This document shows positions 1 through 43,549 of a stretch of DNA of 43,549 bases, one piece after another; positions within the stretch are counted from its first letter, which is position 1, and every line of letters starts with the position of its first letter. Source of the stretch: a virus (Duplodnaviria > Caudoviricetes). The DNA is taken from IMG/VR virus record IMGVR_UViG_3300017766_005792, positions 1 through 43,549 of that record; one strand, given 5' to 3'. The translations under genes and the position numbers were made by a program. The notes under the pieces were generated by a model. It searched no databases and had not been told where the DNA came from. It saw nothing but the letters and a program-made list of their open reading frames with translations.

Positions 1-183
1 TCAGACGGCTCTGAACATCAGGTTCATGTCGTCCGGGTAGGCGCACTCGCGCCACTCGGCCTCGGCGTCGCGCCAGAGTTCCGGGTGGACGTCCTTCGGC
101 CAGCGGTGGGACCAGCCGTCCTCGGCCGCGATGGTGGCATCGTCGTCGTTGACCAGGATGTACTCGTAGTTTCCGTACTGCAT
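1..183 (-). CDS. Small acidic hypothetical protein (60 aa, MQYGNYEY...)
   Basis: ATG at 183 with SD AAAGGAG at 190-196; GC3-rich codons. The longer ORF-track start at 351 runs through low-complexity non-coding-looking DNA. Confidence 0.7.
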   Translation of the reverse strand: MQYGNYEYILVNDDDATIAAEDGWSHRWPKDVHPELWRDAEAEWRECAYPDDMNLMFRAV

Positions 184-191
184 CGTGAGCT

Positions 192-340
192 CCTTTATTT
201 TTTCCTGTCTACCCGCCCCTCGCCCTGCGGGCTCAGGACTTCCATTTTCAGGGTGTGAGGCACCAACCGTTGATGTCTCGGGCCCCTTTATTTCTTCCGG
301 GGCCCCACCCTGCCCTCCCCGGGGTTCCTTTATTTTTTCC
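192..340. repeat. Three dispersed copies of CCTTTATTT(T/C)TTCC
   Basis: Copies at 192-205, 285-298 and 327-340, read directly. Confidence 0.75.
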
Positions 341-803
341 CGTGGAGGCACCCAGCACCGCCCGACCGGGGATCTTTCTATTTCAGCAGGTCTGAGCGAG
401 CAGCGCGAGCGACCGCTAACGAGGTGCAGGGGTATTTTCTACGCGGGCCTCAGAATATCCCATTTCAGCGTGTGGGGGTGGGTGTGTATGAGAACCTGTA
501 GCTCGCCCGCGCCCCAAAAATCCCCCGTTTCACCATATTTATTTTCGCCGGCGGGGCGCCGTAAACGGGCGCCGAAATAATTCCCTGGGCTGGGTCGGGT
601 CTCGTGTGTGGGCTCGGCCTCAGAACTTCGTGTTTCACCGTGTAGGGGTCCTGTGTATGTGTGGCAGGGGGAAACACCAGCTCAGAGCGACATGGGCCAG
701 GGCGCGTTTCAGGCTGTAGGGGCGGGGGCGTTTGCTACCACCCGGGGTCCTGGGGAAGCCCTACGGCGTGCGACGGCACACGCCGCACGCCGCAACGCGG
801 GAA

Positions 804-826
804 GCCCCCACCTTCCGGGTGGGGGC
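804..826 (-). terminator. GC-rich hairpin closing the early operon (weak U-tract)
   Basis: GCCCCCACC-5 nt-GGTGGGGGC just downstream of the stop of 834..1037; only TT follows on the minus strand. Confidence 0.45.
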
Positions 827-833
827 GCTTCGT

Positions 834-1037
834 TCATCTTCTGGTGAGGTTCCGCCAGAAGAGGGAGAACCCAACCCAAGCCAGCGGAACCGTGACCAGC
901 GCCGCGCCGGTCCGGTACCCTCCCAGAATCTGGGAGGACACCTTGTCCACTCCCTCTCCGAGCGACGCACCGAGCGCCGTGAAGAGGGTGATGAAGAGAA
1001 CCCAGAACACCGTCATGACCACTTCGTCTACTTTCAT
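834..1037 (-). CDS. Small membrane protein, two predicted TM helices (67 aa)
   Basis: Two hydrophobic stretches; SD AAGGA within the upstream repeat element. Confidence 0.75.
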   Translation of the reverse strand: MKVDEVVMTVFWVLFITLFTALGASLGEGVDKVSSQILGGYRTGAALVTVPLAWVGFSLFWRNLTRR

Positions 1038-1127
1038 TCTTCGTTTCCTTTCTTCTGGTGGAAGAGCCCACCCTTCAGGACGGGAAGCGTTCCCGCTCTG
1101 AAGGGTGAGCCCCTCTTGCGAGGGGCT
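1038..1127 (-). repeat. Structured intergenic element, copy 1
   Basis: Minus strand: AGCCCCUC-GCAA-GAGGGGCU, CACCCUUCAG..CGGGAA-CGC-UUCCCG..CUGAAGGGUG, GGCUCUUC-CACCA-GAAGA, then SD AAGGA. Confidence 0.9.
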
Positions 1128-1131
1128 GCGT

Positions 1132-1218
1132 TCATCTGAGGAAGAGCCAGAAGGGCCCGAACCAGAGAACGGTTCCGATTGTGATACCCATTGCCAACTC
1201 GCCTACTTCCTTCAACAT
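1132..1218 (-). CDS. 28-aa hydrophobic peptide MLKEVGELAMGITIGTVLWFGPFWLFLR (not in ORF track)
   Basis: Translated by hand; fills the gap between element copies 1 and 2; same SD context (AAGGAAACGAAG-ATG) as the neighbouring gene. Confidence 0.7.
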   Translation of the reverse strand: MLKEVGELAMGITIGTVLWFGPFWLFLR

Positions 1219-1310
1219 CTTCGTTTCCTTTCTTCGTTGGTGGAAGAGCCCACCCTTCAGAGCCTGCCCACTTGCAGACCCTGAAGGGTGAGCCCCTCTT
1301 GCGAGGGGCT
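1219..1310 (-). repeat. Structured intergenic element, copy 2
   Basis: Near-identical flanks to copy 1; the apical stem is replaced by GGUCUGC-AAGUGG-GCAGGCU, which still pairs. Confidence 0.9.
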
Positions 1311-1315
1311 CTCTT

Positions 1316-1513
1316 TCAGAAGGGGAGGTGGTCGGGGCTCCCCTCGACCTCGACCCCCACTTCTTCTTCTGGCCAAATCAGGGACCCGTCGGGCCCCTCG
1401 ATGTACCCGATATCCATGAGCTGGAGTCGAATATCTTGGTTGTACTCCCGCCAAGCGTCTGCATGGGGGTCACCACAGTAGAAGCCCTCTTCGTCGTACT
1501 CGTAATCGTCCAT
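1316..1513 (-). CDS. Very acidic 65-aa protein ending in DHLPF
   Basis: ATG at 1513 after SD AAGGGGAG; 19 D/E versus 2 R and no K. Confidence 0.75.
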   Translation of the reverse strand: MDDYEYDEEGFYCGDPHADAWREYNQDIRLQLMDIGYIEGPDGSLIWPEEEVGVEVEGSPDHLPF

Positions 1514-1615
1514 GTTTTCTCCCCTTGGTTTGGTGGGCCTCACTGTGAGGACCCACCCTTCAGAGCGGGAAGCGTTCCCGCCCTGAAGGGTGGGCCCTCC
1601 CTTGCGGGAGGGCCC
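1514..1615 (-). repeat. Structured intergenic element, copy 3 (divergent)
   Basis: GGGCCCUCCC-GCAA-GGGAGGGCCC, ACCCUUCAG-GGCGGGAA-CGC-UUCCCGCU-CUGAAGGGU, GGGUCCUCA-CAG-UGAGGCCC. Confidence 0.9.
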
Positions 1616-1622
1616 TGCCTTG

Positions 1623-2720
1623 TCACCCTGCCTTAGTGACCCAAGCCGCTTCCCATGCGGCTTCCCCGAGGTTATTCATGGCCTTCAGGTCCCTCACGTT
1701 CAGGACCTGCCATAGAGCCCCTCGGGCAATCCGCATCGCGGCTTGCACCTGCTTCCGTGTCGGACCGTTTCGGTCCGACCCCTCGCTTTCCAGATTCTGA
1801 ATCGCGAGGAGTCGCTTCGGACCGTAGTGTCCGAAGGGGAGCTTTTCCATCTTCCACCGTGTCAGCTTCGCGACGGTCCCGTACTCGACCGGACCGTTTT
1901 CCCGAAGGATGTCGGACAGCGTGTGCTCCGACCACTTCCCGAGGGTCTCGACGAATCCCCGTGCGCCCCGACGCTTCACGTCAGCCCACACGGTCTTCAT
2001 CGCTGTCCCGAAGTACTTGATTCCCTCGGGGGCTGCCTTCCGATCGTTTCGCTGAATCGTCAGCGACTCTCCCGTCAGCCGCCCCTCCGTGTCGTACCGC
2101 CTGAGCGGCACAACCTGAAGCCAGCCGTTCCAGACACAGAGTCGGACGAATCCAGCCACAATCGCGATTCCGCAGTCGTATGGGTTCCACAGACTCGGAC
2201 CGTCGACCTCCCATGGCTTGACCCCGAAGCAGACGTTGCCGTCTTCGTCGAAGACCTTGCCGTCTTCCGGGAGCCAGTCAGGGGCTTCGAAGCCCCATCC
2301 CTCGCGAAGTCGAATCAACTCCGCGTGTTCCGTCGGGAGCAGACCCTGCCCGAGCTTGGGCTCGTCGTACCGGGATGCGTGCCACGCGGCTTTCCCGATG
2401 AAGTCAAGGACCCCGTCTTTGAGAGGCGGCAGGAGCCGTCGGGGTCCGTAGACCCCTGCGGGAAGCGCCGTTTCTCTCAGGTGCCAGCCCTCTCCGCGCT
2501 TGCCAGCGGCAAACGCGTCAAGGACTCGCTCAAGGTCACGAGCCGTGACTTCGGGATTTTCGACTGCCTCCCCGAGCCTATTCAGAAGCACGCGCTTGGA
2601 CTTGGTATCCAAGGCGCGGCTCAGAACTGCCGAGCGGGAAAGCGGGAGGGGCTTCGGACGGCTCACGGTACTCAGACCGTCAGCCGCCGCCTTTGCTGCG
2701 CGTTTCTTGTAGTCAGGCAT
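1623..2720 (-). CDS. Hypothetical protein (365 aa), first gene of the putative early operon
   Basis: Long ORF with natural composition, co-oriented with its neighbours; stop lies 7 nt before element copy 3. No recognised family. Confidence 0.75.
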   Translation of the reverse strand: MPDYKKRAAKAAADGLSTVSRPKPLPLSRSAVLSRALDTKSKRVLLNRLGEAVENPEVTARDLERVLDAFAAGKRGEGWHLRETALPAGVYGPRRLLPPLKDGVLDFIGKAAWHASRYDEPKLGQGLLPTEHAELIRLREGWGFEAPDWLPEDGKVFDEDGNVCFGVKPWEVDGPSLWNPYDCGIAIVAGFVRLCVWNGWLQVVPLRRYDTEGRLTGESLTIQRNDRKAAPEGIKYFGTAMKTVWADVKRRGARGFVETLGKWSEHTLSDILRENGPVEYGTVAKLTRWKMEKLPFGHYGPKRLLAIQNLESEGSDRNGPTRKQVQAAMRIARGALWQVLNVRDLKAMNNLGEAAWEAAWVTKAG

Positions 2721-2800
2721 GTTGTATTCTCATGTTTTGGGTTTGCGCCTCAGGATGGGCCCCCCCTCGCGGAGGGTATGCCATCCCTGGGCTGACCCGA

Positions 2801-2819
2801 TATTCAGTTTTCAAAGAAC
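2801..2819 (-). promoter_or_regulatory. rrn-type boxA antitermination-like sequence GTTCTTTGAAAACTGAATA
   Basis: Matches the extended boxA of many bacterial rRNA leaders and spacers (GTTCTTTGAAAAC...); lies in the leader of the minus-strand operon. Confidence 0.7.
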
Positions 2820-2852
2820 CCCCGGGGTTCCCGCCCCGTTCGATGAAGCAAT

Positions 2853-2879
2853 AGTCTCATGCCCCGACGCCGTTGTCGA
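2853..2879 (-). promoter_or_regulatory. Possible sigma70-type promoter of the early operon
   Basis: TCGACA -35-like hexamer (2874-2879) followed by a weak -10 (GAGACT/GACTAT); position upstream of boxA fits. Confidence 0.3.
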
Positions 2880-2936
2880 ACAAAGTTTGTAGGCCTATGT
2901 CGTTTCGATTGAAACGCCGCAAACCCGCATACAAGC

Positions 2937-2970
2937 TGGCCCAAACCCTGTTGCGACAGGTTTGGGGCCA
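2937..2970. repeat. Imperfect inverted repeat TGGCCCAAACCCTGT-TGCG-ACAGGTTTGGGGCCA
   Basis: Read directly; could be a terminator-like hairpin for upstream minus-strand genes or a protein binding site. Confidence 0.6.
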
Positions 2971-2991
2971 CACTTGGAGCGTCCCACCCAC

Positions 2992-3080
2992 AAAAATTTC
3001 CCCGTATGCACTTTCAGAATGCCCGTGTAATTATTCGGGAAAAATTCCCCGCATGCACTTTCAGGCCGCGTAATTATTCG
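2992..3080. repeat. Imperfect tandem repeat, two units of about 45 bp
   Basis: AAAAATT(T)CCCCG(T/C)ATGCACTTTCAG...CG(T/C)GTAATTATTCG at about 2992-3037 and 3040-3080. Confidence 0.75.
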
Positions 3081-3158
3081 CGCAGCCCGTAAATACTGGG
3101 AAATTAATCGTTTTTCAGGGTGTATTTTTCTATTTTCTGGGGCCTATTTCTCTCGGCC

Positions 3159-4298
3159 TCAAGCCGTGAGCTTCGTCCCGTCAATCACGCATTTTCCGTC
3201 CTGGATCAAATAAACCGCCGGCTGATTATCTTTCCAGAGGACCCCAAAGCCCTGCTGCCAGTCCGGGAATTGTGACCCCGGCACCGTACCGTCTAGCTTG
3301 GCCAGCGTGCCGCAGCCCATCGAAAATACGGTCTTGCCTTGGGTATTTTCGTCGTAGTGGCGGTGGAACGCCAGCTCCAGGCGGTGGGTGTGGCCGAAAA
3401 TCGTCGATAAATGGTAGGCGCCGAGCATTTTTGCCGCCGACTCCCCTCCCTTCCGGCCAATCAAATGTCCGTGCGTGGCGAAAATCCCTGGCGCCACGGG
3501 TACGCGGGCCCCGTAGGGCCCCGCGTACTCGATTTTCAGCTGCTTTAATCCGAGCAACCCTGGTACGTCGGTGGCCCAAAGCAGTTCAGGGGCATTTTTT
3601 GCCAGATAGTCCCGGAGCCTACGCTCATGATTACCCTCTAAAAGTACGATCCGAGAATTTGGGCAATTAATTCGGAGAGTTTTCAGGAAGTTGTGACCCG
3701 CCTTGATAGCCGTCAGCGTCTGGTGGCGGTGCTTTGGCTCCACCTCCCACCGCGAAAGCGCCGGCAGGTCCAACAAATCGCCCAAAATCACGATTTTCTC
3801 GGGTTGGTAGGCCTTGGCCACCGCCAGAACCACCCCGACGGCCCGCTCGTCGTGGATGGTGCGCCAGTCAAACGTAGGCTCGCCGTTTTCCGCCAAGCCA
3901 GTCTCGCAGGTAAACCCGAAATGCACGTCGGGGATGCAGAGCACCTGCATGGCGGTGCCCAAAACCTCCGCCCGCGGCTCGACGGAAATATTTTCGTAGA
4001 CGGGCCCAGGAATTTTCGCGCCCCGGGCCTTCAGGTGCGCCTTTACCTGAAAATTCCCCGTCGACCACGAATTTACGGTGTAGCGCTCGACCTCGTATTT
4101 TTCGGTGTCGACGGCGGCTTCTTTCAGCAAGGCTTCGAGTCTGCGAATTTCAGAGAGCAAGGCCTCGTAGACCTCGCGCGTAAATTCCCCGACCAACCCC
4201 GGGGCTTTTTTCCCCAGCCGCTCCAGACAACGAGCGTAGGACGGGCGGAACGAGAGGTACCGGTGACCGATGGCTTCGCGGAATTGGCTAAGTTTCAT
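3159..4298 (-). CDS. Calcineurin-like metallophosphoesterase with N-terminal extension
   Basis: Motifs PDVH, LGDLLD, EGNHE, THGH, FGHTH and DWQQGF, typical of phage metallophosphoesterases. Confidence 0.9.
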   Translation of the reverse strand: MKLSQFREAIGHRYLSFRPSYARCLERLGKKAPGLVGEFTREVYEALLSEIRRLEALLKEAAVDTEKYEVERYTVNSWSTGNFQVKAHLKARGAKIPGPVYENISVEPRAEVLGTAMQVLCIPDVHFGFTCETGLAENGEPTFDWRTIHDERAVGVVLAVAKAYQPEKIVILGDLLDLPALSRWEVEPKHRHQTLTAIKAGHNFLKTLRINCPNSRIVLLEGNHERRLRDYLAKNAPELLWATDVPGLLGLKQLKIEYAGPYGARVPVAPGIFATHGHLIGRKGGESAAKMLGAYHLSTIFGHTHRLELAFHRHYDENTQGKTVFSMGCGTLAKLDGTVPGSQFPDWQQGFGVLWKDNQPAVYLIQDGKCVIDGTKLTA

Positions 4299-4342
4299 GC
4301 CAACACCTTGTCAGCCAACCAAACCAAGGTAAACCGCTCGTG

Positions 4343-4612
4343 CTACGCCAAGTCACCGAAGTCGTCGGGGCGGAGGTCCCGCCAATAATAGTGGCCGTTC
4401 TTTTCGCCCGGCAGGTACCCGAACCACGGCACCAGAACGTGGTGCTCCATGGCCCAGCGGCGCAAACCCCGCCAGGTGGTGTAGTCGATCCCCAAGACCT
4501 CGCAGAGCTCCATGGCCCGCCAGTAACCTTGGTTGCTACGCATGAAAGCCTCGAGCTGCCGTAGCAGCCCGAGGTAGCGGTTGTAAGTCTTCAGATAAGC
4601 ATTTCGCTGCAT
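4343..4612 (-). CDS. Hypothetical protein, possible HTH-like
   Basis: ATG at 4612 with SD AAGGAG; segment AMELCEVLGIDYTTWR looks HTH-like. Confidence 0.65.
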   Translation of the reverse strand: MQRNAYLKTYNRYLGLLRQLEAFMRSNQGYWRAMELCEVLGIDYTTWRGLRRWAMEHHVLVPWFGYLPGEKNGHYYWRDLRPDDFGDLA

Positions 4613-4631
4613 TTTCGGCTCCTTGACCCCA

Positions 4632-4659
4632 AGTATAGCCAAAACTTTTCAGCGAGCAA
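4632..4659 (-). promoter_or_regulatory. sigma70-type promoter TTGCTC-N16-TATACT
   Basis: Near-consensus -10 just upstream of the SD of 4343..4612. Confidence 0.6.
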
Positions 4660-4668
4660 GCTATTTTT

Positions 4669-5136
4669 TCAGGATGCAGTAGACCTGAGCATCCACGCCG
4701 TTTTTTCGTGCCCTTCGAGCAGGTCCGTGAGGAAATTAGCCGTCCCCTCGTCCCCAGCCTCCTGGGCCACCTTAATTACCTCACGCAGGTTGCGACAGAT
4801 CGACTCGTGGTCCTCCTTGAGGATCCGAACCATCGTCATCGCGTCCGGGACGCCTTCCTGCTCGGGAATCGAGGCCATCTCGAGGAGGTCCCGCATCGAG
4901 CAAGGGGCCATGTCGTCCAGAGCCCGAATACGCTCCGCGATCGCGTCGATCGACTCAGCGAGGGCCTCGTACTGACCCTGAAACATCGCGTGGAGCTGCT
5001 GAAAAAAGGGCCCCTGCACGTTCCAGTGAAAAGCCAGGGTCTTCGTGTAGACCACGAAGGTGTCGGCGAGGCACCGAGCCAGCTCATCAGCCAGGTCACC
5101 CATCGCGTCCGGAGCAATTCCGATTTCAGCGTCCAT
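4669..5136 (-). CDS. dps: Dps family ferritin-like DNA protection protein
   Basis: FHWNVQGPFFQQLH, DAIAERIRAL, GDEGTANFL and HEKTAWML signatures. Confidence 0.95.
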   Translation of the reverse strand: MDAEIGIAPDAMGDLADELARCLADTFVVYTKTLAFHWNVQGPFFQQLHAMFQGQYEALAESIDAIAERIRALDDMAPCSMRDLLEMASIPEQEGVPDAMTMVRILKEDHESICRNLREVIKVAQEAGDEGTANFLTDLLEGHEKTAWMLRSTAS

Positions 5137-5269
5137 GATTTTCTCCCGGGTAGGCGTGAAGGGTACTCCTACCTGCTTTCCCCGTCCAGCCTGAGTGCTC
5201 GGCTGCAGCCGCCTCGTAGTGATCGAGACAAGTCACCTGCATTAATCGGGCTAGTGCAGGGATTTGGTC

Positions 5270-5458
5270 TCAGAGCTCGGTCGCGACGTTCGTCTCCGAG
5301 ACGAAACGCACGATCCGAGGGGGCTCCCGATATTCCAAGGCGTGCAGCCGTACCCAACGCTCGGCGGTCTGGCGCTCGAAAAAGACCATGTCCAGCATAC
5401 GCGGACCCATGATCGTCGTCACCTCGATGCCCCAAAGCTCGTTGGTCGTCTGGTGCAT
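5270..5458 (-). CDS. Hypothetical protein (62 aa)
   Basis: SD GAGGT upstream; co-oriented with neighbours. Confidence 0.6.
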   Translation of the reverse strand: MHQTTNELWGIEVTTIMGPRMLDMVFFERQTAERWVRLHALEYREPPRIVRFVSETNVATEL

Positions 5459-5469
5459 GCCTACCTCGT

Positions 5470-5600
5470 AAAAAGCGACGCCACGCGAACCCGTCTGTTG
5501 CGTGGCGTCCTTGGGCTAGCATTAAGTGGGGATGCGGTGCCCAAGTTCCCTGTCGCTGGAGCAGCAGGTGTTACACACCTGCCCGACTTTCCGTCCAGCG
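5470..5600 (-). other. Structured intergenic region: three hairpins, the last terminator-like
   Basis: Stems 5554-5560/5594-5600 (enclosing 5564-5571/5575-5582), 5510-5516/5539-5545 and 5477-5486/5500-5509, the last followed by GCTTTTT on the minus strand. Confidence 0.55.
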
Positions 5601-5608
5601 TCAAGTAG

Positions 5609-5956
5609 TCAGCGGAGCTTTTCTTCGAGCTCGAGCTGTGCTGCGATTGCGCGAACGCGCTCTTGGTCTCGCTCGCGTACTGCCACGTTGTGGAAGGCGT
5701 GCGCCAGCTCCAGTTGCCCTTCAATGTTGGCCACGCCGGCCAGCAGGGCGTAGGCCTGCTTGGGGGTGAGGACCAGCTCTTCGTCCACCACCGGGTGTGC
5801 AATAAACCGCAGCATTGGATCGTACGAGGCCAGTTTATAGTTGGGCATCAGCTTGGTGATGCGAGCACCCAAGGACTCCCACTCCTTGTGGTAGTCCACC
5901 TTGCTGTGCGTGGTGTGACCGGTCGGCAGGCGGTAGGTCTGCAGGTATGCGCTCAT
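5609..5956 (-). CDS. Hypothetical protein (115 aa)
   Basis: ATGA overlap with the upstream gene; SD AAGGAG. Confidence 0.75.
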   Translation of the reverse strand: MSAYLQTYRLPTGHTTHSKVDYHKEWESLGARITKLMPNYKLASYDPMLRFIAHPVVDEELVLTPKQAYALLAGVANIEGQLELAHAFHNVAVRERDQERVRAIAAQLELEEKLR

Positions 5957-6264
5957 CGCTTCATCTCCTTCGCGCGCAGCTTCTCGGCTTCCTGGACGCG
6001 CTTGAGTATTCGATTCTTGAACCTGTACGAGTACTTAGGGTCAATCAGGTAGTAGTAGGCCTCAGCAGCCGACTGCACCGAATGAGGCGGCGCGGCAGTA
6101 CTCGGCTCGTATTGCAGGGCAGGCCACAGCACCCGTCGACCAGGGCAGTCCTCGTCGAGGAGCCAGTACTGAAACTGCGTGAGGCGGATGGTTGGTGGGT
6201 GCTTCTTGCAGCCGCCCTTACCGTCTTCCTCGCAGGTCACGGGCAGCGGTTTATCCCAGCTCAT
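5953..6264 (-). CDS. Hypothetical protein (103 aa, MSWDKPL...)
   Basis: ATGA overlaps at both ends; SD GAGG. Confidence 0.7.
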   Translation of the reverse strand: MSWDKPLPVTCEEDGKGGCKKHPPTIRLTQFQYWLLDEDCPGRRVLWPALQYEPSTAAPPHSVQSAAEAYYYLIDPKYSYRFKNRILKRVQEAEKLRAKEMKR

Positions 6265-6398
6265 GGCTGACCTCGCTTTCGCTGTTCCCACTCACGGTCC
6301 TTCTTGCGCTCCTCCCGCCAGAACCACAGTCCGCAGGCTATTCCTACGACGGCCGGAGTTAGAACCAGTGACAGCAATACCAAGTGAAGCGAGCTCAC
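6261..6398 (-). CDS. 45-aa single-TM protein MSSLHLVLLSLVLTPAVVGIACGLWFWREERKKDREWEQRKRGQP (not in ORF track)
   Basis: GTG start overlaps the upstream stop (GTGA) and its stop overlaps the next ATG; hydrophobic N-terminus and charged tail. Confidence 0.7.
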   Translation of the reverse strand: MSSLHLVLLSLVLTPAVVGIACGLWFWREERKKDREWEQRKRGQP

Positions 6399-6925
6399 AG
6401 CAGCTTCCCCCCGTGACGGTGGGGCCGCCCCTTGTTCTTTTCCATCTTCTCAGCCACGGACGGGCGCAGGTCGATACCCATGCTGTCGCATACGGTGAAC
6501 AGGCGCATGACCACGATGGCCAGCTTCCAGTGGAGGACTTCTGGGAACTGGAGGTCCGCCTCCCTGAGGCACTCAACAGCCGAGCTCACGTGTGAGTGAA
6601 TGTCGAGAAGCATCGCCTCGAAGCTGTTGCACTGTGCCACGAACTCCGTCATGGCCGGAAATTCCGTAACTCCAACGGCGCCCATGAGGTCGAACAGGCG
6701 AATAGCCACGTCAGCGAGCTCAACCTTGACGGCAGAGGTAACCCGCTGCAGATCAGCAGTCCACTCGTCGTAGGCTTCGGTAAGCTCCGCGTGTACGAGG
6801 GCGAGCTTTACGGCGATCTCTTGGCGAGACGTCATGGGGAGCTGCTCGCCATCGTGCCAGCCCTTCTCGCAGGCAGTCTGAAACGCCTGAGCAATGCAGT
6901 CTGAAAAATACTGAGTAGAGATCAT
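6395..6925 (-). CDS. MazG-like nucleotide pyrophosphohydrolase with two tandem repeats
   Basis: KGWHD...LALVHAELTEAYDE...ELADVAIRLFD and C-terminal KMEKNKGRPHRHGGK; ATGA overlap at 6922-6925. Confidence 0.8.
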   Translation of the reverse strand: MISTQYFSDCIAQAFQTACEKGWHDGEQLPMTSRQEIAVKLALVHAELTEAYDEWTADLQRVTSAVKVELADVAIRLFDLMGAVGVTEFPAMTEFVAQCNSFEAMLLDIHSHVSSAVECLREADLQFPEVLHWKLAIVVMRLFTVCDSMGIDLRPSVAEKMEKNKGRPHRHGGKLL

Positions 6926-7479
6926 TTGAACCATCCTTTGAAGTCAGATCGGAGGTGGGTAGTCCACACCGCCCAGTCGCTGTGGCGCCCGCCGCGCAGT
7001 TGGGTAACCTGCTTTAGTCGCTGAGGCCTGTTGCGGAGCGCCCACTCAGCCATCAGGTCCGCCCCGAGCAAGTCCATCTCGGCGACAACGCCTCGGACAT
7101 GGTCGATGCCGGAGATGTAGTTGCAGATGGAGGCAGCCAAGGTCTGTGGTTCCCATTCGGGCTTGGCCTCGAGCATCTCATCGAGGTACTTTGGTTCGTC
7201 GAAGATGGCCACTGCCATCATCGACTGAAACGGCAGCACGGGCACCATGCCCTCAACCTCCCAAGGCTTCTTGGTGTAGAACTGACCTTGGCCACGAAGG
7301 AGAGTTACCCAGTAAGCCGTGCAAGTGTAGTCCCACGGCTTCTTGAAGCCGCCCAGGTACGGGCACGCAGCGCCCTCCCGCTCTACGTTCTCGCACATCG
7401 CGCGGTACTCCTCGGCTAGTTCCCTCGGAGTACGTAGCGGTACGTCCCACCAGCTGTGCTCGATCAGTTCGTTGGACAT
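6922..7479 (-). CDS. Hypothetical protein (185 aa)
   Basis: SD AGGAG; operon packing. Confidence 0.8.
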   Translation of the reverse strand: MSNELIEHSWWDVPLRTPRELAEEYRAMCENVEREGAACPYLGGFKKPWDYTCTAYWVTLLRGQGQFYTKKPWEVEGMVPVLPFQSMMAVAIFDEPKYLDEMLEAKPEWEPQTLAASICNYISGIDHVRGVVAEMDLLGADLMAEWALRNRPQRLKQVTQLRGGRHSDWAVWTTHLRSDFKGWFK

Positions 7480-7688
7480 ATTTCTCCTGCTTGATAATTC
7501 GCCAGCATGTCATTGCGGTATTGCTTCCAGCACTCGGGGCACACGCCCTTGGGGCGTGGCTCGCCGGGTGACCACAGGTCAGGGACGGTGCAGTCTGGGT
7601 CGTCGCGCCCGCACAGCGTGATGAAGCTGTCGGTCAACTCGTAGCGCGCGTTGCCCCACGTCAGGCACTTGGTCTTGCGCTTGCTCAC
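7464..7688 (-). CDS. Small Cys-containing hypothetical protein (possible Zn finger)
   Basis: GTG start with SD GGAGG and GTGA overlap; TLCG...VCPEC. Confidence 0.65.
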   Translation of the reverse strand: MSKRKTKCLTWGNARYELTDSFITLCGRDDPDCTVPDLWSPGEPRPKGVCPECWKQYRNDMLANYQAGEICPTN

Positions 7689-7978
7689 AACGTTTCCTCC
7701 ACCTCCACGTTGTCGACAAGACGACCGCCCGCCCGGCGGATGTCCACATTCGCCGTGCCGCACATCAGCTTGACCAACAGGTTGATCAGGCGCGCAGTCT
7801 GGGCGTCATCGTCGGTCCACCAGATGCTCTTGTACCCGCCCTCGGGCAGCAACATGACCAACCACAGGCCGGGGAGGCGGTTGGCGTACTTGGCTGCGTT
7901 GAGCAGCTCGGTAGCTTCGTGAATGGTTTGCAGCCGCTGCTGTCCGATGGTCTCTGGCTGCTGGTCAATGTCGCTCAT
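7685..7978 (-). CDS. Hypothetical protein (97 aa)
   Basis: ATGA overlap; SD GGAG. Confidence 0.75.
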   Translation of the reverse strand: MSDIDQQPETIGQQRLQTIHEATELLNAAKYANRLPGLWLVMLLPEGGYKSIWWTDDDAQTARLINLLVKLMCGTANVDIRRAGGRLVDNVEVEETL

Positions 7979-8367
7979 ACCTTCTCCTTCTGCTCGAAGC
8001 TCTGTGCTTCAGTCAAAGTGCTTATCTGCCCGTCAGGGTGCAGGGTTATGGTTACGAGATTAATCTTTTCGTACCTACCCTTACGTTTAATGTGAATATT
8101 ACTGATCGTCCTCAGCGCCAGACCACGGTCATAGAAGGACATCGGATAAGACTCGAAGTCCTGCTCAAGGAAGTGAAATTCGCCGCTCGTCTCCCGCCCG
8201 CTGACAGTGATCATGTACAGATTAACCATTAGGACCTCGCAGCCTTCAATGTTGTCCTCCTCAGCGTACTGGCAGCCGACCGAGCACCACAGGCGCCCGT
8301 GCTCGTTGTGCGTGCTCATGAAGCGCTTGCCGCACCCGACGCACGCCACGTAGTAGAGGCTGGTCAT
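7975..8367 (-). CDS. Hypothetical protein with N-terminal CxxC...CSxxC zinc finger
   Basis: CVGCGKRF...WCSVGC; ATG at 8367 overlaps the upstream stop. Confidence 0.7.
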   Translation of the reverse strand: MTSLYYVACVGCGKRFMSTHNEHGRLWCSVGCQYAEEDNIEGCEVLMVNLYMITVSGRETSGEFHFLEQDFESYPMSFYDRGLALRTISNIHIKRKGRYEKINLVTITLHPDGQISTLTEAQSFEQKEKV

Positions 8368-8561
8368 CCTTCCTTGCCCTCCACGAGCAGCCATGCACGC
8401 ATGGCCCCCGAGTCACGCTTGTGTACGACGTACATGGCCTTGTGCTCGGGCCAGCCAAGGACGACGCAGTCCTCCTTGGGGACACCGGGCAGCTGCAGGC
8501 AGGTGGCCATCTGGTCGACGGGGATGGGCAGGTTCACGCGGACGTGGTGCGGTGCTTTCAT
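8364..8561 (-). CDS. Hypothetical protein (65 aa, MKAPHH...)
   Basis: ATGA overlaps; SD GAGGAG. Confidence 0.65.
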   Translation of the reverse strand: MKAPHHVRVNLPIPVDQMATCLQLPGVPKEDCVVLGWPEHKAMYVVHKRDSGAMRAWLLVEGKEG

Positions 8562-8926
8562 TTGGTGGTCTCCTCGCGCAGGCGGTGCAGGAACTTGCGG
8601 GCGATGTCCAAGGCTGAGGGGTACGTGACGTAGGTCAGCTTGAGCTTTTTCCACATCTCCCACTGCGCCAGCGTGAACTCCTTGTCCTTGGGGTCCAGTG
8701 CCTTGCTGGCCTCGACGATCATGTGGGCCAGTTGGTCCTCGTGCAGCGAGCAGGCTGCCTCGAAGGCAGCCGCGTCAGGGGCCACGAGGCTGCGGCTGCT
8801 CCTGCCGCCTGGCTTGACGCTCACGAGGTAGTGCCCCTCGGGCCAAGAGTCCCACTGCTCTCGCTCGCTCACGGGCACGTAGCGCACCCGCTTGCCGTCC
8901 ATCACCCTCTCGTACAGCGTAGTCAT
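8558..8926 (-). CDS. Hypothetical phage protein (122 aa)
   Basis: SD GAGG; GC3-biased codons; first gene after a promoter. Confidence 0.8.
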   Translation of the reverse strand: MTTLYERVMDGKRVRYVPVSEREQWDSWPEGHYLVSVKPGGRSSRSLVAPDAAAFEAACSLHEDQLAHMIVEASKALDPKDKEFTLAQWEMWKKLKLTYVTYPSALDIARKFLHRLREETTK

Positions 8927-8939
8927 GGTCGCCTCACTC

Positions 8940-8988
8940 AGTAAACGATCGCTTATTTAGCTCTGACGCTAGTAAACGATCGCTTACT
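8940..8988. promoter_or_regulatory. Duplicated imperfect palindrome AGTAAACGATCGCTTA(T/C)T, putative operator pair
   Basis: Identical 16-mers at 8940-8955 and 8971-8986, 31 bp apart, between the promoter and the start codon. Confidence 0.7.
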
Positions 8989-9012
8989 ACGTCAGCCGTC
9001 GCTTCACGAGTA

Positions 9013-9040
9013 AGTTTAGTGTTGTTTTTTCAGGATGCAA
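9013..9040 (-). promoter_or_regulatory. sigma70-type promoter TTGCAT-N16-TAAACT
   Basis: Hexamers read directly; lies immediately after a terminator. Confidence 0.6.
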
Positions 9041-9042
9041 GT

Positions 9043-9068
9043 AAAAAAGGGTGCCGCGAGCACCCTTT
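9043..9068 (-). terminator. Intrinsic terminator
   Basis: AAAGGGTGC-5 nt-GCACCC followed by TTTTTT on the minus strand. Confidence 0.8.
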
Positions 9069-9118
9069 CCGAGACGCCTTTCCCTAGTCACCCACCGCTC
9101 GCGGCGATGGGATCGCCC

Positions 9119-9532
9119 TCACTGTGAGGACTTCGGACCCAAACTTTCGGAGGAGGGGTCCGCATTCTCAGTATGCTTCAAGAGCCAGAGCTGGAACAAG
9201 AGACAGCACACCTCGTGAGCAAGGTGTGAGACTCCGGTCTCCGGGTCGTTGGCCTCCCCTTGCAGGCGAGCCACCCGGTGACGGAATCCAGCCGCCTCGT
9301 AGCGCTGCATGGCGTCGGGCACGTGCTTCCAGTTGTCGCGCTCGTACTTCTTCAGGCCGTAGGCCAGGACCTTGACGACTTCTTCGAGCGAGTCCCAGGG
9401 CAGCAGCGTGTAGTCCAGCTTGCCTGCGTCGAACTTGCGACCCTTTACCTCGGGCGGCTGAGGCTCTGCGTAGAACTCCTGCAGTACGGTCCGATAAAGC
9501 TCGGTCAGGTCTGGTCGTCCGTTGTACGTCAT
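9119..9532 (-). CDS. dATP/dGTP diphosphohydrolase domain protein (DUF5664-like)
   Basis: GRKFDAGKLDYTLLP...YGLKKYERDNW...DPETGVSHLAH; ATG at 9532 overlaps the upstream stop. Confidence 0.85.
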   Translation of the reverse strand: MTYNGRPDLTELYRTVLQEFYAEPQPPEVKGRKFDAGKLDYTLLPWDSLEEVVKVLAYGLKKYERDNWKHVPDAMQRYEAAGFRHRVARLQGEANDPETGVSHLAHEVCCLLFQLWLLKHTENADPSSESLGPKSSQ

Positions 9533-10398
9533 GGTTCCACCGACCAGTGAAAGGTGAGAGCCTTCTCCACTTCGCCGAACCCGAGGTGGCGCAGCATGCG
9601 CCAGCCACACCCCTTGGACTCAGGGTCATCTCCGAACTCGGACATGGAAGCGCCGACCGTCAGGGCGTTCATGGGCTCGAAGTAGTTCGTCCAAAAAGCC
9701 ACGTGCTCGAACGGCCCAAGGTGCCCCTCGTCCCACAGGGACTTGAGCTTGCCCATGAACTCCTCGGACACGTCCTCGCGCAGGTAGCTGTCGCGCGCAG
9801 CGCGGGCCACAGCGTAGTAGACGTCCGCCATCTTCGGGTCCGTGCCCTCGAAGTATGGAATGTGAAAGCCACGCGCGACCGGCGTGCTGCCGTTGATGGC
9901 CTCCTTGATGGCCACCGCCAACGCGCGCATCTCCGGCTGTACCTCGTGCTCGACGTCGCGCTGCCGGATCAGGTGCTGAAACGCCTCGACCGCGCCGGTC
10001 ATGGTGCAGCGCGTGATGAGAAAGGGCTCCAGGTAGCGGTTGGCGTGCTGCTTGTGGACGCCGAGCTCGCCCAGCTGCGCCACGAGACGCTTGGACGCCT
10101 CAAGGTGGGCCTCGATGAGGTCCAACGCCAGAGCGTTGTCGTACTCGCTCAATTCCTCCTTGGAGCCCATCCCAGGCTGGTTCTTGCTCAACTTCTCCGG
10201 GACGTAGAAAGCTCCGCCCTCCATGAGCTCAAGCTGCCGCTTGACCGGGATGGCCCGGCTGCTTGAGGTGCTCTTGCGGATGAGCCCGTAGGTCATCACC
10301 TGCGGGTGGATGAAGCGCGGGTAGTCGCAGGACAGCGTCAGGATGCGCCGCCCTTGGCAGATGGAATCAGCAGCAACACGAACTTTGATTACGCTCAT
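9529..10398 (-). CDS. thyX: Phage-type FAD-dependent thymidylate synthase (ThyX/Thy1)-like protein with atypical motif
   Basis: YPRFIH...SSSRAIPV, HKQHANRYLEPF, QPEMRALA and HLGPFEHVA match the phage Thy1 subfamily. Confidence 0.8.
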   Translation of the reverse strand: MSVIKVRVAADSICQGRRILTLSCDYPRFIHPQVMTYGLIRKSTSSSRAIPVKRQLELMEGGAFYVPEKLSKNQPGMGSKEELSEYDNALALDLIEAHLEASKRLVAQLGELGVHKQHANRYLEPFLITRCTMTGAVEAFQHLIRQRDVEHEVQPEMRALAVAIKEAINGSTPVARGFHIPYFEGTDPKMADVYYAVARAARDSYLREDVSEEFMGKLKSLWDEGHLGPFEHVAFWTNYFEPMNALTVGASMSEFGDDPESKGCGWRMLRHLGFGEVEKALTFHWSVEP

Positions 10399-10952
10399 TT
10401 CGGTATCCTTATGGAGGAGACGATCATAAGACGAGTTCCACCCCTCGGGGTGGTACGCTCTACCAGCTTGAAGTCGATGACGGACTTGAGCCTACCCGAG
10501 GACCTAGCACACTGCATGGTGGCGAACTTGCACCCGGCGGCATCGGCCAGCTCCCTGACAGTCATTCCCACCTTGGCGACTCGCGCGATCCTTTCGGGGT
10601 CGATGATGGGGCCAACCTTCACTTTGTAGCCGTAGTACCGGGCGCGGCGCTGCAGGTCTTTGGGTGTGACCCCAAACTTCTTGGCGATGCTCGCCAGGTT
10701 GGCGTACGAAGGAGTTGGCACCTTGGCCAAGGCCTTCTTGATGTTTGTCCTGCGCTTCCTTAGCGCATCGAAGTAGCGGCCGAGAAGTTCTGGGTAGTGT
10801 GTGCGGAGTCCACCGTGCAGCTTATCTCGTGTCAGATCCTCCATCGCGGCCCAGTTGTCGAACGGGATCGGGGCGTCGTAGCCGATCTTCAAGGACGCAA
10901 GGTGTTCCTCCATCTGAGGAACGAGGCGGTCGAGCACAGCCTTTTTAGTCAT
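10395..10952 (-). CDS. Putative DNA-binding protein, paralog B (two HTH-like segments)
   Basis: LASIAKKFGVTPKDL and GMTVRELADAAGC; aligns by eye with 10949..11497. Confidence 0.7.
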   Translation of the reverse strand: MTKKAVLDRLVPQMEEHLASLKIGYDAPIPFDNWAAMEDLTRDKLHGGLRTHYPELLGRYFDALRKRRTNIKKALAKVPTPSYANLASIAKKFGVTPKDLQRRARYYGYKVKVGPIIDPERIARVAKVGMTVRELADAAGCKFATMQCARSSGRLKSVIDFKLVERTTPRGGTRLMIVSSIRIPK

Positions 10953-11497
10953 TTCTTCCTCTTCAGTTTGACTATCACAAGTCGCTTCCTGCGACCTCGA
11001 GGAGTCTCCGTCCACCGCAGGTCGAACACTATCTTCCCATTGAACCGGTCGCGCGGGATCAGATTGGCTAGCGAGTGCTTTTTGTAGCCCGCTGCGTCAG
11101 CTAGCTCGTCTAGGGTCATGCCAAGTTGCGCGACCGCCAAGCACTTCCTGATGGATATTTTCTGCTTCCGGGTGGACGACGGGAGGCCCAAGCGCTGAGC
11201 TTTGTTGCGGACCGTCTTCTCCAAGGCGCCGAACCTATCGGCGATCTCCCTGATGTAGACGATGTCGTTGATACCTGCTTCTCGCAGGGCATCGTGAATG
11301 GCCTCGTGCCACGCCCTTGAGGCAGCGAAGTAGCGCTTCAAGATAGGTGCGTAGGGTTTTCTCCGCCCCCGTTCGAAGAAGTCTCGGTACGTCATGTCCG
11401 CCATCGCGGCCCAGTTATCCAAGCGAATGGGTGGATCGTCCGGGCCCTTCTGGTCGACCCATTCTGAGAGCTCCTGAATTACTTCTTCGAAGGTCAT
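10949..11497 (-). CDS. Putative DNA-binding protein, paralog A (two HTH-like segments)
   Basis: IREIADRFGALEKTVRNKA and GMTLDELADAAGY. Confidence 0.75.
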   Translation of the reverse strand: MTFEEVIQELSEWVDQKGPDDPPIRLDNWAAMADMTYRDFFERGRRKPYAPILKRYFAASRAWHEAIHDALREAGINDIVYIREIADRFGALEKTVRNKAQRLGLPSSTRKQKISIRKCLAVAQLGMTLDELADAAGYKKHSLANLIPRDRFNGKIVFDLRWTETPRGRRKRLVIVKLKRKK

Positions 11498-12300
11498 TTC
11501 TTCTCCAAGAGGCGACCTGTCAGCAGCGCGAGCTCGTGCAGGTTTGAGTATTTGAAGTTGATATGGCCGGAGCGACCGGTCGGTGCGACGCTGACCTCAG
11601 CCCCGAACCGCTCACCTAGCTTGCGTGAGATCAAGTCGAACAGGCTCTTGTACGGGCTCTCGCCTGCCAGCCTGTTCTCCTTGTGCTTCTTCTCTTTCGC
11701 ACCCTTCTTAGCCTGCCGGACCCACGCCTCGGCGTCGAGGGTCCCCATCCCCTTTAGCATCAGGGAGACGAGCTCGTTGCGAAGCGGGCCGTCGTCGATC
11801 GTCAGGCAGATTCGCGCTTGGCGTGCCGTGAGGTCGCCGCTGATGACCAGCCGCTGGTGCTCATCCGAAAGGGTAAGCAGTCGGAAGCTGTTGGAGACGT
11901 AGGGGGCTGACTTGCCTATCAGGTCAGCGATCTGCGACGGCGGGTACTGGTGCTCGTCGCGGAGTCGGCGCAGCGCCAGGGCTTCCTCGATAGGGTTCAG
12001 GTTGGACCGCTGCGCGTTCTCGATGACGGCCACCTCGAAGGCTGAGGTGTCGTCAAAGTCCCTAATGATGACAGGGACGTGCGTCAGCCCAGCCATCTTC
12101 GAGGCGCGCCACCGTCGCTCACCGGCCACGATTTCGAGCTTGGACCTGCGGCGCCTGACGAGAATCGGGAGCAGCACGCCCTTGCTGGCGATGGACTGAG
12201 AGAGGGCCTTGAGCTCCTCCTCGTCGAAGTGCTGCCGTGGCTGCGCCGGGTCTGGGTGCAGGTCATCTACGGGACAGGAGATAAGGATCGGCTCGGACAT
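11494..12300 (-). CDS. parB: ParB/Spo0J family protein
   Basis: QPRQHFDEEEL..L..SI...GVLLPILVR, IVAGERRWRA, ENAQRSNLNPIEEA, HTH and C-terminal dimerisation region. Confidence 0.95.
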   Translation of the reverse strand: MSEPILISCPVDDLHPDPAQPRQHFDEEELKALSQSIASKGVLLPILVRRRRSKLEIVAGERRWRASKMAGLTHVPVIIRDFDDTSAFEVAVIENAQRSNLNPIEEALALRRLRDEHQYPPSQIADLIGKSAPYVSNSFRLLTLSDEHQRLVISGDLTARQARICLTIDDGPLRNELVSLMLKGMGTLDAEAWVRQAKKGAKEKKHKENRLAGESPYKSLFDLISRKLGERFGAEVSVAPTGRSGHINFKYSNLHELALLTGRLLEKK

Positions 12301-12306
12301 GGGAGG

Positions 12307-12335
12307 ATCGTGCCCTCTTTCTAGTGGTCATGCAA
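12307..12335 (-). promoter_or_regulatory. Possible parB promoter TTGCAT-N17-CACGAT (leaderless)
   Basis: -10 ends 6 nt before the parB ATG; no SD visible. Confidence 0.4.
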
Positions 12336-12545
12336 GCTGAAACTGCAACCTGAAAACTTAGTTGCTGCCGTTGCAGATCTTTCCGCAATCCGAACAGCGC
12401 CAGAGGGGGCCGCTCTCTGTGGAGGGTCTGTACCTCTGTAAAGTATTACGCTTGCAATGCTCGCAGTAGTGAACTCGCTCTCCGTCGTCACCGAACTTGA
12501 ATGAATGCGACTTGTACACGGTAGACCTCCAGATAAACCTAACGG

Positions 12546-12574
12546 TTGCGAAATCTTTCTCACTATCCTAGTGT
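12546..12574 (+). promoter_or_regulatory. Possible promoter TTGCGA-N17-TAGTGT (leaderless)
   Basis: -10 ends 7 nt before ATG 12582; no SD visible. Confidence 0.45.
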
Positions 12575-12581
12575 GTTCGCC

Positions 12582-13370
12582 ATGTCTAAGCGCAGCAAGG
12601 CCAGGAAGTCAGGCGAGTATGTAGGTGGAAGGCCTTGGCCTGCTGTCTGCCCCAAGTGCAGATACTGCGGAGGCTCTCCGCCCAAGCTTTTCTACCGCGC
12701 CCGGGGCCTTTGTAACATCTGCTACAAGGAAATAAAGAACACAGACGAGATCGATGAGTACGAGCCACTGCCTGAGGTTTGCTCGGATATCAGCCTGCGA
12801 TCACTGCAAAAGAGCCCCAAGAAATGGCTGCAGAAGGAGATGGGTAGGAGCCACGCCGACAAATATCCGGACGACAGGGTCTTGGAAGAAGCCATGCGCG
12901 TGTTCCAGCTGGCCGTGAGCCGCTGGTACGGTGATGAGACTCCGCCCGTTACAAGCTACGACCCAGTTCCCGTCGAGGACGTCATCTGGAATAATCCAGA
13001 GGCTGACCCGGGCCCGATGTCCATTGAGGACGCCATCGTCCTGAAGAACGCGACCAAGTCCAAGCTCGCCGTGAGGCGCCGCAACGCAGCCCTTTCCTTC
13101 TGGAAAGAGGTTGGGCTAGCAGCCCATAGCGCCGTCAGGAGCTACAACCCGACCATCCGTAGGCCCAAGATCTCCTGCCTCGGAGACTCCGTAACGGCCA
13201 CTTGGGGCATCGGGACTCTGTACCTTTCGGTTACATCGATGGCCGGCGACGTTTTTGTCGTCCTGGAGCGAGAAGACCGGGTTCTTCTGGAAGAAGATTT
13301 CAGGCCAAGCCGGATAGGCTACATTCTGAATGCAGCCTCCAACTTTCAGAAGGTAGACCGGAGTCGTTGA
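12582..13370 (+). CDS. Hypothetical protein with N-terminal Cys-rich Zn finger
   Basis: CPKCRYC...ARGLCNICY; ATG at 12582 preferred over the TTG at 12546. Confidence 0.75.
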   Translation: MSKRSKARKSGEYVGGRPWPAVCPKCRYCGGSPPKLFYRARGLCNICYKEIKNTDEIDEYEPLPEVCSDISLRSLQKSPKKWLQKEMGRSHADKYPDDRVLEEAMRVFQLAVSRWYGDETPPVTSYDPVPVEDVIWNNPEADPGPMSIEDAIVLKNATKSKLAVRRRNAALSFWKEVGLAAHSAVRSYNPTIRRPKISCLGDSVTATWGIGTLYLSVTSMAGDVFVVLEREDRVLLEEDFRPSRIGYILNAASNFQKVDRSR

Positions 13371-13401
13371 CTCCTACGAACAGGAAAGGCAGATCTGCAC
13401 C

Positions 13402-15927
13402 ATGGCAAAGCGAGTACCGATCGGAACCGAGTCCACCCGCGCTGACAACTCCGTCTGGAAGAAGCTCGATACGGGCTGGAAACAGCTTCAGGACGGGGAT
13501 GATACCAGCCGCTCCAAGTTCAAGGTCACGGGCGAGGCCGACCCTAGCAGGGACGTCGAAAAGGGCCTTTGGGCCAGCATGCAGGAGAAGTACGACCTCG
13601 ACGGGCGAGTCCCGGACGAGTCGGTCCCTCCCGAGCATGTTGAGATCGACTCCGAGGGGGATATCGACTCCAAGCCTGTTCTGAAGTGGAAGAACGCCGC
13701 CGGCAAGGTGATGAAGTCCTACACCCGCGCCTTCCACACCCAGCGCGCCTACGCGCTCCACAAGGAGTGCGGCAAGTATCACTCTAAGATCATGAAGGCC
13801 ATGGATACCCTTGAGGGCATGATGAACAAGCAGGACGCGGGTGCCGCGACTGCTTACGCCTCCATGATTACGGGCCACCGCCCCAGTGTCTTCATGTCCC
13901 TCACCCCCGACAAGATGCGGGTCTACCGGGACAACAAGGACGCCAAGAAGTCGCACGCGCTCGACTACTTCATCGAGAAGGCTGACACGCGCGACGCAAT
14001 GCACCCGAACCGCTTCCACTTCATGGTGGAGCACCCTTCGCAGGGCGCCTTTATCGCCAACGTCTACGACCCAGCCCTCTCGGATTACGCCAACGGCGGC
14101 GGCTCGTTCGCTGAGCCTACCGAGGCATTCGCCACCGTCGGGCTGCAGGACGTGAACTTCAAGGTCCTTCGCGCCCACGCCAACATGCGCATGGCTGCGG
14201 ACGCCATGTCCAAGAGCGCACCGGTGAGGATGGATGACGTGGACTTCCATCAGGGAATGTCCAAGGTCAACCAAGTCATCATGAACGTCTCGGACGCCGT
14301 CGCTCGCAACTACGGCCACGGTGCTGCTCCGAACGGAATGGTCTATCTGCCCGTCCCCATGTCGGTCGCGGCTGTGGACGAGGCTGGTGGTAGCAAATAC
14401 TGGCCTGATACCTTCAAGAAGCGTGAGCCTTACGTCGAAAATCGAGGACTTGACATGGACGACATCACTTCTGAGCTCGAGGCCATGGGTGAGGACGTTG
14501 CAGAAGATGAGGGTGCCGACACCGCTGAGGAGGATGTCGAGAAGGACATCACTGATGGCGATCAGGACATCATGAAGTCGGAGTACGCTGGCGTCAATTT
14601 TACTCCTCCTGCGGGGGTTCGCGCGGCGTGTCGCGCTGGTCTGAAGCTCAAGGAGGAGGGTCACGGCGGTAAGGGTCTCGTTGCCGCCACTGTTGCGTGG
14701 GCTCGACGCCTCGCCGCTGGTCAGAAGATCTCGCCGGCCAAGGCCCGCAAGATGAACGCTTGGTTCGCTCGCCACTCGGTCGGCAGCAGCTCTCGTACGC
14801 TCGGCGACAAGACCTCGCCGGCTTGGGTGGCTTGGCAGCTCTGGGGTGGCAACGCCGGCAAGGCGTGGTCGGCCAAGCTCGTGCGCCAGATGGAGTCGCG
14901 CGAGGCGAAGAAGTCCATGCTCGATGACATCAAGATCGAGCCGATCGAGAAGCCCGAGTTCTCGGTTTACCTTTCCTCCAAGTACCTCAAGGACGTCAGC
15001 CCGGAGATTCTCAAGAGTCTCTACGAGCACGTGAACAAGGAGCAGCCATGCGATACCTCTCCCAGCGAGGAAAAGATCTCCTCGAGCGAGCCCTCTCCTA
15101 CCCCCTCCCCGAGCCCGATCGAAAAGTCGATCTCGACGATGACGACTGCGGAAGTGAGCTCGAGGACTGCTTCCCCCTCCCTCGCGCCTTCGCCCAGCCC
15201 GGCAACATGCGAAAAGCCCCCCTCCCAGGGCCCCGCGCATCTGCTGGCCGAGCCCAAAGTCCAGCAGGTGCTGGCAGCCAGCGTTCTCGCCAGCTCGCGC
15301 GGGACAATCCCGCCGCAGTCAGTCGTTGAGGCTCTGCGCTGCGCTCTCCTGAGTGACCTCGATGGGATGGTGGCGGCGCTTTCGAAGGCCGGCGCTACCC
15401 CGGGCCCGCAGGCTGCTCCCGAGGGCTCTGTCTCGCGTTACGCGGACGGTACGGTCGTCGAGAAGCGCGGCGGTAAGTGGCAGGAGGTCAAGACCGACAA
15501 GGGTCGACCTGACGCTGACAGACCAGGTGCCGGTGGTGGTAAGAAGTCCGACCCGAAAACCAAGCGCCGCTCGGCCAAGAAGCTCCTCTCGGTCTACCGT
15601 CAGAAGCTTGACACCCTGAGCCGTCAGGGTGGGTCGAAGGGTGAGATCGCTGCGCTCAAGACCAAGATCAAGACCCTGAAGCAGAAGATGCGCGGCATGG
15701 CCAAGGCTGCCGACCCGTTCGCTGCTTGGGAGAAGGATCGCGTCCGCGAGTGCGTCCGCAAGTCGGCCACCTACTGCAAGTACCTCGGGTACAATAACCC
15801 CGGCCAGCTTCTGTATGCCGTCGCCGCAGGTGACACTCCCGCTGACGTCACCGTCGCTGTGAAGGCCGCTACCAAGTACCTCGGCGAGAAGTTCGGCCTC
15901 GTGCTCGAGAAGGAGCTCGCAAAGTGA
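13402..15927 (+). CDS. 841-aa multi-domain putative head-associated protein with divergent topoisomerase IB-like N-terminal domain
   Basis: SD GGAAAGG; strong GC3 bias; overlaps the portal start; TopIB-like motif order; a second module PPAGVRAA...WQLWGGNAG that I recall from phage head-gene neighbourhoods. Confidence 0.75.
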   Translation: MAKRVPIGTESTRADNSVWKKLDTGWKQLQDGDDTSRSKFKVTGEADPSRDVEKGLWASMQEKYDLDGRVPDESVPPEHVEIDSEGDIDSKPVLKWKNAAGKVMKSYTRAFHTQRAYALHKECGKYHSKIMKAMDTLEGMMNKQDAGAATAYASMITGHRPSVFMSLTPDKMRVYRDNKDAKKSHALDYFIEKADTRDAMHPNRFHFMVEHPSQGAFIANVYDPALSDYANGGGSFAEPTEAFATVGLQDVNFKVLRAHANMRMAADAMSKSAPVRMDDVDFHQGMSKVNQVIMNVSDAVARNYGHGAAPNGMVYLPVPMSVAAVDEAGGSKYWPDTFKKREPYVENRGLDMDDITSELEAMGEDVAEDEGADTAEEDVEKDITDGDQDIMKSEYAGVNFTPPAGVRAACRAGLKLKEEGHGGKGLVAATVAWARRLAAGQKISPAKARKMNAWFARHSVGSSSRTLGDKTSPAWVAWQLWGGNAGKAWSAKLVRQMESREAKKSMLDDIKIEPIEKPEFSVYLSSKYLKDVSPEILKSLYEHVNKEQPCDTSPSEEKISSSEPSPTPSPSPIEKSISTMTTAEVSSRTASPSLAPSPSPATCEKPPSQGPAHLLAEPKVQQVLAASVLASSRGTIPPQSVVEALRCALLSDLDGMVAALSKAGATPGPQAAPEGSVSRYADGTVVEKRGGKWQEVKTDKGRPDADRPGAGGGKKSDPKTKRRSAKKLLSVYRQKLDTLSRQGGSKGEIAALKTKIKTLKQKMRGMAKAADPFAAWEKDRVRECVRKSATYCKYLGYNNPGQLLYAVAAGDTPADVTVAVKAATKYLGEKFGLVLEKELAK

Positions 15928-17414
15928 AGGAGCAACCCACCAAGTCCACCTCTACCGAGGTGAAGAAGGTCGGACGTCGGTGGGTTGCGGTCACTCCCCC
16001 GCGATCCGCTAACGCGGACTTCATCAACGACGCTCACCTGATGGCCCGCACCGGGTCGACGGGTGACTACCACTACGGCACGCTCAGCATCACGTACGAC
16101 ATGCTCGAGCAGATGGCGAACGTGCCGCAGATCGCAGGCATCCATCAGACCCGAGCGAATCAGGGTACTGATTGGGCTCGTCCGCAGGAAAATCCCGTGG
16201 ACATCGGCTGGCGCCTCCGCATGGAAAAGCGTCAGGCGCTGCCGCTACGTAAGGATCGCATCGCCATCGAGAAGGCCTCAGAGGTCATCGCTCGCGCTGG
16301 TGCCGAGTGGCTGCCGGGAGGATTTGAGCAGTTCCTCCGCGTCATCATCCCGGACTCGCTCACCTACGATCAGGTCAACTTCGAGATCTTGAAGGAGCGC
16401 GACGGGACCCCGTACGCCTTCATCCCGGTCGACCCTAAGACTATCCGTCGCGCCATCCCGACGCAGGAGATTTATGGTGGGGAGCCTGCTCCCCGCTACG
16501 GTCGTTGGGACTTTAACGAAGGCTTCGTGCAGGTCATGACCTCGGGCGAGATCGTGAATTACTACGAGCCTGGGACCATGGCTTGGGGTATTCGCCGCCC
16601 CCGCTCGAACATCAAGTTCTCCGGCTACGGTCACCCCGAGCTCGAGCAGCTGGCGTCTATCATCACCGGCCTCGTGAACGCTCAGACCTTTAATCAGGTC
16701 AACTTCACGACCGGCATCCACGCCCACACGGCCCTCGTCCTTAAGTCCGCTTGGGACCAGAACCGATTTAACGAGTTCAAGCGAGAAATCCAGACCTCCA
16801 TGGCCGGCGGACGGAATTTCAAGCGCATCCCGATTATTCAGCTCTCGAATCAGCTGCAGGAAGAGCTCCAAGCCATCGCTCTCGGAAAATCGAACTCCGA
16901 GATGGAATTCGCCGAGTGGATTAATTGGCTCCTGAAGGTCTCCTGCTCGCTCTACGCCATCGACCCGTCGGAGATGGGCTACGTCTTCGGCGCGGAGGGT
17001 TCGAAGTCGAATTTCATCAACACCTCCCCCATGGACCGAATTCTTCAGTCCAAGGAGCGTGGCCTTCGTCCCCTGCTTCGCGCCATCCAGTCTTGGATTG
17101 ACTACTACGTCATCAAGCCGACGTGGCCGCAGCTGAAGTTCGAGTTCGCTGGCTTCGATGCGAGCAACGAGCGCGAAAAGCACGACATGGACATGGCGGC
17201 GGTCACGACTTATCGCACGCCGAACGAGCTCCGCGTGGAGCGTGGTCTCGAGCCTCTCCCCACGCCTATTGCAGACCTGCCCCTGAACGCATTTTTCTCG
17301 CAGGCCGCGCAGAAGATTCTCGAAAACGACGTCGCTCCGCCGCAGTTCGACATCGACACGGTTGGTGCTTTTGTTGACGGTCGTAGACTTCCGCCGTTGA
17401 CAAAGCCCGCGTGA
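15924..17414 (+). CDS. Portal protein (SPO1/Herelleviridae-like)
   Basis: DSLTYDQVNFE, FIPVDPKTIR, GYGHPELE, EMEFAEWINWL..CSLYAIDPSEMG, SKERGLRPLL and TPNELR. Confidence 0.93.
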   Translation: MKEQPTKSTSTEVKKVGRRWVAVTPPRSANADFINDAHLMARTGSTGDYHYGTLSITYDMLEQMANVPQIAGIHQTRANQGTDWARPQENPVDIGWRLRMEKRQALPLRKDRIAIEKASEVIARAGAEWLPGGFEQFLRVIIPDSLTYDQVNFEILKERDGTPYAFIPVDPKTIRRAIPTQEIYGGEPAPRYGRWDFNEGFVQVMTSGEIVNYYEPGTMAWGIRRPRSNIKFSGYGHPELEQLASIITGLVNAQTFNQVNFTTGIHAHTALVLKSAWDQNRFNEFKREIQTSMAGGRNFKRIPIIQLSNQLQEELQAIALGKSNSEMEFAEWINWLLKVSCSLYAIDPSEMGYVFGAEGSKSNFINTSPMDRILQSKERGLRPLLRAIQSWIDYYVIKPTWPQLKFEFAGFDASNEREKHDMDMAAVTTYRTPNELRVERGLEPLPTPIADLPLNAFFSQAAQKILENDVAPPQFDIDTVGAFVDGRRLPPLTKPA

Positions 17415-17460
17415 ACGCATTTTATGGCTACGGATTCTGCGAGGTTCTTAGAGTTCGAGC

Positions 17461-18171
17461 ATGTCTTCGTACGTAGCACTCCATTCTTCAGGTGATTTTT
17501 TGGCTTGGCTCCCGGCCGATATTACGGTTTCGGAGCCAATTACCAAGTCGGGTGAGGCCGGTGAGCCTCGTCTGCTTGCTCCCATTAGCGGCATCGCCTC
17601 GAGCGAAACCGCTGATGCGGACGAGGACGAGATCGACCAAGCCGGGCTCGATTGGAATTTTTGCCTGAAGAAGGGCATTTTTACTTACGAGCACCCGGTC
17701 GACATCGCGCGCCTCGCCGGCTACCCCGAGAAAGTTGAGCAGGTTCGCCTGAGCAGCGGGGCCCTCGCCACTCGAGTTAGCGGGCAGTTGTACCTCAACC
17801 GGCCGTTCGGCAAGTTGGTGTACGACACGCAGAAGGCCATGGCAGAGGCCGGTGGCCGGCGCACCCTCGGATTTTCTATCGAGGGTCGTGTCATGCCGGG
17901 TGGTCGTAAGGGCAAACGCGTTACTAAGGCGCAGGTTCTGTCTATTGCGATTAGTCCTGTTCCGAAAAATCCAGACACGTGGATGGATATTGCAGCCTCG
18001 ATGTTCAATCGTGGCTATGCCGCTGGTGACATGGCTAAGGCCATTGCGACAGTGGACGCAAATTCTACACTTCTGAACAAGGAACAAGTCATCAACCGAC
18101 TGGTCAAAGAGTTTCAACACCTGAATTGGAAGCAGGCTGAGAAGCTCGCAGATGTAATCATGGCTGGCTGA
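17461..18171 (+). CDS. Prohead protease
   Basis: GIASSE..DADEDEIDQAGLD...YEH, LGFSIEG and AISPVPKNPDT; lies between portal and capsid. Confidence 0.9.
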   Translation: MSSYVALHSSGDFLAWLPADITVSEPITKSGEAGEPRLLAPISGIASSETADADEDEIDQAGLDWNFCLKKGIFTYEHPVDIARLAGYPEKVEQVRLSSGALATRVSGQLYLNRPFGKLVYDTQKAMAEAGGRRTLGFSIEGRVMPGGRKGKRVTKAQVLSIAISPVPKNPDTWMDIAASMFNRGYAAGDMAKAIATVDANSTLLNKEQVINRLVKEFQHLNWKQAEKLADVIMAG

Positions 18172-18199
18172 TCCAGCTTAACCTTCCTAAGGAGCTATC

Positions 18200-18841
18200 A
18201 TGAAAGCAAGCGAGCGACTCGCGAAGCTTCGGGACCTGAAGGTCCCCGAGGCGCAGGCTATGGATCTTGTGAAGTCCGCCATTTCGAGCGGCGACGTCGA
18301 GAACGATCTCGAGGAGTCCCCCAGCATCGACGTGAAGAAGCTCGAGGGTATCCTCGAGGAGCTTCGCAAGTCGCAGGGCGAGACGGTTGCGGCGCCTGCT
18401 GAGGTTCCCGCCGATTTCAAGGGCCTGCTCGACGCCACGATCGGTGAGGTCCGGGCCGAGACCTCGAAGCTCTCGAAGGCGCTCGTCCACATCGGCGAGA
18501 TGGTCTCGGAGCTGTCGGTTCACCTGACCTCTCTCGACCAGCGCAACGCTGAGATCGCCAAGTCGCTTGGTGGTCCCGTGGCCCGCCCGGCCGCCATCGC
18601 CCCCCAGTCGGTGATCGGCGCCGTGACCAGCGCTCCCTCGCCCCATGACCAGCTCGCCCCCGGCGCCTCGCCTGACGACGTTGTTCGTCTCCGCAAGAGC
18701 CTCGTTGGCAAGCTGACCGCCGAACTCCGTGGTGGGGCTTCGGACGACGCTCGTCGTCTCGAGCTTGCTACTGCTCTCGCCAACGCCGCGTACACCAATG
18801 ACCCCGCCGCCTTCGCCAAGAGCGTCGGCATCAGCCTGTAA
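18200..18841 (+). CDS. Probable scaffolding protein
   Basis: Helical/coiled-coil, many KS/KA motifs, between protease and capsid; SD AAGGAG. Confidence 0.7.
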   Translation: MKASERLAKLRDLKVPEAQAMDLVKSAISSGDVENDLEESPSIDVKKLEGILEELRKSQGETVAAPAEVPADFKGLLDATIGEVRAETSKLSKALVHIGEMVSELSVHLTSLDQRNAEIAKSLGGPVARPAAIAPQSVIGAVTSAPSPHDQLAPGASPDDVVRLRKSLVGKLTAELRGGASDDARRLELATALANAAYTNDPAAFAKSVGISL

Positions 18842-18852
18842 GGAGACATCAC

Positions 18853-20400
18853 ATGTTCGATCTCGAGTCGCTCAAGGCCGACGCCGTTAACGGTGGCGGA
18901 CTCATTGCTAAGATGGCGGAGGCCCTCACCGAGGCTCAGGTTGGTAACCTCGAGCCGATGGCGAAGTCGGGTCTCTTCAACGCGGACCTCCAGCGCGCCG
19001 GCGTCAGCCTCTCGAAGGCTGAGGGCGTGAACTACCCGCTGCAGGGCGTTCCGTTCGGTTCGCAGGACCTGCCGCAGGGCCAGTTCGCTCCGCTGGTTCC
19101 CCAGTCGATCGACAACGTCCTCACCTCGATCACCTACAGCGACAAGCACCTGAAGCTCTTCAAGATGCTTCCGCGCAAGTCGTGGGGCTCGACGGTGTAC
19201 GAGTACGCTCAGATCGTGACGAACGGTTCTGAGGGTCTCGACGGCTTCGTCGGCGAGGGCTCGGTCGGTGGTCTCAGCGAGGCGTCGTACCGCCGCGCCG
19301 TGGCGCAGATCAAGTACCTGACCGAGTACTTCGAGGTCACCGACGTGGCCACGATGATCACGGGTACGCTCGCCAACCAGAACCTCCTCTCGATGCGTAC
19401 GCAGCAGGCCACCCTGCACCTCGCGCGTAAGATCGAGGAGCAGATCCTCTGGGCTGACAGCTCGCTCTCGCCCAACCACTGGGACGGTATCCTCACCCAG
19501 GTGAAGAAGGAGGCCCCGGCCAACTTCCTCAACTCGGCCGGCGCTCGCGTCGATGCGGACCGCCTCCAGCAGCTCGCTACCCTCATTGAGCAGGGACCGC
19601 GCTGGGGTACTCCCGAAGTTTGCTTCGTCACGGCCGAGCACTACCGTAACCTCGCGCAGGAGCTCGACCTCTACGCCCGCGCCAAGTTCAACGAGGGCAC
19701 CAAGAACTTCCGCCTCGGCGCGGATGGCATCGAGTTCGTCACGCCGTTCGGTAACGTCGTGAAGCTCATGCCGCTGTTCTTCCTCGATCGCGGTCGTAAG
19801 ACCCCCATCCCGACCTCGGTTGGCGATGGCGCTCCTGAGGCGATCATCCCCTCGCTTACCCGCGTTGCGGCCCCCGTTGACGGGTCCGGCTTCACGGCGG
19901 CGGACGTCGGTCGCGACTACTACTTCGCCTTCGAGATCGTCGGCGATGAGGGTACGCTCCCGACGGGCATCATCGGCCCCGTCACCATCCAGGCCGCCGG
20001 CGACGCCGTTCGGTTTGACATGGCTGACTCTGCGGTGCCGAAGCAGGGCTCGAAGTCGATCCGTTACGTCCGCGTGTTCGCCGCCTCGGTTGCGAACGGT
20101 GCTGACGCTCCGGACATCTCGCGCTTCCGCCCGGCTGGCTCGTTCGCTCGTAACGCTGCCAACGCTGGCAACACCCGCGCGAACATCCTCCTCGACGTCC
20201 GTCCGGACTCGGCCCCGATCATCATCTCGGAGTGGAATTCCAGCGTCGTGCAGATGCTCGAGCTCCTGCCGATGATGCGTCGTCCGCTGCCCGTGCCGCG
20301 CGCCCTGAAGCAGCAGTTCGCTCTGCTCTACTTCGCGGCCCCGGTTGTGATGCAGCCGAACAAGATGATCGTCGACATGAACGTCGAGTCGCGTACCTGA
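18853..20400 (+). CDS. Major capsid protein
   Basis: PLVPQSIDNVL..ITYSD..LKLFK, STVYEY, LARKIEEQILWAD and WDGI resemble SPO1/phage K-type capsids; strongest codon bias in the window. Confidence 0.92.
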   Translation: MFDLESLKADAVNGGGLIAKMAEALTEAQVGNLEPMAKSGLFNADLQRAGVSLSKAEGVNYPLQGVPFGSQDLPQGQFAPLVPQSIDNVLTSITYSDKHLKLFKMLPRKSWGSTVYEYAQIVTNGSEGLDGFVGEGSVGGLSEASYRRAVAQIKYLTEYFEVTDVATMITGTLANQNLLSMRTQQATLHLARKIEEQILWADSSLSPNHWDGILTQVKKEAPANFLNSAGARVDADRLQQLATLIEQGPRWGTPEVCFVTAEHYRNLAQELDLYARAKFNEGTKNFRLGADGIEFVTPFGNVVKLMPLFFLDRGRKTPIPTSVGDGAPEAIIPSLTRVAAPVDGSGFTAADVGRDYYFAFEIVGDEGTLPTGIIGPVTIQAAGDAVRFDMADSAVPKQGSKSIRYVRVFAASVANGADAPDISRFRPAGSFARNAANAGNTRANILLDVRPDSAPIIISEWNSSVVQMLELLPMMRRPLPVPRALKQQFALLYFAAPVVMQPNKMIVDMNVESRT

Positions 20401-20412
20401 TGTTCCTGTGTT

Positions 20413-20455
20413 AAAAAGAAGGGGAGGATCCCACGGGTCCTCCCCTTTTTCTTTT
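20413..20455 (+). terminator. Intrinsic terminator after the capsid gene (possibly bidirectional)
   Basis: GGGGAGGATCC-CAC-GGGTCCTCCCC followed by TTTTTCTTTT and preceded by an A-run. Confidence 0.9.
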
Positions 20456-20465
20456 GGAGGTTCTA

Positions 20466-20978
20466 ATGAAGGTCTACTCGCACAAGTGGAACAAGAGTAA
20501 CGAGCGCATCTGCGTCGGACCGTACGTGTACATCTGCACGGCGCCTCTCGGCGTTCTGCGCCCCCAGCCCAAGACCCCTCAGGAGGTTCAGGTTCTGGTC
20601 CTGTCCAAGATGTTCAACATGGTCGACGATGCCCCTGCAAAGGAAGAAGGCACCGACTATGTCGAGTCGCACGCCGTCAAGGCGGAGCCTGTGGTCGAGG
20701 TATTTTCTCTGACGCCGCCGGCTGACGCCGTCCTCGAGGAAATGCTCGAGGCTGCGGAGTCCGTTGCGGCTGAGCTCGACAACGAATTTATCGATGTTGA
20801 GTCCGACCTCGAGCCGGAGGTTGAGCAGCTTGGTCCTGAGGTTCCTGAGAACCCTGAGTTCGCGAACTATTCCACTGGCGAGCTTCTCGGCCTGTGTGAG
20901 AGTCTGAATATCAAGGTTCGTAAAAATGCCTCTCGCGCGTCTCTCATCGAGAAGCTGGTGGCTGCCGCAAAGGGCTGA
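20466..20978 (+). CDS. Acidic hypothetical protein with C-terminal Rho-N/HeH-like helical motif
   Basis: SD GGAGG before ATG 20466; YSTGELLGLCESLNIKVRKNASRASLIEKL. Confidence 0.7.
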   Translation: MKVYSHKWNKSNERICVGPYVYICTAPLGVLRPQPKTPQEVQVLVLSKMFNMVDDAPAKEEGTDYVESHAVKAEPVVEVFSLTPPADAVLEEMLEAAESVAAELDNEFIDVESDLEPEVEQLGPEVPENPEFANYSTGELLGLCESLNIKVRKNASRASLIEKLVAAAKG

Positions 20979-20980
20979 TA

Positions 20981-21922
20981 ATGGCTATCACCGACATCAT
21001 CACTCCTGCGTACCTCCGCACCTACCTCTCGGGTGTGGAGTTCTACAATCGCAGCAACGTGCCCTACATCCCGGATGATGTGTTTCTCATGCACATCAAC
21101 TCGGCTGTGGCGCAGCTCGAGACCGAGCTCAGCGTCCCGCTGCGGGGGACCATTGGCGCGACGTCTACGCAGGACCTTGATGTCGTGGACTGGGATATGA
21201 GCCGGTGGAACCTCCACCGGCTCCCTGTCCGTCCCGTGAACAAGATTACGGGTATTCGACTGCAGTACAGCAATTATCCCTCGTGGGAGCTCCCGGCTGA
21301 CTGGGTGGTTATCCGTTCCAAGGTACAGGGCGCAATTCAGGTTCTCCCCGGAGCCGGAAATATTCGGTACCTGCAGGGTCCGTGGGTGAAGTACGCCTAC
21401 ATCAACTTCAACCACGTCACCCCTGCGTACCTTCACATCGACTACGAGACAGGTTTCGAGTCGGTCATCGGTACGGGTACGGTCGAAGAAGACTCCAAGG
21501 ACCTGACCATCACCACCTTGGACTCGAAGCCCCTGACCAATAAAGTCCTGCCGGGCGCGTGGCTTCTTCTCGACGGCGTCGCTTACCAGGTGGCCCGAGT
21601 AAAAAGCGCGACCGTGATCGAGCTTGGAAAAGCTGTCTCTGCTGATTTTAGCGGAGACGTGATTTTGGCCGACTACGACAGCCTGATGATCGGCGCTGCG
21701 CTAGCCTCGGCCTCTCAGCCAATCCTTGAGTCGCTCGGCACGTTCCTTTACGGCCCAGGCGTGACCTCCCGGAGCATCGGCATCGACGGCCTTTCCCAGA
21801 GCAAGGGTATTCGAGGCGACGGACCTTTCGGAGGCTGGATCAAGCTGAACCAGGCTCGCTACGAAAAGGCGATCGAAGTCCTTCGAGCCAAGTGGGGCTC
21901 CACCAACATGCTGGTGATGTAA
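20981..21922 (+). CDS. Putative head-tail adaptor/neck protein
   Basis: Position; INSAVAQLETEL, YLHIDYETGF and GVTSRSIGIDGLSQS. Confidence 0.7.
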   Translation: MAITDIITPAYLRTYLSGVEFYNRSNVPYIPDDVFLMHINSAVAQLETELSVPLRGTIGATSTQDLDVVDWDMSRWNLHRLPVRPVNKITGIRLQYSNYPSWELPADWVVIRSKVQGAIQVLPGAGNIRYLQGPWVKYAYINFNHVTPAYLHIDYETGFESVIGTGTVEEDSKDLTITTLDSKPLTNKVLPGAWLLLDGVAYQVARVKSATVIELGKAVSADFSGDVILADYDSLMIGAALASASQPILESLGTFLYGPGVTSRSIGIDGLSQSKGIRGDGPFGGWIKLNQARYEKAIEVLRAKWGSTNMLVM

Positions 21923-21923
21923 A

Positions 21924-22763
21924 ATGCGCTTCCCATCCTACAGACCTGCTGGCCGAGATAATTTCCGAGTCGACCTCGTCGAGGAGGATTTTCGGAATCG
22001 CGTTTGGGAGGATGGGACACTCGTGGACTGGCAGCAGGCCTGCGACTGTCCCTGCGGTACCGTCTCGAATATCGAGGGGCGGACAGCAGCTGTTCGAGAT
22101 TTTCCGCTGGACTGTCCTCTCTGCAACGGCAAGGGAAAGGTCTACGCCCCAGCCCAAGAAATCACCGTCCTCATGACGGCCTCCTCTACAGCTGAGGAGG
22201 TTTACAACGTCTGGGGCGAGTACTCGTCCGGTACCGTGTACATCACCTTCCTCCCGGAAAATCTTCCGATGGAGTGGGACAAGGTGACCCTGAAGCAGGG
22301 GTCCCGGATGTACACCGAGTCTCGAATCAGAAAGGGTGTGATCGACGGCGCCCGCTACGCCATCACCAAGCGAAAAATCATCATGGGCTCCGAAACCGAT
22401 CCGACCGTACCGGTCGAGGTCGAGCTCGGGGTGACAGCCTGTTACCGTGGGATTCAGCTGGGTGGTGCTAGCGAAACGCCACTTGTCGAAAACGTCGACT
22501 TCGCGGTCACGGCCGACGGCTACATCGACTGGACCCTCGGGATAGCACTAGGAACAGCTCCCGCTGTCGGAGAACGCTACTCCATCCGTTATTTCGCGCG
22601 CCCAGTATTCGTCGTCCGCGATTTTCCGTACGTCCGGCGAGACTTTTTCGAGGAGATCCGCAGGGAGCTCGTCTACCAGAACTACCCCATCAAGGTTCTG
22701 GCTATTCTCGAGCACCTCGGAACCTTCACCAGTCCAGCGTCACCTCCTGACACGGGGCCCTGA
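21924..22763 (+). CDS. Putative head-closure/neck protein
   Basis: W..ACDCPC...CPLCNGKG motif typical of SPO1-like neck proteins. Confidence 0.7.
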   Translation: MRFPSYRPAGRDNFRVDLVEEDFRNRVWEDGTLVDWQQACDCPCGTVSNIEGRTAAVRDFPLDCPLCNGKGKVYAPAQEITVLMTASSTAEEVYNVWGEYSSGTVYITFLPENLPMEWDKVTLKQGSRMYTESRIRKGVIDGARYAITKRKIIMGSETDPTVPVEVELGVTACYRGIQLGGASETPLVENVDFAVTADGYIDWTLGIALGTAPAVGERYSIRYFARPVFVVRDFPYVRRDFFEEIRRELVYQNYPIKVLAILEHLGTFTSPASPPDTGP

Positions 22764-22765
22764 CC

Positions 22766-24100
22766 ATGAGTCAAGCCAAGTTCATAAAGGTAACGACTGA
22801 AAGTCGTATTTACTCAGCACCGTTCGTTTCCGGCGGTGTCGCAGATAAAGCCTATCAACCTAAGGGCGGTGACATCGCAGTGAGGCCTACCGGGTCTCGA
22901 GCGTTTGCCACCGGTACTGGGAAAAAGGCTACCCTGTCGGTCAGTCAGAAGGATCTGCAGGAGATAGCGCAGCGAGTTCTGAGTACTTGGAGGTCGGCTG
23001 CGAGGTATGAGCTCAAGGGCGGCGAGGCTCTTGAAGACTACATGGCTGCCATGAGCGTCGAGGTGAAGAACAATGGTGTTGTTATCAGCCTAAGGGGTTG
23101 GGAGGCCCTTTCTAGAGACTTGGGCTGGGCTCCGGACCCGGGAGGGCTTTCAGAAGGCCTCGGGAAGTACGACGGCGCCATCCATGACATGAAGCCCATG
23201 ATTCTTAGGGGTGCTAGAAGTAAAGTCGTACCCATGACGCTGATAGGTACTAAGGAAGAGCTGACTAAGATGTATCAGTCTCATTTCGAGCAGGGGCTTA
23301 TTGGCCTGCCTACTCCTAAGAGCACCATACTTCGTAATGCTAAGGGTAAGCCCCTGACTGAACTCCCAGGCGATGTTCCGCTAGGGGCGTTCTCCAAGCT
23401 TTCAGAAAGAGGTGAAAGGATCAGAGTCCCTGGGTGGGGATCCCAAGGGCCCGGTCTCGGTCAGGCAGCCCATCGTCGCGCCGCTAAGAAGGCTGCTAAG
23501 GCCATTCTTGATGAGGCTTTTGACGATGAAGCGGTATTGAGAAGAAAAAGGTACGGCCTCGGAAATCGAGTAGGCGGTGGTCCTCATCCTGAGGACCTCA
23601 AATTTATCAACCCGAAGCTGCCTTCTTTTATCGAAGGGTCGGGTGCATCAGGCGCCTACCGGCAGCGCCAAGAGCGTGCAGGGCGCGGCTTCACCAAATC
23701 CCTTCTCGAAGGCGCCACCATCATCTCAAACCCCTCCTTTAGGAAAGGGCGCGATAGTTACAGGCAGGATGTTAAGGGATTTATCGTCTACCGCACCGTC
23801 AGCGACGGCTCCTACACGCCGACGCCGGGTAAGGGGCGAACCGCAGCGGAGCGCTTGAAGAAAAAGCGCGCACTGGCGATGCGTAAGAAGTGGTTGACTC
23901 GAGGTCGTAAAGGAATCGATTTGCTTCGCCGCATGCAGCTCCTAGTACTTGAGCTCATCCGTGGGGAGGTGTCTAGGCTCGAGGCAGATCGTGTGCGACA
24001 GCAGGGCCAGCATAAGGAAAGCCAATGGTTTGATTCGTACCAGAACGTCGAAAAAATGGAAGCCATCCTAGTGGGTAAGATTCGAGGCGTCTCTTTCTGA
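22766..24100 (+). CDS. Basic hypothetical morphogenesis protein (neck/tail completion region)
   Basis: Position; DMKPMIL...VVP and YRTVSD...W segments; K/R-rich. Confidence 0.6.
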   Translation: MSQAKFIKVTTESRIYSAPFVSGGVADKAYQPKGGDIAVRPTGSRAFATGTGKKATLSVSQKDLQEIAQRVLSTWRSAARYELKGGEALEDYMAAMSVEVKNNGVVISLRGWEALSRDLGWAPDPGGLSEGLGKYDGAIHDMKPMILRGARSKVVPMTLIGTKEELTKMYQSHFEQGLIGLPTPKSTILRNAKGKPLTELPGDVPLGAFSKLSERGERIRVPGWGSQGPGLGQAAHRRAAKKAAKAILDEAFDDEAVLRRKRYGLGNRVGGGPHPEDLKFINPKLPSFIEGSGASGAYRQRQERAGRGFTKSLLEGATIISNPSFRKGRDSYRQDVKGFIVYRTVSDGSYTPTPGKGRTAAERLKKKRALAMRKKWLTRGRKGIDLLRRMQLLVLELIRGEVSRLEADRVRQQGQHKESQWFDSYQNVEKMEAILVGKIRGVSF

Positions 24101-24108
24101 GGTGAAAA

Positions 24109-24813
24109 ATGGAGTTCGCTAATTACTTTTTCATCCGAGCCCTCGAGCAGGGATGGGAAATACTCAAGACACGCGGTGACGCGACTTGGTCCAAGCTTTT
24201 CCCACCCACCATTCCGGAAAATGAGTGGAAGCGTGCCCGCGACCTGATCATCCGCACGGATATTCAGTTTCGCCTGACCTACAGCGTCGGCATCACGAAC
24301 GAAAATACGAACGTCGTGGCGACCAGCCTCGACGGCTTGGCTCCCATGGAGGGAAATCCGCTGACCATGGACCCGGCAGCCATGAAGGAGTCGTGGTCCA
24401 TCGATGAAGGGTCGGTCAGCGTCTACATCATCTCGTATAACGAGTTCTTGATGATGACCCTCTCGAATATCGTTCGGACCATCATCGGCAGCTTCGTGGC
24501 GGACGGATGGTTCATCAAGGCTGGCTTCGATATCATCAGGCGCGTCAAGACAGAAGACTTGCGCCCCGAGACCGGTGTCATGCCTGAGAACGTTACGAAG
24601 TATATTAGGCATCAGACGTGGGCATGTTCCATGACCACCGAGTTGCCTCATATCGAGGGTCCTTTTGATTGGGGTTACAAGCCAGTGTTTGTCGCAGACA
24701 ACACAGCTGTCACCGATTCCATTTTGGACCCTACGACTGGCGTCGAATATCAGCTAGGTGGGACATTTTTCGGCGGGGTTACACCTGTACCGAACACTGA
24801 CAAGGAAGGCTAA
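24109..24813 (+). CDS. Putative tail terminator/completion protein
   Basis: Directly precedes the sheath; SD GAGGT. Function inferred from synteny. Confidence 0.55.
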   Translation: MEFANYFFIRALEQGWEILKTRGDATWSKLFPPTIPENEWKRARDLIIRTDIQFRLTYSVGITNENTNVVATSLDGLAPMEGNPLTMDPAAMKESWSIDEGSVSVYIISYNEFLMMTLSNIVRTIIGSFVADGWFIKAGFDIIRRVKTEDLRPETGVMPENVTKYIRHQTWACSMTTELPHIEGPFDWGYKPVFVADNTAVTDSILDPTTGVEYQLGGTFFGGVTPVPNTDKEG

Positions 24814-24815
24814 AC

Positions 24816-26888
24816 ATGCCCGCAGGTTTTTTCGTCGATGGCAAGCTCACGTACAAGCCGCTTGTCTCGGTCGTTACCGAGTTCGCCAGCACGCCTGGTC
24901 TCGGTCCGGCCAACAAGGTGCTCGCAGTTGTGGGTGAATTCCCGTTCCTCGAGAAGGACGTTCCCTACCTCTTCACCTCGCAGGCCGCGTTCCTCGGGAC
25001 CATTCCCGTGAACAGCACCATGCGCGAGCTGGCCAACCTGATCTACAACCCCAGCACCACGGCGCCCTTCAATGGCTCGCCCGCTGGCGTGATCCTGCTC
25101 AACGCGCAGCCCTGCACCCAGCCTCAGGGCTACCTGAAGGATCTGGCGGCCGTTGACTCGATCAAGCTGCTCTCCAACACTTGGGGCACGCAGGGCAACA
25201 GCACCGTCGTCACGGTGACCCGGGCCGCTGACGGGGCGTGGGCAGTCAAGGTTGCAAATCGCGGCGTCTCGGAGGAGTTCTCGGCTCCCTCGGGCGTTGA
25301 CATGCTTCAGCTGGATTACGACCACCCGGGTGGGACGGCAGGCATCGCCTACGGCTTCGACAGCACGGGAGGTGGCTCTGGCGCCCTCACCCTGCAGAAG
25401 GATAGCGAGCACGCGCAGATTCTTTTCTCGCGCACCCTCCCTAGCTCGCTCGCTCGCGCCAGCTCCGCTGCAGCCGTCTCGTGGATTCCGGACGCTCCGG
25501 TCACCGGCGTTATCGTGCTCACGCCCGAAGCCGGCGGAACCATGTCGACTGGCGGCGAGCTGGCCATCACCATCTCCGGCGTGAACGATGCAGGGGCGCT
25601 TGCTACCGAGACCGTCACCTTCACCAAGGCCGAGATTGAGGCTGTCTCGCCAGCCCCCAAGACCACTGACACGGCTTGGTCTGCGGTCTCTAGCCTTCAG
25701 ATGGTGAGAGGCGCGGCTACCTACAGCGGCGACCTCACGGTCGAGGCGGCGGTTGTCACGGAGCTCGGGCCGAACTCCGGTCAGGAGACTGTCGCGCAGG
25801 CCATCCAGTACCTGAACTCCATCAAGGGCTTCACGGCTACCACTGCGTCCTTCCGGTCTGCGTCCACGCCGTTCGCGCAGCTCGACATGGCTGACCCTGC
25901 GCTCGTCCCTGCCTCTCTGCATGCGACGCGCTACAGCCTGCTGTACGCTATTCAGAATCGCTCGCAGCTGGTTTCCGCTGAGGACCTGACCTCTGGCGGC
26001 GCTGGTCCGCTCAACATTGCGCTGAACTCCACGGTCAGCGTTTCGCTCCTCGGTGGTACGCAGAGCACGACCCAGCCTGCCAACTGGCAGTCGGGCTTCC
26101 TGGCTCTCGCGACCTCGCCGGTCACGGTGCTCTTCCCTTACAGCAACGACCACGAGGTCCAGGTCGCAGCCCTCGACCACGTCAAGTACATGTGGGGCCG
26201 TGGGCAGCGTGAGTGTCAGCTCGTCGTCGCTCCGACGCCGAACAGCTCGCTGACTGAGCTCAACAACAAGCGCCGCGACCTGACGGACTTCCGCGTGACT
26301 ATGCTCCCGCACTCGGTCCGCGTTCGCATGCCCGACGGCAGCACGTCCCCGTACAGCACTCTGTACAACGGCCTGATCTTCGCCGCCATGCAGTGCGGTA
26401 ACCCCGAGATTGGCCTCCCGATGGGCGGCGCTCGCCCGCGCGTGCTGGCCTTCACCGGTCACTCCTCGATCATGGGTACCGAGGGCGCTGACACGCTCAT
26501 CGAGAACTCCATGACTCCCCTCGAGGACCTCGGTGACGGCATCCGCGTCGTGCGTTGGGTGACGACCTACAGCGAGGACAACGACCCGGTTCGCACCGAG
26601 GGCTCGGCTGTCGAGGCGCTTGCGTTCTCGAACATCGCGGTTCGCCTTGCGGTCCGCCCGTTCCTGAACACCAAGGCCACGCCCGCTGTTGCCCCCGCGA
26701 TTCGGTCGGTCATCGCTTCGGAGATCAGCGACCATGTCTATCGCGGGATCCTCCGCACGTGGCAGCCCGACTCGCTGATTGTGCAGGAGACGGACAGCGC
26801 TTACATCGCGCGCTACAGCATCTCCCCGGTCCTCCCTGTCAACAACATCGCGATCACCTCCGTGGCGATTGCGTTCCCGGTCTCCTAA
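24816..26888 (+). CDS. Tail sheath protein
   Basis: 690 aa; N-terminal GKLTYKP...VLAVVGE; C-terminal GIRVVRWVTTY and ISPVLPVNNI; followed by the tube gene. Confidence 0.9.
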   Translation: MPAGFFVDGKLTYKPLVSVVTEFASTPGLGPANKVLAVVGEFPFLEKDVPYLFTSQAAFLGTIPVNSTMRELANLIYNPSTTAPFNGSPAGVILLNAQPCTQPQGYLKDLAAVDSIKLLSNTWGTQGNSTVVTVTRAADGAWAVKVANRGVSEEFSAPSGVDMLQLDYDHPGGTAGIAYGFDSTGGGSGALTLQKDSEHAQILFSRTLPSSLARASSAAAVSWIPDAPVTGVIVLTPEAGGTMSTGGELAITISGVNDAGALATETVTFTKAEIEAVSPAPKTTDTAWSAVSSLQMVRGAATYSGDLTVEAAVVTELGPNSGQETVAQAIQYLNSIKGFTATTASFRSASTPFAQLDMADPALVPASLHATRYSLLYAIQNRSQLVSAEDLTSGGAGPLNIALNSTVSVSLLGGTQSTTQPANWQSGFLALATSPVTVLFPYSNDHEVQVAALDHVKYMWGRGQRECQLVVAPTPNSSLTELNNKRRDLTDFRVTMLPHSVRVRMPDGSTSPYSTLYNGLIFAAMQCGNPEIGLPMGGARPRVLAFTGHSSIMGTEGADTLIENSMTPLEDLGDGIRVVRWVTTYSEDNDPVRTEGSAVEALAFSNIAVRLAVRPFLNTKATPAVAPAIRSVIASEISDHVYRGILRTWQPDSLIVQETDSAYIARYSISPVLPVNNIAITSVAIAFPVS

Positions 26889-26900
26889 GGAAGGTGACTC

Positions 26901-27383
26901 ATGGCCAATCCTGACCCTACTGCTCAGCGCCGCGCTTTTACTTCGACCCGGGCGCGCCTCTCCGTTAACGGAACCATCATTGGGTGGGTCAACGACTTCT
27001 CGGCGTCGGAGTCGTTCGGTAACGTCCCGATTCGAGTTTTCGGTGACGCTGCCGTGCAGCTGTTCGAGACCGTGGCGTACAACGTCAACGGCTCGTTCGG
27101 CTACATGCACCTCCTGAGCGAGCCTCTCAACGCCATTGGCGGTGGGAAGACTTGGTTCCCTCTCGACTGGTTCGGCAACCGCGAGGCCGAGAACCGCAAG
27201 ATCATCGACTACCTCCCCGGCACCATCGAGCTGCTGGACTGGTACTCGGGTCAGTCGGTTCTCAAGATCCAGGGCTTCAAGCCTGAGGGTCGCGTGTTCC
27301 GCCTCTCCGAGGGTGCCATCACGATGGTGAACGCCACGTTCGTTGCCACCACCCTGACTGAGTACGCGGTCAATCCCCGATAA
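26901..27383 (+). CDS. Tail tube protein
   Basis: 160 aa after the sheath; LSVNGTIIGWVNDFSASESFGNVPIRVFG. Confidence 0.85.
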   Translation: MANPDPTAQRRAFTSTRARLSVNGTIIGWVNDFSASESFGNVPIRVFGDAAVQLFETVAYNVNGSFGYMHLLSEPLNAIGGGKTWFPLDWFGNREAENRKIIDYLPGTIELLDWYSGQSVLKIQGFKPEGRVFRLSEGAITMVNATFVATTLTEYAVNPR

Positions 27384-27398
27384 CTCAGTACTTCATTG

Positions 27399-27437
27399 AA
27401 AGGGGCGTCTGTCGTTGACAGGCGCCCCTTTTTATTT
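27399..27437 (+). terminator. Intrinsic terminator after the tube gene
   Basis: GGGGCGTCTGTC-GTT-GACAGGCGCCCC-TTTTTATTT. Confidence 0.9.
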
Positions 27438-27442
27438 AGAGT
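27415..27442 (+). promoter_or_regulatory. Possible promoter TTGACA-N16-TAGAGT embedded in the terminator
   Basis: Perfect -35; lies upstream of SD GGAGGT of 27462. Confidence 0.45.
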
Positions 27443-27461
27443 AATTGTCCGGAGGTAGATT

Positions 27462-27947
27462 ATGGCTGACTCAGAAAAGAAAATTCTCGCTGCGGAGCGT
27501 GCTAAGAAGGCTGTTGAGCAGGAGGCCAAGGAGGCCGCCGAAAAGAAAAAGAAGAAGCTGCGCCCGGCCACCGCACCTGTCGTCATCGAGTACCCGTCGG
27601 ATGACGGTGAGCTCAAGAGCGTGACCCTCAATGTCAGGGTCCTTAATTTCGACGAGCGCAACTACGCCAAGATTCTCGCGGCGACGCTTGCGAACGGGAA
27701 GTTCAACATCCTCCCCGAGGACCACGCCCAGTATCTCATCGCCTTGGCTACCATCTTCACCATGTGGCAGAACAGCGAGATCCCGCAGGATCTTCAGGAC
27801 ATGCTGCACGAGGATGAGCTCCTGGCCCTGAAGCTCTATAACGCTATCGAGGCGCACCGTATGGCCCGATTTCTCGGAAACCGAGGATCGAGTCAAGGAG
27901 GCCAGGCGTCAGTTAGACTGGCCGATCTCCCGGAAGACGCTGACTGA
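27462..27947 (+). CDS. Tail assembly chaperone (G-like)
   Basis: Position between tube and tape measure; size and helical composition. Confidence 0.75.
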   Translation: MADSEKKILAAERAKKAVEQEAKEAAEKKKKKLRPATAPVVIEYPSDDGELKSVTLNVRVLNFDERNYAKILAATLANGKFNILPEDHAQYLIALATIFTMWQNSEIPQDLQDMLHEDELLALKLYNAIEAHRMARFLGNRGSSQGGQASVRLADLPEDAD

Positions 27948-28161
27948 AAAGCCTCCGTCAGCCTCGTCTGACCCTAATCGACCCCTGTGGCCCAAGTGTC
28001 AGCTCTTGGAGTGGTATCTTTTGTCCATGGACGACGAACGATACAAGTCGTTGTACAAGGGCGGTACTATTGAAGGCACAGATGTTCCGTCCTCGGGAGA
28101 TCCAGTTCTGGACGCTGAGATAGCAGCCTTCTACAAGGGTCAGGGAAATGTCAGGTCCTAA
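27871..28161 (+). CDS. +1-frame extension of the tail chaperone (GT-like frameshift product)
   Basis: Stop-free +1 frame from 27832 to TAA 28159-28161 with no early start: FSETEDRVKEARR...SGDPVLDAEIAAFYKGQGNVRS. Confidence 0.65.
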   Translation, partial: FSETEDRVKEARRQLDWPISRKTLTEKPPSASSDPNRPLWPKCQLLEWYLLSMDDERYKSLYKGGTIEGTDVPSSGDPVLDAEIAAFYKGQGNVRS

Positions 28162-31100
28162 GAACGAGAAGGTCGTAACAACCATTGAGACCAACGTCAC
28201 CGTCACGGGACGGGGCGCGGTCGAGGCTACTACAAAGGCTGTCCAGGGGCTGGCATCGTCCCTTGGGCAGCTTAACGACCGACTCAACGATATTGAGGAG
28301 ACCGTAAAACAGCGGTTTTCTCAAAATCGAACTGACGCCAACCAGAGCGGCCAGCGACTAAACCGTCAGAGGACGACGGTACGCCAAGACATCCCACTTC
28401 CCGATGAACTTCAGAAGGCTCTCGGGAAGCGGGGTGGTGTAGAGGCGCAGGTCGTAATTCAAGAGCGTCTTCCTATCGACGCCCGGGTGGACGCCGAGAA
28501 GCGGTCCCTCATGCGTACCTTCCGCTCCGGCCTCTCGGCCGAAGCCTTGGGTACGACCGGCCTCTACTCCCAGAAGAGCGCCGGGTATCAGCGAGAGGAA
28601 GACCTTAGGGCTCTCGCGCGCAGCTCCGATCCCTTCGAGGCTGCCACGGCCATTCCGACTCTGCAGCTCATGCAGAAGAACCGCCGACTGCTGACTCGCG
28701 TCGCGCAGGGGGTTGGTGGCGAGGTAGAGCAGCGGGCTTATTTCAAAGTCAGGGGTCTCGCCTCACGAGGAAGAATAGAGGCAGCCATTGTAGAGGCCAA
28801 GGTCGCAGCCGACCAGCAGGCCGTGGCGGACGAGGCTCTTCGCAATGAGCAGAAGAACGTCAGGCTCATGCGCGAAGAGGAGCGCAACCAAGCCACGTTT
28901 GGCTCTATCCGAGATCGGATGGCTGCCCTTCAAGCAGTCGGAGTCGCCCCGGGGGCGATGAAGTCTGTTGAAAAGGCCCTCGCTGCGGCAGAGGCCGCGC
29001 ACCCGACGCTTGCCTATCCGCAGATAGCCGCCGCCAAGCAGTCTCTCGAGCCACTCGAAGAGGCGGCTTCGATTTTCGCGAAGACCAACGAGCAGCTGCA
29101 GGATTTTGAGCGCCGCCTTGGCAGCCTCGGGAAAGCTTTGGACTCCACGGCCTCGTCGGCCATCCGCGCGCAGCTTTCTGCTGCTCAGGGTGTCATGCCG
29201 AGCACGCCTGTGCGCGGTCGAACCGTCTCGGTCGGTGGCGTTGACGTAAACAAGGCCTCCTACAGGGACCTGCTCTCTATCCCTGGCGTCAGCCCAAGTG
29301 TGGCCGCTGGCATCGTCACCTACCGCCAGAGCATCGGCGGATTTAATACCCCAGAGGAATTCCTCTCCAAGTTCGACGAGGTCGGGCAGGCGCAGGCTCG
29401 CGTAGACGCCATCAACGTGCCTAGCAGGCCCAGCTACCCGACACCGCCCAGCCGCCTACCTACAGGAAGCAACGTCATCCCGCTGATCATGGACTTGATA
29501 AAGAAGTCCCCGCTCGGATCAGCGACAGGCTTCGACAAGACTCGAGTCGAAGCTTTGGAGAAGTTCCTGTCCTCCCGGGAAGGAAGATTTCCGGTCAGGA
29601 GCATGGAGACGGTTCTGGGTATGTCACCCGACGACTTCATGGAGGCCTTCCCAAGAATTGCAGCCGACAAAGGTAAGACGCGCGGTTACGTCCAGAGCTT
29701 GGTGCCTACCGTCCAGAGACTCCTGAAAGACGAACTCGCAGGGGCTAACAATGCCTTTCAGGCCCAGGTTCAGACTTTCAACAAGGACAAGGCGGAGTAC
29801 GACAAGAAGTCTGCCGAGAAGGCGGCCGCTACCGCTCAGCTTGAGGCTGCGAAGAAGACTGCCGAGCAGCGTGAGGGTGCCCCTAGGTCAGTGCAGGACC
29901 TGGACGAGGCTGCCCAAAAGGTGCAGGGCTCAGAGGACTTGATCGCCCGAGAGGAGTCTCGCGTTCGAGAGCAGACGGCAAGGCTCTACAGTGAAACTAA
30001 GGAGATGCGCGCGTCGGCTCGACGCAGCGAGCTCGAAAAGCGTTTCAAGACGAGTCCTCAAGGAAAAGACGCCGTCGCTCGAATGCTTGCCGCTGAGGAG
30101 GGCTTTAAGTCAGCCACCGAAAGTGGTGCGACTCTTGAGGCGGAACTCCGTCAGGCTGAGATGCTCAAGGCCCAGGCTGAGCTCGAGGGGATCGAGAAGG
30201 AGATGAACAGGGGTCGCTATCAGCGACTCTCTCAGGTGCGCGCGTTGTCCCACTTCGCCGGCGGCATCTCCTCCGCCGCCTCGAATATCGTCTCTCGCGA
30301 TATTCGAGGAATAGGTCAGACCTCGATGGCTATCCCGCAGGCAGGCTTCAACCTGATGCGAGACCTCGCCGTCCCGGGGGTCGTAAATAACGGACTCTTC
30401 AGCGCATCCGGAGCCCTGTTCGGAGCTGGCCTTCTGGGTGCAGGGGCCTTCGCCGTAGGCCAAGCTGCCTACGGCAGAGGGTCTGCTGTTCTAGACCGCG
30501 CAGCCGCCGGCATCAACGAGACCATCCCGCAGTTCGAGGCCGTCTTTGCCAGGAACCCTGAGCTCCTAAGCGGTGCTTCTAATCGCGAGGCCGTGCTCGC
30601 GTACATGGAAACCGTGGGCCATGAGGACTACGCTGACGCAGCCACGGCAGCCATCATGGAATCGTCTTCCATGGAGGAAGCTCTGTCGAAGGCTAGAGAT
30701 CGCAACGCCCCCTCAGCCATCTCAAGCGGGTATGATAGTACTGCGAAACTAATCCGTGACGCCTACGCTGACGCGAGCGGGCCTCGAGGAGGGCTCGCGG
30801 AGCGCTCGCGACGCCGCATGATCGACCGTATCTTCTCGGAGTACGGTCCCGGCGGTACCGTGTTTGAAGGCAACGTCACAGATGCTGACGTGGCGACGGC
30901 CCTTTCTGCTTCCGGCGGCCGGGGTCTTGGCTCTGAATTCGTGAGGACGACCGGTCCGCAGTCTCAGCTGCCGACTGACGTTAGAAACGCAGCAGCCTTG
31001 GCGGCGTACGCTAACCGCAGAAATCTTTCCGTTGCCTCCGTCGCGCAGCTGAGCTCCTTGAATCCGCGGTTCGGTATTACCGACACGATGGGCGTTCACG

Positions 31101-31765
31101 GACTCGTCGGAATGAACGGCTTTGGATTTACGGCAGGGGCTCGAGACGATTTTACGCGCCAAATCTCAGGCGAGCTCATGCAGGCCGCCATGGGCGGCGG
31201 AACTCCTGAGATGGTTCAGCGCAACCGCTTTTTCCAAGGAGCGGTCGAGGCAGGCGGTAATAAGGAGCGTATGGCGAGCGCCTACGCGCGCTCGATAAAT
31301 GAGATGGGTGACCTACGACGCGGTATGTTCGCAGGAGCTCGAGGGTTCGGGGCCAACCTTCAGCTGGTGAAGGCCCTCTCCGTCGGCGGCTCTCTTGAGA
31401 AGGCCAACGAACTTCTTGCGAACGAGGCCCCTGGCTTCACCGCCATGGACCGGGAGCGCGAGGCCTATAAGGCAGCGCCGGACCTTTATCGCTTCGAGCA
31501 GCTTAACGCAGGTATGTCCGCTAAGGACATCCAAGCCAAGATCGCTAGCTTCACGACCGGCGGCGCCGAGACGAAGGATGAGCCTGAGACGCCCGAGTCC
31601 TTTATGCTCAAGCGGGTTGAGGCTCTCAGGAAGAAAGGTGAGGCCGAGGTCGCCAAGGGGACTAAGGAACAGGCCGACATGGCCTCGGTCGCTGCTTCCT
31701 TTGATGTAGCGACGGCCAAGTTCGCCTCGGCTGTTGATCGCTTTGCCTATGGCATCGTAAGGTGA
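28148..31765 (+). CDS. Tape measure protein with internal helix-hairpin-helix domain
   Basis: 1205 aa, Ala/Gly-rich and helical, follows the chaperones; hydrophobic stretch near aa 750-775. Confidence 0.8.
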   Translation: MSGPKNEKVVTTIETNVTVTGRGAVEATTKAVQGLASSLGQLNDRLNDIEETVKQRFSQNRTDANQSGQRLNRQRTTVRQDIPLPDELQKALGKRGGVEAQVVIQERLPIDARVDAEKRSLMRTFRSGLSAEALGTTGLYSQKSAGYQREEDLRALARSSDPFEAATAIPTLQLMQKNRRLLTRVAQGVGGEVEQRAYFKVRGLASRGRIEAAIVEAKVAADQQAVADEALRNEQKNVRLMREEERNQATFGSIRDRMAALQAVGVAPGAMKSVEKALAAAEAAHPTLAYPQIAAAKQSLEPLEEAASIFAKTNEQLQDFERRLGSLGKALDSTASSAIRAQLSAAQGVMPSTPVRGRTVSVGGVDVNKASYRDLLSIPGVSPSVAAGIVTYRQSIGGFNTPEEFLSKFDEVGQAQARVDAINVPSRPSYPTPPSRLPTGSNVIPLIMDLIKKSPLGSATGFDKTRVEALEKFLSSREGRFPVRSMETVLGMSPDDFMEAFPRIAADKGKTRGYVQSLVPTVQRLLKDELAGANNAFQAQVQTFNKDKAEYDKKSAEKAAATAQLEAAKKTAEQREGAPRSVQDLDEAAQKVQGSEDLIAREESRVREQTARLYSETKEMRASARRSELEKRFKTSPQGKDAVARMLAAEEGFKSATESGATLEAELRQAEMLKAQAELEGIEKEMNRGRYQRLSQVRALSHFAGGISSAASNIVSRDIRGIGQTSMAIPQAGFNLMRDLAVPGVVNNGLFSASGALFGAGLLGAGAFAVGQAAYGRGSAVLDRAAAGINETIPQFEAVFARNPELLSGASNREAVLAYMETVGHEDYADAATAAIMESSSMEEALSKARDRNAPSAISSGYDSTAKLIRDAYADASGPRGGLAERSRRRMIDRIFSEYGPGGTVFEGNVTDADVATALSASGGRGLGSEFVRTTGPQSQLPTDVRNAAALAAYANRRNLSVASVAQLSSLNPRFGITDTMGVHGLVGMNGFGFTAGARDDFTRQISGELMQAAMGGGTPEMVQRNRFFQGAVEAGGNKERMASAYARSINEMGDLRRGMFAGARGFGANLQLVKALSVGGSLEKANELLANEAPGFTAMDREREAYKAAPDLYRFEQLNAGMSAKDIQAKIASFTTGGAETKDEPETPESFMLKRVEALRKKGEAEVAKGTKEQADMASVAASFDVATAKFASAVDRFAYGIVR

Positions 31766-31768
31766 GAA

Positions 31769-34700
31769 ATGACTAAAAAGAGGTCCCCGATTTCTCTGGT
31801 CGAGCTTCACCGTCACGAGCGGCCGAAGCCCGTGTTTTTCTCGAGCGAGATCCTCGGATTTCAGTGGACGAGCTCGATTAATCCGCCACACGGGTCGGCC
31901 GCTGTTGCACTCGCCCTGCCGGTCTCCAAGTTCGACTTGGCCATGCCAGGCGACTGGATCGTCGTCAGAAATATCAGGGGCCGCACCGTATTTTTCGGGT
32001 ACGTCACGAGCGTCAGCGACGGCATCTCCATCGGAAATAATAACGCTGTCGTCAGCGACGCCGTTACGGTCCAAGCCGAGACGTGGCTCGACATGCTTTC
32101 GCGCGTCGAGCTCTTGGCCCCACCCGTAAATACTTACCCCGAGAGTATCGGCACGCTTTTTACCCTTCAGGACTACGCCAGGCTGATCGAAGGGTCTCTC
32201 GTAGACCTCACCTTTGGAAATCTCGGCGAGGCCGTCCAGTCGATTTTCCGCTGGATCGCCCGCGTTCGCCTTCCTGAAAGTCTGGGTGGGGGTACGCTGG
32301 GCGACATCATCCCGGTTTCGTACGACAAGAACACCTCGTCGAACTACACCCCTGACCTCGTCGTAGAAGAGCTCCCGACGGCCGGCGCCATGCCGACCCA
32401 CGTCGGATTTACTTCCGTCAGGTCCAACGTCTACCCGATGCTCCGGACCCTTTTCGTTCCAGAGCCTGCCCTCATTGAAATGTTCCCCCACCTCTCCCCT
32501 CCGCTAGAGGAGGTCCCTGACGTCTACGTCGACGAGATTCTCGACCGAGGCGAGAGCTGGAATATCAGGGGTGAGCCGAACATCGACACGGGCACCGACG
32601 ACAACGTCTACACGGTCGATCAGATGCCTCCTGAGATTGCAGGTACGGCAGGGGCGACCAGAAAGCAGTCCATGGTCCTCGAGCGCACGGACCTCACAAC
32701 CTACCTGAAGGCGAGGCCTGTTCTCGTCTACCGGGTCAAGCCTTGGAGAACCCGCCCGCTCCGCCAGAGTCTTTTCGCGGCCGTGGACGAGGAGCGCAGG
32801 TACCGCTCGGTCGAAGAGCTCGTGGATACGAAAAATCCCGAGGACCCGCTCTCGGGAGACTGGGCTCAGCAGCAGATCTTGCAGAACACCTTTGAGAAAA
32901 TCACGTGGGATAAAAAGCTCTTCGCCTTTATCCCAGCCGGCCGTGTCGTTGCTATCCAGCGTACGCGCTCCGACAACGACCGAGTGAACTGCACCTTCAT
33001 GAACCTCTCGGTCGTCACGCCTCAGATTTTCGATCGGGCAGGTCTCCCCGTGAAAATCACGGACGAGATCAGAAAGCACGGCCTCCGGACCTCTAATCCG
33101 ACGTGGCCTTTTTTGATCACCCCCGACGATCCGGTGAAGCAGCAGAATTTTATCTCGTACATGCGTACGATCGCGGCTCAGATCATGCAGTTCTACCACA
33201 GGGGCCACGCTTTCGGCAGCGGTACGGTATCGGTCGCCGGTGGGGCTGACATCGCTGGGCTCGACTATGATGAGGAGCGGAAGGAATTTAAATGGCCTGT
33301 CCAAGCTGGTAGGCCCTTCCAGATCTCTCTCCCGGGGAAAGATTTTTCTGCCTACGCCGAGTCGGTGACTGTGCAGATCGAGGTCAGGGGTACGACGGTG
33401 GTTGGTTCGACCACGGTCCAGTACTCGCGCGGTCTTTATGGCGAGGACGAGGACACCTTCCGTGATTCTCTGATTCCTCTCACGAACGCTCAGTTCGGTA
33501 TGATTCAGACGAGCAAGTCAAAGGCCTTGGCGCGACAGCTCACCACGGGTGGTGGACAGCCTGACCCCTTCGCGAATTGTACGAGCGGTCGTCCAGCTAC
33601 CGATCCGACTTTTAGTCTCTCGAAGCTGACGGACGGATCCCCTGCCACCGACCCATTCGACCCGTATTACAAGCCCGCGTGGCTCAAGACGTGGGTCCTT
33701 AGTCGCTGCGACTCTAGGGTCGCCGCAACCATGACGGATTATTTCGACGGAGCCTCCGGAAATAATGTCGCGCAGCCTGCCTCGCCCGGTATGATCCCAC
33801 TCTATTACAAGGACATGGTCTGGTTTACGGCCGCTGCTGCGTACGTGATAGAGCGCTACTGGAGGATCGCCTATCCCGAGGCGACCGTTAGGATCACCTC
33901 GTGGTTCAGAAATGAGACCCGCCACATTTTCTCCGGCGCTATCGACATCTCGGTCCGGAAAAATATCTGGTCGCTCGCTTGGTACCAGAACGGATCCCAG
34001 AAGGGCTCCATCCGTGTTGATAGGGCTGACCCGCAAGACACAATTCAGCAGCAGGCTCAGACGATTCCGCCGGGCGTCGCCCGAACCATAACGGTGGGCT
34101 CTGACCCAACCAATAACATCGTCATCTCGGGTAGCGGGATATCTTCTCAGCACCTCAGGCTGTCCTACAAGAACAACGTGGTGCAGGTTTTCGACGTCAG
34201 CACCACCATTGGCGGCTCAGGGACCTTCCTCCGTGGAAAGAAAGTCCTGCCTGACGGTAATTATGAGGGCGGTGGCCCTGCGACCATTGGTCGAGGGTCT
34301 AACGACCAGATTACTTTCGGCGACGCGGCTATCCAGCTCTATATCAACACCGACATGCTTCCCGCGCTGCAGACGTGGGCAGGCTTTCACGCCATCGCTA
34401 ACGCGGCGAGAATCCCGCGTGGTGGCCGTGGCCTCTACCTTCACGTCAATCCTTGGAATGGGATTCAGGGAACTCACCCGTCGGAGGCAGGCTCGTCGTC
34501 CAGTACTGCGTCTGGCCCAGGCGGCTCGGCGTCTCCGCACTACGACTTGCGGGGAGCTTTTGGGTACGTCGACAGACCCAACCAGTGGGTCCAGTGCGAC
34601 TGGACAGGTGATGGCGTAGACGAAATAGCTTTGGGCGATGCCTCATGGATCAGAACAGGCAAGACGGAACCCAGTGGCGTGCCGCTGTCCAGCCTAGATG

Positions 34701-35107
34701 ATATCTACAAGAACATTGCCGACCCGGATAAGTCCTTGTTCTCATCCTTCACGGCAGGGTCTTTGGTCTTGGGGAAATCCATCCCGCAGGTCATCGTCGA
34801 CATGTACGTAAAGACCCCGAAGGGTGACGGTGCGGTGCCGAGAAAGGATTTTTCTGCCGCGCAAGAAGCGGTCAGGGTGCCTGTCAGGGACGCCATTAAA
34901 AAGTATTTCAGCAAGATCGTGGCGGCGCAGACGGACGCTGGGGTCAGGCAAGTCGACCCGACCCTACATTTGGTCGACAACTCGGTTCCGAATATCCGCC
35001 AGGTCTTGGGATACGAGCAGTCCTGCTTCTATGAATTCCAAGCCCCTGGGCAGAGCTCTTCCCTTTCCGCTCCGACAACTCCTCAGACGCCACTGGTGAA
35101 CCCATGA
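31769..35107 (+). CDS. Baseplate hub-like protein with C-terminal M15-like peptidase and inserted FHA domain
   Basis: Hub-like N-terminus (MPGDWIVVR...VFFGYVTSVS); ITSWFR...H....AIDI and GGRGLY...PHYDLRG motifs; FHA-like segment between them. Confidence 0.75.
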   Translation: MTKKRSPISLVELHRHERPKPVFFSSEILGFQWTSSINPPHGSAAVALALPVSKFDLAMPGDWIVVRNIRGRTVFFGYVTSVSDGISIGNNNAVVSDAVTVQAETWLDMLSRVELLAPPVNTYPESIGTLFTLQDYARLIEGSLVDLTFGNLGEAVQSIFRWIARVRLPESLGGGTLGDIIPVSYDKNTSSNYTPDLVVEELPTAGAMPTHVGFTSVRSNVYPMLRTLFVPEPALIEMFPHLSPPLEEVPDVYVDEILDRGESWNIRGEPNIDTGTDDNVYTVDQMPPEIAGTAGATRKQSMVLERTDLTTYLKARPVLVYRVKPWRTRPLRQSLFAAVDEERRYRSVEELVDTKNPEDPLSGDWAQQQILQNTFEKITWDKKLFAFIPAGRVVAIQRTRSDNDRVNCTFMNLSVVTPQIFDRAGLPVKITDEIRKHGLRTSNPTWPFLITPDDPVKQQNFISYMRTIAAQIMQFYHRGHAFGSGTVSVAGGADIAGLDYDEERKEFKWPVQAGRPFQISLPGKDFSAYAESVTVQIEVRGTTVVGSTTVQYSRGLYGEDEDTFRDSLIPLTNAQFGMIQTSKSKALARQLTTGGGQPDPFANCTSGRPATDPTFSLSKLTDGSPATDPFDPYYKPAWLKTWVLSRCDSRVAATMTDYFDGASGNNVAQPASPGMIPLYYKDMVWFTAAAAYVIERYWRIAYPEATVRITSWFRNETRHIFSGAIDISVRKNIWSLAWYQNGSQKGSIRVDRADPQDTIQQQAQTIPPGVARTITVGSDPTNNIVISGSGISSQHLRLSYKNNVVQVFDVSTTIGGSGTFLRGKKVLPDGNYEGGGPATIGRGSNDQITFGDAAIQLYINTDMLPALQTWAGFHAIANAARIPRGGRGLYLHVNPWNGIQGTHPSEAGSSSSTASGPGGSASPHYDLRGAFGYVDRPNQWVQCDWTGDGVDEIALGDASWIRTGKTEPSGVPLSSLDDIYKNIADPDKSLFSSFTAGSLVLGKSIPQVIVDMYVKTPKGDGAVPRKDFSAAQEAVRVPVRDAIKKYFSKIVAAQTDAGVRQVDPTLHLVDNSVPNIRQVLGYEQSCFYEFQAPGQSSSLSAPTTPQTPLVNP

Positions 35108-35994
35108 ATCAGATCTTGAGCGCTGTCCGTCGTGGCGGTGGCGACGAGATGGTCGTCACCCGGCTCTACACCATCGAGGAAAAGCTTTATTGCGACCTGA
35201 GGAACCCGCTTAACTGCGATACCTTTTTCAAGGTACCCGTGGTTTCAAATTTGGGCGCCTCAATTGATGCCCCGTCAGAGCCTTGGCACAAAACTACCAT
35301 CCCTTGGGATGATCTCCCGAGGGTGATCGTGACCTACCGGTCCTCTCAGGGGCAGGCCCTGATCACCCCCATCGTGACCGGAGTCGTCAAGAACAACTCC
35401 AACAACGTCACCCCGTCCGCGAATAACACCTCGGGTAGCGGAAACGCTGCCCCATCAAATCCCGTAACAGGCACCACCAACACCACGAGCGGTGGTGGGA
35501 CGGCCTCCACCCGCAGGCCTGCCAATCCAGGACCCCGAGACGCATCACTCGCGACGGCTAAATCCAAGGTCATCGCGCGTGAGACGGGGGAGGTCGACAT
35601 CATCACGGACAACGAATTCGTCGTCCGCACCAAGACGATCCTTCTTTCCGCCGGCGTCGAGGCCACCAAGTCCTTGGCCATCGCGAGCGAGATTCACGAC
35701 GCGCTGCAGCCACTCTACGACGCCGTAGACGAGCTCGTTAAATTTGCGGCTTCGTTCCCGACTGAGGCTTCCATTCTTCTTCACCCAGCCGTTGTCGCGG
35801 CTGGTGTCACAGCTCCGATTATTCGGACGGCCGCTACCTTTGAAATAGTTGGGACTAACCCAGCCACTGGAACTCCAGCTCCCCCAATTTCTGCTTCTTT
35901 TGAGTTTGTACCCTACAATGGGCCATCGGCTATAAGTAATCCGCCGAGCGAGGACTACGATTCTCCGAACGTCCAAGCTTCGCCGAGGGACTGA
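35104..35994 (+). CDS. Putative baseplate spike (gpV/gp5-like)
   Basis: Follows the hub; beta-rich N-terminus then short beta repeats. Mainly synteny. Confidence 0.5.
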   Translation: MNQILSAVRRGGGDEMVVTRLYTIEEKLYCDLRNPLNCDTFFKVPVVSNLGASIDAPSEPWHKTTIPWDDLPRVIVTYRSSQGQALITPIVTGVVKNNSNNVTPSANNTSGSGNAAPSNPVTGTTNTTSGGGTASTRRPANPGPRDASLATAKSKVIARETGEVDIITDNEFVVRTKTILLSAGVEATKSLAIASEIHDALQPLYDAVDELVKFAASFPTEASILLHPAVVAAGVTAPIIRTAATFEIVGTNPATGTPAPPISASFEFVPYNGPSAISNPPSEDYDSPNVQASPRD

Positions 35995-37913
35995 TGGCTG
36001 ACGCACCCAGCACAATCTCTACCGTGTCCAAGCCTGCGGAGGCGGACCGCGAAGCGGGCGTTAACAAGCTTTTCTCGGGCTACAAGTACGAGCCAAAAAA
36101 GGCATCTGACTTGGAGCCAAAAAAGCTCGAGGGCGCACCTGTCGAGTCCGTGACTATCTCCGAGAAGGAGTTTCCTGAGGGCTTCCCGATGTACTCGAAG
36201 CACGAGTACATCTTGGAGCTCGTGAAGGGTCGGGAAAAGCAGCCCGAGGACTCCATCTCGCTTTTCTACGTCTCTTCCCTTCAGATGCAGCAGCCGCACT
36301 CACTCGACCGGCGTTGGACTCTTACGAAGGTCTACGAGCAGTCGAGCGGAGCACGCGAGCGCGTCTTTTCTTTGTCCGGCCGTACTGGCGATCAGCCTAT
36401 CGACATTGCGCGCTTCTTTAAGATGCGCAATTTTATCGAAGGCTACATGGAGAAGAAAAAGAAGCAGGAGAACGCGTTCACTAACGGAAAGAATTATAGG
36501 CTCATAATAAACTTTACGTGGGAGGGTGAAAAGTTCGAGGCTTCTATTATCAGCTTCTCGTACCAGCGAGAGGCCGGTAACACGACGAACTCGTATATCT
36601 GGAATATCACCCTCGCCACGAACAGCTACATCGAGGTCAAGGCGGTCAAGGTTGACGCTGATGCGATCATCGCTTCCCAGAAGAAGCGTATCAGCGAAAT
36701 GATTGCCGTTCAGCAGGCGAAGCCTGGTAACGAAGAGCAGAAGGACTTGGAAGGAAAGGGGGCAGCTGCCTCCAAGAAGCCAAAGTCGAACCTCGGGTCC
36801 TACCAGATCCCGTCGGACGGACGCCTTGGGTCCAACCGGGGACTGGCTGCTTCGATAGGAAGCAACACCGTCGTCGGAAAAGCAGCTGACAAGGCCTTCC
36901 TTTCCAAGTTCACCTCGAGGTCGGCCTCAACTTGGTACGACGATATTTCTGCTGCGTGCTTTACGTTCAACGAGGCTTTCGCGAAGGCCAGCAGCCTCAT
37001 GGTTGGCCTGTCCCTGCGTAACGCAAGCATTTATCGGTTGGGTATCTCTCCCGTCATGTCCACCCTGAAGTCGTCGGCCGTGGCTGCTGCCACGATCGCA
37101 GGCTCTGTGGTTAGCGTTCTCCCCAACGCCAAGTCCGTCGTCATCACCACGGTCGCCGACGCCAACTACACTATCGAAAGCCTCAAGAGCGCATGGCGTG
37201 ACTTGGGCATGCTGGCGACGTCAGAGTACTGGGAATCGATTTTTCCTGGGATCACTCGCAACTCGTCGCGCGGTCGCACCTTCGTACTGATCGACAACAC
37301 GAACCGGACGGTCATCGCCCAGCCTGCGCCGAGTGGAAATGCTTCCGGTGGTGGGACGGGTACGCAGGACGCCTACAACCTCGCGGGTATTTTTCTGGGA
37401 GATCGCGGCCGCTGGCGCGAGATCATGGAAGTCAATCGGATGCCCGACCCTTACACGAGGGAGGACGGGTCGCCGCTCCAGGTCGGAGATATTGTCCTCA
37501 TCCCTGACGATGACGGCGTCCCGGCGACGATCACGACCGACAGCCTTTTCGGTTCCGATCTCATGGTGAAAGACGGTGACTTGGTCATGCGAGGGACGGG
37601 TGGCCTCGAGATCGTTCGTGGCGAAGAAAATCTCCGGCAGAGCCTGAGCCACCGGCTCAGGACAGTCCGAGGAACCAACCGAATCTTTCCTGAGTTTGGC
37701 CTCGCGTCCTTTATCGGGGAGAAGCAGACGTCGAGCCTCATCGCCCAGATCTGGAGCGATATTCAGGCGCAGGTCTCTGCTGACAGGCGTATCGGCTCCG
37801 TGATAAAAATCCTCATCGCCGAGGACCCGATGGTCTACACCGTTGGGATCTCTCTTCAGATGATAAATCAGGCCGGCCTGTCGGCCACCTTCGAGTACAC
37901 CCCTCCGATCTGA
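35994..37913 (+). CDS. Baseplate fusion protein: tube-initiator-like, LysM-like and gp25-like
   Basis: AYNLAGIFLGDRGRWREIMEVN...LQVGDIVLIP (LysM-like); GEENLRQSLSHRLRTVRG...PEFG (gp25/W-like). Confidence 0.75.
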   Translation: MADAPSTISTVSKPAEADREAGVNKLFSGYKYEPKKASDLEPKKLEGAPVESVTISEKEFPEGFPMYSKHEYILELVKGREKQPEDSISLFYVSSLQMQQPHSLDRRWTLTKVYEQSSGARERVFSLSGRTGDQPIDIARFFKMRNFIEGYMEKKKKQENAFTNGKNYRLIINFTWEGEKFEASIISFSYQREAGNTTNSYIWNITLATNSYIEVKAVKVDADAIIASQKKRISEMIAVQQAKPGNEEQKDLEGKGAAASKKPKSNLGSYQIPSDGRLGSNRGLAASIGSNTVVGKAADKAFLSKFTSRSASTWYDDISAACFTFNEAFAKASSLMVGLSLRNASIYRLGISPVMSTLKSSAVAAATIAGSVVSVLPNAKSVVITTVADANYTIESLKSAWRDLGMLATSEYWESIFPGITRNSSRGRTFVLIDNTNRTVIAQPAPSGNASGGGTGTQDAYNLAGIFLGDRGRWREIMEVNRMPDPYTREDGSPLQVGDIVLIPDDDGVPATITTDSLFGSDLMVKDGDLVMRGTGGLEIVRGEENLRQSLSHRLRTVRGTNRIFPEFGLASFIGEKQTSSLIAQIWSDIQAQVSADRRIGSVIKILIAEDPMVYTVGISLQMINQAGLSATFEYTPPI

Positions 37914-37920
37914 GGAAATC

Positions 37921-39276
37921 ATGTCGATAACCCCTCGCACTCCAGACGAAATAAGGCAGTCGCTGATCGCCTACTTGGTCAGCACTGGTGTTCTCACGTC
38001 TATTGACGAGGGTGACGTCGCCAGCACGATTTTCGGAGCTTTCTCTGAGGGCCTGTCTGCTCTCGAGCACCGTCTGCTGGATTTTGTCCGGGGCCATCTC
38101 TTGGACGTCAGCGGGGATCTTCTCGATGACCGCGTCGCTCAGATTCCGAACGTTCCTCCTCGTCGAGGTGCCTTGCCTGCGCGAGGCGGAGAAGTCGTTC
38201 TGACGAAGGAGTCCTCGTACGACACCCTTGAGTTCTCCCCCGGCGCTATCCGCATTTGCAATCCAAACACGCCAACGGTTGTTTACACGAACCGGGACGT
38301 GGTCATTTTTGGGACAGGGGTGAGCTCGGTCTCCGGGATTTATTTCATCTGCACGTCTACGGGCTACCTGACCGATGCTCCGCAAGGTACGCTAACCCTA
38401 GTCCTTCAAGGAAATGGGATCGCGACCTGCACGAACAGCGCTCCGCTGACCGGGGGTGCCGATCGCGAGGTGGACTCTTTCCTTCGCCAGCGTGCCCAAG
38501 CCATGATTCTCAGCTTGGCTCGGAGTCAGGCTTCCGCCATCGAGGCCCTCGCCCTGAATTTCGTGGACTCCAACAACACCACGATCTTGCACGCTAAGGC
38601 CTACGAGTACGCCGACGGCCACCGTGGCTACACGGAGCTGGTCGTTTCGGATGGCCAAGGCATGTCCAGCGCGACCCGCCTAGCCATCCCGTCCACCGGC
38701 ACGCTCCCTGAGCTTCAGGCAGGGTCGCGATACACGTTCTGGTTTGACGGTCCTGCAGCTGACCGAATCAAGATTGCTATCAAGCCGACGCCCAGCGACA
38801 CCGAGCAGGTTTATACCAGTCCGCAGGACTGGTGGATTCCGATCGAGGAGAAGGGCGTGGGTTGGACCCAGCTCCCCAAGCCTTTTCTTATCCCCGGGGC
38901 AACTTGGAGCATCAGCGGCCACTTGGTCTATCAGGGCTGGATCAGCGAGTTCCAAGATTTCGTTAATCGCACCTGCACGGCCGCAGGTACTCGAGTTCGG
39001 GTCGTCAAGCCCGACGTTCAGGTCATCACGCTCCGCGCGAACTGCATCATCGAGTCCGGGCGGTCGACGACCATCGTCTTCACGGCCGTGAAAGACTACA
39101 TCGTGGAGTTCTTCAATCGGCTCGCCCCGGGCGAGCCAGCCTTCATGCACAAGCTTCATGACTGGGTTGCGCAGGTACCTGGGCTTGTGAATATTATTTT
39201 CGAGCAGACCGACCTGTACCCCGGATCGCCCCGGACCAAGCTCGTCGCCACGCTCAACAGCATAACCCTGAACTGA
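37921..39276 (+). CDS. Baseplate J-like wedge protein
   Basis: RTPDEI...IDEGDVASTI, TNSAPLTGGADREVDSFLRQRA, AAGTRVRV and YIVEFFNRLAPGE. Confidence 0.9.
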   Translation: MSITPRTPDEIRQSLIAYLVSTGVLTSIDEGDVASTIFGAFSEGLSALEHRLLDFVRGHLLDVSGDLLDDRVAQIPNVPPRRGALPARGGEVVLTKESSYDTLEFSPGAIRICNPNTPTVVYTNRDVVIFGTGVSSVSGIYFICTSTGYLTDAPQGTLTLVLQGNGIATCTNSAPLTGGADREVDSFLRQRAQAMILSLARSQASAIEALALNFVDSNNTTILHAKAYEYADGHRGYTELVVSDGQGMSSATRLAIPSTGTLPELQAGSRYTFWFDGPAADRIKIAIKPTPSDTEQVYTSPQDWWIPIEEKGVGWTQLPKPFLIPGATWSISGHLVYQGWISEFQDFVNRTCTAAGTRVRVVKPDVQVITLRANCIIESGRSTTIVFTAVKDYIVEFFNRLAPGEPAFMHKLHDWVAQVPGLVNIIFEQTDLYPGSPRTKLVATLNSITLN

Positions 39277-39284
39277 GGTACGAG

Positions 39285-40718
39285 ATGTCAACGGGTGACA
39301 AGGTCATTTTTCCGCTGCTGAACCAGCGCGTCGACAAGAAAGACCTCAACGACATGCAGGTTCTCCTGCAGGAGACCGTGGGTCGCACGCTGGCCTCCCT
39401 TCTCGGAGAAGGCGGCGGAGCTCTCACCACCATCCCATTTACTTGGGACGACGTCACCGACATCGTTACGTTCGGGCCGTTCATGATGGCGTACAGCAGC
39501 CCTCAGGACACGGGCACGAACGTAAATCTTCTGGACGGTGGGGTCGTAATTCACGACCCCACCCGGGCGGGTCAGAACGGTTACTCGACCGTGAACCTGT
39601 CGGGCATCGGAGCGCTCGGGTACCTGTGGTTCAAGCGGTACGCGACTGAGGCCGATTTCGATAATCGCGCCTATTGGCCCGGACCCGGCACGGGCGAGCA
39701 GGTCATCGGCACCAACACGCGCGAGCGCGAATACGTTCGCTTCGCGGTTACGGACTCGCTCGACGACGCGACCTATAATAATTCCACGGGCTGGTGGCGG
39801 TTCGGCACCTTCCAGAAGGTGACCCTCCTCGGGACCACCACGCTCCTAATCTACCCCATCTCGGCCTTTGGCGACGATAGAGGTACGGGCGCCAACGGTG
39901 TCGTCCAGCTCATGGGAAGCGCAGCTTCCACCGCGACCGGCAGTACGCCTACCCGTAAGTGGGGTTTGAACCGTCTCGCGCAGGACGTGATCAGCAACAT
40001 CATTCAGATGAAGGACTCGGACGTTACCTTTGACCCGACGACCCGAGCGGTGACCGCAAATCCGAACGGTACGGCTTGGCGGGACGCTCCGACCCAAGGC
40101 CTGCGCCAGGTCGCTGACTCTATTTCTTTGCTTCAGGCGTCCATCGATACCTTGAACGATACTGTCACCACCCTGACTGAAACCGTCTCTAACTCTTTCC
40201 GTACGGTCTTCTACACACCCCAGGTGCTTGGATTTGTGTACGTGACCGTCGACACCGACGGTGTAGGGAATAAGTTTTTCCGGGCCACTCCGAATTACGG
40301 TCCCACGGGCTCTCTCGGAGATCAGACTGGTGTTGAGTCTTTCCTCGTCGAGGTCCTTTATCCCTACGATCGGGCTTGTGAACTGAAGTTCACGATCACG
40401 TCCCCGTACGCGATCGACAGCATCGCCACGGTGGCAGGGCTTCTTCCCAGCGTTGACATCGATAAGCACACCGTTGATGAGTCGGCGACCAGGGGCCGCA
40501 GCCTTCTTTTCACCGACACGGCTTTTCCGAAGACCTACAGCTCCGCGCCCACGGCGGCCGACTACGGTTCAGTTGCCCCGTCCCCCACGCTGGCGGATGG
40601 TCAGTTCATATCTCGGGCCATGGTTGTCAGGTACGACCTTTCTACCAATAAGTTCTTCGCTGAGTACGAGCCCTTCACCCTCGTAGTCTACGGCCGCAAC
40701 CTCACGCTGGGGGCCTGA
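39285..40718 (+). CDS. Putative tail/baseplate structural protein
   Basis: Follows baseplate J; Thr/Gly-rich with a short coiled coil; SD GAGGT. Confidence 0.65.
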   Translation: MSTGDKVIFPLLNQRVDKKDLNDMQVLLQETVGRTLASLLGEGGGALTTIPFTWDDVTDIVTFGPFMMAYSSPQDTGTNVNLLDGGVVIHDPTRAGQNGYSTVNLSGIGALGYLWFKRYATEADFDNRAYWPGPGTGEQVIGTNTREREYVRFAVTDSLDDATYNNSTGWWRFGTFQKVTLLGTTTLLIYPISAFGDDRGTGANGVVQLMGSAASTATGSTPTRKWGLNRLAQDVISNIIQMKDSDVTFDPTTRAVTANPNGTAWRDAPTQGLRQVADSISLLQASIDTLNDTVTTLTETVSNSFRTVFYTPQVLGFVYVTVDTDGVGNKFFRATPNYGPTGSLGDQTGVESFLVEVLYPYDRACELKFTITSPYAIDSIATVAGLLPSVDIDKHTVDESATRGRSLLFTDTAFPKTYSSAPTAADYGSVAPSPTLADGQFISRAMVVRYDLSTNKFFAEYEPFTLVVYGRNLTLGA

Positions 40719-40720
40719 AC

Positions 40721-42415
40721 ATGAGCACCAAGCCGATTCCAGTTATTGAGCCTGTCGATGACTTCCAGCTCTCCGAGCTCCCTATCGCTTCCGTCCCCCT
40801 CGACGGGAGCGATAGTACTCCCAGCACAGGCGCGAGCAGCATTACCGGCTGGCTCTGGTCGCTTCACTCCAAGCCACCTACTTCCAACGCCAGCCTGCTG
40901 AACAACGAGACGGCTACGCCTCAGCTGATCGACGTCGATCAGCCTGGGTCGTACCTCATCAGCCTGCAGGTCACCGATAATCTTGGACGCACGTCTCACG
41001 CTGGAATTGAACCGCTACAGTCCCCGACGGCCCCTTACGGATTTTCTTTTCCCGCGATCTCCTCGATGATCGCTATTCGAGTCCGTACCCAGAACGGGCT
41101 CGTCAAGGCGGCCTACGGGGAGCGCCAGTGGTTGGAGAAGGGTCTGTGGGAGCTCGTAGACGGGGTGGACGAGCTCTTCACGAAGCTCGACACGGTCCCG
41201 ACCAACGGTCAGATTTACGCTGACGACATTTACGAGTTCTCCGCCGGGCACGGGATCGTCGTTCATCACGACGTGGTGTTGGAGGACGCTGATCTGACCC
41301 TGACCAACGGCGTCATCAGCACTCCTCGAGTCCAGGCGCTCGATAATTCCGCCAACATCCGATTTGGTCCCAGCGGCGGTGACCTGCTCTGCACGGCCAA
41401 TGACGATATCGTCCTCGCAGCTGGGGACAACATTAGCCTCTTGGCTTCGTCGGGAGCTATCGCCGTCGCGGCGTCCGAGACTGTCACCGTCACGGGAGCC
41501 GGAGGGGTAGAACTTACGTCTGCCACGGGTGACATCGCCGTCACCTCCACGACCAAGGGTGTCGTGGTCTCGGCCGTTGAGGACATCTCCCTGACGTCGC
41601 AAGCGACTGTTACCCTCGATGCCCAGACTGACGTCGAGCTCGTCGCAGTGGGTGACGTGAAGACGCTACCCACCGGCAACGCGGTCACGACTGCAGGTGG
41701 CGCGATTCTGATGACGGCAGAGACGGGATTCGGGGCCTACACGGACAACGGAGCCGTCATTCTTTTCGCCGGCGGCAACGCCTTGAATGATACCGAGGAC
41801 GCGACGGCTACCGTCACGTTCGACGGCATCAACAAGCGTAGAGTCATCGACCTTGACGGGTTCGTCTCCGAACAGAATCACATCCTCACCACGACAGGCA
41901 ACTCCACGACGGTCGTTATTCCTAATGGTGTGGAGACGCTGATCCCACTTCGCGGCGGGCGGACAGCGCTTTACACCTACGAAGCGCTTTGCGGATCAGG
42001 ATCGCTACCTAATTTTGCGCTGAGTTTCACAGCCAGCTTCAACGTGGCCGACTTTACTACGCAGAATCATCATTACCTGACTATCTATCTGAACGTAAAG
42101 GAGGTCTCTGCGCCCTCGGGTCTGAGGCTTGCCACCTTCACGTTCCAGCCAGGTGGGAGCGTTGAGGTCGATAATAAGGCTTGTATTGTCAGAGGCCTTA
42201 TTACCTCTTACGTCAAGGACCTCTTCGTCGGCGGCGATGCCACCCTGACTGTGAACGCGACGCACGCTATTGTGACCTCTGCAGGAACCGTCACTGCGTC
42301 GACTGTTCTGAACCCGAATGGAAATATAAATTTCTATTTCACGGCCGACAGTAACGATCCTGACGCCGCGATCGCTAACGTCAACGCAGCCTTCAGCCTC
42401 ATGCGGAGTTCGTAA
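40721..42415 (+). CDS. Putative fibre/spike protein: PKD-like N-terminus and beta-helix-like repeats
   Basis: LDGSDS...WLWSL...DQPGSYLISLQVTD; 8-9-residue repeats such as GDNISLLA, GDIAVTS and EDISLTS. Confidence 0.7.
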   Translation: MSTKPIPVIEPVDDFQLSELPIASVPLDGSDSTPSTGASSITGWLWSLHSKPPTSNASLLNNETATPQLIDVDQPGSYLISLQVTDNLGRTSHAGIEPLQSPTAPYGFSFPAISSMIAIRVRTQNGLVKAAYGERQWLEKGLWELVDGVDELFTKLDTVPTNGQIYADDIYEFSAGHGIVVHHDVVLEDADLTLTNGVISTPRVQALDNSANIRFGPSGGDLLCTANDDIVLAAGDNISLLASSGAIAVAASETVTVTGAGGVELTSATGDIAVTSTTKGVVVSAVEDISLTSQATVTLDAQTDVELVAVGDVKTLPTGNAVTTAGGAILMTAETGFGAYTDNGAVILFAGGNALNDTEDATATVTFDGINKRRVIDLDGFVSEQNHILTTTGNSTTVVIPNGVETLIPLRGGRTALYTYEALCGSGSLPNFALSFTASFNVADFTTQNHHYLTIYLNVKEVSAPSGLRLATFTFQPGGSVEVDNKACIVRGLITSYVKDLFVGGDATLTVNATHAIVTSAGTVTASTVLNPNGNINFYFTADSNDPDAAIANVNAAFSLMRSS

Positions 42416-42966
42416 TGTGGTCAGGGCTAGGTAATCTTGTTTTCGGAGGTCTAGGAGATCTCGAGGGCTCCCTTTCCATGGGAGCCGGAGACCCTCCCGG
42501 GTTCCAGCACCTTGCGGAAGGGGTGATGGTTATCGGGAGTGAGTTCCTTTGGGACTATTTTTCCGAGACCTCGCGGCAAGCTAGCCCTGTCGCTTACTCT
42601 CAGCAGGGTGGTACGCTGATCGACTTGGTTAGCACGCTCGGTCCGTGGCCTACGGGAATGGGACCCTACAAGGCCAGGCTGGTCTCCTGCGTAGGACAGT
42701 TCTTTCCCGATACGTACCCGAACGCTCACAGCGCGATCGAGGGTCGTGAGGATGTTCTGACCCCGTTCTACGGAGATCAGGTCATCCGTTTTGCGATGCC
42801 TCGGGTCCCGCTCGGTGTTTTCTCCATCATGCTGACCTACGGACCCTACGTCATGCTTCTTCCGAACGTGATTCGGGCGGTGCCGGATCCTTCCTCTCTC
42901 GAGGTGAACCGCTTCCGCAGCGTCTTCAACGTCGAGGTGTATTCCAAGCGCGGCCCTGTGACGTGA
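42415..42966 (+). CDS. Hypothetical structural-module protein (183 aa)
   Basis: TAATG overlap with the upstream gene. Confidence 0.7.
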   Translation: MWSGLGNLVFGGLGDLEGSLSMGAGDPPGFQHLAEGVMVIGSEFLWDYFSETSRQASPVAYSQQGGTLIDLVSTLGPWPTGMGPYKARLVSCVGQFFPDTYPNAHSAIEGREDVLTPFYGDQVIRFAMPRVPLGVFSIMLTYGPYVMLLPNVIRAVPDPSSLEVNRFRSVFNVEVYSKRGPVT

Positions 42967-42973
42967 GGTTCAA

Positions 42974-43549
42974 ATGCTGGTCACGGTACTCAACTCACAG
43001 CTGCTGCAGCTGGATGACCTCGACTACAGGGATTTTTCCCTGTCCGTCGTTCCACCCTTTGACGGCTCGCTCGCCATTTCTTTTTCTGAGGGTTTGCTCG
43101 AGATAACGCCTCTCACCCCAGGCGGGGAGTACACCATCTCCTGCAAAAAATACGTGGATGATATTTACGACTCAGACGAGTCCGCCACGTTCCTCGTCCC
43201 GACGGATGTTGAAAATCCTGCGGGGGAAGTCATCGCTACGGCCAAGCCCCGGCCATTCGGGCTTCTAGAGGCCCTGACTTTCGCCGCCGGCAGGGAGCTC
43301 CAAGCTGTTGGCGGAGTCCCCACGACACGAGTGGCCAAGGACCTTCAGCCCGGGGAGACTATTCTCCTCGTGAGGAGCACCTTGGGGTTCCCGTCGAGCG
43401 GGAAAATCCGAGTCGAGGGCCTGCTCGTCGCCTACAGTGAAAAGGTCGACACCGCCTTTCGGCTCGCAGAGCCCCTTTATGCAGTCCTCGGGGTGGGGTC
43501 TGTCGTCGCCTCTGACGTCAAGTCCATCGAATCAAGGAGCGTCCTGTGA
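42974..43549 (+). CDS. Hypothetical structural-module protein (191 aa)
   Basis: SD GAGGT; stop coincides with the window end. Confidence 0.65.
   Translation: MLVTVLNSQLLQLDDLDYRDFSLSVVPPFDGSLAISFSEGLLEITPLTPGGEYTISCKKYVDDIYDSDESATFLVPTDVENPAGEVIATAKPRPFGLLEALTFAAGRELQAVGGVPTTRVAKDLQPGETILLVRSTLGFPSSGKIRVEGLLVAYSEKVDTAFRLAEPLYAVLGVGSVVASDVKSIESRSVL

Follow-up and report, generated by a model that had tools for sequence, protein, structure and literature searches.

Introduction

Intergenic RNase III sites in phage messages are already known from T7 and SP82, and the T7 sites are cut on a single strand at internal loops. General support for such single-strand cutting is given in PMC3867540, according to which the early polycistronic message of T7 contains five RNase III signals; RNase III sites in SP82 early RNA are described in PMC4838370. 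Here, we analyzed three repeat elements in a phage genome fragment that share several properties with the T7 signals (model substrate R1.1), namely an intergenic stem in a polycistronic phage message, a length of at least about 22 bp, A-U/U-A at position 2 of the proximal box, and a 2-nt staggered cut, which in the elements is predicted. As with T7-type signals, the elements are located between the genes of a co-directional run and on the sense strand. A GCAA loop is found in both, but the loop sequence is dispensable according to PMC1540722. Unlike the T7 signals, the elements are near-identical repeats forming a GC-rich, almost perfect helix with a predicted cut on both strands; the lower half of this helix competes with a hairpin adjoining the stop codon, and caps are predicted on both products.

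The Bs-RNase III sites of SP82 and SPO1, with their 5' stabilizer, are similar in that cutting is followed by stabilization of a downstream message with a purine-rich SD region, as described in PMC4838370 and PMC7509114 and as predicted for the elements. In these sources the stability is tied to the ribosome-binding site, whereas in the elements a hairpin at the first base and a 3' cap are predicted. A phage BLAST search, by which the comparison was made, revealed no sequence likeness of the elements to the SP82/SPO1 sites. The PeSL cassettes of T4-like phages, as presented in PMC2839356 and PMC4122927, likewise combine a repeated intergenic element ending in an SD and start codon with a variable region of small orphan genes. 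Close relatives of those phages have different genes beside the element, and in our case it is the ends of contigs that point to the same.

Phage window and minus-strand gene cluster

The window, i.e., the whole 43.5-kb stretch of DNA analyzed, is a tailed-phage fragment. Its plus strand encodes portal, capsid, sheath, and baseplate proteins, and its minus strand encodes ParB, ThyX, Dps, and a phosphoesterase. The best GenBank matches of its capsid protein had less than 30% identity. The Dps/ferritin-like, ThyX, and full ParB genes are located at 4669-5136, 9529-10398, and 11494-12300, and 31769-35107 encodes a tail-region protein of 1112 aa that contains an FHA domain. A terminator-like hairpin at 27395-27435, 3' of the tail genes, is conserved in both related records (G002, 13910-13950; G001, 47846-47808).

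The elements are found within a cluster of four orphan ORFs in a minus-strand run (2720-834), encoding 365, 65, 28, and 67 aa. Searches of Pfam, PHROG, and NCBIfam yielded no family for any of them. The features of the cluster are as follows:

1623-2720, minus strand: ORF of 365 aa without a family, leading the cluster; its UGA stop lies 7 nt 5' of copy 3
1316-1513, minus strand: 65-aa acidic ORF with SD-like AAGGGGAG at 1526-1519; relatives have other genes at its place (loose contig ends at 1517 in run X6 and 1524 in run X1)
1132-1218, minus strand: 28-aa hydrophobic ORF with SD-like AAGGA at 1230-1226, no family
834-1037, minus strand: 67-aa ORF with two hydrophobic stretches and SD-like AAGGA at 1050-1046, last gene of the cluster
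758-826, minus strand: GC-rich two-hairpin unit (9-bp and 17-bp) that lacks a U tract, 7 nt 3' of the last stop; the transcript may end here

One clear relative (P0002) of the 365-aa protein was identified, an Atlas search giving no usable match, and two relatives (P0005 and P0006) were identified for the 67-aa protein. The small orphan genes suggest that the cluster is an early operon, and it is probably made as a single transcript. A consensus scan of 834-2870, restricted to the sigma-70 type, detected no promoter of this type.

In the leader of the 365-aa gene (2880-2790, minus strand), a weak promoter-like TCGACA-17-GACTAT, below the scan bar, was noticed by eye. It is followed in order by a hairpin, a boxA-like GTTCTTTGAAAACTG at 2820-2806, a long rod with a GNRA-type loop, and the start codon, a layout that resembles an rRNA leader. 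The boxA-like GTTCTTTGAAA agrees in 10 of 11 positions with the consensus given in PMC5725501; three phage records also contained a looser boxA pattern, 2, 5, and 1 times, and none of four bacterial genomes contained the exact 15-mer. The flanks of the cluster (190-760 and 2870-3160) look non-coding and may represent an origin, packaging, or protein-binding region. They contain repeated CTGAAA motifs (7 of the 23 minus-strand copies in the window), a 34-nt repeat in three copies (229, 446, and 616), and many T runs, at 14-17 per kb vs. 2.8 per kb in 760-2870, which hints at a separately acquired module. Segment 616-730 was about 92% kept in run X6.

The unit at 826-758 folds with a z value of -4.0 and is unrelated in sequence to the three elements. 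It is no further copy of them and does not flip into a single long stem. The covariance model R1 gave no match there, and its RNase III score of -26.5 falls below the bar of -25.5 used in the cut prediction.

Structure of the spacer elements

The sequence-only reading had placed three minus-strand repeat elements at 1038-1615, and the analysis confirmed them. The folding z values of the three copies on the sense strand were -7.8, -6.0, and -5.2, with none of 200 shuffles folding as well. Copy 3 (1615-1532), copy 2 (1311-1239), and copy 1 (1127-1057) are a real, conserved structured RNA repeat. In each of them, a UGA stop is followed in order by a gap (7 nt in copy 3 and 4 nt in copies 2 and 1), hairpin A, which has a GCAA loop, hairpin B with the boundaries ACCCUUCAG/CUGAAGGGU, the motif CCACCA, a run resembling an SD, and AUG, in agreement with the 4-7-nt gap, the loop, and the conserved CCACCA before the SD that had been described for all copies. 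The parts of the elements are as follows:

1592-1615, minus strand: hairpin A of copy 3 with 10 bp and a GCAA loop, predicted to cap the 3' end of the upstream product
1599-1592, minus strand: 3' arm of copy 3 hairpin A, which is the lower 5' arm of the long stem
1555-1591, minus strand: copy 3 hairpin B, 17 bp; predicted cuts between 1587 and 1586 and between 1558 and 1557; compensated tip variants in run X1
1532-1557, minus strand: downstream arm of copy 3, whose segment 1554-1547 extends B, and an 11-bp hairpin GGUGGG..CCCACC that begins at the cut and is predicted to act as a 5' cap
1290-1311, minus strand: hairpin A of copy 2 with 9 bp and a GCAA loop, located 4 nt 3' of the UGA
1252-1289, minus strand: copy 2 hairpin B, 16 bp, tip replaced; predicted cuts between 1285 and 1284 and between 1255 and 1254
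1239-1254, minus strand: downstream arm of copy 2 (1251-1243) and a hairpin GGUGG/CCACC predicted to act as a 5' cap
1107-1127, minus strand: hairpin A of copy 1 with 8 bp and a GCAA loop, located 4 nt 3' of the UGA; no X6 change listed
1070-1106, minus strand: copy 1 hairpin B, one A-C mismatch; predicted cuts between 1102 and 1101 and between 1073 and 1072; no X6 change listed
1057-1072, minus strand: downstream arm of copy 1 (1069-1061) and a hairpin GGUGG/CCACC predicted to act as a 5' cap

The 3' arm of A can lengthen B by 8, 9, and 9 contiguous pairs in copies 3, 2, and 1, respectively, which bears out the long stem of about 25 bp claimed earlier. The three long stems (25-26 pairs) were the longest hairpins found in the window by a hairpin scan. 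Such an 8-9-pair extension is reached by just 21-24 of the 43,540 9-mers of the window; thus, it is not a product of chance, though a single ancestral origin would account for the rarity. All three copies have the same orientation, and they contain 2, 5, and 4 G-U pairs on the minus strand vs. 0, 0, and 1 on the plus strand. This asymmetry favors a function as sense RNA, as had been argued from the letters. A search of Rfam, in line with the earlier view that the elements belong to no described family, gave no family at the gathering threshold; the best score was 33 bits vs. 97 needed, with a miRNA hairpin model.

The third small hairpin, C, drawn in the sequence-only reading as UCUUC/GAAGA, withstood the analysis in part: it has 5 bp in copies 1 and 2 but is damaged in run X6 by two changes at 1056 and 1055, just outside CCACC. 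No PeSL-type sigma-70 promoter was present in the elements according to the consensus scan of 834-2870, nor a PeSL-type terminator; on the sense strand, a U tract follows neither A nor the long stem nor the third hairpin. A 33-codon ORF (1135-1034, minus strand) runs across copy 1; its beginning overlaps the 28-aa gene at the stop, and its end overlaps the 67-aa gene at the start. Copies 2 and 3 are without an equivalent.

A hairpin placed after a UGA stop could be a recoding signal that drives readthrough, frameshift, or bypass into the next gene. All the stops are UGA, and the spacers (109, 97, and 94 nt) are all 3n+1 in length and open in the downstream frame. However, readthrough would run into a UGA in B in two of the three copies, and each downstream gene has its own SD and AUG. 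The copy-3 spacer in run X6 is 8 nt longer, as seen at a loose contig end, and thus the phase is not kept. Because of this difference in spacer phase, recoding was rejected as very improbable.

Switching between short and long folds

Folding of each copy with its alternatives revealed that the long stem put forward in the sequence-only reading is an available fold, but it accounted for only 0.4%, 0.02%, and 0.3% of the ensemble of naked RNA in the three copies. The long form exceeds the minimum by 3.8-5.4 kcal/mol, and the barriers were estimated at 9-13 kcal/mol, whereas the three-hairpin form makes up more than 99% of the naked ensemble and A folds first. According to these models, the elements are switchable and not bistable at equilibrium, contrary to their initial description.

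Twelve nucleotides past the stop correspond to a ribosome-sized footprint. Blocking 9-12 nt past the stop flipped all three copies to the long stem, and with the 12-nt block the long form had P values of 0.99, 0.84, and 1.0. In a growing chain without the block, partial extension reached P values of 0.45, 0.01, and 0.41. The idea that a terminating ribosome flips the switch was therefore supported in silico, apart from the equilibrium bistability attached to it. On the other hand, the suggestion that the flip serves to free the next initiation region did not hold as a shared purpose. The mean unpaired probability of the region from -18 to +3 increased upon the flip from 0.69 to 0.92 in copy 1, stayed at 0.76 in copy 2, and changed from 0.72 to 0.65-0.79 in copy 3. 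Since the region opens in copy 1 alone, SD release is not a purpose common to the copies.

These values bear on a translational-coupling switch that operates without cutting, in which the upstream ribosome melts A and the long stem frees the next ribosome-binding site, following the RNA-unfolding model of PMC12548453. The flipping of all three copies by the block, the improved SD access in copy 1, and the position of A, at 4-7 nt from the stop in the three copies and at about 4-5 nt in two X1 contigs that have different genes upstream, are what such a switch would require. As in the f1 VII-IX and MS2 coat-lysis couplings treated in that source, a ribosome at the upstream stop is predicted to remodel a hairpin; unlike in those couplings, the remodeled structure lies off the SD in two of three copies, and the predicted output is a nuclease site. 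An SD that is hidden and becomes opened by a ribosome at the stop was seen in silico in one of three copies, while copies 2 and 3, whose SD regions are mostly open already, gained nothing. Moreover, hairpin C is weak and damaged in X6, and coupling leaves both CCACC and the invariant ten mid-stem pairs beneath a variable tip unexplained. We consider coupling without cutting to be a rather unlikely explanation.

RNase III cut prediction

All registers of the stems were scored using pair counts from the 85 E. coli in-vivo sites given in Table S4 of PMC6212723, with a bar of -25.5; the matrix is that of E. coli, which may not be the host of the phage. The best scores of the long conformers of the three copies were -18.8, -20.6, and -21.7. 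Thus, the long stem, which had been suggested as an RNase III substrate, scored above the bar in all copies. However, pair-shuffled stems also passed it (medians from -20.7 to -23.4), and clearing the bar therefore mostly reflects helix length. The real scores were reached by 2.7%, 2.5%, and 17% of the shuffles (p = 0.027, 0.025, and 0.17, the copies not being independent), which suggests a modest sequence-specific RNase III signal. Two ordinary terminator-like hairpins of the window scored -25.1 and -24.7, marginally over the bar.

The best register summed over the copies places the cuts at ACCCU^UCAG / CUGAAG^GGUGG (-62.8, the next being -64.2). For copies 3, 2, and 1 taken singly, it ranked first, second, and fourth, respectively, with a score of -22.8 in copy 1. 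For the central ten pairs alone, this register scored -21.3 and the next one -25.3, a lead of 4 log units. The ten pairs, made up of both proximal boxes plus the two pairs that lie between the cuts, correspond to the block CACCCUUCAG, which is invariant in all copies. Cuts after CAG and at C^UGAAG, which had been guessed initially, gave poorer scores than ACCCU^ and were discarded.

At both proximal-box position 2 sites, the elements have A-U/U-A. This position is presented as the strongest RNase III determinant in PMC1540722, PMC3074117, and PMC6212723 and as the main one in E. coli and Aquifex in PMC1540722, PMC3074117, and PMC11780869. Three of the eight proximal-box pairs are disfavored C-G pairs (lower position 4 and both positions 3).

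With 25-26 pairs, the long form provides the helix of about 22 bp, 11 bp on each side of the cut, yet it accounts for less than 1% in naked RNA. Below the cut, B alone has three pairs; hence, the lower half-site needs the arm of A. Above the cut it has 11-12 pairs, similar to the minimal substrate described in PMC1540722, so that B might be nicked without the opening of A, and gating may be partial or needless. The scores of B alone, which are rough owing to a penalty that we set for unpaired positions, were from -29 to -32.

Predicted ends of the cut products

After the predicted cut, the downstream RNA would start with GGUGG, the complement of the conserved CCACC, a motif expected 0.04 times in 20 nt by chance. 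The GGUGG/CCACC hairpin starts exactly at the first base of the downstream cut. With up to 40 coding nt, its P value was 1.0 in both copy 1 and copy 3 (falling to 0.56 in copy 3 at 60 nt), and when the ORF from AUG on was blocked, it was 1.0 in all three copies. In copy 2, the next ORF, if free, pairs in place of this hairpin (P of the hairpin 0-0.43 at 20-60 coding nt). In the intact RNA, CCACC/GGUGG is absent in copies 1 and 2 (P 0.00-0.02) and partly formed in copy 3. Thus, the predicted cut would explain the conservation of CCACC through its pairing with the first five bases of the downstream product, and the alternative folds are read best as the states before and after cutting. Cutting also raised the predicted SD-AUG access in copy 1 from 0.49 to 0.98. 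The predicted upstream product ends in hairpin A plus 5 nt. Cofolds of the cut products kept 3-4 weak inter-strand pairs and scored lower than the separate pieces by 2.6-3.4 kcal/mol. According to PMC3997798, decay that depends on the 5' end is hindered when this end is paired, and stabilization of RNA by cleavage-derived 3' hairpins is reported in PMC3867540.

The same structures might also act uncut, as an insulator or stabilizer in which A, B, and the third hairpin block exonucleases, pause the polymerase, or serve as a binding site for a protein of the phage or the host, the long stem being a relic of an ancestral inverted repeat. The predominance of the three-hairpin form, the early folding of A, the weak covariation of the extension helix, and purine- and pyrimidine-rich blocks that ease alternative pairings are compatible with this explanation. 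However, the extension keeps its register (8-9 pairs) despite a length change in A, the invariant central block fits the RNase III footprint, and the CCACC/GGUGG pairing becomes possible in copies 1 and 2 only after B is cut. An uncut insulator thus appears unlikely.

Covariation and variants in relatives

Exchange of the A arms between copy 3 and copies 1-2 changed the energies from -24.4/-19.0 to -10.7/-10.8 kcal/mol, a cost of 6-14 kcal/mol, whereas exchange of the downstream arm of the extension helix cost just 1.3 and 2.4 kcal/mol. This indicated that A covaries strongly and the alternative helix weakly. The tip of B, replaced in copy 2, has 3 double changes among the three copies. The earlier claim that the copies covary with pairing kept was therefore upheld for the arms of A and the tip of B, and only weakly for the extension.

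Run X1 is a possible source of the window. Its minor contigs (depth 4-7.5 vs. about 34) contained an additional compensated tip pair, 1568/1578, and in two of them, to which the changes were assigned by depth, the changes create G-U pairs on the sense strand. Placed in the window sequence, the X1 changes kept every stem pair on the minus strand and were costlier on the plus strand; random changes keep all stem pairs 1-2% of the time. In run X6, which comes from a separate study, no change is listed in 1060-1127 of copy 1 vs. 15 listed changes (16 in all) in 834-1170 (rough p = 0.01).

Homologues and genes beside the element

The relatives were represented by short contigs (depth 2.8-7.5) with 30-letter loose ends. 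In run X6, the sequence continues after copy 3 into another ORF (loose end at 1517). The minor contigs of X1 have loose ends at 1524, 1597, and 1616, with two other upstream ends, in which a UGA precedes an A-like hairpin by about 4-5 nt, and one other downstream ORF. In addition, an X1 contig contains a joint, its short side just 30 letters long, in which 307 other letters lie between a copy-3-type end and a copy-1-type start. The four loose ends and the joint, from two runs, agree on gene exchange at the element, which therefore also marks cassette boundaries. Recombination between the repeats may swap the small genes between them.

A pattern scan of metagenomes gave 40 loci, of which L054, on an 83.9-kb contig and identical to the window, was the sole homologue. 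No homologue was found among viral contigs with four DNA patterns (28, 5, and 5 matches examined), none was confirmed there with the 365-aa, 67-aa, and aligned 67-aa proteins, and the four loci obtained by a genome pattern scan were all unrelated. GenBank phages and plasmids contained no homologue of the element. A covariance model of the three copies (R1), of the kind that the first reading had called for, found no fourth copy in 32 sources (the window and 31 others). Five records with an 89-99% identical capsid protein, all of them fragments, are without the region, and the two examined whole hold no such stems. Among the results listed by searches of the openly accessible literature, there was no account of the element or of a ribosome-gated RNase III site.

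In 12 of the 40 metagenome loci, which were selected by the search pattern, we observed a near-perfect palindromic doublet sharing the core CCACCCTTCAGGG. These REP-doublet-like palindromes (L041, L042, L044, L048, L056, L060, L063, L068, L069, L071, L072, and L078) are located on GC-rich contigs and contain GTCCACCCTTCAGGGTG in their arms. With model R1 they scored at most 40 bits on both strands vs. 83-93, and one of the 12 passed a loose filter for A plus the extension, with an unrelated hairpin.

The shared core and, as with PeSLs, the different genes beside the element in relatives may suggest that it is mainly a DNA element, either a domesticated REP-doublet-like palindrome or a recombination boundary, whose pairing is kept by strand switching without an RNA role. 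Bacterial REP doublets are similarly long inverted repeats after stop codons. REP/REPIN sequences have a GTAG/GTTC-type foot before the palindrome and occur in many copies in both orientations. Our elements, in contrast, are three same-strand copies in one operon, with no GTAG/GTTC-type foot before their arms and with strand-asymmetric G-U pairs (11 on the sense strand vs. 1 on the other), to which the variants add new ones. The attC sites of integrons are characterized by an RYYYAAC box. A GTTRRRY box is given for them in PMC9892861; neither box had a match on either strand of 1001-1660. In view of the G-U asymmetry, the single orientation, the absence of attC boxes, and the pattern-selected palindromes poorly matched by R1, a DNA element devoid of an RNA role seems improbable; a role in recombination can nevertheless coexist with one in RNA.

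Proposed mechanism and its implications

From the modeled folds and cut scores, we regard it as reasonably probable that the elements are RNase III processing signals of the T7/SP82 type, by which the message is cut and capped. Host RNase III would cut midway in the 25-26-bp stem and so split the phage message gene by gene. Cuts at the two predicted positions would release a 29-30-nt tip; the downstream piece would then fold GGUGG onto CCACC from its first base as a 5' cap, and the upstream piece would refold hairpin A with a 5-nt tail as a 3' cap. Both refoldings would strip the lower duplex, so that the pieces could part.

Since A is favored over the long stem in naked RNA, a ribosome that terminates 4-7 nt upstream would likely help to open A and thereby complete the site; given that cutting occurs, we put such help at roughly an even chance. 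The complete scheme amounts to translation-gated dicing of the mRNA, in which the ribosome ending on the upstream gene builds the RNase III site, a cistron is cut only once translated, both products cap themselves, and the repeat lets small genes plug in and out as cassettes. This scheme, assembled from model predictions, is a tentative proposal and, taken as a whole, more likely wrong than right.

If true, it would represent a new 80-95-nt module that uses three mutually exclusive pairings, links translation termination to cutting, and protects both ends, and it could serve as a portable part for splitting operons. The set of predictions is exact, comprising the cut positions and three mutant-and-rescue pairs. 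The scheme suggests how phages may keep arrays of orphan genes exchangeable without promoters.

Follow-up and report, generated by a model that had tools for sequence, protein, structure and literature searches.

What is a boxA of the ribosomal RNA type doing at the head of a protein-coding phage transcript? The question is raised by a leader on the minus strand of a 43,549-nt stretch of DNA, hereafter the window, which takes up an entire IMG/VR record labelled provirus and makes up the left part (43.5 kb) of an 83,881-nt contig. A PHROGs scan found portal, protease, capsid, sheath and baseplate proteins encoded in the window, and the sheath and baseplate proteins mark it as a contractile-tailed phage (myovirus). 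A RecA 89% identical to the RecA of a relative, G001, is carried on a contig also of 83,881 nt; the match suggests that the rest of the 83,881-nt contig is phage too, and that the provirus label is doubtful. The elements of the leader, in the order in which they would be transcribed, are as follows.

2851-2879, minus strand: predicted host sigma70-type promoter (TCGACA at 2879-2874, 17 nt, GACTAT at 2856-2851)
2844, minus strand: predicted transcription start, an A, the seventh base after the -10 hexamer, placed by promoter spacing
2823-2838, minus strand: small 5' hairpin (five G-C pairs) immediately ahead of boxA, where an rrn leader has boxB (minimum-energy and centroid folds)
2816-2830, minus strand: competing inverted repeat GAACCC/GGGTTC that would pair the first four bases of boxA; the best fold when the RNA is cut at 2830
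2801-2819, minus strand: boxA with rRNA-type 3' extension, GTTCTTTGAAAACTGAATA (core 2819-2807), an exact match to rRNA boxA
2739-2798, minus strand: long irregular hairpin with a GCGA-capped tip at 2776-2761 (loop from a comparison of folds)
1623-2720, minus strand: first gene, 365 aa, without a match in PHROGs or Pfam

Positions 2830 to 2801, taken on the minus strand, are GAACCCCGGGGGTTCTTTGAAAACTGAATA, and the rRNA-operon-type boxA that a preliminary description had reported there is present as described. The core is single-copy in the record and GTTCTTTGAAAACTGAATA occurs once in the window. Under a second-order Markov model of the window the expected copy number is 0.0008 for the 13-mer and 6e-8 for the 19-mer, values that are post hoc. 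The loose core GNTCTTTGAAA is expected 0.09 times under the same kind of model and, with one mismatch allowed, was matched in 36 of 100 shuffles. The loose core alone is weak; we place the weight on the full 19-mer and its position. Judged by its letters and their placing, the motif is a real boxA of rRNA type in a T7-like leader arrangement.

The predicted promoter carries a TG two bases before the -10 hexamer GACTAT. It is the only match in the window to a -35 plus extended -10 pattern and is one of 8 window sites that score at least 9 in our own scan, and its consensus score of 8/12, below the bar of the standard scanner, explains why that scanner does not list it. BoxA begins 25 nt behind the predicted start and 31 nt downstream of the predicted promoter on the same strand, and so lies, as supposed, on the transcript side of the start, position 2844 itself being a prediction. 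Upstream of the promoter, in a gap rich in A/T runs, two imperfect direct repeats (2985-3084, minus strand) stand 47 nt apart around GAAAGTGCAT, a possible protein-binding, origin or packaging site.

A second contig of 788 nt, from run X1, aligns with positions 2795-2897, the promoter and boxA region, and then continues in different sequence. All of the differences listed, 7 substitutions and 6 letters inserted or deleted, fall at 2825-2867; four changes are in the spacer and none is listed in the -35, the TG or the -10. The alignment is gap-free across boxA, and since three unlisted substitutions must fall in 2795-2824, identity of boxA in this contig is not proven. Inspected by hand, the differences at 2825-2843 make the 5' hairpin longer. 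The contig may represent a strain variant or a second leader locus, and X1 may itself be the run from which the window derives. A terminal repeat read from contig depths in X1 (about 33-35 to the left of 2897, 24 to the right) was not counted, as contig depth cannot rank the parts.

The window is present in freshwater DNA runs, and one run from a second study holds seven pieces of it at 99% identity or better; none of the sequencing runs listed is an RNA data set with the stretch. Capsids of the nearest isolates are distant (at most 27.5% identical among the matches listed), and no capsid relative was found in the bacterial genome collection. The first gene has one relative, at 53% identity, and gave no usable hit in Atlas; searched with this gene, viral contigs yielded no relative of the leader and metagenome contigs yielded only the window's own contig. 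The sequences of the capsid relatives G001 and G002 stop short of the leader region, and the one true relative among 80 loci in a ParB alignment is too short to cover it. Pattern searches returned 8 loci for promoter plus boxA, all unrelated, and 2 matches in viral contigs for the long hairpin, both due to chance. Thus no independent relative covering the leader was found among viral and metagenome contigs or the capsid and ParB relatives.

The claim that this form of boxA marks rRNA leaders was borne out in bacterial genomes. The exact 19-mer lies in rRNA leaders or spacers at 64 of 124 genome loci, which come from 6 of the 64 parts of the genome collection, and in 48 of the 74 distinct contexts that remain after repeated contexts are removed. 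Leaders of 16S and 16S-23S spacers were assigned by rRNA motifs; of 13 such loci checked against Rfam, 11 were confirmed as rRNA, compared with 0 of 7 others. Outside rRNA, the 19-mer occurs four times in 300 kb of one Clostridium contig, three of these copies lying within 5 kb (L167-L171), and many streptococcal and related genomes share one common non-rRNA context, likely a mobile element (L100-L107 and similar).

The rRNA loci with the 19-mer include Alphaproteobacteria, Nitrospira, Bdellovibrionales, Acidobacteriota, Mycoplasmatota, Bacillota and more. Because a single 19-mer is shared by so many phyla, it does not point to one host, and the use of rrn leaders for host prediction, recommended earlier, is not supported. 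Other clues did not single out a host either. The window encodes a Dps/ferritin-like protein (4669-5136) and a full three-domain ParB (11494-12300; PHROGs, Pfam). The best matches of Dps, at 36-52%, are spread over several phyla, and ParB is about 35-48% identical everywhere. In the phylum of one genome, G006, which is described below, 1 of 151 genomes has the 18-mer and 2 of 201 have a strong match to Dps.

The window boxA differs from the gammaproteobacterial consensus GYTCTTTAANA, as given in the accessible part of PMC5725501. NusB binds directly to the B. subtilis form, AUGAUCUUUGAAA, which comes after a small 5' hairpin (PMC13753749, excerpt), and in M. xanthus GCTCTTTGAAA is found at rRNA and CRISPR leaders (bioRxiv 10.64898/2026.07.09.737519, excerpt). 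In rrn leaders the hairpin precedes boxA, the reverse of the order in lambda nut (available text of PMC8632103). The rrn leader (boxB-boxA-boxC; NusA, NusB, S10, NusG, SuhB, S4) is like the phage leader in its identical 19-mer and, if the phage's predicted hairpin and promoter hold, in a small hairpin before boxA and in its closeness to a promoter; a strong hairpin in the 30 nt before the 19-mer is nevertheless present in only 4 of 28 rRNA leaders that carry it. Unlike the rrn leader, the phage leader heads a protein-coding transcript, with no rRNA, tRNA or Rfam family in the window, and has neither a nearby E. coli-type boxC nor a leader-trailer stem. Rfam reported nothing at gathering score over the window, with generic hairpin matches below threshold in 600-3200. 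The boxC query, an octamer of E. coli type, for which other phyla may use another form, had no match with one mismatch allowed 3' of boxA on minus strand 2980-2000.

Does boxA occur in this position in other phages? The exact 19-mer was found at 94 viral loci (53 distinct), none with an rRNA motif nearby. It lies within an open frame of at least 80 codons in 13 of the 53 distinct contexts, compared with 79% of random positions. A strict promoter stands just upstream in 2 of these contexts and just downstream in 6, indicating that many phage boxA sites are not promoter-proximal. When viral contigs were surveyed for a promoter followed by the boxA core, 80 loci (62 distinct) were found, against 41 (21 distinct) for the reversed core, which served as the orientation control. 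The G of boxA, which the pattern left unspecified, is present in 35 of the 62 distinct contexts and 1 of the 21 controls, and the 3' extension in 10 and 0, respectively. No 16S was seen up to 1.5 kb away in any of the 35 G-bearing contexts, although 2 of them, one resembling a host rRNA leader, end within 60 nt. Five of the 35 precede tRNAs, 14 precede an ORF within 100 nt and 16 have a longer leader. The excess of distinct contexts, 62 vs 21, suggests that promoter-proximal boxA is widespread in phages. Such a core is present in 0 of the five isolate phages with the closest, though distant, capsids. No description of promoter-proximal boxA as a general phage feature was found in the literature searched, a body that includes few subscription journals. 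One other phage has a Twister-P5 ribozyme on the downstream side of its promoter-boxA leader (L261:653-707).

The closest known arrangement is that of phage T7. In T7 an exact GCTCTTTAACA stands at 813, which is 63 nt past promoter A3; a long hairpin and then gene 0.3, at 925, follow. The long hairpin is presumably the RNase III site R0.3, an annotation that the T7 record does not carry. Host promoter, boxA, long hairpin and first gene thus come in the same order and at similar distances in the two phages: boxA is 112 nt from gene 0.3 in T7, and in the window boxA lies 25 nt from the predicted start and 99 nt from the first gene. By layout the window leader is T7-like, and the novelty implied by the preliminary description was too high. 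The T7 early leader (A1-A3), in which boxA is of the host's type and no N protein is involved, also resembles it in having an rRNA-consensus boxA, then short genes. The window phage differs from T7 in being contractile-tailed and in having no close isolate. A single promoter is predicted for it, its boxA takes the TTTGAAAA form, double hairpins that are nearly identical stand between its genes in three places, and the proteins scanned include no phage RNA polymerase. The T7 boxA is described as an anti-termination element whose mutation is reported to make Gp2 dispensable (PMC3709561, citing Savalia 2010; excerpt).

BoxA is used without N outside rRNA operons at suhB (PMC5725501, excerpt) and at CRISPR leaders (bioRxiv 10.64898/2026.07.09.737519, excerpt). 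N-independent use outside rRNA operons is what the suhB, toxin-gene and CRISPR-leader elements would have in common with the window, but they are host loci, and CRISPR arrays are wholly untranslated. Lambda nut would share with the window the use by a phage of NusB-S10 through boxA; its order, however, is boxA then boxB, and it requires N, whereas the near hairpin of the window precedes boxA and no N candidate was seen. The earlier remark that no N-like protein is evident holds for the window: families of the N, Q or NusG-like kind were absent from 46 of its proteins compared with PHROGs and 29 with Pfam, and 18 left-arm ORFs include none with at least 5 arginines in 12 residues near the start. 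This search covers 43.5 kb of the 83.9-kb contig, about 40 kb lying outside. No N protein was found in 31 ORFs of G001.

The folding of the leader was modelled from its predicted 5' end. Alone, the 5' hairpin at 2838-2823 is weak (-9.6 kcal/mol, z -1.47), and the stability of the leader as a whole is unremarkable (z -1.57; 14 of 200 shuffles fold as well). The short inverted repeat said to overlap boxA is present at 2830-2816, but in the full leader it loses narrowly to 2838-2823 in both the minimum-energy and the centroid structure; its fold is within about 1 kcal/mol of the best one. Equilibrium models leave the boxA 11-mer 0.46-0.67 unpaired, with its first four bases mostly paired.

The long irregular hairpin, originally placed at 2792-2747, was confirmed and extends to 2798-2739. 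On the minus strand it is better than 199 of 200 dinucleotide shuffles (z -3.35), and on the plus strand better than 190 of 200 (z -1.89). Its proposed cap, CCCUC-CGC-GAGGG, did not survive: the best fold of the tip is CCCUCC-GCGA-GGGGGG (-11.8 kcal/mol), and no three-base CGC loop occurs among six folds within 4 kcal/mol. With a GCGA loop, of the GNRA class, the tip resembles the GCAA-capped short hairpins of the intergenic elements downstream rather than the CGC-capped long ones of elements 1 and 3, to which it had been likened. By analogy with T7, the hairpin is likely a processing or stability element. The features that follow the first gene are these.

1538-1618, minus strand: intergenic element 1, a GCAA-capped short hairpin plus a long hairpin
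1316-1513, minus strand: 65-aa acidic ORF, no family in PHROGs or Pfam
1236-1312, minus strand: intergenic element 2, upper stem of different sequence that still pairs
1132-1218, minus strand: 28-aa hydrophobic ORF after an AGGA ribosome-binding motif
1053-1130, minus strand: intergenic element 3
834-1037, minus strand: 67-aa hydrophobic ORF, no family in PHROGs or Pfam
763-830, minus strand: two further hairpins of other sequence at the end of the gene cluster, without U-tract
590-730, minus strand: candidate Rho loading site, C-rich, G-poor, weakly folded and untranslated

The first-gene start has no clear Shine-Dalgarno motif, and 13 nt before the gene an out-of-frame ATG opens a five-codon frame that stops just inside it (2716-2733, minus strand). 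Elements 1-3 have stems of at least 18 pairs, the lower part invariant and the upper part variable yet paired. In their alignment 70 of 73 cells are paired and 4 pairs have changed on both sides, a covariation that is not significant with three copies (41 of 500 shuffles as high). Their long hairpins could serve as sites for RNase III or for message stability. A U-tract was looked for behind 10 stems and is absent from all (no more than 3 T in the next 8 bases), indicating that the downstream hairpins are not intrinsic terminators, and a standard scan listed no minus-strand terminator between 2800 and 1. Reading through a hairpin-dense operon, which had been proposed as the purpose of boxA, is therefore not its obvious function.

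Beyond the cluster, the C-over-G skew is in the 97th-98th percentile at 704 and 665 and at 730 is the seventh highest among the 3,340 windows of the skew scan. The 590-730 stretch folds at only -7 to -15 kcal/mol per 78 nt and contains no start of any ATG ORF of 21 codons or more. The sequence from 2844 to 830 is mostly G-rich, and the next ORF after the C-rich stretch is at 183. It is plausible that the C-rich stretch of about 730-590 is a Rho site before this ORF. Roughly 600 nt (183-780) are without a convincing ORF, and a 34-nt repeat is present there in three spaced copies (229-262, 446-479 and 616-649).

The lower stem of the long hairpins, CACCCTTCAG...CTGAAGGGTG (1047-1112, 1243-1295, 1547-1599), matches the core of a REP-like repeat family with 33 copies in G006, a member of the Limisphaerales. 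Two of the G006 repeats flank a weak Y1_Tnp match (L501:446-480, 1139-1170; E 0.0008, below the cut-off), and the G006 16S leader carries GTTCTTTGAAAAT. The shared part is only 10-13 bases long, and the pattern occurs 36 times across many taxa, so the overlap is no more than a lead on origin or host. A tail motif of element 1, CCTCACAGTGAGG (1535-1550), recurs at about 9125-9110 in a hairpin cluster (9040-9130) whose last member, near 9050, is a canonical hairpin with a U-tract.

The explanation that we prefer, and consider probable, is that host NusB-S10 loads at boxA without an N protein and makes the host polymerase Rho-resistant. Binding of NusB-S10 to boxA would set up an rRNA-type elongation complex independent of phage N, in line with what is reported of early transcription in T7. 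Thus modified, the polymerase would be resistant to Rho and cross the four genes and the untranslated, partly C-rich stretch of about 650 nt. The long hairpins, rather than terminating transcription, would probably divide the message as sites for RNase III or stability. Expression of the cluster may be early. On this reading the T7 precedent extends to an unrelated, uncultured myovirus with a non-enterobacterial form of boxA. Outside E. coli, binding of NusB-S10 to boxA has been shown and its purpose left open (PMC13753749); leaders of this kind would be compact protein-coding reporters for the role of the complex there. A bolder extension, which we regard as doubtful, is that N-free capture of the host rRNA transcription complex is no peculiarity of T7 but common among phages across bacterial phyla, and is here switchable. 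Mutually exclusive 5' hairpins would expose or hide boxA, the complex would drive polymerase through GNRA-plus-long-stem cassettes, and RNase III would cut the transcript into single-gene messages, possibly at the genome end that enters first.

A different outcome, unlikely in our estimation, is that boxA recruits the Nus complex to repress, in the manner of suhB or lambda nutL. The 365-aa first gene would then be translated less and Rho would more often terminate within it, tying the gene to host Nus levels. The lack of a clear Shine-Dalgarno motif fits this idea, as does the 99 nt from boxA to the ATG, since repression of suhB persisted over 100-nt spacers (PMC5725501, excerpt), and reviews hold that context decides the outcome of boxA (PMC12360218, in the part available). 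The native suhB gene, however, is repressed from a boxA 6 nt before its ribosome site, according to the same portion of PMC5725501; the first gene of the window is mostly G-rich, and the T7 parallel is described as antitermination (PMC3709561, excerpt).

Less likely still is mimicry of an rRNA precursor, with boxA in a leader-trailer stem or with a Nus complex that mainly folds, or reads through, the repeated hairpins. The rrn complex has been described as an RNA chaperone (PMC8632103, excerpt), and elements 1-3 change in sequence and keep their pairing. A complement of boxA at -14 kcal/mol or better is present in 16 of 29 rRNA spacers with the 19-mer, and at three further viral loci a near-perfect complement lies 277-557 nt downstream (-19.7 to -23.3 kcal/mol). 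The best downstream partner of the window boxA, by contrast, scores -12.0 kcal/mol, equal to background (the median of 47 viral loci is -11.9), and lies inside a gene. Duplexes between leader and spacer gave no defined stem, as judged against mononucleotide shuffles only, and promoter-proximal phage boxA sites showed no general enrichment of leader-trailer stems (7 of 32 downstream vs 5 of 32 upstream). The hairpins of the window are local and need no long-range folding, they lack U-tracts, and the covariation of elements 1-3 did not stand out from shuffles. With no downstream boxA complement above background and no leader-trailer stem, the claim that the transcript is organised like an rrn precursor is not supported.

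Chance or decay is a very unlikely source of the motif. A terminator-like listing by the scanner of 2838-2823 plus GGGGTTCTTT could make boxA the tail of a weak terminator-like hairpin, or a functionless leftover; the loose core is not rare, and boxA is half paired in the models. Only 3 T occur in the 8 bases after that stem, however, and neither the 19/19 identity with rRNA boxA nor the strand- and consensus-specific recurrence behind phage promoters is readily attributed to a relic. N proteins are poorly conserved, which counts in favour of the least likely reading, a lambdoid-type nut site with the downstream GNRA-capped hairpin as boxB and an N-like protein from the 40 kb or so of contig beyond the window, but the tip starts 25 nt after the 19-mer atop a long stem, with no boxB stem-loop close behind boxA, the boxA is of full rRNA type, and the arginine-rich and N-family searches yielded no candidate.

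True leader-trailer stems do occur in other phages. At L017, L019, L002/L249 and L277 a near-perfect complement of boxA lies 265-557 nt downstream (-19.7 to -27.7 kcal/mol), and the stems at L249 and L277 enclose the first short gene.

Follow-up and report, generated by a model that had tools for sequence, protein, structure and literature searches.

A probably inactive type IB topoisomerase fold in a putative head-internal carrier protein encoded ahead of a phage portal gene

What is a domain resembling a type IB topoisomerase (TopIB) doing directly ahead of a phage portal gene, and can it still work as an enzyme? The question is raised by a virus record of 43,549 bases (the window, i.e., the whole stretch of DNA analysed), which is classed as a provirus, is 63% complete and carries, by Pfam and PHROG assignments, the gene set of a myophage head and contractile tail, with sheath and baseplate genes after the capsid gene. 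The gene concerned (13402..15927, + strand) encodes an 841-aa protein, and its stop codon and the GTG start codon of the portal gene overlap; full-length relatives of the protein are 47–84% identical. A preliminary description of this DNA had placed a series of motifs in TopIB order at 13610..14380, and had proposed a virion-delivered protein of topoisomerase/tyrosine-recombinase fold that is active, altered or reduced to a DNA clamp. All of the quoted motifs are indeed in the same frame, that of ORF 13402-15927. The location holds as well, while the domain is slightly wider than was described: aa 57–345, at about 13570-14436 on the + strand, with an N-lobe and a catalytic-core fold, the whole predicted to be catalytically dead. 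An ORF on the opposite strand (13300-15240) is presumed to be a GC-rich shadow frame. No promoter-like site above chance was found on the coding strand.

Comparison of profiles shows that aa 57–345 have a real type IB topoisomerase fold, homologous to phage TopIB. A profile made from 11 close relatives and run over 1.84 billion proteins yielded 23 matches below 1e-10, which all belong to a single family, and a further 13 with E-values from 1.6e-9 to 8.7e-4. The weaker set consists of 11 proteins of Pfam Topoisom_I, one of which matches Deinococcus TopIB with an E-value of 2e-14, together with one fragment of the family and one unrelated protein. In hhalign, the family profile (19 rows) aligned with the 11 TopIBs at 99.85% (E 1.2e-30) over 259 columns. 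Since these 11 proteins had been recruited via the N-terminal 100 residues, the C-terminal half was tested alone; it aligned with the TopIBs at 96.8% (E 2.9e-10), as against 0.1–0.7% for four unrelated alignments.

The second line of evidence is structural. The structure check suggested in the preliminary description was run, and Foldseek and the profile comparison both support similarity to TopIB. An AlphaFold model of the domain, built from family rows only (pLDDT 88.8), retrieved type IB topoisomerases at all of ranks 1-22 in Foldseek, the best being 2h7f (E 1.9e-4, TM 0.48), and it matches the variola and Deinococcus enzymes. The VIA structure comparison is led by 3m4a (Z 12.3, rmsd 3.9, 185 aligned residues), and all 28 chains with Z of at least 5 belong to the TopIB/recombinase/protelomerase superfamily, the next unrelated row standing at 3.8. 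A search of a viral structure library agrees with the TopIB fold. Within the superfamily, XerH (Z 9.1) is level with the lower TopIB rows (9.2–9.9), 3m4a being ahead of all of these; Foldseek and the sequence comparison favour TopIB over the recombinases.

It should be noted that direct searches with the domain sequence against Pfam, PHROGs, NCBIfam and PDB gave no TopIB match, and that Pfam PF01028 matched 0 of 11 close and 0 of 21 distant members of the family. The ESM Atlas contained no match for the window's domain; for one relative (P0015), the matches listed were TopIB clusters at 0.84–0.89, which we take as a lead only. Among 50,697 records of cultured phages, only chance-level matches to the domain were found, along with one match for an intact phage TopIB. 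Genome scans for a host gave no match for the portal and one matching capsid gene, which was not accompanied by a TopIB-fold domain.

The pentad of poxvirus TopIB consists of R130, K167, R223, H265 and Y274 (PMC2943603, Table 1), and four of these five positions are occupied by the expected residues in the window: R160, R257, H306 and Y315, all invariant among the 11 closest sequences. R160, in the pair H159-R160 (13876..13881, + strand), stands at the Arg130 position, so that ITGHRPS was rightly read as the site of the first catalytic Arg; its neighbour H159 replaces the Leu of the TGLR of intact enzymes. R257, at the Arg223 position, and H259 lie at 14170..14178 (+). H306 to Y315 (14317..14346, +) correspond to His265 to Tyr274, and their spacing of 9 equals that of the poxvirus pair and of 11 intact phage TopIBs (poxvirus numbering as in PMC2943603, Table 1); the unusually short His-Tyr distance of the preliminary description is therefore not borne out. 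The absence of the Lys from F-x-G-K, which was also part of that description, is real. Gly-Lys is replaced by H211-P212 (14032..14037, +) at the position of the general-acid Lys167, and no Lys or Arg is left anywhere in the hairpin. A sequencing error at this position is ruled out because relatives and strains show identical residues there; the strains differ at 14034 and 14037 in third codon positions only. The lost residue is the general acid of poxvirus TopIB; Cre strictly needs just two residues, the Tyr and this Lys, and His is no substitute for the latter (as reported in PMC2943603).

Residue counts across the family are based on 86 rows, of which 9 were dropped for not covering the five anchor positions; the other 77 were reduced to 38 at below 90% identity, with one row (P0018) misaligned at 207-216. 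In these 38 relatives the Lys position holds P in 18, A in 12, R in 5, and Q, D and K in one each. The first Arg is present in 15, with R one place earlier in 3 more, the second Arg in 34 and the catalytic His in 37; the Tyr position holds Y in 26, F in 10 and H in 2. All four non-Lys residues are kept in only 8 of the 38, the window's copy included. In the branch that is sister to the window's group, the Tyr position is occupied by Phe (support 97/91), as it is in other branches, and the 13-residue loop that follows the first Arg in intact TopIBs is absent from the five family rows compared with them. The same rows speak against a tyrosine recombinase or integrase, the other half of the fold originally suggested: the His of H-x-x-R is K254 in the window (His in 5 of 38), and the Glu/Asp expected three residues after Arg I is V163 (signature residues as tabulated in PMC2943603, Table 1).

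The charge of the domain has changed as well. Its net charge is -3 and its pI 6.5 (N-lobe 5.2, i.e., acidic), compared with medians of +15 and 9.7 for 11 intact phage TopIBs. Nineteen alignment columns carry a basic residue in 8 or more of 12 intact TopIBs; the window has one at 6 of these columns, and at 14 of them no more than 6 of the 38 relatives do. The basic DNA-binding surface of TopIB thus appears, as far as the sequence tells, to be lacking in the window's domain. Because the catalytic Lys and most of the DNA-binding charge are lost, the enzyme is likely dead; because four of the five catalytic residues are kept, the window's copy may have low residual activity.

The charge data also bear on the possibility that the enzyme is dead and still serves as a DNA clamp, the two lobes closing on DNA in the head or after ejection and so organising or shielding the genome or its portal-proximal end. 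Both lobes and the hinge are retained, Y107, R257 and H306 are near-invariant in the family, and such a role would be compatible with packaging and processing. There is, moreover, a precedent in MrpR of SPbeta, a protein of tyrosine-recombinase fold that is described in PMC10516654 as having lost catalysis and as binding DNA. The depletion of the basic columns, the acidic N-lobe and the disappearance of the loop after the first Arg all count against a clamp, and weaken this option of the preliminary description; we regard it as possible, albeit unlikely.

The probable loss of catalysis has not been accompanied by decay. The dN/dS of the domain is 0.07–0.09 in 5 of 5 pairs, as compared with 0.03–0.06 for the portal and 0.29–0.42 for the C-terminal third of the same protein. 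A decaying pseudogene is ruled out by values below 0.1. With Tyr and first Arg variable and yet selection this strong, the domain is likely a conserved pseudo-enzyme and not a working topoisomerase. In an unrooted tree, the 38 family rows fall on one side of a long branch and 12 intact rows on the other (100/100); the dead family likely has one origin, as read from a tree drawn with no outgroup. One locus with an intact enzyme (L045) encodes a portal 44% identical to the window's and carries its TopIB within a 1718-aa protein just after the portal.

These results leave little room for a packaged topoisomerase of the poxvirus kind, active or slow, or for a slow covalent DNA trap. To its credit, such an enzyme would have R160, R257, H306 and Y315 at normal spacing, invariant in the closest sequences, and head modules of related phages such as L045 do hold intact TopIBs. 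The hairpin is nevertheless devoid of Lys and Arg, the charge is gone, the Tyr has turned to Phe in the sister and other branches, and a predicted cut site (see below) falls inside the core of the domain, whereas the intact L045 domain has no internal motif. We consider an active enzyme very unlikely: the loss of the Lys across the family, the Phe of the sister lineage and the deletion of the post-Arg loop are what tells against that option. Of the three states proposed at the outset, "altered" fits best. The accompanying comparison with poxviruses, whose packaged TopIB relaxes DNA to help early transcription, is apt for the intact TopIBs in head modules of related phages and not for the pre-portal protein; PMC1540416 counts vaccinia H6R among the known virion enzymes.

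The neighbouring genes bear on where the protein would work; all of those listed here are on the + strand. The pre-portal gene is preceded by a conserved gene for a 274-aa protein with two CxxC-like motifs (12546..13370), which accompanies the TopIB-fold domain, and is followed by genes for the portal (15924..17414; PF04860, phrog_12), the prohead protease (17461..18171; phrog_1028), which is the presumed processing enzyme, a likely scaffold of 213 aa (18200..18841), placed between the protease and capsid genes, and the major capsid protein (18853..20400; phrog_752), whose leader contains MAKS and LSKA. At every viral locus with the TopIB-fold domain (19 of 19, on 18 contigs), the portal gene comes next downstream. 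Searching with the portal yielded 60 loci, 23 of which have at least 4.3 kb of upstream DNA. Nine of these have both the pre-portal gene and the 274-aa gene and 14 have neither; the gene pair therefore marks one clade. Among public sequencing runs, the near-complete holder of the sequence is a freshwater metagenome, which may be the window's own source, and no RNA dataset holding the sequence was among the runs listed.

The gene context suggests a place in the virion head, and to this extent supports the earlier proposal of a virion-delivered protein. A short motif read from the sequences, [LIVM]-x-K-[SAG], argues for the same location. The pre-portal protein contains 11 copies of it (4.2 expected) and the scaffold 5 (1.1 expected), and the capsid leader ends at it (LSKA). 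With a slightly wider motif applied to 28 window proteins, enrichment was seen in the pre-portal protein (p 0.002), a 1205-aa protein (0.004), the scaffold (0.006) and ParB (0.046), and in no other. Counts are likewise above chance in 24 family proteins (203 vs 70.6 ± 8.0); a point against the argument is that they also exceed chance in 11 proteins with intact TopIBs (50 vs 31.6 ± 5.5). Across 14 loci, close kin included, the scaffold is enriched in 13 and the pre-portal protein in 12 (p 0.15 in L014). At one locus (L016), the only one where such a switch was observed, the capsid leader site is ITRS, and R replaces K in the scaffold (6 vs 1.1) and in the pre-portal protein (11 vs 3.8) as well. 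Capsid proteins of SPO1/A511-like phages may be cleaved at Lys-Ser, for which a literature search returned no confirmation. The proteases of T4 and SPN3US cut scaffold, capsid leader and internal proteins at one shared motif (as described in PMC5694885). Since one motif is common to scaffold, capsid leader and pre-portal protein, we infer that it is the prohead-protease site and that the pre-portal protein is inside the maturing prohead.

Within the TopIB fold, this putative site is found in an inserted flexible loop (aa ~178–203; 13933..14010, +) directly ahead of the altered hairpin, with pLDDT below 50 at aa 185-195 and the predicted protease motif IEKA at aa 191-194. The loop carries the motif in 35 of 38 rows, compared with 19.5% of random 25-residue windows, a control that is rough because the loops differ in length; two of the three remaining rows have no loop and one has Q for K. 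The loop is also the passenger slot of relatives. It holds inserts of more than 120 residues in 8 of 38 rows (five ferritin-like, two inorganic pyrophosphatase, InPase, and one unnamed), each flanked by the motif, and in other relatives InPase stands before or after the TopIB-fold domain. The window's own loop has no passenger. In L045, motifs flank the intact TopIB domain and none lies inside it. Neither the loop with its motif nor the inserts had figured in the preliminary description.

The rest of the protein is modular too (all on the + strand). Its N-terminal leader motif, P-x-G-T...R-A-D...W-K-K...W-K-Q (13402..13491), recurs as a second copy at aa 672-696, matches 24 of 38 relatives as a regular expression and resembles a motif ahead of the intact TopIB of P0044; it may target the protein to the head. 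The TopIB-fold domain is followed by an acidic linker ending in IMKS (14443..14577) and by a second domain, aa 395–502 (14584..14907; model pLDDT 87.9), which belongs to phrog_2859, a group of unknown function. In other phages this domain is found by itself in head modules, as a C-terminal extension of the portal or as the N-terminal part of a Mu-like protease; comparison of the model gave no clear fold match (best Z 5.4; none below 0.001 in Foldseek). The faster-evolving remainder (15034..15924) comprises a Ser/Thr/Pro-rich linker, the second leader copy, a basic helical hairpin and a C-terminal helical part.

In our opinion, these observations are best, if only modestly, explained by a dead TopIB fold that forms the structural core of a head-internal, protease-processed carrier polyprotein. 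For the pre-portal protein, we infer packaging, cutting, delivery and an anchor role, along the following lines. The protein would be made with the portal and enter the prohead via its leader or its second domain. There, the prohead protease would cut after hydrophobic-x-Lys, before Ser, Ala or Gly, releasing the modules and at the same time nicking the TopIB fold within its loop. In relatives, such cuts would free passengers located in or beside the loop (a Dps-like ferritin, a phage-type pyrophosphatase), which might then be delivered to the host. The TopIB fold itself would act as a structural anchor or carrier, making at most weak contact with DNA, and may descend from an intact head-cargo TopIB like that of L045. 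Prediction of a complex of the domain with the portal, zinc included, scored 0.00 in two runs and bears neither way on this model.

It might be argued that the protein is never packaged and acts late in the cytoplasm as an assembly or packaging helper, or that it is wholly degraded like a scaffold. Scaffolds bear the same motif and are destroyed (as described in PMC5694885), and the conserved upstream gene could supply a partner outside the head. The folded, motif-flanked enzymes of relatives fit retention and delivery better, and we find an unpackaged protein hardly credible.

A plain carrier role leaves the conserved new His residues (H159, H211, H259) unexplained. H159, in 33 of 38 relatives, and H211, in 37, stand where 12 of 12 intact TopIBs have a Leu and a Gly, respectively, and are kept better than the Tyr; for this reason a new His-based site can be proposed. 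In its narrow form, H159, H211, H259 and H306, together with R257, would make up a metal or ligand site, so that the domain might be a metal store, a nuclease or a phosphodiesterase. In the sequence, each of the four His falls on or next to a catalytic position, H259 (33 of 38) and H306 being about as widespread as the other two, and as a set they are more conserved than the Tyr or the first Arg. None of the four, however, is strictly invariant in the automatic count, one relative (P0031) lacks two of them, and the family is His-rich in general (median 17.5 per domain vs 4 in intact TopIBs). We view such chemistry as distinctly improbable. The same low standing is given to its broader version, in which a phage clade would have recruited its virion-carried TopIB as a core protein of the head, given it a new His-based metal or catalytic site where the active centre had been, and used the protease-cut loop as a slot for the delivery of swappable enzymes; if true, this would combine new chemistry on a TopIB fold with a natural cassette for loading capsids.

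The carrier model can be set against several known systems. Poxvirus and bacterial TopIBs (2h7f, 3igc, 1a41, 2f4q, 3m4a; PF01028) share with the window's domain the two-lobe fold and the order and spacing Arg-Arg-His-Tyr; the latter differs in having no general-acid Lys and no 13-residue loop, in its new loop, in a net charge near zero, in the variability of Tyr and first Arg across its family and in its placement in a head polyprotein. The closest relatives by sequence are the intact phage TopIBs (P0034, P0036-P0045 and L045), which have in common with it the N-lobe motif G-D-x-D...W...G...Y-T-x-x-F, the head-gene setting in L045 and the leader motif in P0044, and which differ in being basic and in keeping all five catalytic residues. 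MrpR of SPbeta belongs to the same superfamily and also represents a fold reused after catalysis was lost (8a0a: Z 5.9, rmsd 4.0, 153 aligned residues); as characterized in PMC10516654, it is a repressor that binds DNA and arose from a recombinase, whereas the window's domain derives from TopIB and is part of a head module. The processed internal proteins of T4 and SPN3US likewise share one motif with capsid leader and scaffold (as outlined in PMC5694885 and PMC7411985). The proteases of those phages cut after Glu, while the putative site here follows Lys, or Arg in one phage; as expected of a prohead-protease substrate, the pre-portal protein bears the presumed motif of leader and scaffold and shares their K-to-R switch.

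In its workings the protein resembles the polyvalent proteins of phages (Iyer et al. 2017, PMC5512222), described there as multi-domain products of late genes, InPase among their domains, with probable packaging and proteolytic release. The present family has a variable multi-domain architecture as well, with ferritin, InPase, phrog_2859 and unnamed inserts differing among relatives, and is encoded among the virion genes of a portal-terminase phage at all 19 loci. The window's own protein contains no recognisable active enzyme, and Pfam, PHROG and NCBIfam gave no match to an MPTase or MuF domain in it, which leaves room for remote forms. It would be processed by the prohead protease and not by a built-in metallopeptidase, and the passengers of its relatives sit inside a host fold. 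The inactive PBECR domain of Mu MuF, presented in the same paper, is a precedent for dead cargo. The main text of PMC5512222 contains "topoisomerase" once, in a reference title, and does not contain ferritin. Our search of the open full-text literature found nothing on a catalytically dead TopIB family or on TopIB as phage head cargo.

If the carrier interpretation is right, the family documents a route from a packaged enzyme to a structural part of the virion, with the intact form persisting in related phages. It also carries a warning that four of five catalytic residues are insufficient to call such proteins active. A motif common to capsid leader and scaffold, and switching together in them, would allow head cargo to be detected from sequence only, and the loop would be a natural place for the insertion, by phages, of entire enzymes that are to be loaded into the capsid.

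A 274-aa gene encoding CxxC-like motifs lies upstream of the pre-portal gene (12546–13370, + strand) and accompanies the predicted dead TopIB: among the 23 loci with enough upstream DNA, both are present in nine and neither is present in 14. A family search with the 274-aa protein returned no match. Oriented divergently from the head operon, the − strand of the window at 9529–12300 encodes ParB, a pair of D5-like HTH paralogues and a thymidylate synthase of the ThyX type. The window sequence is contained, identical, in the 83,881-base contig L025; therefore, the element or its surroundings reach past the 43.5-kb record.

The small helical domain phrog_2859 of the pre-portal protein (14584–14907 in the window) is mobile, being found in portal, protease and stand-alone head genes, and is also present in the related loci L010, L055–L060, L063, L068–L071 and L076. 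Its structure is confidently predicted; searches with the predicted model found no clear fold match. In another related locus, an intein containing a LAGLIDADG domain splits the portal protein (L032:5616–8309).

Two further large proteins are encoded in the tail region: one of 1205 aa (28148–31765, + strand), with a helix-hairpin-helix domain at aa 362–407, and one of 1112 aa (31769–35107, + strand), with an FHA domain at aa 774–828. The former is, like the pre-portal protein, enriched in the inferred prohead-protease motif (14 matches vs 6.6 expected, p 0.004, with 28 window proteins tested and a slightly wider pattern), and is possibly a second protease-processed cargo.

The motif reads hydrophobic-x-Q-S in P0022 of the predicted dead family and hydrophobic-x-R-S in P0017, P0020 and locus L016, which suggests differing protease specificities within one branch. 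In L045, the 1718-aa protein encoded after a related portal (L045:7503–12656) carries an intact TopIB flanked by two motifs, followed by a short acidic peptide that resembles those after P0036, P0039, P0042 and P0045. The catalytic Lys is held within V/I-G-K-S in six of the 11 intact phage TopIBs (P0034, P0036, P0038, P0040, P0041 and P0043), and this sequence itself fits the inferred protease motif. Speculatively, such a match at the catalytic Lys may be a reason why the predicted-dead-TopIB clade lost this residue.
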